A stretch of DNA of 37,513 nucleotides from NCBI GenBank assembly GCA_043738665.1, contig JAYUFP010000536.1, forward strand, positions 1 through 37,513. Direction: 5' to 3'. The notes under the pieces were generated by a model. The model saw only the letters and a program-made list of their open reading frames with translations. It did not search any database and had not been told where the DNA came from. The stretch is from Isosphaeraceae bacterium (GTDB taxonomy: Bacteria > Planctomycetota > Planctomycetia > Isosphaerales > Isosphaeraceae). The position numbers and the translations under genes are program-made. Positions 1 through 37,513 of the stretch are shown here, one piece after another. Numbering within the stretch: the stretch's first letter is position 1; each line of letters begins with the position of its first letter.

Positions 1-503
1 AGGATCAGAATCCCGTCCTTGGCCGTCTGGAAGAGGCGACGGAACTGGAGTTCGGAATTCCGGAGGGCGGCGACCGACTTCTTCCATTCGGTGACGTCCT
101 TGATCGCCAGCAGGACGAAATCGGGGTGCTCGCCCTGCGATGAAAAGCGACCGGCGTTGAGCCGCATGTTCCTGCGGCCGATCGCCGGGAAGTCATGCTC
201 GACCTCGAAGTCGTTGAGGTCGATCGCGCTGGGGAGCGCCTCCTTCAGCAAGGCCCGCAGGATGGGGATGTCCCACTGGCCGTTGCCGAGTTCAACGAGG
301 AACCGGCCCACCGTCTCGTCCTCGGAGGTATGGAACGCCTGATAGAACGAGGCGTTGGCCGTCATGACCCGGAGATTCTTGTCGAGGACCAGGAACGGCT
401 CCCTCAGCGTCTCCAGGATTTCCTCGGCGTATCGGAGGGCCTCCCTCGCCGCCGTTTCGCTCATCGGCTCGTCGGATGACAGCCGGTCGAGGTCCGTAGC
501 CAT
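1..503 (-). CDS. PAS-domain signalling protein, N-terminal part (runs off the left edge)
   Basis: Absent from the ORF track because it has no stop inside the window. Reverse-strand ATG at 503-501 has GGGAGGG 4 nt upstream. My translation MATDLDRLSSDEPMSETAAREALRYAEEILETLREPFLVLDKNLRVMTANASFYQAFHTSEDETVGRFLVELGNGQWDIPILRALLKEALPS... stays open to position 1. The pattern is PAS-like; the plus-strand ORFs listed here are Arg/Ser-rich shadows. Confidence 0.7.
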   Translation of the reverse strand, partial: MATDLDRLSSDEPMSETAAREALRYAEEILETLREPFLVLDKNLRVMTANASFYQAFHTSEDETVGRFLVELGNGQWDIPILRALLKEALPSAIDLNDFEVEHDFPAIGRRNMRLNAGRFSSQGEHPDFVLLAIKDVTEWKKSVAALRNSELQFRRLFQTAKDGILI

Positions 504-639
504 ATCGCCCTCCCGTGGTCTGAACCGGGGTTTTCCCGGCGGAGTTCGACTCCTACGGCTCGATCACTTGCCCCGGCCGGAGGTCTCGTCTCCCGGGAAC
601 TCAATTGCGTCCCGGGCGTCGGACTCTTTCCCTCGTTAT

Positions 640-800
640 TAAATGAGTAGCAGAATACTAACCTAAGCTGAAATTAAAAAATACTTGACTCCTGACGGAT
701 TTCGGGGTGGTGATGGTTTTAGCCCCGGAGAAGAGACCAGCGCGGAATTCATACAAGAATCATAAAAAAATATTTAATTTCAGTAAGTAAGTAATTACTG
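640..800. promoter_or_regulatory. AT-rich divergent intergenic region with an 11-bp inverted repeat CTGAAATTAAA (668-678 / 773-783)
   Basis: Strongly AT-rich tract in a high-GC genome, between the minus-strand PAS gene start (503) and the plus-strand small ORF (898). A perfect 11-bp inverted repeat flanks a core of about 94 nt. Confidence 0.35.
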
Positions 801-897
801 TTTTTTGGACGCATTTACGCTAGGATGGTCATTGGGACGGGTGTGCCGACTGATCGTGCGTGGGGAACACCCTCCGCGGAAGGGAGGGGCGTCGCGG

Positions 898-1107
898 ATG
901 ACGGATCAAGAACGGAAAAGACCGGGCCGTCCCAAACGGGAAGGGCCGTCCCGCGAGACGGTCCTCGCGATGAAAGGCTCGCCGGAATGGAAAGCGTGGC
1001 TCGACGCGTTCGCCGGCCACTGCCGCCTCGGACTGGCCGACACGATCGAGCCATCGTTGCTCCATTACGCCCGGCAACGCGACTACGGAGTGCCGCCGAA
1101 GCGTTGA
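898..1107 (+). CDS. small basic hypothetical protein (69 aa)
   Basis: Internal ATG of track ORF 805..1107, preceded by GGAAGGGAGGGG. Sequence is MTDQERKRPGRPKREGPSRETVLAMKGSPEWKAWLDAFAGHCRLGLADTIE... I recognise no family. Confidence 0.4.
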   Translation: MTDQERKRPGRPKREGPSRETVLAMKGSPEWKAWLDAFAGHCRLGLADTIEPSLLHYARQRDYGVPPKR

Positions 1108-1257
1108 GAGAACAAGACCCGGAACTCCGAGTTTCGCGGCCGATCGTCCGGTCATGAGTCGACGGACTCGGTCCCACGGTCTCCCAGATTCCGGAAGCCG
1201 GGGCACCGCCCTGCCACCCGGCCGCACATCAGAAGGATTGCAAAGTCCGACATCAAC

Positions 1258-1372
1258 CCTTCTTCCCCCGGGAGAAGGTGCCGCGAAGCGGCGGATGAGG
1301 GTCTTTTTTGCTTTACGCCGAGATCGGGAACCCTCATCCGGCCTTCGGCCACCTTCTCCCGCGGGGAGAAGG
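1258..1372. repeat. composite palindromic intergenic element (three hairpins)
   Basis: Hairpins are ccttcttcccccgggagaagg (1258-1278), gatgagggt...accctcatc (1294-1338) and ccttctcccgcggggagaagg (1352-1372). The outer two are near-copies of each other. Confidence 0.6.
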
Positions 1373-1542
1373 ACGAACTTTGCAAGCCTCTTCGGCCGCA
1401 CACGCGACCCGTCGCTAACTCAGCGAGGAAGGCCACCGGCACATGTCCGACGCGATTTGGGGTGTCGTGCAGGCGGCTTACGAGAACGAGAAACGGTTTT
1501 AGAGTTGTTCCGTTGTTCGTTTCATCCCGTGGGTCACGGGTC

Positions 1543-3534
1543 TCATGCCGACCCGACCGGCTCGCGCGGCCTGTACGCGATGTCCACGAGTTGCACGCCT
1601 TCGGCCCCGGAGACCCGCACCAGGAGCGACTGGTACGGCTCGAACACGAGGGCGAGCCGGTGTGTGGCTCCGTCGAAGTCGATCGCGACCCGACGCACCT
1701 CGTTCCCCCGGCAGAGAGACTGCCCGTACGTCATCGGGGAACGCAGGTTCCGGCCCTTCGGGTGGGCGAAGAAGAGGTACAGAGCCTCGGCGGTCCGGCG
1801 CGCCCAGAACGGCGGAAGGTCGTCCCCGCTGACGAGCGGCGTCAGGCCCGCGTCTTCGAGTCGAGTGAAGACATTCATGCGCGTGCGGAGGGAGTCCAGG
1901 AGCGTGTCGTAGTCGGCCCGCGGACGCCTTTCGGGCGGAAAGGGGAAGCGGCGGAGGATCACTCGCAACCCGGCGTCGGAAAGCCGAACCACCTTGGCCA
2001 GGGCGTCACCGGCGAGCCAGTCGACGTCGAGCAGGAGCGCCGCGACGGCACAGTCGCCGATCTGCATCCGGCCGTCGACGACCGTGGCCCGACCGAGAAA
2101 CGCCGGGGAAATCCACACAGGGGCATACCCTTCCGTTTCCCGGGGGACGACCACATGCCGCATTTCCCAGCGATGCACGGCGCCCGGGGTCCGCTCCTCG
2201 TCGGGGATGCACCCGAGCCGGCGGTTGTCTTCGTTGGGCAGGTAGACCGCCAGGCGCGACTCGGTCTTGCCCAGCTTCAGGAGCGCCGAGACGCTTTCGA
2301 GGTAGGCGTTGAACGCGGGAATCTCGTCGGCGAAACCGGCGTCGGGGCCGACGTGGACCGAGGCGTAGAACTCGATTTTACCCCCCGGCGCGTTGAACGG
2401 CATTCCGTGCCAAACGACCTGATTGACCCCCTGCGCGAACAGGGCGTCCGCCAGAAGCTTCAGGTCGGCGACCTGCTCCTTATGCCAGTACTGGTAAGGC
2501 GCGAGGTTCGTCCGTCTGGAAAAACTGTAGAGACATGTGAACGTCTCTGTGCTCACGACAGGCTTACCCGAGAGCGCGGCGGCCGAGGCGGCGATTCGTG
2601 AGAACGGCGGCGGGAAGAGGATCGCCTCGCTCTCGGGGATGTCGACCGCCGCGTAGGCCGAGAGTAGGTCGGTCGGGGCTCCGTGACATTGGACCCTCGA
2701 AAAACTCCCGTGTTCGTGGCAGATCGAGGTGAATTCCTGGTAGAACTCGCGGAGGATCGTCTCGGCGATCGCCGTCCGGTAGTCATAGAGGAGGTCGGGG
2801 TCGTCGTCGATCTGGTCCACCAGCCCTTCCAGCCGGTAACCGAATCGCTCGGCGAAAAAATCCCAGAGCTTGGGGTCCCAGAGCCGCCTCGTGTCGAGTT
2901 CCAGCGAGTCGCAGAAGAGCGCGGAGGCCGTCCCGCTGAGCCCCCCGGCGAACGCGGGGATCATGGCCGCGGCGTAGCGCCGGAGCGCCCCGCGGTCGAG
3001 GTGATTTAGAATGGAGGGACGTCCCCCGAAGGCGTGTTCCCATGACCCGTGAAGCTGCTGCCGGGAGAAGCCGTCGAAGGTCCGCGAGGCGTCCTCCTTC
3101 TCGACGACCGACCCGCCGAACGGCCAGCAGCTCCCGAACGTGAAATCGCAGCCGAGCCCGAGCCGATCGGCCTCCCGCTTCGTGAACGCGACGAGTTCGG
3201 CCCACCCCGCGCCGAGCCACTCGATCCCCGGCTCGGCGTTGTGCAACCACGAAGGCCGGAGCCAGGCGAGTTCGACCCCGCCGAAACCGTTGGCCCGGAG
3301 CCATTCGAGCTGACCGACAATATCCTCGCGACGAAACGGACCCGCGAGCCACCACCAGCGCGTGTAAGGCTTCGAGCCTCCCCGAAAGTGAGGCGAAGGG
3401 GGCGGGGCCTCCCGGTCGAGCACTGTTTGAGCGTCAACGGTCGCCGATCCGCGCGGAAAGAATCGTTGCCGAAACCGCGTGCGGATCTTTCCGAGAAGTC
3501 GGGGCATTCCGAAACCATCAAAATAGGAGAACAT
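1543..3534 (-). CDS. glycoside-hydrolase-like protein (663 aa; family uncertain, possibly GH106-like)
   Basis: Long ORF with ordinary amino-acid composition: YTRWWWLAGP..., GFGGVELAWL, CDFTFGSCWPFGG, QCHGAPTDLL. The overlapping ORFs are Arg/Pro-rich shadows. Confidence 0.8.
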   Translation of the reverse strand: MFSYFDGFGMPRLLGKIRTRFRQRFFPRGSATVDAQTVLDREAPPPSPHFRGGSKPYTRWWWLAGPFRREDIVGQLEWLRANGFGGVELAWLRPSWLHNAEPGIEWLGAGWAELVAFTKREADRLGLGCDFTFGSCWPFGGSVVEKEDASRTFDGFSRQQLHGSWEHAFGGRPSILNHLDRGALRRYAAAMIPAFAGGLSGTASALFCDSLELDTRRLWDPKLWDFFAERFGYRLEGLVDQIDDDPDLLYDYRTAIAETILREFYQEFTSICHEHGSFSRVQCHGAPTDLLSAYAAVDIPESEAILFPPPFSRIAASAAALSGKPVVSTETFTCLYSFSRRTNLAPYQYWHKEQVADLKLLADALFAQGVNQVVWHGMPFNAPGGKIEFYASVHVGPDAGFADEIPAFNAYLESVSALLKLGKTESRLAVYLPNEDNRRLGCIPDEERTPGAVHRWEMRHVVVPRETEGYAPVWISPAFLGRATVVDGRMQIGDCAVAALLLDVDWLAGDALAKVVRLSDAGLRVILRRFPFPPERRPRADYDTLLDSLRTRMNVFTRLEDAGLTPLVSGDDLPPFWARRTAEALYLFFAHPKGRNLRSPMTYGQSLCRGNEVRRVAIDFDGATHRLALVFEPYQSLLVRVSGAEGVQLVDIAYRPREPVGSA

Positions 3535-3705
3535 TCTGAATTATGGCCGCGGGATGGAGAATCCGGGTATTTCAAAACTTTCCATATCGCCCATTTTGCC
3601 ACGGAAAGCCAGAATGTCCCTGTTCTTCAGGCCGGGGCGTTGCCCCGGGCTTTCCTCGACCACTCCTTCAGGGTGAAGAGTCGGGCAGTTATTCTCAGCC
3701 GATTT

Positions 3706-4212
3706 TTACTTGGTGAGTAGGACGGGGAACTTTGTCGGCCAGCGGTAATACTTGACATGAGGGGCGTCGATCCGCCTCCAGACCCCGAGCACGGTCTTGG
3801 ATCCGTCGCTCTGGCCGTCGGCGACGATGCTCCCGGAAACGACCTGGGGATAGCCCTCCTTGAGGGGGCCCGGGATCACGATCGAGAGGTGTCCGTGCGT
3901 GTAAGGCCGGACCTCGACCTCGCCGGTCTTCTTATTCTTCCGGTGGGGGTCGTGGTCGGCGGCTTTCAAGAGCGCCACGACGAGATAACCCTCGGCGGCG
4001 GAGGCCGCGGCCGTCGCCCCGTCGGTCACCCCCTCTCCCAGCTTCTCCCAGCCGCCCGCGGGGTCCGAGATCTTCGCGACGATCAAGTCGGCGTTGAGGT
4101 GATCGTAACCGGTCAGGCCGAGCTGTTGCGCCAGCCCCTTGAAGAAGCCCGAGCAGTCGTTCTTCAGCTTTGAGTCATACAGGTCTTTGAGGATCTTGGC
4201 GATGTCCGCCAT
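3706..4212 (-). CDS. hypothetical protein, possible papain-fold (NlpC/P60/CHAP-like) Cys-His enzyme
   Basis: Start moved to the ATG (MADIAKIL...) with GAGGGGG 7 nt upstream. The Cys in NDCSGFF and the His in YTHGHLSIVIPG are spaced as in CHAP/NlpC amidases. No signal peptide. Confidence 0.6.
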   Translation of the reverse strand: MADIAKILKDLYDSKLKNDCSGFFKGLAQQLGLTGYDHLNADLIVAKISDPAGGWEKLGEGVTDGATAAASAAEGYLVVALLKAADHDPHRKNKKTGEVEVRPYTHGHLSIVIPGPLKEGYPQVVSGSIVADGQSDGSKTVLGVWRRIDAPHVKYYRWPTKFPVLLTK

Positions 4213-4492
4213 CAGTCCGCCCCCTCTCACTGGAGTCTCGATACAAGCCTACGCTTCCTATTTATACTTGATCCCCATCGTGCCGAGGATCGCCAAAAAC
4301 GGCGACATTCCGGTTTTTCTCGAAAAAAGGGGATTTGGAGAATCTAGCAGCCGACCAACAAAACTAAAAAATATCAGAAAATTTTGATTGACTTGGAATG
4401 ATTGATTGGTAAGACTGCCATTAATCGTGCGGTGGCGAGGGTTGGACGATCTTTTACGGGATTGGTTCCAATGCGTGCATATCTTTTCCACG

Positions 4493-4573
4493 ATCCCATC
4501 CCATCCCATCACGCCACGCCACGCCACGCCACGCCACGCCACGCCACGCCACGCCACGCCACGCCACGCCACG
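4493..4573. repeat. compound pentanucleotide microsatellite (ATCCC)3 + (ACGCC)12
   Basis: Read directly: atccc x3 (4493-4507, then atc), followed by 12 perfect acgcc units at 4511-4570 plus a partial acg. Confidence 0.97.
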
Positions 4574-4586
4574 TCATTTTGTCACC

Positions 4587-5150
4587 TTGGTCTTGCTGTC
4601 GCTTTCCGCGGCGAACTTCGCTGGATGCACTTCTGAGAGCGGCCGGAAATCCCTGGGCGAGACCATCAACTTGGGAGCGGTCTTCGCTTCGAAGACCCCG
4701 ACTTTGACCCAGCGGATTCGGGTCGAGAACACGACCGGCAGGCCGGTTCGCATTCTCAGCGAGGCCCACTCGTGCGATTGCACCACCGTGGATTTGGAGA
4801 AACGCACGCTCCAACCCGGCGATTCGATGACCCTGACGATGATCGTGAGGGTTTCTCCGGTATATACGATCAACGATATCTCATGCACGCTCAAAACCAA
4901 CCATCCCGACCATCCCAACTGGATCTACCATCTCCGGTTTGAATCGTTCCAGGATGCTCGGATCGTGCCGGATCGAATCGATCTGGGCACCTATACCATA
5001 TCCAAGGGGCAGGCAAAGACGGAACTCAAAGACGGAAACGCCGGCGAAACGACATGGGTCTCACTGGCGAGCAATTCGCGAAACATCGCTCAAACCACGC
5101 TTTCGACGAAACAAGGAGACCTCCGATGCTTTCGTCGCTCATCGTGCTGA
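4587..5150 (+). CDS. DUF1573-domain lipoprotein
   Basis: Has a lipobox-like LSAANFAG|C and a DUF1573-type core (GAVF...RIRVENTTGRPVRILSEAHSCDCTTV). The only in-frame start is TTG at 4587, 14 nt after the microsatellite, so the start is uncertain. Confidence 0.7.
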   Translation: MVLLSLSAANFAGCTSESGRKSLGETINLGAVFASKTPTLTQRIRVENTTGRPVRILSEAHSCDCTTVDLEKRTLQPGDSMTLTMIVRVSPVYTINDISCTLKTNHPDHPNWIYHLRFESFQDARIVPDRIDLGTYTISKGQAKTELKDGNAGETTWVSLASNSRNIAQTTLSTKQGDLRCFRRSSC

Positions 5151-6337
5151 CTTTGGCTTTGCTTTCCGGCCAGGACACGAAGGAAGGCGAAAAGGCATTG
5201 GTGGCGATACGTGCGGCGTACGAAGCCAATCGCGCCGCGCTGTCGGCGACCAGCACGATTCGCTTTCATTCCTGTGATGGAGAACTCGGTTCGGCGTCGA
5301 ACGTTGAAGGCTTTGACGCCGCGTTGAAGGGCGATTGGAAGCGCCTATCCCCTTCCGAAGGCGTTTACTTCTGCGACGGTTTGTACCGTCGCCAAGACAA
5401 TTTGCACACTCTGGAGGTGCTCAAGGCTCGCCGGGTGAAGACCTCACCGACGACTGCCATGTCCACGATTTGGTCGCGCCGTTTATTGACCGATGGCGAG
5501 ACCACGTTAATCGATAACATTGGTGTCGGCACAAACGATCAGACGACCATTCATTCGGCGAATTTGCGTGCCGGAGTTAAAGAGTTCTACCGGCTCGTGG
5601 ATGGCATCCCGCTAAGTCTCGGGAACCCCGATCCTCCCAGTTATGACCTGGGCAAGTGCCTGTCGAAGGTTCTGGAGAGGCGCGAAGGCGCGGTCCTCGT
5701 CGAGTTTGATGACGCGGCTCGACTCGACGGCGTACCTGTGGTCAAGATCAGCGTCGATTTTCAAACCAAAGCCACGAAGCAAAAGTTCACGTTTTGGGTC
5801 GATTTAGGACACGGGGCCATCCCTGTTCAGACTCGGTTGCTGGAATACGTCCCGCATGGAGATGTTACCGCGCTCATCCAGATGAATAACCACGACATCA
5901 AACGAGTGGAGCGGGGTTGGCTGCCTTTCCGTTGGTCTCTCGCCGAAGCATACCTCACCCCGAGCGGCGGGACCACCACGTCGATCGCTCGGGAAGTCGT
6001 GATCGAAGAGGCCAACTTCACCCAACGACCCTACCGCGCGGTATTCGCCCTCGCATTCCCCACCGATGTCACAGTTTCCGACTCAGATCGGTTGCTCGGC
6101 TTCGGACGACGACGGGTGTGGGACGTAAACGACTTTTCCCCGGCCGCGAGGAGTCGAGCCAAGCCGCTCAAGCTCGGAAATTCGACGACGTCCATTCCCA
6201 CGATGCCAGTTGAGCGGATTCCATGGGGTTGGCGGCCTGTGTTTTTGACGCTACTCGGCATCGTGTTACTTCTGACCTCATGCACGATCTTTTATCGCAA
6301 GGCACACCGCCATGAGCCCTCCTTTTCCAATCAGTGA
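5126..6337 (+). CDS. secreted / C-terminally membrane-anchored hypothetical protein (403 aa)
   Basis: Internal ATG of ORF 5054..6337 with AAGGAG 7 nt upstream. Signal-like [17 protein letters not shown] and a C-terminal TM segment [20 protein letters not shown]. Confidence 0.7.
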
Positions 6338-7367
6338 GCGATCGGAAACCAGGGGATTTACACTCATCGAGCTCCTGGTGGTGGTCTTTGTGATCGGCGT
6401 GCTCGCCGCGCTCTTGCTGCCCGCCGTTCAAGCCTCTCGCGAAGCGTCGCGACGGATCGATTGCATCAACCATCTCAAGCAGGTCGGCATCGCTCTGCAA
6501 TCGTACGAATCCATTTATGGTTTCTTTCCAGGCGTGGTTACGATCAGCGGCTCGGTAGGCAAGACGACATACTCGAACCACGGTTATAGCCCCCTGGTCA
6601 GGATGCTCGCCCAGATGGACCAGGGGCCGCTATACAACGCCACAAACCTGACCGGCGAAGCCACCCTCCCAAGCTCGCTATGGGCCAACATCACCGCGAT
6701 GAGCCTCACGGTCAATCTGTTCCTGTGTCCCGCCGACTTAATACCGCCTGTCTCGGGATACGGTCGCTCCAGTTATCGTTTCAACATCGGCCCAAGCCCT
6801 TGGCACGCGCCTGCACCTTTGAAGCAGGATGCCAATGACGGTCCGTTCACCACTCATCGATTCTATGGACCCGCTTCCTTCAAGGATGGACTGTCACAAA
6901 CCGTCGGCGCCTCGGAACGGCTTCAGGGGAACTGGACGGCGGGTGTCTGGTCGGATGGCGACTACGTCGTGACGGGCGCGGGCGACGCTCTCATGGGGAG
7001 TCTCACGCAACCCGTGACGACCGATTGGGTGCTTTCGGTGTGCGCCTCCGCCTCGGCGTCTTTGCCGATTGAAACCCGATCGGGAGAGAGTTGGTTCCTT
7101 TCGGGTTATCACTTCACGAACTACAACCATTGCGCGACGCCGAACGCCAAGATCCATGATTGCTCGATCTACTCGTTCAAGGAAGACATCCATTGGCGAA
7201 CCTTGCACGAAGGGGTCTTCACCGCTCGGAGTCGGCACCCGGGAGGCGTCAACGCGATGATGATGGACGGCAGCGTGCGATTCATCCGCGATCCGATCAA
7301 TTTGGCGGTCTGGCGCGCGTTGGCCACTCGCGAGCGCGGGGACATCGTTTCCGGCGACAGCTATTAG
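6312..7367 (+). CDS. DUF1559 / H-X9-DG protein with prepilin-type N-terminal cleavage-methylation domain
   Basis: [43 protein letters not shown] at the N-terminus and [17 protein letters not shown] (H-X9-DG) near the C-terminus. This is the classic planctomycete family. Confidence 0.92.
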
Positions 7368-7491
7368 TGGCAGAACGAAGGGGAGATCCCTCATCCTTGA
7401 CGGGCTGCGGGGATTATAGGCAAGGCCGAATCCGCGACGACCAAGGATGTGGACACAGCGTATGCTCATCAATTATGGCTTAAAGACATGC

Positions 7492-7881
7492 TCAGCCTCG
7501 CTTCCACCCATTCTCCACCAATTGCCTGGCCCTTGCGAAGAACGGCTTGTGAACGGTCACTCCGGTTAACCCCTTAAGTGTGTTCGGATCGACCACCCTC
7601 CCGTGCTCCCTGTCGATCACCTGACACCCGGTGTCGCGGACCATGCGGAGTGCGAATTCTTCGGCGACCAAATTCTTTTTCCCTCCCAGCCACGGCACGA
7701 TCACGCAGCCGTTGCGGATCTCGACTTTGCCGCCGTCCAGAATCCACTGGCCTTCCGCTCGAGTGCCGAGCGCGGCGAGGTGCCGTTCGACGGCTTCGGC
7801 TTCGAGCGGTTTGAGGACATGGCTGCCCCGTTCGGCCACCAGCGTGGTGTCCATGTGCCCGATGGTCAAATTGTGGAGCAT
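7492..7881 (-). CDS. hypothetical protein (129 aa), downstream partner of 7883..8509
   Basis: ATG at 7881 (MLHNLTIGHM...) with AAGGAGAG upstream. It starts 1 nt after the stop of the upstream gene. Confidence 0.6.
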   Translation of the reverse strand: MLHNLTIGHMDTTLVAERGSHVLKPLEAEAVERHLAALGTRAEGQWILDGGKVEIRNGCVIVPWLGGKKNLVAEEFALRMVRDTGCQVIDREHGRVVDPNTLKGLTGVTVHKPFFARARQLVENGWKRG

Positions 7882-7882
7882 G

Positions 7883-8509
7883 TCATCTCTCCTTCGGGTC
7901 GCCGCGCATCGAGCGAAGCAGTTTCCGTGCATCCTCGCGGATCGGCAAATCCGTGTCCGGCCCGCGCACGAGCGCGGTCAGGTGGCTTCCGTCCTTGGCT
8001 TCTTCGTACTCGTGGGCGATCACGGCGTCAAGGCGATCTCTGAGTCTCGCCTCGGCCCAGACCTTCGCCGCGGGCTTTTCGGCCATCAGATCCGGATTGA
8101 ACACCCCGGAATCGACCGTAAGTCGAGCGCCCGCCCCGTTGCTGCCGCCGATCTTGTCGCGGGGATGGAATGCCGCGTGGAGGATGCCGTACTCCTTATC
8201 GCCTGTCCCGATTTGGTCGGTCGGGATTCCCAACTTCATCATCCGGTTTTCAACGTGGTAATTCATCGGCTCGGCGTAGCGATGCGAGAAATCGACGGCG
8301 TGTAACCCTGCGTCAGCCGACACCTGCCAAGCGGAAGGCGGAATTCCGACCATGCCGGGCCTGTGTCGGAAGCGGGATAGGATGCGACGGAACGGGTTCA
8401 TACGGCAATCATGACACGCACGGTCGGTTCGCAGGATCATTGGAGGATCATTGGTGTCCGTTTCATTTAATTGTTCGTGGCCGCAAGACCAAACAAGAGA
8501 GGGGGGCAT
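7883..8509 (-). CDS. hypothetical protein (up to 208 aa; start uncertain)
   Basis: Ordinary composition in the C-terminal 150 aa (HAVDFSHRYAEPMNYHVENRMMKLGIPTDQIG..., AVIAHEYEEAKDGSH). I recognise no family. Confidence 0.55.
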   Translation of the reverse strand: MPPSLVWSCGHEQLNETDTNDPPMILRTDRACHDCRMNPFRRILSRFRHRPGMVGIPPSAWQVSADAGLHAVDFSHRYAEPMNYHVENRMMKLGIPTDQIGTGDKEYGILHAAFHPRDKIGGSNGAGARLTVDSGVFNPDLMAEKPAAKVWAEARLRDRLDAVIAHEYEEAKDGSHLTALVRGPDTDLPIREDARKLLRSMRGDPKER

Positions 8510-8767
8510 TGCCGATCATGGCCCAAGGACGGGGAATCTCGGTCATCCGTCACTCTCCCTCCAAACCGCCGATTTCTCCACAGGAAACCAGAATGCCCCC
8601 GTTTTGTCTTCTTCGGGGTGAAAATGACAAATTCAAGATGGAAAGACGCTTCGCGCGCCTCTTCGTGTTCATGATCCGGGGGAAATCGATCGGTGGACGG
8701 GGGGATTGGGCGCGGATAGCATCGGTCGGATCGCGTCTTTCGTGAGGCCCAGGGAAAAGGGGAAGTC

Positions 8768-9370
8768 ATGGGGTCCATCTCCGGGCAGATGCAGCTCATC
8801 CGGTCGGGTGACGTCGAAGCGGCGGCCGTGATCTGGCAGCGCTACGGGCCGCGGTTGACGAACGTCGCGCGGAGACAGATCCCGACTAACCTGCGTTCCA
8901 TCGTCGATGGCGACGACCTCGCCAACGAGGCCCTCACCGTCGTCGTGATGGGGTTCAAAGAGGGGCGCTGGCCTCACGTCCAGGACCGCCATTTGCTCTG
9001 GGGCCTGCTCGCGAAGATCACGTACAACCGCGCACTCCACGAGATCAAAAAATCCAGGCGCAAGCGTAGGCCCCCGGCGCACGCGCAGGTGCCGCTCGAC
9101 GACCTGAACGTCCCGTTCGTGCCGCCCGAGGAATTCGACCTCATGGCGGCCGAGCAGTTCAAGATCCTGATCGAACACCTCGCCGCCAAAGACAAGGTCC
9201 TGGAAACGATCGCGCTGTTGATCTGCGACCGCTACACCTACGCGGAGATCGCCGGGAAGCTGGGGTGTTCGACCCGTAGTGTCGCGCGGAAGGTCGTGAT
9301 CATCCGCCACACCCTCGAAGAGCTTGAACTCGAGCGCGGGCAAGGGACCTCTGAGCCGGAGGGGATCTGA
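8768..9370 (+). CDS. ECF-type RNA polymerase sigma factor (PF07638-like, planctomycete type)
   Basis: LIRSGDVEAAAVIWQRYGPRLTNVARRQI..., DLANEALTVV..., RHLLWGLLAKITYNRALHEIKKSRRKRR, and a C-terminal HTH YAEIAGKLGCSTRSVARKV. Confidence 0.85.
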   Translation: MGSISGQMQLIRSGDVEAAAVIWQRYGPRLTNVARRQIPTNLRSIVDGDDLANEALTVVVMGFKEGRWPHVQDRHLLWGLLAKITYNRALHEIKKSRRKRRPPAHAQVPLDDLNVPFVPPEEFDLMAAEQFKILIEHLAAKDKVLETIALLICDRYTYAEIAGKLGCSTRSVARKVVIIRHTLEELELERGQGTSEPEGI

Positions 9371-9672
9371 TGCGCGCGCAACCCCCGAAGAACTCCGAGT
9401 CGCTGTCCCTGACCGAAACCGAGCACATCGACCGGCTCTGCGACTCGTTCGAGTCCGGCTGGCGGGCAGGCGATTCGCCTCGCATCGAGAATTATCTCGG
9501 CGCGGTCGACCCGTCCCAAAGCCCCGTCCTCCTCCACGAGCTGATCGCCCTCGAAGTCGAACTCCGCTCTGAAGGCGGAGAGCACCCCACCGCCGAAGAC
9601 TACAAAGGCCGCTTCGCCGGCCTCGATTCCATCGTGGATGAGGTTTTTCGAGAGAGCCCGGAGAACCAGTAA
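9370..9672 (+). CDS. stand-alone domain resembling the N-terminus of planctomycete Ser/Thr kinases (100 aa; no kinase domain)
   Basis: TGATG overlap with the sigma gene. IDRLCDSFESGWRAGDSPRIENYLGAV...LLHELIALEVELRSEGGEHPTAEDYKGRF matches the region that normally precedes the kinase domain of ECF-linked STKs. Confidence 0.65.
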   Translation: MRAQPPKNSESLSLTETEHIDRLCDSFESGWRAGDSPRIENYLGAVDPSQSPVLLHELIALEVELRSEGGEHPTAEDYKGRFAGLDSIVDEVFRESPENQ

Positions 9673-9683
9673 GGCGGCGAAAC

Positions 9684-9807
9684 ACTCGTTCCCACGCTTC
9701 GCTCCGCGCGGGAATGCCGTCTTGGACGCTCTGCGTCCGCATTTTATAACATCAGACGACGCGGAGCGTCGGGTACGGCATCCCCACGTACAAGCGTGGG
9801 AACGAGT
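9684..9807. repeat. nested palindromic intergenic element
   Basis: Perfect 16-bp inverted repeat actcgttcccacgctt (9684-9699) / aagcgtgggaacgagt (9792-9807). An inner inverted repeat gacgctctgcgtc / gacgcggagcgtc has 1 mismatch. Confidence 0.75.
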
Positions 9808-10078
9808 TACGGCCACATCCGGCGCGGCCCCTGACCCTCTCCCCGCAGAGCCGGGGCGAGGGCGACCGTTTTCGGATCTCTCCCCGCGCATTCCTTGACC
9901 GAAGTCCATGTCCGCATGGTCTCCGGGTTCCGCGGACCCGGTGATTCACGAATTGGACCACGATACGTCTGGATAGTTCTTCCGGGTTCTGGCAGAATGC
10001 CGCCGCCAAACCGCCCACCATTGAGGAGCAGCCGGTTTGAGTTGAGACCCACCCCTCAGGAAAAAAAGGAGTCGGGGA

Positions 10079-11197
10079 ATGAGCGGGGTACGAGTGCTCG
10101 TCGGCACGCGCAAGGGCGCGTTCATCCTGACGTCGGACGCCAAGCGCGACCGCTGGGAGATCACCGGCCCCCATTTCGCGGGCTGGGAGATGTATCACGT
10201 CAAAGGGTCCCCGGCCGACCCGGACCGCCTCTACGCCTCGCAGACCAGCGGCTGGTTCGGGCAGATGATGCAGCGCTCCAACGACGGCGGCAAGACCTGG
10301 GAGCCCGTCGGCAACAAGTTCGTCTACGACGGCGCCACCGGAACCCACCTCTGGTACGACGGCACGCAACACCCCTGGGAATTCAAGCGCGTCTGGTACC
10401 TCGAACCGTCGAAGACCGACCCCGACGTCGTGTATGCGGGGGCCGAAGACGCCGCGATCTTCAAGACGACCGACGGCGGCAAGAACTGGGAGGAACTCCC
10501 CGGCTTGCGCCGTCACGAGTCCGGCAAATTCTGGCAACCGGGCGCAGGCGGCATGGGCCTGCACAAGATCGTCGAAGACCCTAATAACCCCGACCGGATC
10601 TACATCGCGATCTCCGCCGCGGGCGTGTTCCGGACTGACGACGGCGGAAAAACGTGGAAGCCGATCAATCAAGGGCTCAAATCCCCGCACGAACTCCCCG
10701 ACCCCAACGCGACGGTCGGCCACTGCGTCCACTGCATCACGATGCACCCGTCGCGACCCGACACCCTGTTCATGCAGAAGCACTGGGACGTGATGCGGAG
10801 CGACGACGCCGGGGAATCGTGGCACGAAGTGAGTGGAAACCTGCCGACCGACTTCGGGTTCCCGATCGAGGTCCACGCCCACGAGCCCGAGACGATTTAC
10901 GTCGTCCCGATCAAGAGCGACTCCGAGCACTTCCCGATCGACGGCAAGCTCCAGGTCTACCGGAGCAAGACGGGCGGAAACGAGTGGGAATCGCTCACCG
11001 ACGGACTGCCCCAGGGCGACTGCTACGTGAACGTGCTGCGAAGCGCACTGGCCATCGACGCCCTCGACGATTGCGGGGTCTATTTCGGTACGACCGGAGG
11101 GCAGGTCTACGCGTCGTCGAACGGCGGCGACACCTGGAAGCCGATCGTCCGCGACCTCCCCTCGGTCTATTCCGTCGAGGTGCAGACCCTGCCATGA
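10079..11197 (+). CDS. BNR/Asp-box repeat beta-propeller protein (sialidase-fold-like, 372 aa)
   Basis: Six Asp-box-like motifs: [47 protein letters not shown]. Confidence 0.88.
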
Positions 11198-11490
11198 TCC
11201 GAGTCGTCCTTCCGTTCCACCTGCGGACCTTGGCGAAAGTCAGCGGAGAAGTCGAGCTCCGCGTGGAGGGTTCCCCCACGCAGCGCTCGGTCCTGGACGC
11301 CCTCGAAGCCCTCTACCCGGTCCTTCAAGGGACGATCCGCGACCACGTTACCTTGAAGAGGCGCGCCTTTTTAAGGTTCTTCGCCTGCGAGCAGGACCTA
11401 TCCTTAGAGCCCCCCGACGCCCCCCTTCCCGAAGAGGTGGCGTCCGGAAAAGAGCCGTTTCTTGTGGTCGGGGCGATCGCGGGGGGGTAG
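11194..11490 (+). CDS. MoaD/ThiS-like beta-grasp (ubiquitin-like) protein ending in Gly-Gly (98 aa)
   Basis: This is the tail of track ORF 10654..11490. Its ATG at 11194 overlaps the upstream stop (ATGA). [50 protein letters not shown]...[10 protein letters not shown]. Confidence 0.75.
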
Positions 11491-11500
11491 CCTGCGATAT

Positions 11501-11567
11501 CCACCCCTTTCAAGGTGTGCGAACGGCTCGACGGAGTGCCCCGGTTCGATCACCTTGAAAGGGGTGG
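11501..11567. repeat. hairpin repeat (family shared with 14151-14396)
   Basis: Perfect 17-bp inverted repeat ccacccctttcaaggtg / caccttgaaaggggtgg. The stretch cccctttcaaggtgtgcgaacggYtcgacggagtgcccc recurs at 14151-14189. Confidence 0.8.
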
Positions 11568-11797
11568 CATGGCCGACCCCACGAAACACGGCGAAGCCAT
11601 ACTTTCGCCGCACCAAACCGATCCAAGCTTCCGCCCTCCAAAGGGTCCCCTCCGCCCCGCCGAAATCCGCCCGATCTCAAGAACTCCCCCCTCCCCACAG
11701 AACCAAACGTCGACTTCGCCCGATGATCATGGTAGTGGCGGCGACTTCATGGTCGTCGCGAATCCATGAATGTCGAGTGCCGAAAGGGTGATCCGAC

Positions 11798-13339
11798 GTG
11801 GCGAAGGCGAAGAAGGCAGTGGAGCAGGAGAAGCGTTATGTGATCCTCCCGCCTCGCGGGTTGAAGACTTCGGAAGGGGTCGGGCAGCGGTCGCTCGCCG
11901 TGTCCCTGCGGAGCATGGAAATCGGCGTGAAATGGGGATCCGGCGGGCCGACGATCGCGGGCCTTTCGCCGGCCGTCAGCGCGCGAGTCACGGTCCTCGA
12001 CAGCATCCACGACAACGGCGCGAAGCTCGTGTCGATGTCCCGCGAGACGATGCTCGAACTCCGCGCCGCGGAGCCGGGGCTGCGGATCGTCCCCGAGGTC
12101 TTTTACAAGCCGATGGTCTACCGGCCCGCGGTCGCCACGAAGGTCAAGAAGGCCGCGAAGCCGAAAATTCCAGGGCTCGTCACGTCCGCCCCGCGGATCG
12201 TCCTGACTGTGCGGTCGATGGCCGACAAGTCCCCTTTGCAGGGCGTCCGGGTCGTCGCCTTCATCGACTTCGACCAAGGCGAAGGCCAGGAAGGGACCAC
12301 CGACGCCTCGGGCGCAGTCGCCCTCGACTTCGGCAAAGGCTCACAGAAGCTCGAACGCCTTTATGCGTTCCCCAACGAGGGGTTCTGGGGGGCCTTGCGA
12401 GAAAACCTCACGATCAAGACGGGGGCCGCCATCGAGCTCGACCCGGTCGCGCTCGACGTGAACGACTGCGTCCGCGACGTCTACGGAAGGGCCGCCCTGA
12501 ACGTCGGCGAAGGCGTGACCGTCGGCGTCATCGACTGCGGGATCGACACGACCCACCCCGACCTGAAGGTCGTCGGCGGCACGAACACGGTGGTTGGTGA
12601 AGCCGACACCGATTTCGGCGACAACGGCGGCCACCACGGCACGCATGTCGGCGGGATCATCGCCGCGCGTGGGAAGATCCCCGGCGTCGCGCCCGGCGTC
12701 GCGCTGCGGAGCTACCGGGTGTTCGCGAAGCACGTCGACGGCGAGGAGGACCAGGCGTCGAACTTCGCGATCGCGAAGGCGATCGACCAGGCCGCGGCCG
12801 ACGGCTGCGACCTGATCAACATGAGCCTGGGAGGCGGCGACCCCGACGACGCCACGCGCTCGGCGATCGCCGACGCCCGAGCCGCCGGAACCCTGGTGAT
12901 CGCCGCGGCGGGCAACGATCACCGAGGCGCCGTGAGTTTCCCCGCGAGTGATGCCAGGACGGTGGCGGTCTCGGCAATGGGGCGCGTGGGAACCTTCCCC
13001 GAAGGCTCCGAACCGGCGGGAGACATGCTCGACCCGTTCGGCAAGGACGGGGCGAACTTCGTCGCGGCGTTCTCGAACGTCGGCCCTGAGATCGACGTCA
13101 CCGGGCCCGGCGTGGGGGTCGTTTCCACGGTCCCCGGGGGTTATACTCTCATGAGCGGAACGTCGATGGCGTGCCCGGCAATTACCGGCGCGGCGGCAAG
13201 GTTGCTCGCGGCGAGCCCGACGGTCCTGGCCATGCCCCGAAACGAAGCCCGATCCGACGCGATCGCGAAACTCCTGTTCCAGGCCGCGAAAACCCTGGGC
13301 TTCGGCGCGAATTTCGAGGGACATGGCCTCCCCGGATAG
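11798..13339 (+). CDS. S8 family (subtilisin-like) serine peptidase
   Basis: Catalytic triad contexts VGVIDCGIDTTHPDL (Asp), GHHGTHVGGIIAA (His) and MSGTSMACPAITGAAA (Ser). GTG start. Confidence 0.92.
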   Translation: MAKAKKAVEQEKRYVILPPRGLKTSEGVGQRSLAVSLRSMEIGVKWGSGGPTIAGLSPAVSARVTVLDSIHDNGAKLVSMSRETMLELRAAEPGLRIVPEVFYKPMVYRPAVATKVKKAAKPKIPGLVTSAPRIVLTVRSMADKSPLQGVRVVAFIDFDQGEGQEGTTDASGAVALDFGKGSQKLERLYAFPNEGFWGALRENLTIKTGAAIELDPVALDVNDCVRDVYGRAALNVGEGVTVGVIDCGIDTTHPDLKVVGGTNTVVGEADTDFGDNGGHHGTHVGGIIAARGKIPGVAPGVALRSYRVFAKHVDGEEDQASNFAIAKAIDQAAADGCDLINMSLGGGDPDDATRSAIADARAAGTLVIAAAGNDHRGAVSFPASDARTVAVSAMGRVGTFPEGSEPAGDMLDPFGKDGANFVAAFSNVGPEIDVTGPGVGVVSTVPGGYTLMSGTSMACPAITGAAARLLAASPTVLAMPRNEARSDAIAKLLFQAAKTLGFGANFEGHGLPG

Positions 13340-13350
13340 GAGGAGCCGAC

Positions 13351-13605
13351 GTGTCCCGATTCATCCTCCGCTACACGGGCCAAGGGCCGAAGCCCGCGGA
13401 AGACGTCAAGAAACTCTTGACCGAAGGCCAAGCCCGTCTGGTCGACGACTCCACGAGGATGGTCCTGGTGGAAGGCGCTGAGCACACGCTCCAGGCCGCC
13501 GTCGACAAGCTCGGCGATTGGGATCTCTGCCTCGAACGCAAGACCTGCGACCTCCCCGACCCCCACCCCGGAGCGGGGAAAGCGGAGAAGCGACCCAAAC
13601 GCTAA
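13351..13605 (+). CDS. small hypothetical protein (84 aa) coupled to the S8 peptidase
   Basis: GTG at 13351 has AGGAGG 6 nt upstream, 12 nt after the peptidase stop. VSRFILRYTGQGPKPAEDVKKLLTEGQARLVDDSTRMVLVEG... Confidence 0.55.
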   Translation: MSRFILRYTGQGPKPAEDVKKLLTEGQARLVDDSTRMVLVEGAEHTLQAAVDKLGDWDLCLERKTCDLPDPHPGAGKAEKRPKR

Positions 13606-13626
13606 AACCACCGAAGGAGATTGCCG

Positions 13627-14124
13627 ATGAGTTCGCGACTCCGCCTCGTCCCCGTGGTCCTCGTCGCCCTGGCGGCCGGCTGTGACGACTCCGGCGAACC
13701 CTCCGGGCCGAAGCGCGCCGCTCCCTCGCCCAAGTCAGCCCCCTCGCCCGCGCCTGTCAAGAAGCCGCAAGATAACTTCATCGTCGGCCGGAAGACCACC
13801 GACATCCGCAACGCGGCGGTCGAGGAGAAGAAAGGGGCCGTGGCCACCCCCCCTCGGATCACCGCGAAGGACCCGATCACTCTGCAAGGCAATGCTTACG
13901 TCACGATCATCGGCAAGACGTCCATCTTGAACATCCAGCACGCGATGGACCTCTACAAGGCGACCAACGACAAGCTCCCGGCCAACTTCGAGGAGTTCAA
14001 GAAAGAGATCATGGAGGCGAACAACATCGCCCTGCCGAAGCTGCCGTATTACCAGGAATACGGCTACGACGAGAAGGAACACAAGCTCGTGATCCTCGAA
14101 TACCCGGACCGCAAGCAACAATAA
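13627..14124 (+). CDS. lipoprotein, function unknown
   Basis: ATG has AAGGAG 8 nt upstream. Signal plus lipobox MSSRLRLVPVVLVALAAG|C, then a Pro/Ala/Ser linker. Confidence 0.8.
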   Translation: MSSRLRLVPVVLVALAAGCDDSGEPSGPKRAAPSPKSAPSPAPVKKPQDNFIVGRKTTDIRNAAVEEKKGAVATPPRITAKDPITLQGNAYVTIIGKTSILNIQHAMDLYKATNDKLPANFEEFKKEIMEANNIALPKLPYYQEYGYDEKEHKLVILEYPDRKQQ

Positions 14125-14136
14125 GCGCGGATCCCG

Positions 14137-14473
14137 GTAGGGTGGGTCAGCCCCTTTCAAGGTGTGCGAACGGTTCGACGGAGTGCCCCTTTTTCAGCCC
14201 CGAAGGGGCGGCGGAAATGCGGCCCGGCGGGTGACTCCGCCGCCCCTCCCGGGCTCGTCGGGATGATGACGTGACGGCCTGTTCCAGGGGCTTTCGCCCC
14301 TGGCTATTGACGGTCGCCCCTCCGGGGCTAGGGAAAACAAAGACTGCATCGTAATGTGAGGGAACGTCGAAGGTGAGTCGCACACCTTGAAAGGGGTGAG
14401 CGGGTCAGCGCGGCGCGACCCGCCACGCAGGCCGGTGCCATCCGGTGGGTTGCGCTCCGCTGACCCACCCTAC
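14137..14473. repeat. MITE-like nested palindromic element (about 337 nt)
   Basis: Outer 15-bp inverted repeat gtagggtgggtcagc (14137-14151) / gctgacccaccctac (14459-14473). Inner 19-bp inverted repeat cccctttcaaggtgtgcga (14151-14169) / tcgcacaccttgaaagggg (14378-14396). Several small GC hairpins lie inside. Confidence 0.8.
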
Positions 14474-14534
14474 AAGGATCGGAACGCGTGCAAGAGACGG
14501 TCCGCACAACCCTGCAAGGCCAGGCGGATTCTCC

Positions 14535-15092
14535 TCACGACGTCGCGGCCCTGTGCCCGGCGGCGAGGAAGAACCCGAGCGGGCAAGGGGTGTGGAAGTC
14601 GAGCCTGACCCGGAAATCGGCCGAGCCGAGGCGCGGACTACTGTCCAGAACGCGGGCCTGGACGTACTCCAGCGGGTGAGGCGCCCCGAGGCAGAGCCAG
14701 ACCGGCTGGGCCGTCGGCGGGCGTTCACTCACGCCGACCAGGGCCCCGCCTTTGCTCAAATTCACGAGGTCGATCGGCGTCACGATGAACCGCGAGCCGT
14801 GCCACCAGCCGATCCATGCCTTCGTCTCGGCGGGGACGTACCGTGGGTTTTCCCGGCGCTCGCGACCGCCCTCGGAACCCTGGTCGGCCCGGTAAATGTG
14901 AACATGAGGGGTGAGCTGCCGCTGCGCGGCGTCCCACGCGCGAAAGAGCATGAGGATGTCTCCTGAGTCCGCCAGGCGCGAAAGTTCCTCGCCGGGGGGC
15001 GCGTCGAACCGGATCTTCCAGCCCCTCAGCGGGAAATTCCTCTCCCCCGGCCCTTGCCCTGACTCCCATTCGTTCTCACCCATATCCGTCAC
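14535..15092 (-). CDS. PilZ-domain protein (putative c-di-GMP receptor)
   Basis: RxxxR (RENPR) is followed about 30 aa later by NxSxxG (NLSKGG), then beta-barrel-like VWLCL...VQARVL...FRVRLDF. The start is either the GTG at 15092 or the ATG at 15083. Confidence 0.7.
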   Translation of the reverse strand: MTDMGENEWESGQGPGERNFPLRGWKIRFDAPPGEELSRLADSGDILMLFRAWDAAQRQLTPHVHIYRADQGSEGGRERRENPRYVPAETKAWIGWWHGSRFIVTPIDLVNLSKGGALVGVSERPPTAQPVWLCLGAPHPLEYVQARVLDSSPRLGSADFRVRLDFHTPCPLGFFLAAGHRAATS

Positions 15093-15421
15093 TCGCCTCC
15101 GTTCCCGCTCGCAAGACCCTCGGCGCGACGCCGGACGACCCTATTCCGAGCTTAGGCCTCTTTGCTCACTCCCCCCCGCCGAGGGTTGCCGAAAATCACC
15201 CTCGAAAAAAGGCTCGCGACGCGACGCCGACCCCTCCCACGCCCCATCGGCACGCACATATTCCGCCATTTTTTCGCGACCACAGAACACTTAGCCCCCG
15301 AGTTCCGATGGTAAGTCAAGGAAGGACATCAAGATCGGCGCTGTGAATTCGCCCGGGAGACGGATCAGCCCCGGGACGAATCCTTACGGGGAGCACGTCC
15401 AGAGGGGTTGCCGCCCGCCAG

Positions 15422-15578
15422 GGCTGTTTCATTTTCGATGAACCGAGATGTCCGATGCCCAATGGTCAATGACCAATGGAGGACTGAGGGATCTGGGGAT
15501 GATCGCGGTCGGATTTCTTGGTCATTGACCATCGGGCATCGGGCATCTTGAGAACTCCAACTCGAAAATGAAACAGCC
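15422..15578. repeat. large palindromic repeat, family 'gatgcccgatgg-tcattgaccaa' (copy 1)
   Basis: Arms ggctgtttcattttcga (15422-15438) / tcgaaaatgaaacagcc (15562-15578). The inner arm ttggtcattgaccatcgggcatcgggcatct is identical to 19404-19434. Confidence 0.85.
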
Positions 15579-15620
15579 CTCCCGCCCGCGAAGATCTCGG
15601 AAATTTCCCTTCTTAAGGCC

Positions 15621-15726
15621 AATACCGTTCAATGAGTCGTAAGCCATGAAATGACAATGAATTGTAGCCCCGAAGGGTCTGCAAGGATAAGGCTGAGTAG
15701 CGGCTTACGACTCATCGAACGGTATT
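15621..15726. repeat. 25-bp stem (1 mismatch) enclosing a 56-nt loop; ncRNA or MITE candidate
   Basis: aataccgttcaatgagtcgtaagcc (15621-15645) pairs with ggcttacgactcatcgaacggtatt (15702-15726). Confidence 0.6.
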
Positions 15727-15851
15727 GTTCTTAAAGCGGTCCAGACAAAAAGGCGGGGTACGACGGCGACCTTTCGGCCGCGTCGTGCGTGATACGCTTT
15801 AACTTGACGCGTTGCGTACCGTTACGATCAATCCATGGGGAGAGGAAGAGG

Positions 15852-16301
15852 ATGGAGAACGTATGGGAGGCGACCGGTCGACTCTTGAACGGGCCGATCG
15901 GCCAAAGCTGGGACGACTGGTTGGGGAGTATCTTGGGGCCGATCGCGGTCTTGATCTTCATCACCAACGTGTCGTCGATGCGGTTGATGCTCAGTCTGGG
16001 AAGGCGCGGACCGGAGAGGACGCCGGTCCCTCGGCTGTCGAGCCTCTTCCTGGGCCCCCTGATTCTGTACGGGATCTCACATGTGGTGCGAGTTTACGCG
16101 GACCAACGGCCGGAATTCCGGGCGTTCGCCCTGGCGCTCGAGACCGTGACCGCGGTTTCATGGCTGCTCGCCGTGGGTCGACTCTCGGAGATCTTCACCC
16201 GGATCGCGAAGCCCCGGTCCAACGCCGGCCGCGCAGCGTCCCGCGAATTCGCCACGGCGGCGACGTCCGGGTCGTTCCCCCCGCCCACAAGCGTGCTATG
16301 A
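15852..16301 (+). CDS. small integral membrane protein (149 aa)
   Basis: ATG has GGAGAGGAAGAGG directly upstream. Hydrophobic segments ILGPIAVLIFITNV, LFLGPLILYGISHVV and ALALETVTAVSWLLAVG. Confidence 0.6.
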   Translation: MENVWEATGRLLNGPIGQSWDDWLGSILGPIAVLIFITNVSSMRLMLSLGRRGPERTPVPRLSSLFLGPLILYGISHVVRVYADQRPEFRAFALALETVTAVSWLLAVGRLSEIFTRIAKPRSNAGRAASREFATAATSGSFPPPTSVL

Positions 16302-16435
16302 CCGAAACGCCTGAAAACTGAAATGGAACAAGACAACTTCGTGAAGGGTCATCCGCCATTCCCAAGCCTTCTCTTGACCCGCCGCGAGATCCCTGAACCC
16401 ATTAACAAATTTAATAACGTCGTGGAGACGATTCC

Positions 16436-16780
16436 GTGCAAGATCTGATCAGGCTGCTCCCCGACGGGGCGAGTGCCGTCGCCGTCATCATCGTGGTGAT
16501 GCTTTTCCTGAAACAGCAAGACCGCATCAACCTGATGCTCGAAACCATCACCCGGAATTTCAACGAACAAGTCTACGACAGCCAGAAAGCGTTTCAGGAT
16601 CAAATCATCCGACTCACCCGGCAGCAGCACGACAACCAGAAACTCTACCAGGACCAGATCCAGTCGCTGATCGACGCCCACATCAAGGTCTCGCGCGAAA
16701 CCATCCTCGCGCTCAAATTCCTGGAGGTCTCCATGAAGGAGGCGACCGAGCATCACGTCTTGAAAAGCGCGACGGGCTGA
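16436..16780 (+). CDS. single-pass membrane / coiled-coil hypothetical protein (114 aa)
   Basis: GTG start. TM segment ASAVAVIIVVMLFL followed by a Q-rich helical region. Non-shadow composition. Confidence 0.55.
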   Translation: MQDLIRLLPDGASAVAVIIVVMLFLKQQDRINLMLETITRNFNEQVYDSQKAFQDQIIRLTRQQHDNQKLYQDQIQSLIDAHIKVSRETILALKFLEVSMKEATEHHVLKSATG

Positions 16781-16808
16781 GCCCCCGTCTTCCAAGCGGA
16801 CGAATCCT

Positions 16809-16869
16809 CGTAGGGTGGGGACCGCCCACCACGCCTTGCCGCATGGTCGGCGGCGGTGCCCACCCTACG
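16809..16869. repeat. REP-like hairpin (ggtgggNaccgcccaccacg family)
   Basis: cgtagggtggg (16809-16819) / cccaccctacg (16859-16869). The core ggtggggaccgcccaccacgcc recurs after gyrB at 25750-25771. Confidence 0.75.
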
Positions 16870-16935
16870 AAATCACTGGCTCGCAGCCCCCAAAGGGCGG
16901 ACGGTCAGTAGCCCAGAAGTTCCCAATGGCAGACC

Positions 16936-18507
16936 CTACCGGACTGCCCCCGACTCGCCCCCGCGGGCGGTGGCCGCCGGGTTCGTCACCCGGTAAAGCC
17001 GGAAGGTCCGGTCGAAGCTGACGGCAGGCCCCTCGGCGAGCGTCTCGACACGACCAAGCGTTTTAAGGCTCGCTTCATCGGCCTCGCGGCCCACGACGAC
17101 GAAGCTGTCCCGGTTGGCTTCGCCCTCGGCAAGCTCGTCGAACGTGAACCGGCATGACGCCGGGCGTCCGAGATAGAAGAGTCTCACCGCGAAGTCGTGC
17201 GGGACGGGGCCGAACGGGGTCTCATACGGGAGCCGGTCGTACTCGATGAGGCGGTACAAGAGCGCGACGTGTTCTCCCGGGCGGAGCTTCGCCGCGGCGT
17301 TCTCGTAAAAAGCCCATTCGACCCCCCGACGGTCGAGTTTCGGTCCCAGCCAAAGAAAGCCGAGTGCGTAGGCCGTCCCCAGAATCGCGAACCCCGCGAC
17401 CGATGTACGGCGAACCCGCGACGGCGACCAACCTCGCCCCCGCTGGATCCGAGCCCCCAGCCGCAACAACCCTTGGGCCGCCCACACCGAGCAAGGCGGC
17501 AAGGCATGGATCGCGTAATGCGAGTTCTTCACGGTCGCCAGTGAAAGCAACAGTATCGGACCGATCAGCCACGCCAAAAACAGCCGTTCGCCGCCGAATC
17601 GCCCCGACCCGTCGCGCCTGAACGCCCCGGGAAGCGACTTGAAGGCCCCGGCGATCGCCAGGGGGGTCCACGGCAGGAGCATCGCCAGGATCGTCCCGGC
17701 GTACCACCAGGTCGACTGCCCGATGAAGTGCCGCGGCTTGGCCGAGAACCGGTCGGTGACGTGCAGGGTCCAGAGCCCCAAGGCCGAGGGGTGTCGCAAG
17801 GCTTCGAGCACCGGCCAGGTGAGAGCGAGCACCGCGGCGAGTGCCCAGCCTTTGCCGAACATCAGGCGTTTCAATGCGTTGCGGTCGCGGTCCCAGATCA
17901 GAGTCAGTCCCGCCGCCGCCACGACGAGCGCCGCGCCGAAGCCGACGCCCTTGGTCAACGACGTCAAACCGAGCCCGGCGAAGAACGCCCAGCGCCATTT
18001 CCGAAGGGTGGCCTCATCGCCGTTCTCGGAATCCCCTCGCAAATGGCCGAACGCGGCGAGGGTCGCGGCGACGAGTGCGGCGAGCAGGATGTCGGCCTCG
18101 GCGAGCCTTCCCCGCATCACGGTCCACGCGGTCGTCGCCTGGATCAATCCGGCGAGGAGTCCGACCGAAGGCCCGAACCGCCTCGCCGCCGTCAACGCGA
18201 CCACGAGCACCAGCGCCAGGGCCGCAAAAACCGAAGGTAGCCGCGCCACCCCCTCACTCACGCCCCCGGCGAGCTTGCCGATCAACGCCACAAGCCAGAT
18301 CGCCAGCGGAGGCTTTTCGAGCCAGGGGAGCCCGCCGACCGTGGGGGTCAGCAAATCGCCCGAGGCGATCATCTCGCGCGCGGCCTGGGCCACGAACGCC
18401 TCATGATAGGTGAGCCGGGACGCCGACCCGAGGCCGACGGCGAGCGTCAACACCCCCAGCGCCAAGACCGCCCCCGTCCGCGGCCAACCCAGCCGAGCCT
18501 CCGGCAT
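16936..18507 (-). CDS. ArnT/PMT-like glycosyltransferase family 39 (polytopic membrane protein)
   Basis: YHEAFVAQAAREMIASGDLLTPTVGGLPWLEKPPLAIWL plus many TM segments. Preferred start is the ATG at 18507 with GGAGGG 8 nt upstream; the track ORF extends to 18564. Confidence 0.85.
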   Translation of the reverse strand: MPEARLGWPRTGAVLALGVLTLAVGLGSASRLTYHEAFVAQAAREMIASGDLLTPTVGGLPWLEKPPLAIWLVALIGKLAGGVSEGVARLPSVFAALALVLVVALTAARRFGPSVGLLAGLIQATTAWTVMRGRLAEADILLAALVAATLAAFGHLRGDSENGDEATLRKWRWAFFAGLGLTSLTKGVGFGAALVVAAAGLTLIWDRDRNALKRLMFGKGWALAAVLALTWPVLEALRHPSALGLWTLHVTDRFSAKPRHFIGQSTWWYAGTILAMLLPWTPLAIAGAFKSLPGAFRRDGSGRFGGERLFLAWLIGPILLLSLATVKNSHYAIHALPPCSVWAAQGLLRLGARIQRGRGWSPSRVRRTSVAGFAILGTAYALGFLWLGPKLDRRGVEWAFYENAAAKLRPGEHVALLYRLIEYDRLPYETPFGPVPHDFAVRLFYLGRPASCRFTFDELAEGEANRDSFVVVGREADEASLKTLGRVETLAEGPAVSFDRTFRLYRVTNPAATARGGESGAVR

Positions 18508-19299
18508 GCTTCGGGCCCTCCATGACCCTTGCAATCCTCGCAAACGGTTCCGACCCGCCGGCATCCTAGTTCAAACCCGGAAAAAAGGCGACGCGAACCA
18601 TGCACGCCCGGCGACTTTGCGTAAAAAAACGGTCAGGCAAGATCAAATATGGATTTACGCCCAAGAGTCACGTAAAGGTCAACCGCTATTCGCTCCGATG
18701 AAGCGTGGTAGACCCGGGCGCTCGGGCAAACCTTGGCAATCACGTCGACCCCGCGGGCGGCAGACCATCCCGTTAGGGTCGGCGGTGAGACCTTTGCTCT
18801 GGCAACGTCCCGGACGAAAGACGGTCGGCACGGCCGACTCTACCAGGCAAAACGGTGCGACGACGGCCTTTCCGACACGGACCACGTAGCGCCCCGACCC
18901 GCACGGCGGACCCTACAAAATCCATCCTTTCGCCTCACGCGCCGTCCACGGCGGGCGGGGGAAAACCTGTTGATAACGCGTTCACGGTCGGTGTCCGGCC
19001 GAGGGGTTTCCCCCGAACGTCGATGACGACGGCGACAACGACCCACCGCGTCACCCGCCCTTGCCGCCGCGGTCGACACCTTTATCGACAGGTTTCCCCC
19101 CGGTGTTCAACGGCGGTTGTACCCGGTTAAGTTCTTTGGTATCATGGCTTTGTTCAACGGGATCGGGTACGATGCACGGAAACCCGCCGCCGCTTCGAAG
19201 AAGACGACGGTAGATCTCTCTCCTTTTCCTTCAGAAGAGAAACAAGCCCCGCACGTCCCGAGAGAGTGGGGGCGAAAACCATGACTCCGTTTGGATCCG

Positions 19300-19456
19300 G
19301 CGCGGTTTCATTTTCGACCTGGAGTTCTCGGGATGCCCGATGCCCGATGGTCATTGACCAAGAAATCAGACCGCGATCTTCACCAGATCCCGTGGACTTC
19401 CTTTGGTCATTGACCATCGGGCATCGGGCATCTCGGTCCATCAAAAACGAACAACC
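19300..19456. repeat. large palindromic repeat, same family as 15422-15578 (copy 2)
   Basis: gtttcattttcga (19305-19317); gatgcccgatgcccgatggtcattgaccaa (19332-19361) / ttggtcattgaccatcgggcatcgggcatc (19404-19433). Confidence 0.85.
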
Positions 19457-19600
19457 CTGTCTTTGGGCCGACAGGGCTCCCTCTTCGCTTGCGGAACGGG
19501 TAAGATTGAGAGGTTGGTCGGGCCCCGTCCTTCGGAGTCGACCGCCGGGGCGTTCGTTGATGCTCGGAATATTTAGCGATAGAGACGGAGATCCGACCGC

Positions 19601-20719
19601 ATGAAGGCCCTCTGCAACCGCGAAGGATTGCTCGCCGCATTTGGGGCGGTCGGCATGGTGGTTCCGGTCCGGAGCCCGAAACCGATCCTCCAGAGCGTCA
19701 AGCTCGTGGCGGACGCCGAGGACGGCTCGATCCTGATGGCGACCGACCTCGAAGTCGGGATCAGGCACCGGGTGCTCGGCATGAAGGTGGACCAGGCCGG
19801 CTCGGCGATCTTGCCGATGGCGCGGTTCTCGTCGATCCTCCGCACCAGCTCCGACCCCGAGATCTCGCTGGAAGCCGACGGCGAACGGCTCCACGTCCGC
19901 GGCCTCCGCGCCGAGTTCTCGCTCCCCGGGGAAGACCCGAGTCTTTACCCCGAAGTGCCGGACTTCGCCGCGACCGCCTTTCACACCGTCGCCGCGGCCG
20001 ACCTCCGCAAATTGATCCGCCGGACGATCTTCGCGACCGACGTGGAGAGCACCCGGTACGCCCTGGGAGGCGTCCTCGTCGAGCTGACGGCCGAAACCAT
20101 CACGATGGTCGGCACCGACGGCCGCAGGCTCGCCAGGATGTCCGCCCCGGCCGAGGCCGAGAACGACGCGACGAACCCCGCCGGAAGCCCCGTCATCCCC
20201 GTGAAGGCGTTAAAGCTGATCGAACGGAACCTTGAAGACTCCGACCCGCCGGTCCACATCGCCATCCAGGGGACGACCGCCGTGCTCGTCCGCACCGAGC
20301 GCGCCGTGATTTACTCCCGGCTCGTCGAAGGCCGCTTCCCCCGGTATCAGGACGTCTTCCCGGCGAACGTCGACGTCAAGATCCGCCTCGAAGTCGGCCC
20401 GTTGCGGCTCGCCGTGGAGCAGGCGTCGATCGTCACGAGCGAGGAGAGCCGAGGGGTCGATTTCTCGTTCGGCAACGGCGTCTTGAAGCTGTCGAGCCAG
20501 GCGGCCGACGTGGGAACCTCGCACGTCGAGCTGCCGATCGGCTACGAAGGCAAGCCCGTCGAGATCACGTTCGACCCCCGCTACCTGACCGACGCCTTGA
20601 AAACCCTCGAAGACACCGCCGAGATCACCGCCGAACTGATCGACGCCAAGAACGCCGCCGTCTTCAAGACCGACGATCGGTACACGTACGTGGTGATGCC
20701 GTTGACGCGGGACCGGTGA
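19601..20719 (+). CDS. dnaN: DNA polymerase III beta subunit (sliding clamp)
   Basis: 372 aa. Starts MKALCNREGLLAAFGAVGMVVPVRSPKPILQSVKLVA... and ends ...YTYVVMPLTRDR, with three-domain clamp length and pattern. Confidence 0.96.
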   Translation: MKALCNREGLLAAFGAVGMVVPVRSPKPILQSVKLVADAEDGSILMATDLEVGIRHRVLGMKVDQAGSAILPMARFSSILRTSSDPEISLEADGERLHVRGLRAEFSLPGEDPSLYPEVPDFAATAFHTVAAADLRKLIRRTIFATDVESTRYALGGVLVELTAETITMVGTDGRRLARMSAPAEAENDATNPAGSPVIPVKALKLIERNLEDSDPPVHIAIQGTTAVLVRTERAVIYSRLVEGRFPRYQDVFPANVDVKIRLEVGPLRLAVEQASIVTSEESRGVDFSFGNGVLKLSSQAADVGTSHVELPIGYEGKPVEITFDPRYLTDALKTLEDTAEITAELIDAKNAAVFKTDDRYTYVVMPLTRDR

Positions 20720-20743
20720 GGGATGGCCGACGACCGATGATCG

Positions 20744-20909
20744 ATGGCGGTCGTGACCTACGCAAACTTGAAGGTCTGACAATTAGGGACTTTTCGCTGC
20801 CCGTAAACCGCTCGGATTAATGGACTTGCGGTCTTGAGTCGCGAGATTTCGTCAGTTCGGGCAAACAAGCCGAAAACAAGCGATTCAAGTTTTCGTAGGT
20901 CACGACGCC
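20744..20909. repeat. long imperfect stem (about 24 bp) enclosing a lower-GC segment of about 105 nt in the dnaN-dciA spacer
   Basis: ggcggtcgtgacctacgcaaacttgaa (from 20744) pairs with ttcaagttttcgtaggtcacgacgcc (to 20909), with 1 mismatch and 1 bulge. Confidence 0.55.
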
Positions 20910-20960
20910 GATGGCCGATGATCGAAAACGGAGTTTTGGTCATCGATCATCGGCCATCGC
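20910..20960. repeat. palindrome cgatggccgatgatcga / tcgatcatcggccatcg (related to the 15.4 kb and 19.3 kb family)
   Basis: Perfect 17-bp inverted repeat read directly from the sequence. Confidence 0.75.
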
Positions 20961-21092
20961 CCATCAATCCCGTTGCCTGCGGGGTCCGTCCAGGGTTACA
21001 ATGAAAGGGCGTTCACTCCCCTCGGGATGAGGACGATGAGGAACGTCGGGTACACGAGGCCACGGCCCGACCGGTCGGGGGACGCGAAAGGC

Positions 21093-21506
21093 ATGGCGAG
21101 CCCGAGCCCGAAACACCGAGGACCCAAGGCGGTCTCCGACATCCTCGCGGAACTCTTCGCCGCGAAGGGGCTCGCCAGGCTCGGCGCCGCGAAGGCGCTC
21201 GAAGACGCCTGGAACGCGGCGGTGGGCGAGCCGCGTTGCAAGCTGACAAAGCTCGGCGAGGTCCGCCGGGGGATCCTGAACGTCACGGTGGCGCACTCAG
21301 CCTTGCTCGAAGAACTCGCCGCGTTCGAAAAGTCGAGGCTCCTGAAGGCCCTCCGCCAAAGCGTCCCCGACCTCTCCGTGCTCGACATCCGGTTTCGCGT
21401 GGGTCCAATCCTCACGACGCCCAAAGAGCCTAATAAGGCCGAAAACCCGCCCCACCGGCCTTTCGGCGGGAAACGTAATGGCAAGCGAACCGAGGAGGGC
21501 TACTGA
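21093..21506 (+). CDS. dciA: DUF721 / DciA-like protein
   Basis: VSDILAELFAAKGLARLGAAKALEDAWNAAVGEPRCKLTKLGEVRRGILNVTVAHSALLEELAAFEKSRLLKAL matches the DUF721 pattern and the usual position between dnaN and gyrB. Start uncertain (21093 preferred; the track gives 20973). Confidence 0.8.
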   Translation: MASPSPKHRGPKAVSDILAELFAAKGLARLGAAKALEDAWNAAVGEPRCKLTKLGEVRRGILNVTVAHSALLEELAAFEKSRLLKALRQSVPDLSVLDIRFRVGPILTTPKEPNKAENPPHRPFGGKRNGKRTEEGY

Positions 21507-22273
21507 TGGAACCGCGATCGCCGACCTCGGCGGTGCTTGAGCCCTTGCCGGTGCCGTTGGATCAACTGTATCGGATGTCGCCCGAAGTCTACCAAGGGAT
21601 GATCGAGCACGGCCTGTTGAACGCCGACGGCCGGGACCGAGTGGAACTCGTCGATGGCTTTTTGGTCGTGGAAGGTGTGTCGGCTGATCCCATTGACAGG
21701 CTCTACCGGATTCCCCTGGAGGTTTACCTTGAGACCGCCGAGATCGGGTTGCTCGGGCCGCCGGATAAGGTCGAGATGCTTGACGGGGTTCTGGTGAAAC
21801 AGATGACCAAAGGCCACCCGCATTACACTGCGACGATGTTGGTTGTAGAGGCCCTCAAAGCGATCATCTCAAAAGGCTGGATCGTCAGACCCGAAGGCCC
21901 TGTCGCCCTGTCATCAGGCCCAAAAGGGCGTCCGTCGGTTCCGGAACCCGACGTGACGGTTGCCCGAGGTGCATGGCGTGATTATTCGAGCCGCAATCCG
22001 ACACCGGAAGACACCGCGCTGGTCGTCGAGGTGGCCGACAGCTCCCTGCGTAAGGATCGGAAGGGGCTGGCCCGCTATTCGTGGACGAACATCCCCGTCG
22101 TCTGGATCGTCAACCTGAATGAGCAAACCGTCGAGGTCTACTCCCGGCCGACCGGCCCGGGCGAATTTTCGAAATATCAAGAAATGACGACTTACGGCCC
22201 GGATGACGAAATTCCCGCGGTGATCGACGGGCATGAGGTCGGCAAGGTCGCCGTGAAAGACTTCTTGCCCTGA
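21506..22273 (+). CDS. Uma2 (DUF820) family restriction-endonuclease-fold protein, paralogue 1
   Basis: PEPDVTV...ALVVEVADSSLRKDRKGLARYSWTNIPVVWIVNL. TGATG overlap with the DUF721 gene. The N-terminal LYRxxxEVY...VELxDGxLV segment is duplicated. Confidence 0.85.
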   Translation: MEPRSPTSAVLEPLPVPLDQLYRMSPEVYQGMIEHGLLNADGRDRVELVDGFLVVEGVSADPIDRLYRIPLEVYLETAEIGLLGPPDKVEMLDGVLVKQMTKGHPHYTATMLVVEALKAIISKGWIVRPEGPVALSSGPKGRPSVPEPDVTVARGAWRDYSSRNPTPEDTALVVEVADSSLRKDRKGLARYSWTNIPVVWIVNLNEQTVEVYSRPTGPGEFSKYQEMTTYGPDDEIPAVIDGHEVGKVAVKDFLP

Positions 22274-22363
22274 CTCATGGTTTCGGCCGCGTTGAGACGC
22301 GATGTTCCAGGGGTCTTATCGGATTTGCTTGTCGGAAGCGGTAACCGAGGAGGGCTTTTGATC

Positions 22364-23128
22364 ATGGAACCGCGAACGCAGACCTCGGCGTTGCTTGAGC
22401 CTTTGCCGGTCCCCGTGGATCAGCTCCATCGGATGTCGCCGGACGTTTACGAATCGATGATTGCGCACGACCTTATCAGGAAGGACGACAAGGTCGTTTT
22501 GCTCGACGGGGTGCTCGTGAAAAAAAACGCCTCGTCATCGAATTCGCCCGATCGTTTTTACCGAATGACGACCGACCTGTATCACGAGATGGCCGATCAC
22601 GGTCTGTTGAGACCACAAGACAAGATCGAGCTTCTCAACGGCCTTTTGGTGAAGAAGATGCCCAGAGGAGCGCCTCACGTCACCATCACCCAACGGCTGG
22701 TCGACGCGTTGAACGACCTTGCCGTGAAAGGCTGGTATGTCCGAAAGGAAGACCCGATCACGTTGCCCGAGGGACCGGACGGCGGGGGGAGTGAGCCGGA
22801 ACCGGACGTGGTTGTCACACGGGGGGGGCGCGACGACTACGAAGATCACCATCCCGGCCCGGAGGAGGTGGCGCTCGTCGTCGAGGTCGCCGATAGCTCG
22901 CTCCGCGAAGACCGCGAGGCGTTGCCGATTTATGCCTGGTCGGGGATACCCGTCGTCTGGATCGTGAACAAGAAAGAAAAGTTGATCGAAGTCCATTCGA
23001 ATCCGACGGGATCCGTTCACACGGCACGTTTTCAAGAGGTCGTCACGTTCACCGACGCGGACGACATCCCGGTGGTGATCGACGGCCGCGAAGTCGGCCG
23101 GATCTCCGTCAAATCCATCGTTCGTTGA
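22364..23128 (+). CDS. Uma2 (DUF820) family protein, paralogue 2 (tandem duplicate)
   Basis: Start at MEPRTQTSALLEPLPVPVDQLHRM. The RBS-plus-start string aaccgaggagggct..atggaaccgcga is duplicated from 21489-21515. PEPDVVV...ALVVEVADSSLREDREALPIYAWSGIPVVWIVN. Confidence 0.85.
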   Translation: MEPRTQTSALLEPLPVPVDQLHRMSPDVYESMIAHDLIRKDDKVVLLDGVLVKKNASSSNSPDRFYRMTTDLYHEMADHGLLRPQDKIELLNGLLVKKMPRGAPHVTITQRLVDALNDLAVKGWYVRKEDPITLPEGPDGGGSEPEPDVVVTRGGRDDYEDHHPGPEEVALVVEVADSSLREDREALPIYAWSGIPVVWIVNKKEKLIEVHSNPTGSVHTARFQEVVTFTDADDIPVVIDGREVGRISVKSIVR

Positions 23129-23176
23129 AGTTCCGCTTCCGAACGCATCGCGCACAACGTTTGATTGTCCGTTTGA

Positions 23177-25732
<2,556 letters not shown>

Positions 25733-25746
25733 CGAATGATGCTTTG

Positions 25747-25771
25747 TAAGGTGGGCACCGCCCACCACGGC
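25747..25771. terminator. REP-like GC hairpin immediately after gyrB
   Basis: gtaaggtgggcaccgcccaccacgg contains a 6-bp stem (ggtggg/cccacc). Same core as 16814-16833. No clear U-tract. Confidence 0.45.
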
Positions 25772-25858
25772 CAGAGTCCAAAGGATCGGGGTGCCCCCCC
25801 GTGTACAAGCTGAAACCGTGGTGTTCAGGTCGGGCAAATCAATCGGGGCTTAGAGGCT

Positions 25859-27121
25859 ATGACCAGGACTGAATTAGAAGAAGAACAGTTACTACCTCTT
25901 GTGCAAAATGCTCCCACCGCATTTCTCCGACGTCTAAAGATTCGGAATTACAAGAGTATCGGTAATTGCGACGTTGAACTCAGACCCCTAACGGTATTGG
26001 TTGGTCGAAACGGCTCGGGAAAGAGTAATTTTCTCGACGCGCTGCGATTTGTTGCAGACGCACTAAGGACATCTCTCGATCATGCGATCAAATCTCGCGG
26101 CGGCATCGACGAGGTTAGACGGCGCGTCGCAGGTCACCCAAACAATTTCGCATTGGAACTGGAGGTCGACCTTGGAGACGGCCGTTGGGCGCACTACGGT
26201 TTTGAAGTGGCGGCACGAAAGAAAGGCGGATTCTCGGTCAAGAAGGAAGCTCTTCAAATTCGAGGAGGTCTAAACCAACTGGTGGGTTCATACCGTCTCG
26301 ATGAAGGGAAACTGACCCATTCTAGCGAGACGCCAATGCCCCCAGCGTCTTCCGACCGACTGTATCTGGTGAACGCCGCCGGTCTTCCTACATTTCGCTC
26401 TGTTTACGATGCGCTACTTACGATGGGATTCTACAACCTGAATCCCGAATCGATGAAGGCTCTCCAGAGTCCGGACGCGGGAGAAATCTTACATCGCGAT
26501 GGTGGGAACATCGCGAGCGTGATCGGTCGGATTGGCAACGACCGTCCGCCAATCAAAGAGCGAATCAAGGAATACCTGGCAACGATTGTACCCGGTGTAA
26601 CGGACGTCAGTCGAATTCCTCTTGGGCCTAAAGAGACACTAGAGTTTCGTCAAAAGGTACACAAGTCGCCCTCGCCCTGGAAATTCCTCGCGAATAGTAT
26701 GTCAGATGGAACATTGCGGGCTCTTGGAACGCTTGTCGCCGTCACCCAGTTGGCGGAAGGGGCCGCACCTGTTAGGTTAGTAGGCATTGAGGAACCGGAG
26801 ACCGCGCTTCATCCCGCAGCGTCGGGGGCCTTGATGGATGCGTTGCGAGAAGCGGCGGTCCATACTCAAGTTGTGGTGACCACACACAGCCCCGATCTTC
26901 TTGACAGAGTCAATCCTGAAACTGACCGACTTCTCGTCGTCGAGATTCGCGATGGAGATACTAAAGTCGCCCCCATCGACGCCGCCAGTCTCAAGGTCAT
27001 CAAGAAGCAATTGTATACGCCTGGCGAACTCCTTCGCATGGACCAACTCGAGCTTGATTGGAGAGACCTCGAACGTCAAAAACAAATTGATATGTTCGAA
27101 TATTCGGAGCCGCGGAAATGA
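25859..27121 (+). CDS. ABC-type (AAA_15/AAA_21, OLD/RecF-like) ATPase
   Basis: LKIRNYKSIGNCDVELRPLTVLVGRNGSGKSNFLDAL (Walker A), LVGIEEPETALHP (Walker B/D-loop), VVVTTHSPDLL (H-loop). GC clearly lower than the flanks. Confidence 0.88.
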   Translation: MTRTELEEEQLLPLVQNAPTAFLRRLKIRNYKSIGNCDVELRPLTVLVGRNGSGKSNFLDALRFVADALRTSLDHAIKSRGGIDEVRRRVAGHPNNFALELEVDLGDGRWAHYGFEVAARKKGGFSVKKEALQIRGGLNQLVGSYRLDEGKLTHSSETPMPPASSDRLYLVNAAGLPTFRSVYDALLTMGFYNLNPESMKALQSPDAGEILHRDGGNIASVIGRIGNDRPPIKERIKEYLATIVPGVTDVSRIPLGPKETLEFRQKVHKSPSPWKFLANSMSDGTLRALGTLVAVTQLAEGAAPVRLVGIEEPETALHPAASGALMDALREAAVHTQVVVTTHSPDLLDRVNPETDRLLVVEIRDGDTKVAPIDAASLKVIKKQLYTPGELLRMDQLELDWRDLERQKQIDMFEYSEPRK

Positions 27122-27732
27122 GCCGCCTCCGGGTTGTTCCCATAGTCGAGGGAAATGGAGAAGTCGAATGCGTTCGCATCTTAATTGAGCGCATCTGGGC
27201 TATGGTAGGGGGGGAGTATGTGTCGGTATGCCGTCCGATTCTTCAGTCACGTGGTCTTCTGGTCAAGAAAGAAGGTCTGACCAGAGCGATTGATTTGGCG
27301 AGAGAAAAACTCGGAGATCTTCCCGAGTCTTCTGATCCGGAAATGGTATTGATTCTGCTCGACGCGGATGAAGACTGTGCTTATGAGTGGGGGCGAAAGC
27401 TGCTTGGATGGGGCCGTGAAGCGCATTCCGATCTCGATTTGGCGTGTGTACTGGCAGTGAGCGAATATGAGACCTGGTTTGCGGCCTCGGCTGAGTCACT
27501 CAAGAAATCCCTCGATCTTCCCCCTGATTTCGTTGCGTCGGACGACTCGGAAAAATCCCGGCACGGGAAGCGCTGGGTCGAACGCTATCGACGCGGGGCG
27601 AGTTATCAGGAGACCATCGACCAGCCTAAGATGACCAGCGTGATGGACCTAGATTTATGTCGCAGGCGTTCGCGGTCGTTTAACAAACTCTGTCGCGAAT
27701 TTGAACAGCGACTTGGTAAAGAAATCGCCTGA
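27118..27732 (+). CDS. DUF4276-like protein (Toprim-like, putative nuclease partner of the ATPase)
   Basis: ATGA overlap with the ATPase gene. PIVEGNGEVECV (Toprim-type Glu) and LILLDADEDC (DxD). About 200 aa, as in DUF4276. Confidence 0.75.
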   Translation: MSRLRVVPIVEGNGEVECVRILIERIWAMVGGEYVSVCRPILQSRGLLVKKEGLTRAIDLAREKLGDLPESSDPEMVLILLDADEDCAYEWGRKLLGWGREAHSDLDLACVLAVSEYETWFAASAESLKKSLDLPPDFVASDDSEKSRHGKRWVERYRRGASYQETIDQPKMTSVMDLDLCRRRSRSFNKLCREFEQRLGKEIA

Positions 27733-27871
27733 TGGCGAGGCCCCGGCACCCGTCGAAGGAAATAGAGTCCGCGGTGTCTTACGCCGAATCGCTTGGCTGG
27801 ACGTTCCTTCCCGTCGGGCGGGCATGTTTGGGGGATTCTGAGGTGTCCCCATCAGGGCCAGGAGTGAGACC
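27732..27871 (+). pseudogene. possible frameshifted small ORF (MARPRHPSKEIESAVSYAESLGWTF... / ...GGHVWGILRCPHQGQE*)
   Basis: ATG overlaps the DUF4276 stop (TGATG). The N-part is in one frame, and the +1 frame then reads PSGGHVWGILRCPHQGQE-stop just before the next gene. The switch coincides with a C-run (cttcccgtc). Confidence 0.3.
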
Positions 27872-28141
27872 ATGCCCGCCACGCTGAAAACCTATGCGTT
27901 CTCCGTCGTCCTGGCGGGCGTCGATGAGTTGTCGAAAAAGATCGCCGACGCCGTCTTTGAGGCCGGTTGCGACGACGCGGGCGTCGGGAGTTGCGAAGGG
28001 GTGGTGACCGTCGATTTCGACCGCGAGGCGGATTCCCCGGGTGATGCGATCGGGTCCGCCGTCAACGACCTGGCAAACGCCGGGTTCGCCGTGGCCAGGG
28101 TCGTCGTGGAAGCCCGGGCAGAGGGACGACCGCGCCGTTGA
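27872..28141 (+). CDS. small acidic hypothetical protein (89 aa)
   Basis: MPATLKTYAFSVVLAGVDELSKKIADAVFEAGCDDAGVGSCEGVVTVDFDREADSPGDAIGSAVNDL. Host-like GC. From memory it resembles a recurrent uncharacterised small-protein family. Confidence 0.6.
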   Translation: MPATLKTYAFSVVLAGVDELSKKIADAVFEAGCDDAGVGSCEGVVTVDFDREADSPGDAIGSAVNDLANAGFAVARVVVEARAEGRPRR

Positions 28142-28525
28142 GCCGGACAAGGCCAGTTCAGTCCGGACGGGAAAACGCACGACGGCGTCGGGAGTTTCGG
28201 AATTTTTGTTCAAGTTCGCGAGGTTTTTACGCCCTTATGGGTCGTTTTCGGCGGCGCCGGGCAAAGTCCTTCGGCGATCGGAACGGCGACTGCGTGAAGG
28301 GACAGTGAGACCTTGATCGGTGTCAGTGTCCGTCAGTCAGGCGAAAGTCCGTACGGCGTGAACTCTTGGTGAGGCACTCCTCCCCGCGTCGGGCCGGTCC
28401 CGCCGCACCCGAGGTTCCAGTGCGTGTCGGTGTGGCCTCGCCCCCCGGCGTCGGTTCGGTTCAATTCGATTCGTGACAGGACGCCCCGACCGCACCACGG
28501 TCCGGTGATCGGTATTTGGGAACGA

Positions 28526-31500
28526 ATGATGGGGATCGCCCAGAAGATATCCAGGGATTTCAGCGACGCGGTCCGCTCTCGCGGGCAGTCGTACTTCGCC
28601 AAGGGGCGCGTGGTCATCACGGGCGCGACCGCCGGTGAGGTCGCGGCGCGGGTGCGGGGGACGGCCAAGTACCGCGTCCGCCTCCGGCTCCGCAACGGCA
28701 GGCTCCACATCGCCTGCAGTTGCCCCTATTTCACGCCCACCGGCGACCCCTGCAAACACGTCTGGGCCACCGTGCTGATGGCCGACGCGAGGGGACTCAT
28801 CCAGCCTTCGCCGGTCCGCCCCTTGAAACTCGTCAGCGACGTCCCCAGGCACCCCCAGGGCACCCCGGAAAACGGCCCGGCAGGCCCGCAAAACTACGCC
28901 GGGGGTCCCGGACAGCAGGGACAAAGGCCAGGCCCGGGTCCGCAAGGGCAAGGCTACGGCCAGAGGCAACAACAACCCGGCGGCCCCGGCCCGCACGGTC
29001 CCGGCCGACAAGGACCCGGTCAGAACGGCCCGGGGCGGCAAGGTGCCGGTCCCAACGGACCCGGAAGACCAGGCACCGGCCAGAACGGCCCGGGGGGGCG
29101 GCAGGTTCCCGGCCCGCACGGCCCGGGCCGGCAAAGCCCCGGTCATGGTCCCGGTCCCGGTCCCGGACCCGGTCCGAACGGACCCGGTCAGCCTCAGTTG
29201 CGTGGAAAGAAAGATCGTCGAGGGCGAGTGGTTCCCGGTACGCAAGGTCCCGGCCCCGGTACGGGTTACGGTCCCGGCCCCGGCTCGGGTTACGGCCCCG
29301 GCCCGGGTTCGAATTACGGTCCCGGCCCCGGTCAACCCTGGGTCGCCGGTCGCGAGCGTGGTGACAGGACCCGTGAAAAGGTCGACGCCAAGGCGCGTGC
29401 CAAGGTCGTCAACCGCGGGGCCAAGCGGCTGCTCGTCTTCGTGATCGACGTCCCTTCGACCCTCGCTCAGAGCCAGGTGGTCGTCGACCTCTATCGTCGC
29501 CAGCGCCGTCCCGGCGGCGACTGGGGTCCGCTAAAACCCTGGTGGCACTCGCCGGACTCCGCACAGGCCAAGTACGACCCCGACGACCGCGACTTGCTCG
29601 TCCTGCTCGAAGACGCGCAGACCCCCTCCGCGGCGGCGGCGGCGGCGGCCTCGTCGTCACCTTTGGCGGCGGCCAAGGCGCTCCTGAACGGCACGAATCC
29701 GCCGCCGGGAACGGGCGACTCGGTCGGCACCAGGCGCTACGTCCTCAAGCCCGACCGGATCGACGTCGTCGAGGCCCTCGCCAAGAGCGGCAGACTCCGC
29801 CTGAAACGCACCGAGGGCGAAGACGACCCCCCGACCATGCGCTGGGACGACGGCCCGACCTGGCGGTTCGGACTCGACGTCAAACCCGAACTCGGCGGCA
29901 AACGCTGGTCGTGGCGCGGGGCCTTGCGTCGCGGAGAGCCCAAACCCGACCGCATGGACCTCGCCGAACCCCTGGTGCTCGTCCCCGGACTGTTAATCCT
30001 CGGGGTCGGCCGCGCCGCGCGATTCGACGACGTCGGCGTCATGACATGGATCATCAGACTCCGCCACGAAAAGGAAATCGTCTTCGCCGAGCCCCAGCAG
30101 GACATCATGCTCGGCAGGATTCTCGGCGAGGCCAAGATCAGCGCGACCGAACTGATCGACACGATCCAGTTCGAGGAGATCGACACCAAACCCCGCCCCT
30201 GCCTGACGATCCGCGCCCCCCGGCAGAACTGGGGGGCCGCGGCCGACAAGCTCCTCGCCGAACTCGAATTCGACTACGACGGCGCGGTCATCCCGGCGGG
30301 ACGCACGACCCCCATGGCGGTCTCCACCGAGCACGGCCTGTCGATCCGCCGCGACACCGCCACCGAACATGCCGCCGACATTCTTTTATTCGAGATGGGC
30401 TTCCGTGAGTCGAAAGACCCCCGCGTCGAACCGGGGACCATGGAGATCGCCGCCAAGCGTGCCGCGCAGGTCTCTCGGGACCTCGCCGCGGTGGGCTGGC
30501 GGGTCGAAGCCGAAGGGAAGCTGATCCGCCCCGCGGGCGAGTTCAAGCTCTCGGTCACCACGGGGATCGACTGGTTCGAGCTCGACGGTCATGTCGATTA
30601 CGGCGGGGCCACGATCCCCCTGCCCGAACTCCTCGCCGCGGCGCGCCGGGGGGAGACCTCGGTCACCCTCAGCGACGGCTCCGTGGGCGTGCTTCCTGAG
30701 GAGTGGATCAAGAAATACGGCCTGCTCGTCGACCTCGGCACCGAGGAAGACGGTCACTACCGCTTCGGCACGTCGCAGGCCGGGGTGCTCGACGCCCTGG
30801 TCGCCGCGCAGCCGGACATCCGCGTCGACGAGGCGTTCGAAAAGATCCGCCAGAGCCTGACGAAATTCGAAGGGATCGTTCCGCTCGACGCCCCCTCGGG
30901 GTTCCACGGCGAACTCCGCCCGTATCAGTGCGAAGGCCTGGGCTGGCTCGATTACCTCGTCCGGTTCGGCTTCGGGGGAATCCTCGCCGACGACATGGGC
31001 CTGGGCAAGACCGTGCAGGTGCTGGCGTTCCTTCAAAGACGAAGGACCCGCAGGCAGGCGAAAGGGCCGACGCTGGCGGTGGTGCCGCGCTCGCTCGTGT
31101 TCAACTGGATCCAGGAGGCCGCGAAGTTCACGCCGAGGCTCCGGGTTCTCGACTACACCGGCCCCAACCGGCACCCGCTCCGCGAGGAGTTCCGCGACTA
31201 CGACCTGATCGTGACCACTTATGGAACCCTCCGCACCGACATCGCCGAGCTGACCGGGATCGAGTTCGACTACATCCTGCTCGACGAGGCCCAGGCGATC
31301 AAGAACGCCGAGAGCCAGGCCGCCAAGGCCGCAAGGCTCCTGCGAGGCAAGCACCGGCTGGCGATGAGCGGAACGCCGATCGAGAACCACCTGGGAGAAC
31401 TCTGGTCGATCTTCGAATTCTTAAACCCCGGGATGCTCGGGACCAACCCCGTCTTCAAACGGCACACGACGGGCGCGGGAGCCCTGGATGACACCGACCG

Positions 31501-32290
31501 CCAGATCCTGGCCAGGTCGCTCAAGCCGTTCATCCTCCGAAGGACCAAGGCCCAGGTGGTTCAGGATTTGCCCGAAAAGACCGAGCAAACCCTCCACTGC
31601 GACATGGAGCCCGCCCAGCGGAAGATTTACGAGGAGTTGCGGACCCACTACCGCACGGCCCTCTTGAGGAAAGAAACCGCCGAGCTGAACCGTTCGAAGA
31701 TCGAGGTGCTGGAAGCCCTCCTCCGGCTCCGCCAGGCGGCGTGCCACCCCGGCCTGATCGACCCGACCCTCACTTCCGAGCCCAGCGCCAAGCTCGACAT
31801 GCTCTTGCCGCAGATCGCCGAAGTGGTGGAGGAAGGGCACAAGATCCTTGTTTTCTCGCAGTTCACGAGCTTCCTGGCGATCGTCAAGGAACGCCTCGAC
31901 AAGGAAGGCCTGGTCTACGAATACCTCGACGGCCGCACGAGAAACCGCGAGGAGCGCGTGAACCGGTTCCAGAACGACCCGACCGTGAAGATCTTCCTGA
32001 TCAGCCTGAAAGCGGGCGGTTTAGGTTTGAATCTCACCGCGGCCGAATATGTCTATTTATTAGATCCCTGGTGGAACCCCGCCGTCGAAGCCCAGGCCAT
32101 CGACCGTTCGCACCGGATCGGCCAGACCCAGAGGGTTTTCGCGTACCGATTGATTTGTCGAGACACGGTCGAGGAAAAGATCCTCGAACTCCAGCAAAAG
32201 AAGCGCGACCTCGCCGACGCGATTTTGAACGCGGACAACCGGGTGATCTCGAATCTGTCGCGGGAGGATCTGGAGTTCTTGCTGTCGTGA
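28526..32290 (+). CDS. SWIM zinc-finger + SNF2-family helicase/translocase (about 1254 aa)
   Basis: SWIM CSCPYFTPTGDPCKHVWA; SNF2 motifs LRPYQCEGLGWL, LADDMGLGKTVQ, LDEAQAIKN, SGTPIENHL; C-terminal helicase motifs FLISLKAGGLGLNLTAA and WWNPAVEAQAIDRSHRIGQ. Start taken at ATGATG 28526. Confidence 0.93.
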   Translation: MMGIAQKISRDFSDAVRSRGQSYFAKGRVVITGATAGEVAARVRGTAKYRVRLRLRNGRLHIACSCPYFTPTGDPCKHVWATVLMADARGLIQPSPVRPLKLVSDVPRHPQGTPENGPAGPQNYAGGPGQQGQRPGPGPQGQGYGQRQQQPGGPGPHGPGRQGPGQNGPGRQGAGPNGPGRPGTGQNGPGGRQVPGPHGPGRQSPGHGPGPGPGPGPNGPGQPQLRGKKDRRGRVVPGTQGPGPGTGYGPGPGSGYGPGPGSNYGPGPGQPWVAGRERGDRTREKVDAKARAKVVNRGAKRLLVFVIDVPSTLAQSQVVVDLYRRQRRPGGDWGPLKPWWHSPDSAQAKYDPDDRDLLVLLEDAQTPSAAAAAAASSSPLAAAKALLNGTNPPPGTGDSVGTRRYVLKPDRIDVVEALAKSGRLRLKRTEGEDDPPTMRWDDGPTWRFGLDVKPELGGKRWSWRGALRRGEPKPDRMDLAEPLVLVPGLLILGVGRAARFDDVGVMTWIIRLRHEKEIVFAEPQQDIMLGRILGEAKISATELIDTIQFEEIDTKPRPCLTIRAPRQNWGAAADKLLAELEFDYDGAVIPAGRTTPMAVSTEHGLSIRRDTATEHAADILLFEMGFRESKDPRVEPGTMEIAAKRAAQVSRDLAAVGWRVEAEGKLIRPAGEFKLSVTTGIDWFELDGHVDYGGATIPLPELLAAARRGETSVTLSDGSVGVLPEEWIKKYGLLVDLGTEEDGHYRFGTSQAGVLDALVAAQPDIRVDEAFEKIRQSLTKFEGIVPLDAPSGFHGELRPYQCEGLGWLDYLVRFGFGGILADDMGLGKTVQVLAFLQRRRTRRQAKGPTLAVVPRSLVFNWIQEAAKFTPRLRVLDYTGPNRHPLREEFRDYDLIVTTYGTLRTDIAELTGIEFDYILLDEAQAIKNAESQAAKAARLLRGKHRLAMSGTPIENHLGELWSIFEFLNPGMLGTNPVFKRHTTGAGALDDTDRQILARSLKPFILRRTKAQVVQDLPEKTEQTLHCDMEPAQRKIYEELRTHYRTALLRKETAELNRSKIEVLEALLRLRQAACHPGLIDPTLTSEPSAKLDMLLPQIAEVVEEGHKILVFSQFTSFLAIVKERLDKEGLVYEYLDGRTRNREERVNRFQNDPTVKIFLISLKAGGLGLNLTAAEYVYLLDPWWNPAVEAQAIDRSHRIGQTQRVFAYRLICRDTVEEKILELQQKKRDLADAILNADNRVISNLSREDLEFLLS
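28855..29335 (+). repeat. Gly/Pro/Gln-rich low-complexity coding insert inside the SNF2 gene
   Basis: Translation GPQNYAGGPGQQGQRPGPGPQGQGYGQRQQQPGGPGPHGPGRQGPGQNGPGRQGAGPNGPGRPG...GPGPGTGYGPGPGSGYGPGPGSNYGPGPGQ, with degenerate DNA tandem repeats. Confidence 0.9.
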
Positions 32291-32315
32291 CCGAGACAAC
32301 AGAATTCATCCGCAG

Positions 32316-33764
32316 ATGTCGCAGATTGACGCCGATGAAAATGAGAAGATATTGATCATGAGTGAATTTCGCAAAGCCACGAAACTGAGCGAAGTCGCGG
32401 CGGTGATCGATCTGGAACCGCTAGGCCTGAAGGATAAGCGATACGAGAACCTTGCCGCCGGCCGTGGCGGGTCAAATGAACTCGCGGAGTTACGCGAGTG
32501 TCTCAAGAACTACGACGCCTCGGACAACAGATTCGCCAAGATCGCCTTCACGGGGCATCGCGGTAGCGGCAAGACCACCGAGCTCTATCGTCTCGAAGAC
32601 GACGTTTCCGACCGCTTCACGACCGTTCACTTTACTGCCGACGAGGCCCTGCTCGGCGAATATGATTACACCGACCTGTTCCTCTGGCTGGTTGACGAGA
32701 TCGTCCGAAAATTCGAGGCCGACGGGATGCCTCTCGACCGCCAACTCGCCGAGCAGGTCGCCCGTTGGTTCGATGCCGTGACCATGAAGCAGACGGACAA
32801 GGTGACTTCGGAAATCAAGCTGGAGACCGAGGCAAGCGCCGGCGTCAAGACGGGGCTATTCGGATTGAGTTTGGGGATTTTCGCCAAGCTGAAATCGATG
32901 ATGAAGGGGAGCACCGAGCGCCGGAAAGAGATCCGTCGGGATCTTCAAAACAAGTCGTCCGAGCTGATCGCGGGCGTCAATTTGTTACTCGACAACGCCC
33001 ACAAGGTTCTCGCCGAGAACAATAAGCCGGCCAACTTGTTGATCGTGATCGACAACCTCGACCGCCTTACGCCGGAGGTTAGCGGCCCGCTGTTCTTCGA
33101 AAACGGTGAATTCCTCAAGCAACCCCGGGCCCATCTGATCTACACCGTGCCGGTCGCCACGGCGCTCGACCCGTCGATGAACATCGACATGGTCTTCGAC
33201 CGGACGTTCACCCTCTCGATCGTCAAAGTCCGTGACCCTGCGGGCCGGCTTTTCAAGAAAGGGCTCGACGCGCTGGTGGAGACCGTTGCCAAGCGGGTCG
33301 AGATCGACGCGGTGTTTGCAAAGCGAGACGTCGTCCGGAAGCTCGCGGAGATGTCGGGAGGCAGTGTTCGCGACCTCATGAGGCTCATCGGCAACGCTCA
33401 GCTCAGCGCCGCCGCCGACGGAAAAACCAAGATCGACGCCGCCTCGGTCAAACGTGCGGTCCTGAAGATTCGCCTCAGCTTCGAGCGTCTCCTGATCCCG
33501 GGCCAGGTCTATTATCCCCTGCTCGCTCAGATCCACGATTCCAAGCGAGATCGCTCCGACGGCCTTTTAGCCGCCGACCCCGAAAAAGTCGAGACATATC
33601 GCAACTTCTTCAATCATCTCCTCTTCAACGGCTCGGTCCTCGAATACAACGGCGACCGGATGTGGTACGATGTCCACCCGGTGATTCAGGAAATCGAGGC
33701 GTTCAAGAAGGCCTTGAAGGATGTCCAAAGCACCGCGCGAGACAAAGCCTCGGGCACGGGGTAA
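32316..33764 (+). CDS. KAP/STAND-like P-loop NTPase (482 aa)
   Basis: Walker A FTGHRGSGKTTEL. A KAP-style Walker B LLIVIDNLDRLTPE lies about 170 aa later. The insert contains the hydrophobic stretch GVKTGLFGLSLGIFAKL. There is a sensor/lid-like MSGGSVRDLMRLIGNA and a C-terminal winged-helix-like region. Confidence 0.85.
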   Translation: MSQIDADENEKILIMSEFRKATKLSEVAAVIDLEPLGLKDKRYENLAAGRGGSNELAELRECLKNYDASDNRFAKIAFTGHRGSGKTTELYRLEDDVSDRFTTVHFTADEALLGEYDYTDLFLWLVDEIVRKFEADGMPLDRQLAEQVARWFDAVTMKQTDKVTSEIKLETEASAGVKTGLFGLSLGIFAKLKSMMKGSTERRKEIRRDLQNKSSELIAGVNLLLDNAHKVLAENNKPANLLIVIDNLDRLTPEVSGPLFFENGEFLKQPRAHLIYTVPVATALDPSMNIDMVFDRTFTLSIVKVRDPAGRLFKKGLDALVETVAKRVEIDAVFAKRDVVRKLAEMSGGSVRDLMRLIGNAQLSAAADGKTKIDAASVKRAVLKIRLSFERLLIPGQVYYPLLAQIHDSKRDRSDGLLAADPEKVETYRNFFNHLLFNGSVLEYNGDRMWYDVHPVIQEIEAFKKALKDVQSTARDKASGTG

Positions 33765-35190
33765 AAAGGCCGAGAACGAGCGCGAACTCCGCGAACTCGC
33801 GCTCTTCCTCGAAGAGGCCCCCGGCTTCCGTCTCGGCCTGGCCTGCATCGACAATGTCCAGACCCGCCAGACCCAGCTCGAACGCCTCGAAGAGATCATC
33901 GCCTCCCGACCGGTCTTTCTGACCCGGCTCGACCTCGGGAAATTTCGAGACGAAGAGCAGATCCTCCAGAGGCTCCGAGACCACCTCCGCGACAATCCCG
34001 CCCCCGAAGGCAAGACCGCCGCCGTGATGATTATTGGGCTTGAAGCCCATCTCGATTACCGAGACCTCGGCGAAGGAAAAGTTCCCCCGCAACCGATCCT
34101 CCGAAACGCCAACATCCAGCGCGACGCCTACTCCCGCCTCTGCCTTGTTCCCATCGTGCTCTGGCTCTTGCCTTCGGCCGAAACGCTCTTCGCAAAGGAA
34201 GCCCCGGATTTCTGGCACTGGCGGGCGGGAACGTTTCGGTTCATGGCGCCTGCGGGACAGCGAAAGAAATGGGAGGACAATCAGATCGAGATGCCGATTT
34301 TCCAATCCCGGAATCTTTTGGTCTCTGATAAGTCCGATCGGATCTCGCTTCTGAACGATTTGCTTTTTGAACTGGAAAATGCGACCGACCGAGAAACCCG
34401 AGGGAATAAAGCCCGACGGGCCGCCCTCTTGCTGCAACTTGGGAGAGCTTACTTGTTGATGTCTAAAGAAGATGTCGGACTAGACTACTCTCGGAGGGCG
34501 GTTGAACTCTATGTTGAGATCAGCGATCGTCAAGGAGAGGGGATGGCGCTTTGCGATCTTGGTACCTCTTGTGCTCAGCTTAATATGTTTGAGGATGCTT
34601 TAGGATATTTCGAGAAGAGTTTAGCCATCACACGCGAGATCGGAGACCGTGAGGGTGAAGGAACGCTACTTGGCTGTCTAGGCTTTGCCTATGCCGGCAT
34701 GGGGTTAAGAGAAAGAGCTATCGAATACGACGAACAGAGTTTGGCGATTGCGCGTAAAGTGAAGAATCGTGAAGGAGAAGGAACAATATTGGGTCAGTTA
34801 GCTTCTATATACGCTCACAACAAGGAATTTGAAAAGGCGATTCTCCATCAAGAAGAGAGCTTAGCGATCGCCCGTGAAATCGGCAACCGCCGAAGTGAGG
34901 GATCAATCCTCGGAAATATCGGAGCGACTTATGCCAGAATGGGTCAGATAGAGAAGGCGATCGGTTGCCATGAGTTGAGTTTGGCGATCGCCCGTGAAAT
35001 GGGCGACCGTCGTAGCGAAGGCACTGAACTGAGCAATCTGGCCTACACGTACGCCCGCATGGACCAAAAAGCGAAGGCGATTGAATTCCTCAAAGAAGCA
35101 CTTCGAATTGGGCAACAAATTAATGATTCACTAATTATTAATATCGCTATCAAAGGAATCCGTTTTTTGCACTTAGAGTTAAAAACGTAA
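33721..35190 (+). CDS. TPR-repeat protein with a P-loop-less STAND-like N-terminal domain (489 aa)
   Basis: The start overlaps the upstream gene by 44 nt (AAGAAGG about 8 nt upstream). The N-domain GFRLGLACIDNVQTRQTQLERLEE...AAVMIIGLEA...NIQRDAYSRLCLVPIVLWLLPSAETLFAKEAPDFWHWRAGTFRF has no GK[ST]. The C-terminus has six 40-aa TPR units (SLAIAREIGDRRSEG...). Confidence 0.85.
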   Translation: MSKAPRETKPRARGKKAENERELRELALFLEEAPGFRLGLACIDNVQTRQTQLERLEEIIASRPVFLTRLDLGKFRDEEQILQRLRDHLRDNPAPEGKTAAVMIIGLEAHLDYRDLGEGKVPPQPILRNANIQRDAYSRLCLVPIVLWLLPSAETLFAKEAPDFWHWRAGTFRFMAPAGQRKKWEDNQIEMPIFQSRNLLVSDKSDRISLLNDLLFELENATDRETRGNKARRAALLLQLGRAYLLMSKEDVGLDYSRRAVELYVEISDRQGEGMALCDLGTSCAQLNMFEDALGYFEKSLAITREIGDREGEGTLLGCLGFAYAGMGLRERAIEYDEQSLAIARKVKNREGEGTILGQLASIYAHNKEFEKAILHQEESLAIAREIGNRRSEGSILGNIGATYARMGQIEKAIGCHELSLAIAREMGDRRSEGTELSNLAYTYARMDQKAKAIEFLKEALRIGQQINDSLIINIAIKGIRFLHLELKT

Positions 35191-35215
35191 TTATTCAAAT
35201 TTATATAAACTTGTT

Positions 35216-35977
35216 ATGATCCATCGAATTCCTTTGGAGGGCTTCGCGACGAACACCGTCACTTCGCCCCGGGAAGAAGTCTCCAAGCCGTCGGCCGCGA
35301 CACCTGCCACGCCTCCACTGGTCGAAGGCCAACATCTCGATCAGCCGACGTTTCACGCCCGTTATGAGGCGATGCCGCCCGGATTTCGCGCGGAATTGAT
35401 TGGCGGTGTGGTTTCGTTCCCGGGTCGTGTCGGGTATGAGCACGGGGAATCGTCGGCGTGTCTTGGGTGCTGGCTGGCCTATTTCCAGGAATTCACGCGC
35501 GGCGTCGATGTGTTGAGCCATGTCACGGTCATTCTCGACGGACGGAACGAGCCTCAGCCCGATATGACGCTTCGGATCCTTCCGGAATGCGGGGGACGGA
35601 CTCGGGATGAGGACGGGTACGTCGTGGGCGTTCCCGAGATGGTCGCCGAGGTTTCCAAATCGTCGAGGTTCATCGACCTCGGCCCGAAGCTCGCCGAATA
35701 CGAGCGGGCGGGGGTTTTGGAGTACCTGGTGCGAGCGTTCGACCCCGACGAGGTCCTCTGGCATGTCCTGCAAGAAGGCCGGCTTGCGGCGGTGCCGCCC
35801 GACGAAGACGGACTGTACCATTCCCGAGTTTTCCCCGGCCTCTGGCTCGACCCGCAGGCCCTTCTCGCCCTCGACACCAGGCGCTTGCGGGAGGTGATCG
35901 ACCTCGGGGCGAAATCCCCCGAACACGCCGCGTTCGTCGCCAAGCTCGCCTCGGCCCGGGAGAAGCCGGCGGGTTGA
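35216..35977 (+). CDS. Uma2 (DUF820) family endonuclease-fold protein, third paralogue
   Basis: FHARYEAMPPGFRAELIGGVV...EPQPDMTLRI...VPEMVAEVSKSSRFIDLGPKLAEYERAGVLEYLV. Confidence 0.8.
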   Translation: MIHRIPLEGFATNTVTSPREEVSKPSAATPATPPLVEGQHLDQPTFHARYEAMPPGFRAELIGGVVSFPGRVGYEHGESSACLGCWLAYFQEFTRGVDVLSHVTVILDGRNEPQPDMTLRILPECGGRTRDEDGYVVGVPEMVAEVSKSSRFIDLGPKLAEYERAGVLEYLVRAFDPDEVLWHVLQEGRLAAVPPDEDGLYHSRVFPGLWLDPQALLALDTRRLREVIDLGAKSPEHAAFVAKLASAREKPAG

Positions 35978-36082
35978 TGGGGTGTTGACGGGGACTTCGG
36001 GAGCCATTCTGATACGACCGTCAGCCGTGACTCGTGGGGCGTCGGCCGCGATCGCTTTCGGTGTCCACTCCTCAGATGAAGG

Positions 36083-36955
36083 ATGAATTCCATGAAACAT
36101 CTTTCCCCTTTCCTCGTCACGCTCGCCCTTGCGTCCCAGGCGCAGGCTCAGGTCGTCAAACGCGACATCCCTTACGGCGACCCGACGGTCGAGCGCCATG
36201 TGCTCGACGTTTATTCTCCGCGTGACGCGAAAGACCTGCCCGTGGTCTTCTGGATTCACGGCGGCGGCTGGCAGACGGGCGACAAGTCGGACGTCCAGAT
36301 CAAGCCTCGCGTGTTCAATGAGAAAGGGTTCGTTTTCGTCTCCACGAATTACCGGCTCCTGCCGCGCGTCGACATGGGGACCATCGTCCGCGACGTCGCC
36401 AAGTCCGTCCGCTGGGTCCACGACCATATCGCCGAGTATGGGGGTGACCCGAAGCGTATTTTCGTGATGGGCCATTCCGCAGGCGCGCAACTCGCCGCGC
36501 TGATCTGCACCGACGACCGCTATTTGAAGGCTGAGGGCCTGTCGCTGGCGATCATCAAAGGATGCGTTCCCGTCGATGGAGACACGTACGACGTGCCGGC
36601 GATCATCGAGACGGCCGAGACCCGCCGTCGGGCGCACGGTCAGCCGCAAGCGAAGGTCGGTCACCGCGAAAAGTTCGGCAACGACCCGGCGAAGCACCGG
36701 GACTTCTCCACCGTGACGCATGTGGCCAAGGACAAAGGCATTCCCCCGTTCTTCATCCTCCACGTCGCCGGGCACCCCGACACGAGCGCACAGGCCGAGC
36801 GGCTCGCGAGCGTGCTGAAGAGCGCGGGCGTCTCCGCCAAGGTGTTCGGCGCCCGGGAATCCCACCACAACAAGGTCAACGCGGATATCGGCCTGCCCGA
36901 CGATCCGGCTACAAAGGCGCTGTTCGCGTTCATCGACGAGGCTTTGAAGAAGTGA
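36083..36955 (+). CDS. secreted alpha/beta-hydrolase (carboxylesterase/lipase-like)
   Basis: Signal peptide [23 protein letters not shown], oxyanion HGGG ([14 protein letters not shown]), nucleophile elbow GHSAG. Confidence 0.88.
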
Positions 36956-37024
36956 TGGCTTGACCCCGGGTGGGCCGGGTCAAGAATCCACCTACGATAC
37001 GCGTCGTACCCGGAGCGGAAGGGG

Positions 37025-37456
37025 TCAGACGAGATCTTCGTCCCACTCGCGTTGCTTGGACTTCGGATTCTTCAAGCGTTTCCCCGCGAGTGATTTATTT
37101 ATAGGCAGTTCCTCATCGAGCACTTTTGCACAATAGGGACAGTACTTTACGCGTTCCGCATGCAGTAATTGAGACGCGAATGCGGACCAGTTGCCGCGGC
37201 ACCACGGGCAGCGGAGGAACCAATGACCACTGAATACGCCGACGATGAAGAAGGCGAAGCCGATCGCGAAGGACCCGAAGAAGATCGCGTTGGAACTCGC
37301 CAGCCCGTGCTTGACCCTCCACGATTCGATCGCGAGACCGACAGCCACGATCGCGGTCCCGACGACCATCCCCGCGACGCACGATCCGACGTAAAGTAGA
37401 TTCGCACGCTTCAGCGCCTGCCTGCCGGTCATCGCCCTGGCCTCCGAATCTGTCAT
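37025..37456 (-). CDS. membrane protein with a C-terminal CxxC...CxxC zinc-ribbon
   Basis: Two TM segments (LLYVGSCVAGMVVGTAIVAVGLAI, AIFFGSFAIGFAFFIVGVF) followed by CPWCRG...YCPYCAKV. Confidence 0.7.
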   Translation of the reverse strand: MTDSEARAMTGRQALKRANLLYVGSCVAGMVVGTAIVAVGLAIESWRVKHGLASSNAIFFGSFAIGFAFFIVGVFSGHWFLRCPWCRGNWSAFASQLLHAERVKYCPYCAKVLDEELPINKSLAGKRLKNPKSKQREWDEDLV

Positions 37457-37513
37457 TGATGGGACTCAGAAATAGGCCGGGAAGCACTTCCCGATTTGCG
37501 TAGCAAGCTGCGG

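What the first reader, a model, noticed from the sequence alone, without database searches (positions are those of the whole stretch)
25859..27732. Low-GC insert encoding a split OLD-like nuclease: ABC ATPase + DUF4276 Toprim-like protein directly after gyrB
Seen in sequence: GC drops from the mid-60s to about 47-50 % (by eye) exactly over two genes joined by an ATGA overlap. Gene 1 has ABC-ATPase Walker A, Walker B/D-loop and H-loop motifs. Gene 2 has a Toprim-type Glu (IVEGNGE) and DxD (LLDADED) in a protein of about 200 aa, as in DUF4276. Established knowledge: OLD-family proteins fuse this ATPase to Toprim. Gabija GajA, PARIS AriA/AriB (AAA_15 + DUF4435 Toprim) and AbiL/RloAB are defence systems built on the same logic. 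Inference: the AAA + DUF4276 pairing is a predicted anti-phage or abortive-infection module that is, to my knowledge, not experimentally characterised. Here it was acquired horizontally into the conserved replication locus.
Basis: partly seen in the sequence, partly recalled or inferred. Interest (0 to 1): 0.62.

Follow-up and report, generated by a model that had tools for sequence, protein, structure and literature searches.

The report
Known HEC-01 ATPase-nuclease pair beside gyrB
Two overlapping genes after gyrB encode an ABC ATPase and a small Toprim-type nuclease of the already catalogued candidate anti-phage family HEC-01; the pair is an old, decaying resident of this site in a group of Isosphaeraceae, so it is a fairly ordinary accessory element.

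Summary
Two intact ORFs (25859-27121, 420 aa; 27118-27732, 204 aa) overlap by ATGA, lie 126 nt after gyrB and form the lowest-GC stretch of the contig. Their GC is 53% (GC3 52-55%, against 83-85% in the flanks), not 47-50%.

Gene A is an ABC ATPase with all motifs intact. Gene B is DUF4276 with a Toprim fold and conserved E11, D82/D84, E118 and K151.

Both match PADLOC HEC-01A and HEC-01B full length (1.6e-157, 4.6e-57). The pair is therefore a member of a catalogued family, not an unrecognised pairing.

HEC-01 has been tested twice, once without protection and once with. The related MAD3-MAD4 pair is a 2:2 ATPase/DNA-cleaving complex.

The "horizontal insert" reading is only partly right. The family's usual order is gyrB-SNF2. 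The pair or its decayed remnant fills that junction in 9 of 27 resolved Isosphaeraceae genomes and in three or four metagenome contigs.

This includes all seven members of the window's own well-supported host clade. The acquisition is therefore old and was inherited vertically, with fast divergence and decay.

Most likely it is a split OLD-like sensor-nuclease defence module. It is a new member of a known kind and of modest interest.

The parts
23189..25732 (+). gyrB (847 aa), the conserved upstream anchor of the site
   Evidence: ORF. 84% identical to the same-genus genome and 65-80% across the family. Homology with relatives stops within a few nt of its stop codon.
25733..25858 (+). 126-nt spacer between gyrB and hecA; SD-like AGAGG lies before the ATG
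   Evidence: Sequence. No + strand sigma-70-like promoter or terminator-like site. Not conserved in relatives.
25859..27121 (+). hecA: HEC-01A-type ABC ATPase (420 aa)
   Evidence: PADLOC PDLC04178 1.6e-157, aa 18-414 on profile positions 4-395 of 399. Pfam AAA_21/AAA_15. AF2 model pLDDT 91; best folds are Rad50, SMC and PtuA heads, E about 1e-13.
26003..26026 (+). Walker A GRNGSGKS (aa 49-56)
   Evidence: Read. G49, N51, G54, K55 and S56 are invariant in 118 homologues.
26123..26353 (+). Hypervariable beta-rich insert of HecA (aa 89-165), the presumed sensor surface
   Evidence: 26-60% identity here, against 52-80% elsewhere in the same pairwise comparisons. Strands E96-155 in the model. Payne et al. 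propose that the ABC inserts set specificity.
26699..26719 (+). ABC signature-like motif MSDGTLR (aa 281-287)
   Evidence: S282 and D283 invariant; the neighbouring residues are at least 90% conserved.
26783..26800 (+). Walker B with catalytic Glu, GIEEPE (aa 309-314), followed by LHPAA
   Evidence: E311, E312, P313, E314 and H318 invariant.
26879..26899 (+). H-loop TTHSPDL (aa 341-347)
   Evidence: H343 and S344 invariant.
27118..27732 (+). hecB: HEC-01B / DUF4276 Toprim-like nuclease (204 aa); its start overlaps the hecA stop (ATGA)
   Evidence: PADLOC PDLC04196 4.6e-57, full length. Pfam PF14103. AF2 model pLDDT 95, pTM 0.91. Best PDB fold hits are OLD C-terminal regions 6njv, 6njx and 6nk8.
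27142..27162 (+). Toprim Glu motif IVEGNGE (aa 9-15; E11)
   Evidence: E11, G12 and G14 are 100% conserved and E15 94% in 83 homologues.
27355..27375 (+). DxD-type acidic motif LLDADED (aa 80-86)
   Evidence: D82 100%, D84 67%, D86 81%.
27463..27477 (+). Second acidic cluster EYETW (aa 116-120)
   Evidence: E118, T119 and W120 invariant; E116 82%. MAD4's metal pocket also uses E119/E121; this is a positional analogy and was not aligned.
27568..27570 (+). Invariant Lys151 of HecB
   Evidence: 100% conserved. It may be the counterpart of MAD4 K164, beside the pocket; this is an inference.
27733..28514 (+). Rest of the variable segment up to the conserved SNF2 start. It holds a frameshifted small ORF (27732-27870) and orf89 (27872-28141, host-like GC)
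   Evidence: Homology with relatives resumes only at about 28515. orf89 is conserved only in the same-genus genome (72%) and hits PADLOC PDC-M06B at 2e-11.
28424..32290 (+). SWIM-SNF2 helicase, the conserved downstream anchor of the site
   Evidence: Pfam. It follows gyrB directly in 18 related genomes.

Best explanation
The two genes are a member of the HEC-01 family, a split OLD-like module. HecA is an ABC ATPase and HecB is a DUF4276 Toprim-fold, metal-dependent nuclease. The genes are translationally coupled.

Inferred by analogy with MAD3-MAD4: the two proteins assemble into a heteromeric, probably 2:2, complex. In that complex the ATPase dimer holds and controls the nuclease.

Inferred: the hypervariable insert of HecA (aa 89-165) senses a phage or mobile-element cue. 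HecB then cuts nucleic acid, which blocks the invader or kills the cell. DNA is the more likely substrate, as for MAD3-MAD4. tRNA, as for PARIS AriB, is not excluded.

Shown here on the evolutionary side: the cassette is not a recent arrival. It entered the gyrB-SNF2 junction before the window's seven-member Isosphaeraceae clade diverged. Since then it has been inherited with unusually fast divergence and repeated decay. The family as a whole moves between phyla as a bare two-gene unit.
For: Family identity: full-length PADLOC HEC-01A/B hits at 1.6e-157 and 4.6e-57; Pfam AAA_21 and DUF4276.

Folds: the HecB model (pLDDT 95) best matches OLD Toprim regions (E 2.4e-4, prob 1.00, TM 0.41). The HecA model (pLDDT 91) matches Rad50, SMC and PtuA heads.

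Catalytic residues are intact and conserved: Walker A, signature, Walker B and H-loop in HecA; E11, D82, E118 and K151 at 100% in HecB.

Obligate pairing: hecA lies directly upstream of hecB in 78 of 80 GTDB loci. The 4-nt overlap is kept in 7 of 7 called contigs and in G026.

Accessory behaviour: HecB homologues occur in 31 of 121 family genomes. Remnants sit at the same site in G004 and G093, the pair is frameshifted or degenerate in G114/G115, and hecA is disrupted beside an IS element in one contig.

A hypervariable insert is present. GC3 is 10-30 points below the flanks in every host.

Literature: HEC-01 is described as ABC ATPase plus TOPRIM. One representative was protective. MAD3-MAD4 is a 2:2 complex with ATPase and Mg-dependent DNA cleavage.

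Age of the insertion: all seven hosts of a clade with SH-aLRT 100 carry the pair or a remnant. The trait needs only 4 changes on the host tree, against a shuffled mean of 9 (0 of 500 shuffles as low). The gyrB-site HecB copies cluster in one subtree.
Against: There is no functional data for this subfamily. The one HEC-01 tested by the family's authors protected against none of their phages, and the positive report is a single screen.

The structural match to OLD Toprim is modest (TM 0.41). D84 of the DxD motif is conserved in only 67% of homologues.

The cassette is not in a defence island. Its upstream neighbours are housekeeping genes such as gyrB, ftsZ, thiC and glyA.

Cassette similarities do not follow the host tree. 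G000's HecA is 73% identical to a more distant host's copy but about 50% to its sister genome's N-terminal part. Purely vertical descent therefore needs strong rate variation or allele exchange.

Persistently low GC3 is odd for an old resident.
Confidence: 0.75

Rival explanations
1. Recent one-off horizontal insertion: the low-GC cassette entered this genome lately from a lower-GC donor.
For: Sharp GC/GC3 drop. G000's HecA is 66-68% identical to Phycisphaerae, Pirellulales and Acidobacteriota copies but only 50-56% to same-family copies. The family tree mixes phyla.
Against: The same junction holds the pair or its remnant in all seven hosts of the window's clade. The nearest known copies (HecA 73%, HecB 64%) are also at gyrB-SNF2. 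No donor above 76% identity exists among 5.8 billion proteins. No att repeats, integrase or tRNA were found. GC3 is depressed in every host's copy.
Confidence: 0.05
2. Selfish addiction-type (toxin/antitoxin-like) cassette. It persists at the 3' ends of essential operons because loss is costly, and gives the host no real anti-phage benefit.
For: It sits beside essential genes in different lineages: gyrB in Isosphaeraceae and in a Thermoguttaceae MAG, and ftsZ in six Acidobacteriota loci. There is no defence-island context. HEC-01 was negative in the original phage screen. The MAD3-MAD4 paper ran a toxicity assay, but I did not read its result.
Against: The cassette decays freely: remnants in G004 and G093, loss in most of the family. 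Strong addiction should prevent that. A hypervariable sensor-like insert fits an arms race better. One HEC-01 did protect.
Confidence: 0.12
3. Housekeeping DNA-repair or topology role tied to gyrase. An ABC ATPase plus Toprim protein would act as a RecF/RecR-like or SbcCD-like partner at the replication locus, in a class that lacks canonical recF.
For: It sits where recF usually lies. recF (TIGR00611) scores above cut-off in 0 of 25 Planctomycetia genomes, while recR is present in 23 of 25. It is on the same strand as gyrB, with a short spacer and no terminator-like site. A second, independent gyrB-adjacent case exists in Thermoguttaceae.
Against: It is absent from 18 of 27 resolved junctions and decayed in several others, so it is dispensable. 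recF is missing whether or not the pair is present. HecA matches recF only over the P-loop (33.6 bits against a cut-off of 172). Elsewhere the same family sits in unrelated contexts. Two small genes or an IS element can separate it from gyrB.
Confidence: 0.05

Closest known systems
HEC-01 (PADLOC-DB candidate system; Payne et al., bioRxiv 10.1101/2024.01.29.577857)
   Same: Both proteins hit HEC-01A and HEC-01B models full length at 1.6e-157 and 4.6e-57. Architecture matches: adjacent, co-oriented ABC ATPase plus a roughly 200-aa TOPRIM protein.
   Different: Here the pair is not embedded in an Hma system. It stands alone between housekeeping genes in a planctomycete, and this subfamily has never been assayed.
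MAD3-MAD4 of the Pseudomonas aeruginosa MADS system (NAR 2026, PMC13662399)
   Same: P-loop ATPase plus separate DUF4276 Toprim-like protein. Acidic metal pocket with a nearby Lys. This is the only biochemically and structurally characterised pair of this kind: a 2:2 heterotetramer with ATPase and Mg-dependent DNA cleavage.
   Different: HecA scores 104.6 bits against the MAD3 equivalog cut-off of 420. HecB matches no MAD4 model. There is no eight-gene mad operon, methyltransferase or MAD7/8.
OLD-family nucleases (class 1 P2 Old; class 2 Bp/Xcc OLD) and Gabija GajA
   Same: ABC ATPase coupled to a Toprim nuclease with Glu plus DxD. HecB's best PDB fold hits are OLD C-terminal regions. HecA hits the Old and GajA models.
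   Different: In OLD and GajA the ATPase and Toprim are fused in one chain; here they are two genes. There is no GajB/UvrD partner. TM-score is only about 0.41.
PARIS (AriA/AriB)
   Same: Two-gene split of an AAA_15/21 ABC ATPase sensor and a Toprim effector. HecA hits AriA models at 1.9e-28. DUF4276 appears in the PARIS paper's AAA15/21 tree.
   Different: AriB is DUF4435, which HecB does not match. HecA is far closer to HEC-01A. tRNA cleavage has not been shown for DUF4276 proteins.
AbiL / RloA-RloB and Menshen (NsnB with DUF4276-type NsnC)
   Same: ABC ATPase plus small Toprim-superfamily partner. AbiLi hits at 4e-25 and NsnB at 2.6e-24. DUF4276 and RloB were assigned to Toprim in PMC12065111.
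   Different: The partner is not RloB (PF13707). There is no NsnA, and the scores are much weaker than for HEC-01.

Membership tests
HEC-01 (PADLOC) | Protein matching a HEC-01A ABC ATPase model | tested here: met
   PDLC04178, 1.6e-157, 522.6 bits, aa 18-414 on profile positions 4-395 of 399.
HEC-01 (PADLOC) | Adjacent, co-oriented protein matching a HEC-01B (TOPRIM/DUF4276) model | tested here: met
   PDLC04196, 4.6e-57, aa 1-200 on profile positions 1-193 of 197. 4-nt overlap, same strand.
HEC-01 (PADLOC) | Anti-phage activity | not testable with these tools
   Literature only: negative, and one representative positive.
HEC-01 (PADLOC) | Embedding within an Hma system (how the family was discovered; not required by the model set) | tested here: not met
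   The neighbours are gyrB and a family-conserved SWIM-SNF2. There is no methylase. HmaA matches only the generic helicase C region at 5e-16.
Toprim superfamily / DUF4276 (PF14103) | Pfam gathering threshold; conserved Glu after strand 1 and DxD after strand 3; Toprim-like alpha/beta fold | tested here: met
   41.1 bits against 30.2. E11 and D82 at 100%, D84 at 67%. Strand-helix alternation in the model, and OLD Toprim regions are the top PDB hits.
OLD-family nuclease (class 1/2) | ATPase and Toprim fused in one polypeptide | tested here: not met
   Two separate ORFs, with a stop at 27119-27121.
MADS (MAD3-MAD4) | MAD3 equivalog score; MAD4 partner; mad1-8 operon with methyltransferase | tested here: not met
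   NF047739 scores 104.6 bits against a cut-off of 420. No NCBIfam hit for HecB. No mad neighbours.
PARIS | AriB (DUF4435 Toprim) partner | tested here: not met
   HecB matches only HEC-01B models and DUF4276.
Gabija | Fused GajA plus GajB UvrD-like helicase | tested here: not met
   GajA models hit only the P-loop region, aa 23-70. No UvrD-like neighbour.
RecF/RecR | recF equivalog (TIGR00611) score | tested here: not met
   33.6 bits against a cut-off of 172, N-terminal 45 residues only. The genome's real recR lies elsewhere, at C557.

The most novel reading that the evidence does not exclude
The site, not the pair, may be the interesting part. HEC-01 cassettes may dock in a lineage-fixed way at the 3' end of essential operons: gyrB in Isosphaeraceae and, independently, in a Thermoguttaceae MAG; ftsZ in Thermoanaerobaculia-type Acidobacteriota. 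Once docked, alleles with different sensor inserts may be exchanged by recombination through the conserved flanks. In the boldest form, the module is functionally coupled to its neighbour, guarding gyrase or DNA topology against phage-encoded inhibitors.
Probability: 0.1. Interest if true: 0.6.

Novelty: new member of a known kind. Interest (0 to 1): 0.27.

Why it matters
The finding adds a planctomycete subfamily to a widespread candidate defence family that has barely been tested. HecA has at least about 8000 database relatives, and 315 GTDB loci were confirmed for this HecB type.

It also shows that a compositionally foreign-looking cassette can be an old, vertically inherited resident. GC anomaly alone is therefore a poor clock for acquisition.

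The fixed position next to gyrB, with a hypervariable sensor insert and natural pseudogene series, gives a convenient comparative set for studying how such split OLD-like modules diversify and die.

It does not reveal a new kind of system.

Tried and rejected
1. Insertion scars. No flanking direct or inverted repeats beyond chance-level 11-24-mers. No tRNA or other Rfam element near the pair. No integrase.

2. Precise boundaries. Intergenic DNA is not alignable beyond the same genus, so only the variable segment 25733-28514 can be given.

3. Transcription signals. No + strand promoter-like or terminator-like site between gyrB and hecA. This is uninformative for planctomycetes.

4. RNA evidence.

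5. Sequence search of the PDB with the HecB profile found nothing at E<=0.1. The MAD4 structure seems not to be in the copies used, so the residue correspondence to MAD4 is positional inference only.

6. RecF-substitute idea. Rejected because recF is missing in the whole class regardless of the pair.

7. Carriage on mobile elements. Only three Streptomyces plasmids (32-38% identity) and one phage record (28%) hold a HecB relative.

8. Query-anchored identity matrices and FastTree trees were treated as rough and were redone with IQ-TREE.
Full report
OBSERVATION

The window holds two intact, same-strand ORFs at 25859..27121 (420 aa, here hecA) and 27118..27732 (204 aa, hecB). They share ATGA at 27118-27121. 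gyrB ends at 25732, 126 nt upstream.

Gene-level GC is 52.8% for hecA and 53.5% for hecB (GC3 52% and 55%). The flanks are much higher: gyrB 63.9% (GC3 85%), dnaN GC3 91% and the downstream SNF2 gene 66.8% (GC3 83%). In 300-nt windows GC is 0.49-0.57 inside and 0.60-0.75 outside.

The interval is the lowest-GC window of its size on the contig. HecA's GC3 lies at about the 2nd-3rd percentile of 2981 long ORFs of the 5.8-Mb assembly.

Its by-eye '47-50%' is a few points too low.

WHAT THE PROTEINS ARE

HecA matches Pfam AAA_21 (5e-28) and AAA_15 (4e-22). HecB matches DUF4276 over its whole length (2.9e-10, above the gathering score).

The PADLOC hits are decisive. HecA matches HEC-01A model PDLC04178 at 1.6e-157 and HecB matches HEC-01B model PDLC04196 at 4.6e-57, both end to end. 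Hits to AriA, AbiLi, NsnB, mad3, Old and GajA are far weaker. In NCBIfam, HecA reaches only 104.6 bits on the MAD3 equivalog (cut-off 420), and HecB hits nothing.

An AlphaFold2 model of HecB built on 120 homologues is confident (pLDDT 95, pTM 0.91). Its best PDB fold matches are the C-terminal Toprim regions of the class-2 OLD nucleases of Xanthomonas and Burkholderia (6njv, 6njx, 6nk8; E 2.4e-4 to 8e-3, TM about 0.41).

The HecA model (pLDDT 91) matches Rad50 and SMC heads and the Septu/retron ATPase PtuA at E about 1e-13.

Across 76-118 HecA and 83-120 HecB homologues the catalytic residues are kept:
- HecA: Walker A, MSDGTLR, GIEEPE, LHPAA and the H-loop.
- HecB: E11, G12, G14, D82, E118 and K151 are invariant; D84, D86 and E116 are present in 67-82%.

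All of these are intact in the window's copies. Both proteins look active.

WHAT IS KNOWN ABOUT THIS KIND

Payne et al. (bioRxiv 10.1101/2024.01.29.577857) defined HEC-01 as an ABC ATPase plus TOPRIM protein found embedded in Hma systems. Their representative protected against none of their coliphages.

A cold-seep study reports that one HEC-01 representative protected E. coli B against at least one of T4, T5 and T7.

DUF4276 was assigned to the Toprim superfamily in the Menshen analysis (PMC12065111).

The MADS components MAD3 (ATPase) and MAD4 (DUF4276) were recently shown to form a 2:2 heterotetramer. ATPase activity, DNA binding and Mg-dependent DNA cleavage depend on that assembly. The metal pocket is acidic (D12, D55, D81, E83, E119, E121) with K164 beside it (PMC13662399).

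The statement that the pairing is uncharacterised is therefore out of date. This particular subfamily, however, is untested.

GENOMIC CONTEXT AND HISTORY

Record titles place the relatives in Isosphaeraceae, Planctomycetota. Across the family the usual order is dnaN-dciA-gyrB-SNF2(SWIM).

In 18 resolved genomes gyrB is followed directly by SNF2.

The hecAB pair fills exactly that junction in:
- G000.
- G001, the same genus, where the pair is split over two contigs.
- G026.
- G014, with a frameshift in hecA.
- G114 and G115, frameshifted or degenerate.
- G116, seen only from the SNF2 side.

Only remnants survive in two genomes. G004 keeps HecA aa 283-393. G093, a 99%-complete genome, keeps HecB aa 92-201 with a stop.

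Metagenome contigs carrying the nearest database homologues show the same arrangement:
- L143: HecA 73% and HecB 64% identical, the closest known.
- L055.
- L056: an IS element lies after gyrB and hecA is disrupted.
- The P0123 contig, probably; no DNA was available.

On a gyrB+SNF2 host tree, all seven hosts of the window's own clade (SH-aLRT 100) carry the pair or a remnant. A second clade (G026, G114, G115) and the long-branched G014 also carry it. The trait needs only 4 changes, against a mean of 9 for shuffled labels (0 of 500 shuffles as low).

The gyrB-site HecB copies fall together in a 16-leaf subtree of an 86-leaf tree. G000, G026 and L055 group in the HecA tree (SH-aLRT 89).

The cassette was therefore already at this junction before the window's clade diverged. 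It is not a recent insertion into this genome.

Homology to relatives stops at the gyrB stop codon and resumes at about 28515, the conserved SNF2 start. The whole 25733-28514 segment is variable. No att-like repeats, tRNA or integrase are present.

COMPLICATIONS

The pair diverges far faster than its neighbours. G000 against G001 gives gyrB 84.5% and SNF2 92.7% identity, but the HecA N-terminal part is about 50% and the HecB C-terminal fragment 61%.

Similarities do not follow the host tree. G000's HecA is closest to L143's copy. Over aa 166-308 it is more similar to Phycisphaerae, Pirellulales and Acidobacteriota copies (69-76%) than to those of G001, L055, L056 or G026 (52-58%).

The segment aa 89-165, a beta-rich insert in the model, is hypervariable at 26-60% identity.

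GC3 of the pair is 10-30 points below the flanks in every host examined.

These facts fit either strong lineage-specific acceleration or exchange of cassette alleles through the conserved flanks. I could not separate the two. Both are typical of conflict genes.

WIDER DISTRIBUTION

A pattern scan of one genome per GTDB species confirmed 315 HecB relatives. The best 80 lie in Planctomycetota of all classes, Acidobacteriota, Myxococcota and one Chitinophaga bin. The tree interleaves these taxa.

hecA is directly upstream of hecB in 78 of 80 loci. The 4-nt overlap recurs in every contig with gene calls.

The upstream neighbours are housekeeping genes: ftsZ in six Acidobacteriota loci, then gyrB, thiC, glyA and others. 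There is no enrichment of integrases or defence genes.

One Thermoguttaceae MAG also has dnaN-dciA-gyrB-hecA-hecB, with a cassette from a different branch of the tree. This is an independent second case of gyrB adjacency. It is suggestive, but it is one case in 77 and was noticed post hoc.

Relatives are rare on plasmids and phages in the collections searched.

MECHANISM

Shown:
- Family membership.
- ABC ATPase and Toprim-like folds.
- Intact, conserved catalytic residues.
- Obligate, translationally coupled pairing.
- Accessory, decaying, fast-evolving behaviour.

Inferred from MAD3-MAD4, OLD, Gabija and PARIS:
- HecA dimers bind and regulate HecB in a heteromeric complex.
- The variable insert of HecA senses an invader-derived cue.
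- HecB then cleaves DNA (more likely) or tRNA, which stops the infection, possibly at the cost of the cell.

I put about 0.75 on this overall reading. Family identity is near certain. The defence function is about 0.7.

RIVALS

A recent one-off transfer is contradicted by the shared synteny.

A purely selfish addiction cassette is weakened by how readily the pair decays.

A housekeeping RecF/RecR-like or gyrase-linked role draws on one fact: canonical recF is missing in 25 of 25 Planctomycetia genomes, while recR is present. Three points count against this role:
- recF is missing whether or not the pair is there.
- The pair is absent from two thirds of resolved junctions.
- Elsewhere the same family sits in unrelated contexts.

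VERDICT

The pair is a correctly recognised split OLD-like ATPase-Toprim pair. It belongs to an already named candidate defence family, and a relative has now been characterised biochemically. It is an old resident of the gyrB-SNF2 junction rather than a fresh insert.

It is a new member of a known kind and of modest interest. Earlier notes of this scan describe many HEC-01 pairs with the same 'fixed site, fast-changing cassette' behaviour in other phyla. That agrees with what I found independently here. I treat those notes as leads, not as evidence.

Noticed in passing
whole genome G000 and 24 relatives (class level): Canonical recF (TIGR00611) scores above its cut-off in 0 of 25 Planctomycetia genomes; only P-loop N-termini match. 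recR (TIGR00615) is above cut-off in 23 of 25. The dnaN-gyrB locus carries dciA instead of recF.
   Followed up: partly
window 27732-28141: An ATG overlapping the hecB stop opens a small ORF (MARPRHPSKEIESAVSYAESLGWTF...) that seems frameshifted; the +1 frame ends ...GHVWGILRCPHQGQE* just before the next ATG. The following 89-aa ORF has host-like GC, is 72% conserved in the same-genus genome only, and hits PADLOC candidate PDC-M06B at 2e-11 over its N-terminal 60 residues.
   Followed up: partly
window 21506-23128; L055 1-2681; L035 10334-10999: The number of Uma2-family genes between dciA and gyrB varies: two here and in G001, four in metagenome contig L055, at least one in G093, and none in most of the family. 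This is a second variable spot in the replication locus. Both copies here hit PADLOC PDC-S03 weakly.
   Followed up: no
window 32316-35190; L055 12245-15110; L056 14114-16618; L054 4718-5998: The KAP-like NTPase + TPR gene pair after SNF2 is conserved in the relatives that carry hecAB. The TPR gene is a second low-GC patch (53%, GC3 58%). It has already been followed up by another agent.
   Followed up: no
G000 contigs C456:3404-5093 (+), C661:8988-10809 (-), C551:3233-3594, C361:5758-5871: The same genome holds at least two more, distantly related ATPase + DUF4276 pairs and two DUF4276 fragments. The C661 ATPase is also a GC3 outlier at 0.516.
   Followed up: partly
L068, L069, L081, L083, L089, L099 (Acidobacteriota MAGs): In six Acidobacteriota loci the hecAB cassette sits directly after ftsZ, at the end of the dcw cluster. 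The FtsZ proteins are 84-88% identical, while the HecA copies fall on different branches. This is the same 'fixed site, divergent cassette' pattern as at gyrB.
   Followed up: partly
L085 (Thermoguttaceae MAG, chromosome 1, 16-29 kb): An independent dnaN-dciA-gyrB-hecA-hecB arrangement in another order of Planctomycetia, with a cassette from a different branch of the HecA tree.
   Followed up: partly
L055 5654-6619; L143 1285-2400; L021 8015-8416; L056 4886-6234: Other cargo at the same junction in relatives: two small genes (118/168 aa and 201 aa, no Pfam hit) between gyrB and hecA in two contigs; a 133-aa ORF that I recognise from memory as XisI-like (no search run) after hecB in G014; and an IS5-like transposase pair after gyrB in L056.
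   Followed up: no
window 14284-14329: Acido-Lenti-1 sRNA motif (RF01687, 46.6 bits, E 1.3e-7). It is the only Rfam hit in the window.
   Followed up: no
window 28424-28525: The SNF2 ORF as listed starts at GTG 28424. Homology with all relatives begins at about aa 32-35 (MMGIAQK), so the true start is probably near 28526.
   Followed up: no

Follow-up and report, generated by a model that had tools for sequence, protein, structure and literature searches.

A conserved gene pair joining an ORC/Cdc6-like ATPase to a P-loop-less AAA+-like TPR protein, a candidate split STAND/NLR-like sensor and switch

Two overlapping genes of the window (the whole 37,513-nucleotide stretch of planctomycete DNA analysed here), which we call A and B, constitute a conserved two-gene cassette whose members are almost always adjacent, co-oriented and overlapping. 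We propose, with a probability of roughly 0.55, that the pair is a self-contained, horizontally mobile module acting as a split STAND/NLR-like sensor and switch. It is apparently a real and so far undescribed member of the STAND-like NTPase-sensor class, with a function that we infer. The open reading frames of 482 and 489 aa, their 44-nt overlap and the 25-nt gap that separates them from an upstream SWIM-SNF2 helicase gene on the same strand (stop at 32290) lie exactly where the original prediction had placed them, and the features discussed below are as follows.

32316..33764, + strand: gene A, AAA+ ATPase of 482 aa (exact ORF; motifs, AF2 model and Foldseek)
33721..33764, + strand: A/B overlap of 44 nt, encoding the disordered tails of both proteins (low pLDDT in both)
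33721..35190, + strand: gene B, 489 aa (exact ORF)
33721..34395, + strand: gene B N-domain (aa 1 to ~225), predicted degenerate AAA+ (alignments, AF2 and Foldseek; without a Pfam match)
34396..35190, + strand: TPR array at the C-terminus of gene B, six TPR_12-type units of 40 aa, a putative ligand-binding sensor (Pfam TPR_12, 6.4e-35; repeat register)
25859..27732: HEC-01 neighbour upstream, outside the present finding, AAA_21 ATPase plus DUF4276 (PADLOC HEC-01A/B, E 1.6e-157 and 4.6e-57, full length)

Architecture of the two proteins

The AF2 model of gene A (pLDDT 85) comprises an ORC/Cdc6-like base, a helical insert of ~125 aa (aa 110–235), a lid and a C-terminal winged helix. Walker A (GHRGSGKTTEL, aa 80–90), Walker B (LLIVIDNLDRL, D246/D249) and a sensor-2-like segment (SGGSVRDLMRL) are all kept in homologues, in agreement with the intact Walker A and IDNLDRL-type Walker B originally described. 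Across 30 diverse family members, GHRGxGK[ST]TEL, D249 and T277 are invariant or nearly so and D246 is invariant, as is the sensor-2 Arg of the lid (R352) in the family alignment; in a profile comparison, the lid aligns with the sensor-2 region of RuvB. The top Foldseek matches were Cdc6/Orc1 structures (1fnn Cdc6, 1.8e-8; 2qby and 2v1u), followed by HslU, RuvB and SSO1545, with 2fna also among the best. The protein has the hallmarks of the ORC/Cdc6-STAND branch: the base is followed by a lid that carries a sensor-2 Arg and then by the winged helix, and Walker A, Walker B and sensor 1 are intact. Its motifs and model indicate that this winged-helix AAA+ ATPase of the ORC/Cdc6-like type is probably catalytically active.

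Gene A had initially been assigned to the KAP NTPases, and this assignment survives in part. Pfam KAP_NTPase (PF07693) gives a marginal match above its cut-off (24.9 bits against 20, E 1.5e-5, profile positions 23–168 of 293), and gene A shares with that family the hhhhDxLDR Walker B and the large insert that separates the two Walker motifs. However, KAP NTPases reportedly carry transmembrane helices inserted within the P-loop domain, whereas the insert of gene A shows none, either by Kyte-Doolittle analysis or in the AF2 model, where aa 110–235 form a soluble helical bundle; the KAP label is therefore marginal, and the predicted structure is ORC/Cdc6-like. The insert itself had been described as about 170 aa long with a hydrophobic stretch. 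A helical insert does exist, but the Walker A to Walker B distance is 161 aa and the insert ~125 aa, and the stretch is not transmembrane, the top 19-aa Kyte-Doolittle mean in gene A being 1.13 over an amphipathic segment (SAGVKTGLFGLSLGIFAKL). Pfam AAA_22 and AAA_16 also match weakly. QatA and the PADLOC candidate PDC-S20 are of the general KAP type; the PADLOC models for PDC-S20, QatA and mad8 gave weak, partial matches (E 1e-3 to 1e-6), that of PDC-S20 covering the P-loop region only (E 8.6e-4, 16.9 bits; 1.5e-6 for the best of 30 family members) and failing the full-length test.

For gene B, structural relatives of the N-domain came from fold comparison alone; Pfam has no model that matches aa 1–225, and a PDB sequence search with the gene B profile returned nothing meaningful. 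The AF2 model (pLDDT 90) shows a five-stranded base with helices, and every one of its best 50 Foldseek matches is an AAA+ ATPase or an AAA+ assembly, headed by archaeal ORC2 (1w5t, 2.4e-5) and including Trip13, CbbX, p97, human ORC2-5 and RFC. GK[ST] is absent from gene B and from the whole N-domain family alignment; the beta1 strand leads into a two-residue loop where the P-loop would be expected, the Walker-B strand reads VMIIGLE and is followed by the conserved block PIVLWLLP...APDFWHWRAG, and the sensor-1 polar residue is missing from the N-domain. Conserved residues comprise G106-L-E108, N131, R134, D135 and A161-P-D163-F-W..W167, of which R134, on helix alpha3, is invariant and does not occupy the canonical arginine-finger position. 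The models and alignments thus confirm the P-loop-less, STAND-like core first suggested, and we regard the N-domain as an inactivated AAA+/STAND-like core. Two further ideas about this domain were discarded. A trans-acting arginine finger (the Arg of 'W-R-S/A-G' after W167) was dropped because this Arg is not conserved, being K, S, T, Q, N or I in many members, and an origin as a recent duplicate of the gene A ATPase domain was rejected at the sequence level, since there is no profile-profile relation between the two (hhalign probability 0.3%).

The C-terminal array contains the six TPR units that had been counted originally, located at about aa 237–476. TPRs are present in 56 of 62 gene B homologues, in numbers ranging from 0 to 14 units. 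The array is the fastest-diverging and most compositionally foreign part, with identities of 63% and 30% to two relatives against 83% and 53% for the N-domain.

Pairing and genomic neighbourhood

A B-type gene follows the A homologue in 62 of 68 testable loci from GTDB species-representative genomes, and 57 of these 62 pairs overlap by at least 4 nt, in line with the expectation that the genes co-occur with overlapping frames, here across phyla. The overlap measures 35–65 nt in 40 of the 62 pairs, and the relative frame is the same in 56; in the reverse direction, look-ups from gene B found an A-family gene directly upstream in three of three cases. The N-terminus of gene B ('MSKA.R/MxSSKK') is conserved, and the overlap probably couples translation of A and B. 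The gene clusters common to 80 GTDB loci are A and B alone, with no third gene conserved alongside the pair across these loci.

The SWIM-SNF2 helicase had been put forward as a possible partner or effector, which would make a three-gene system with the SNF2 translocase as the effector of an A-B sensor/switch. Besides its position immediately upstream of A on the same strand, this idea draws on the retention of the SNF2, A, B order in a relative (L081) and on matches of the helicase core to the PADLOC DpdE, ZorD and DrmD models. These matches, however, cover only the generic helicase core, NCBIfam scores fall far below their cut-offs (ZorD 219/1500, DrmD 78/950, DpdE 35/500), and no ZorABC, DpdA-K or DrmABC partner genes occur among the window ORFs scanned. 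SNF2 is absent from 80 of 80 GTDB loci, and in a relative (L083) a Uma2 gene and an opposite-strand gene stand between it and A-B. Between the window and L081, SNF2 is 89.5% identical, compared to 82% for gyrB and 65% for gene A, and it therefore behaves as a slowly evolving core gene; its GC3 is host-like, and A and B differ from it in this respect. On the grounds of its absence from the 80 loci, its separation in L083 and its core-gene-like conservation, we rejected SNF2 as a third component. The helicase belongs outside the A-B module, a three-gene system is highly improbable and close to refuted, and the SWIM-SNF2 helicase here should not be annotated as a defence-system component.

Uma2, which adjoins A-B in the window and in L081, was likewise rejected as a regular third gene: a jackhmmer search seeded with the window Uma2 detected none across the 80 loci, and Pfam recognised Uma2 in only 3 of 148 immediate neighbours. 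Given this adjacency in two loci and one Nostoc fusion, Uma2 is at most an occasional accessory.

The 148 immediate neighbours, drawn from 37 loci, are mostly ordinary genes, for example PAS/GAF sensors and transporters, and only a handful have defence-like matches, which falls short of demonstrating the enrichment in defence islands that had been asked about. In the window itself, the ATPase/Toprim-like module noted upstream does correspond to the PADLOC candidate HEC-01A/B, whose two genes overlap by 4 nt.

Distribution, composition and links to conflict systems

An exhaustive profile search of a library of 1.84 billion cluster representatives matched the gene B N-domain to 3,573 clusters (50% identity), a family size that word-indexed searching, with 2 and then 6 matches, badly underestimates. 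The A-B pair, carried by more than 565 GTDB species, has a patchy distribution that crosses domains and takes in many bacterial phyla (among them Planctomycetes, Cyanobacteria, Acidobacteria and Chloroflexi) and one archaeon, Methanothrix; it was found neither in phage genomes nor, by the pattern used, in IMG/VR viral contigs. The window is the compositional mosaic it had been taken for, with GC3 values of 0.83–0.91 in dnaN, gyrB and SNF2 (SNF2 0.83), 0.77 in gene A, 0.52–0.55 in HEC-01 and 0.475 in the TPR part of gene B. Comparison of the window with a relative shows much faster evolution in A, B, HEC-01 and Uma2 than in gyrB and SNF2 on their flanks. The pair is syntenic across considerable divergence in this planctomycete lineage, an arrangement that a stable chromosomal function would explain as readily as a mobile one.

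Patchy spread, distant relatives on plasmids near transposases and integrases, and a very weak profile similarity to TnsC (E 0.95) would also suit a pair that serves a mobile element instead of host defence. Such a pair might, for example, regulate transposition or select its targets as an AAA+ protein in the manner of TnsC, or help to maintain a plasmid. The best structural matches, however, are to ORC/Cdc6 and not to TnsC; the pair has no conserved transposase, integrase or replication gene at its side, and the window copy is chromosomal, lying between core genes. We consider this reading improbable.

Several variants tie the family to conflict systems, as had been anticipated. Gene B variants are fused to CHAT (L077), to NNH1 and NACHT (L004), to AAA_16/NACHT (P0154) and to Uma2 (L025, the Nostoc fusion mentioned above), and another (P0199) has a sub-threshold DO-GTPase match. 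An A-like ATPase holds the effector position in a VMAP-MoxR-vWA system (L089), and distant A-B pairs with giant WD40 proteins occur on cyanobacterial plasmids, beside integrases, HicAB and a NACHT protein. The domain fusions and the role in the VMAP system point to a conflict or immune function for the A-B family; the minimal pair carries no recognisable effector.

This lack of an effector enzyme could also be accommodated if A-B were a MalT/AfsR-type regulator (STAND plus TPR plus DNA-binding) that is split in two and serves signal transduction or transcription, in which the TPRs would sense a cellular metabolite or protein and A would oligomerise with ATP, bind DNA through its winged helix and regulate host genes, in a housekeeping or developmental role associated with complex life styles and not in immunity. 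The ORC/Cdc6-like winged helix of gene A, the weak matches of the gene B TPRs to the TPR_MalT, AfsR and NsdA regulator models, the sensor kinases and PAS/GAF proteins that often adjoin the pair, and its synteny among related planctomycetes are consistent with such a role. Against this, no target operon or neighbour is conserved across the 80 loci, the patchy cross-domain spread and foreign composition and the rapid TPR divergence argue otherwise, and the CHAT, NACHT and Uma2 fusions, together with the A-like module in the VMAP ternary system, typify conflict systems, not regulators. We judge a regulatory role rather unlikely.

Relation to known systems and proposed function

A-B corresponds to none of the systems named in PADLOC, Pfam or NCBIfam, the gene B N-domain having no real PADLOC or NCBIfam match, and no description of the pair was found in the literature on Sll1717 and on KAP/TPR/inactive AAA+ combinations. 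To this extent the claim that the pair matches no named system stands, but the pairing of an active with an inactive STAND NTPase has precedents in the iSTAND ternary systems, in an active/inactive STAND operon and in BrxC with BrxB (PMC7159879, PMC8195603, PMC12839542).

The active/inactive STAND operon with GT4 or HEPN (Kaur, Burroughs, Iyer, Aravind 2021, eLife, PMC8195603) resembles A-B in being mobile and made up of two genes: one ATPase is active, the NTP-binding motifs of its partner are eroded, the inactive partner bears a variable C-terminal module and a hetero-oligomer is proposed. That module is enzymatic (GT4 or HEPN), however, whereas the one of A-B is a TPR array. By its description, the GT4/HEPN family is also set apart from A-B, lying near S29/Dap3, RNA12 and CR-ATPases with an arginine finger kept in both proteins, whereas the homologue alignment of gene A shows no invariant Arg between beta4 and beta5 and the Arg after W167 in gene B varies.

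The iSTAND and iSTAND2 domains of MoxR-vWA ternary systems (Kaur et al. 2020, 2021, PMC7159879, PMC8195603), like the gene B N-domain, are inactive STAND/AAA+ domains that form the constant part of a presumed sensor. They share with A-B a similar phyletic bias (Cyanobacteria, Chloroflexi, Planctomycetes and filamentous Proteobacteria) and associated domains (CHAT/caspase, NACHT and repeats). These systems depend on a MoxR ATPase together with a vWA protein, whereas the active partner in A-B is the ORC/Cdc6-like ATPase, and no MoxR or vWA gene is present in the window or among the gene clusters common to the 80 loci.

In BREX (PMC12839542), BrxC, a member of the ORC/Cdc6 clade with a winged helix, similarly has as its partner an inactive STAND-like protein that evolves fast and is encoded by a gene of its own, BrxB, a proposed sensor. 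BrxC is ~1,200 aa long, though, and BrxB is compact, without TPRs or a lid; no PglX, PglZ or BrxA/L genes accompany A-B, and no PADLOC Brx model matches A or B, a weak BrxH match being confined to the SNF2 core.

Avs/AVAST and other single-chain bacterial STAND/NLR receptors (NOD, TPR sensor and N-terminal effector) follow the logic of A-B, with an AAA+/STAND module as the switch, a winged helix, and TPRs that would bind a phage protein. In A-B, by contrast, these elements are divided between two genes, the TPR protein bears an additional dead AAA+ domain and there is no effector domain. Neither A nor B gave a NACHT, NB-ARC or Avs match (Pfam and PADLOC; Avs models at E ≤ 0.01).

In the split sensor-and-switch model that we favour, the amounts of A and B would be coupled at synthesis, and the two proteins would associate by contact between their AAA+ domains, like the active and inactive subunits of ORC or clamp loaders. 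The TPR array of gene B would bind a trigger, most likely an invader-derived protein, and binding would be relayed to ATP-dependent switching or oligomerisation of gene A. The output of the minimal pair could then be DNA binding by gene A through its winged helix or the recruitment of unlinked effectors, while in rare variants an effector (CHAT protease, NACHT or Uma2 nuclease) would be supplied by fusion to gene B.

A more far-reaching version, which we put forward tentatively as a possibility with the odds against it, holds that A-B is a new family of innate-immune receptors, spread very widely among prokaryotes. The TPR protein would dock by its dead AAA+ domain onto the ORC/Cdc6-like ATPase, and the hetero-oligomer would exert its effect on DNA itself by means of the winged helix and the helical insert, without a dedicated enzymatic effector. 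If true, the pairing of active with inactive subunits in ORC would have a counterpart in bacteria and archaea, put to use in immunity, and A-B would be a scaffold that occasionally gains CHAT, NACHT, WD40 or nuclease modules.

The N-domain delimited here (gene B aa 1 to ~225) could annotate thousands of proteins that are now labelled just 'tetratricopeptide repeat protein'. If the pair is immune in function, it would extend the STAND/NLR-like repertoire by a large family of wide phylogenetic range that has so far gone without annotation, and it would constitute a natural two-polypeptide NLR whose sensor and switch are separable both genetically and biochemically, useful for asking how ligand binding by a repeat array reaches an AAA+ switch.

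The A–B gene pair and its distribution

ORF calling placed both genes of the pair exactly where the original prediction had them: gene A encodes a 482-aa P-loop ATPase and gene B a 489-aa TPR protein, the two overlap by 44 nt, and 25 nt separate the start of gene A from the stop codon of a SWIM-SNF2 helicase gene (SNF2) upstream.

Features of the window
6312..7367: DUF1559/N_methyl proteins
19601..20719: dnaN
21506..22273: second Uma2 gene, between dnaN and gyrB, with a 283-aa ORF alongside
23189..25732: gyrB
25859..27732: HEC-01 pair (PADLOC candidate system; AAA_21, OLD/AbiEii-like ATPase, 420 aa, and DUF4276 protein, 204 aa; 4-nt overlap)
27872..28141: 89-aa ORF, within the 690-nt gap between HEC-01B and SNF2
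28424..32290, same strand as gene A: SWIM + SNF2 protein, 1,288 aa, with its listed start at the GTG at 28424
32316..33764, + strand: gene A, ORF of 482 aa
33721..35190, + strand: gene B, ORF of 489 aa
35216..35977: Uma2-family (PD-(D/E)xK-like) gene, beginning 25 nt past the B stop

With dnaN and gyrB present, the window falls in a conserved housekeeping part of the chromosome that is probably close to the origin. The DUF1559/N_methyl proteins indicate a planctomycete organism. The real start of SNF2 may lie 3' of the listed GTG.

That A and B belong together in overlapping frames held across a wide range of lineages. One genome was scanned for each GTDB species, which gave at least 565 loci with an A relative; the 80 that were fetched came from Planctomycetota, Alphaproteobacteria, Actinomycetes, Verrucomicrobia, Bacteroidetes, Deltaproteobacteria, many Cyanobacteria, Acidobacteriota, Chloroflexota, Thiotrichaceae/Beggiatoa-like bacteria, WOR-3 and the archaeon Methanothrix. 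A downstream same-strand ORF was callable at 68 loci, and at 62 of these it contained a B-type N-domain (jackhmmer, E 1e-43 to 1e-82); the other six ORFs were 55–88 aa long, five of them adjoining a contig end. TPRs were present in 56 of the 62 B homologues. The genes overlapped by at least 4 nt in 57 of the 62 pairs (by an unusually long 35–65 nt in 40) and kept the same relative frame in 56; with few exceptions B is read in frame +1 with respect to A. The overlap encodes the disordered tails of both proteins, and because the N-terminus of B is conserved ('MSKAxR' or 'MxSSKK'), the long overlap is real rather than an artefact of start-codon choice. All-against-all clustering of the 876 ORFs at these loci recovered A in 77 loci and B in 61, with no third widely shared cluster, the next largest covering 8. 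An exhaustive search of 1.84 billion cluster representatives with the B profile gave 3,573 matches at E ≤ 1e-3 and 1,454 at E ≤ 1e-10, and in three of three look-ups made from B, two of them with unusual architectures, an A-family gene lay directly upstream.

An A homologue is present on each of two contigs of one Nostoc MAG (L032 and L079); the cassette is thus multicopy in some genomes. In two metagenomic proteins (P0121 and P0122) the C-terminus of A reads through into B, with garbled stretches, and these fusions are taken to be assembly or frameshift artefacts.

Predicted structures of A and B

Three motifs of A, the Walker A GHRGSGKTTEL, the Walker B LLIVIDNLDRL and SGGSVRDLMRL, are invariant or nearly so among 20 close and 30 diverse homologues. 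Pfam gave a marginal KAP_NTPase match (24.9 bits against a cut-off of 20), with AAA_22 and AAA_16 below threshold, and neither A nor B had a real match in NCBIfam or PADLOC, the best library scores being Sll1717-family (27 bits against a cut-off of 75) and PDC-S20 (E 8.6e-4). An AlphaFold2 model of A, built from a 20-sequence alignment (pLDDT 85, pTM 0.85), showed an AAA+ base, with beta1 at residues 75–80 followed by the P-loop, the Walker B strand beta3 at 240–246 and beta4 at 273–279, a six-helix insert between beta2 and beta3 (residues 110–235), R352 on the helical lid, and, at the C-terminus, a winged helix whose beta-hairpin spans 441–453. Foldseek against the PDB ranked archaeal Cdc6/Orc1 best (1fnn, E 1.8e-8, then 2qby and 2v1u), ahead of HslU, which likewise has an inserted domain, and then RuvB, SSO1545 and eukaryotic ORC subunits. 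From the predicted domain order and this ranking, A is an ORC/Cdc6-STAND-type AAA+ ATPase; 'KAP-like', as it had been described, fits only as a label for the form of the Walker B motif and the insert. With a best 19-aa hydropathy mean of 1.13, the insert has no transmembrane helix.

In B, Pfam recognised TPR_12 at residues 240–470 and nothing at residues 1–235. The C-terminus consists of six 40-aa units of the form LGxLGxxYxxxGxxxxAIxxxExSLAIAREIGDRxGEG. The original prediction, made purely from sequence rhythm, of a STAND-like core lacking its P-loop was borne out by an AlphaFold2 model of residues 1–245 (36 sequences, pLDDT 90), in which a five-stranded alpha/beta domain is followed by helices and whose best 50 Foldseek matches were all AAA+ ATPases or AAA+ assemblies, among them Aeropyrum ORC2 (1w5t, 2.4e-5), Trip13, CbbX, p97, human ORC2-5 and RFC/Rad17. 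The P-loop position is occupied by a 2-residue loop after beta1 (residues 37–43), beta3 terminates in G106-L-E108, the sensor-1 position is Leu-Pro, and GK[ST] occurs in no member of the family alignments. Since hhalign found no sequence relation between the B N-domain and A, B did not arise by recent duplication of A. Comparison with two closer planctomycete relatives gave lower identity for the TPR part than for the N-domain (63% vs 83% with L081; 30% vs 53% with L083), and B homologues carry between 0 and 14 TPR units; this fast divergence and variable unit number look as expected for a ligand-binding sensor under diversifying exchange.

Neighbouring genes

The suggested link to SNF2 was not borne out. 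SNF2 adjoins A in the window, and L081 has the order gyrB, HEC-01, SWIM-SNF2, A, B, Uma2; however, neither SNF2 nor HEC-01 nor the window's Uma2 was found in any of the 80 loci, and in L083 SNF2 is followed by Uma2 and an opposite-strand gene before A and B. Identities between the window and L081 were 89.5% for SNF2, 82% for gyrB (compared over a C-terminal part), 73% for B, 65% for A, 63% for Uma2 and 55% for HEC-01A, and GC3 was 0.91 in dnaN, 0.85 in gyrB, 0.83 in SNF2, 0.77 in A, 0.71 in the B N-domain, 0.475 in the B TPR part and 0.52–0.55 in HEC-01. By these identities and GC3 values, SNF2 is a slow-evolving resident gene between faster-evolving, compositionally foreign cassettes. We consider its participation in the A–B system highly improbable. 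Its PADLOC matches to DpdE and ZorD cover the generic helicase core only, with NCBIfam scores far under cut-offs. That it is more conserved than the compared part of gyrB suggests that it has a core role in this lineage of planctomycetes. In the protein, a long Gly/Pro-rich low-complexity stretch (PGPGPG..., approximately residues 150–330) separates the SWIM finger from the helicase core.

HEC-01A and HEC-01B had strong full-length PADLOC matches (E 1.6e-157 and 4.6e-57). With a GC3 well below the approximately 0.85 of the core genes alongside, HEC-01 is a cassette of clearly foreign origin that sits inserted immediately behind gyrB, and it is fast-evolving, as its identity to L081 indicates. 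The B–Uma2 adjacency recurs in L081; Uma2 may now and then serve as an accessory nuclease, or its presence may simply follow from the abundance of such genes.

Fusions, known systems and a possible immune role

B homologues include TPR fusions with a CHAT caspase-like protease (L077, Parabeggiatoa), with AAA_16/NACHT and further TPRs (P0154) and with a C-terminal Uma2 nuclease (L025, Nostoc, 9286..11691), as well as an NNH1 + NACHT protein (L004, Schlesneria) and one with a sub-threshold DO-GTPase match (P0199). Remote relatives of A (24–27% identity) occur on cyanobacterial and acidobacterial plasmids, where those of Nostoc ATCC 53789 and Acaryochloris pREC1 are followed by 1,844- and 1,920-aa proteins that begin with a B-type N-domain (E ~1e-23) and end in WD40 propellers, and that of a Nostoc UHCC 0302 plasmid by a 2,059-aa protein. 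The Acaryochloris relative is flanked by integrases, HicAB modules and a NACHT protein. Nostoc sp. C057 plasmid p057_J (L089, 1985..7158) encodes a complete VMAP-MoxR-vWA ternary system (VMAP-M1 and VMAP-C Pfam matches, E 1.6e-18 and 1.1e-33), whose third protein (974 aa, annotated 'SAV_2336 N-terminal domain-related protein') has a C-terminal A-like ATPase with an intact P-loop, in the slot that Kaur et al. assign to variable effectors (PMC7159879). HEAT-repeat and formylglycine-generating-enzyme family genes lie downstream. These fusions put the A and B domains within the domain-sharing network of NTP-dependent conflict systems and provide the chief grounds for proposing that the pair acts in immunity or conflict.

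Against this, few of the 148 immediate neighbours at 37 loci were defence-like (four AAA_21/AriA/mad3-type ATPases, three Uma2 and two PD-T4-6-matching kinases); many were ordinary genes, and neither the phage collection nor, by the pattern used, IMG/VR contained the family. These results count against a conflict role or at any rate lend it no support. A split MalT/AfsR-like regulator is a conceivable though rather unlikely account of the pair, with the fusions speaking against it, and we regard a mobile-element function as improbable.

The concept of an NTPase with an inactive STAND partner is already established in the iSTAND and iSTAND2 ternary systems (PMC7159879, PMC8195603), in an operon that pairs an active STAND with an inactive one and has GT4 or HEPN effectors (PMC8195603), and in BrxC with BrxB of BREX (PMC12839542). 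The A–B cassette differs from each in its defining features: MoxR and vWA genes are missing, as are GT4 and HEPN domains, and so are PglX and PglZ. Targeted searches of a literature collection of incomplete coverage gave no description of it, although computational catalogues may include it by a different name. Given these missing features and the absence of a library or literature match, A–B is classed as an apparently new family within this established kind.

The structural reading and co-occurrence of the original prediction thus stand without its SNF2 link, and the defence role is plausible. The overlapping, co-inherited genes encode a predicted-active ORC/Cdc6-like ATPase and a dead-AAA+ TPR protein. 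Expression of the two would be translationally coupled, and the proteins could form a hetero-oligomer through their AAA+ domains, by analogy with ORC and clamp loaders, which combine active and inactive subunits, and with the published operon of an active and an inactive STAND (PMC8195603). The TPR array of B would recognise a trigger, to which A would answer by ATP-dependent switching or oligomerisation, and the output might come from the winged-helix and insert domains of A acting on nucleic acid, or from unlinked or occasionally fused effectors. We favour, at a probability of roughly 0.55, an immune sensor-switch as the function of the A–B pair.
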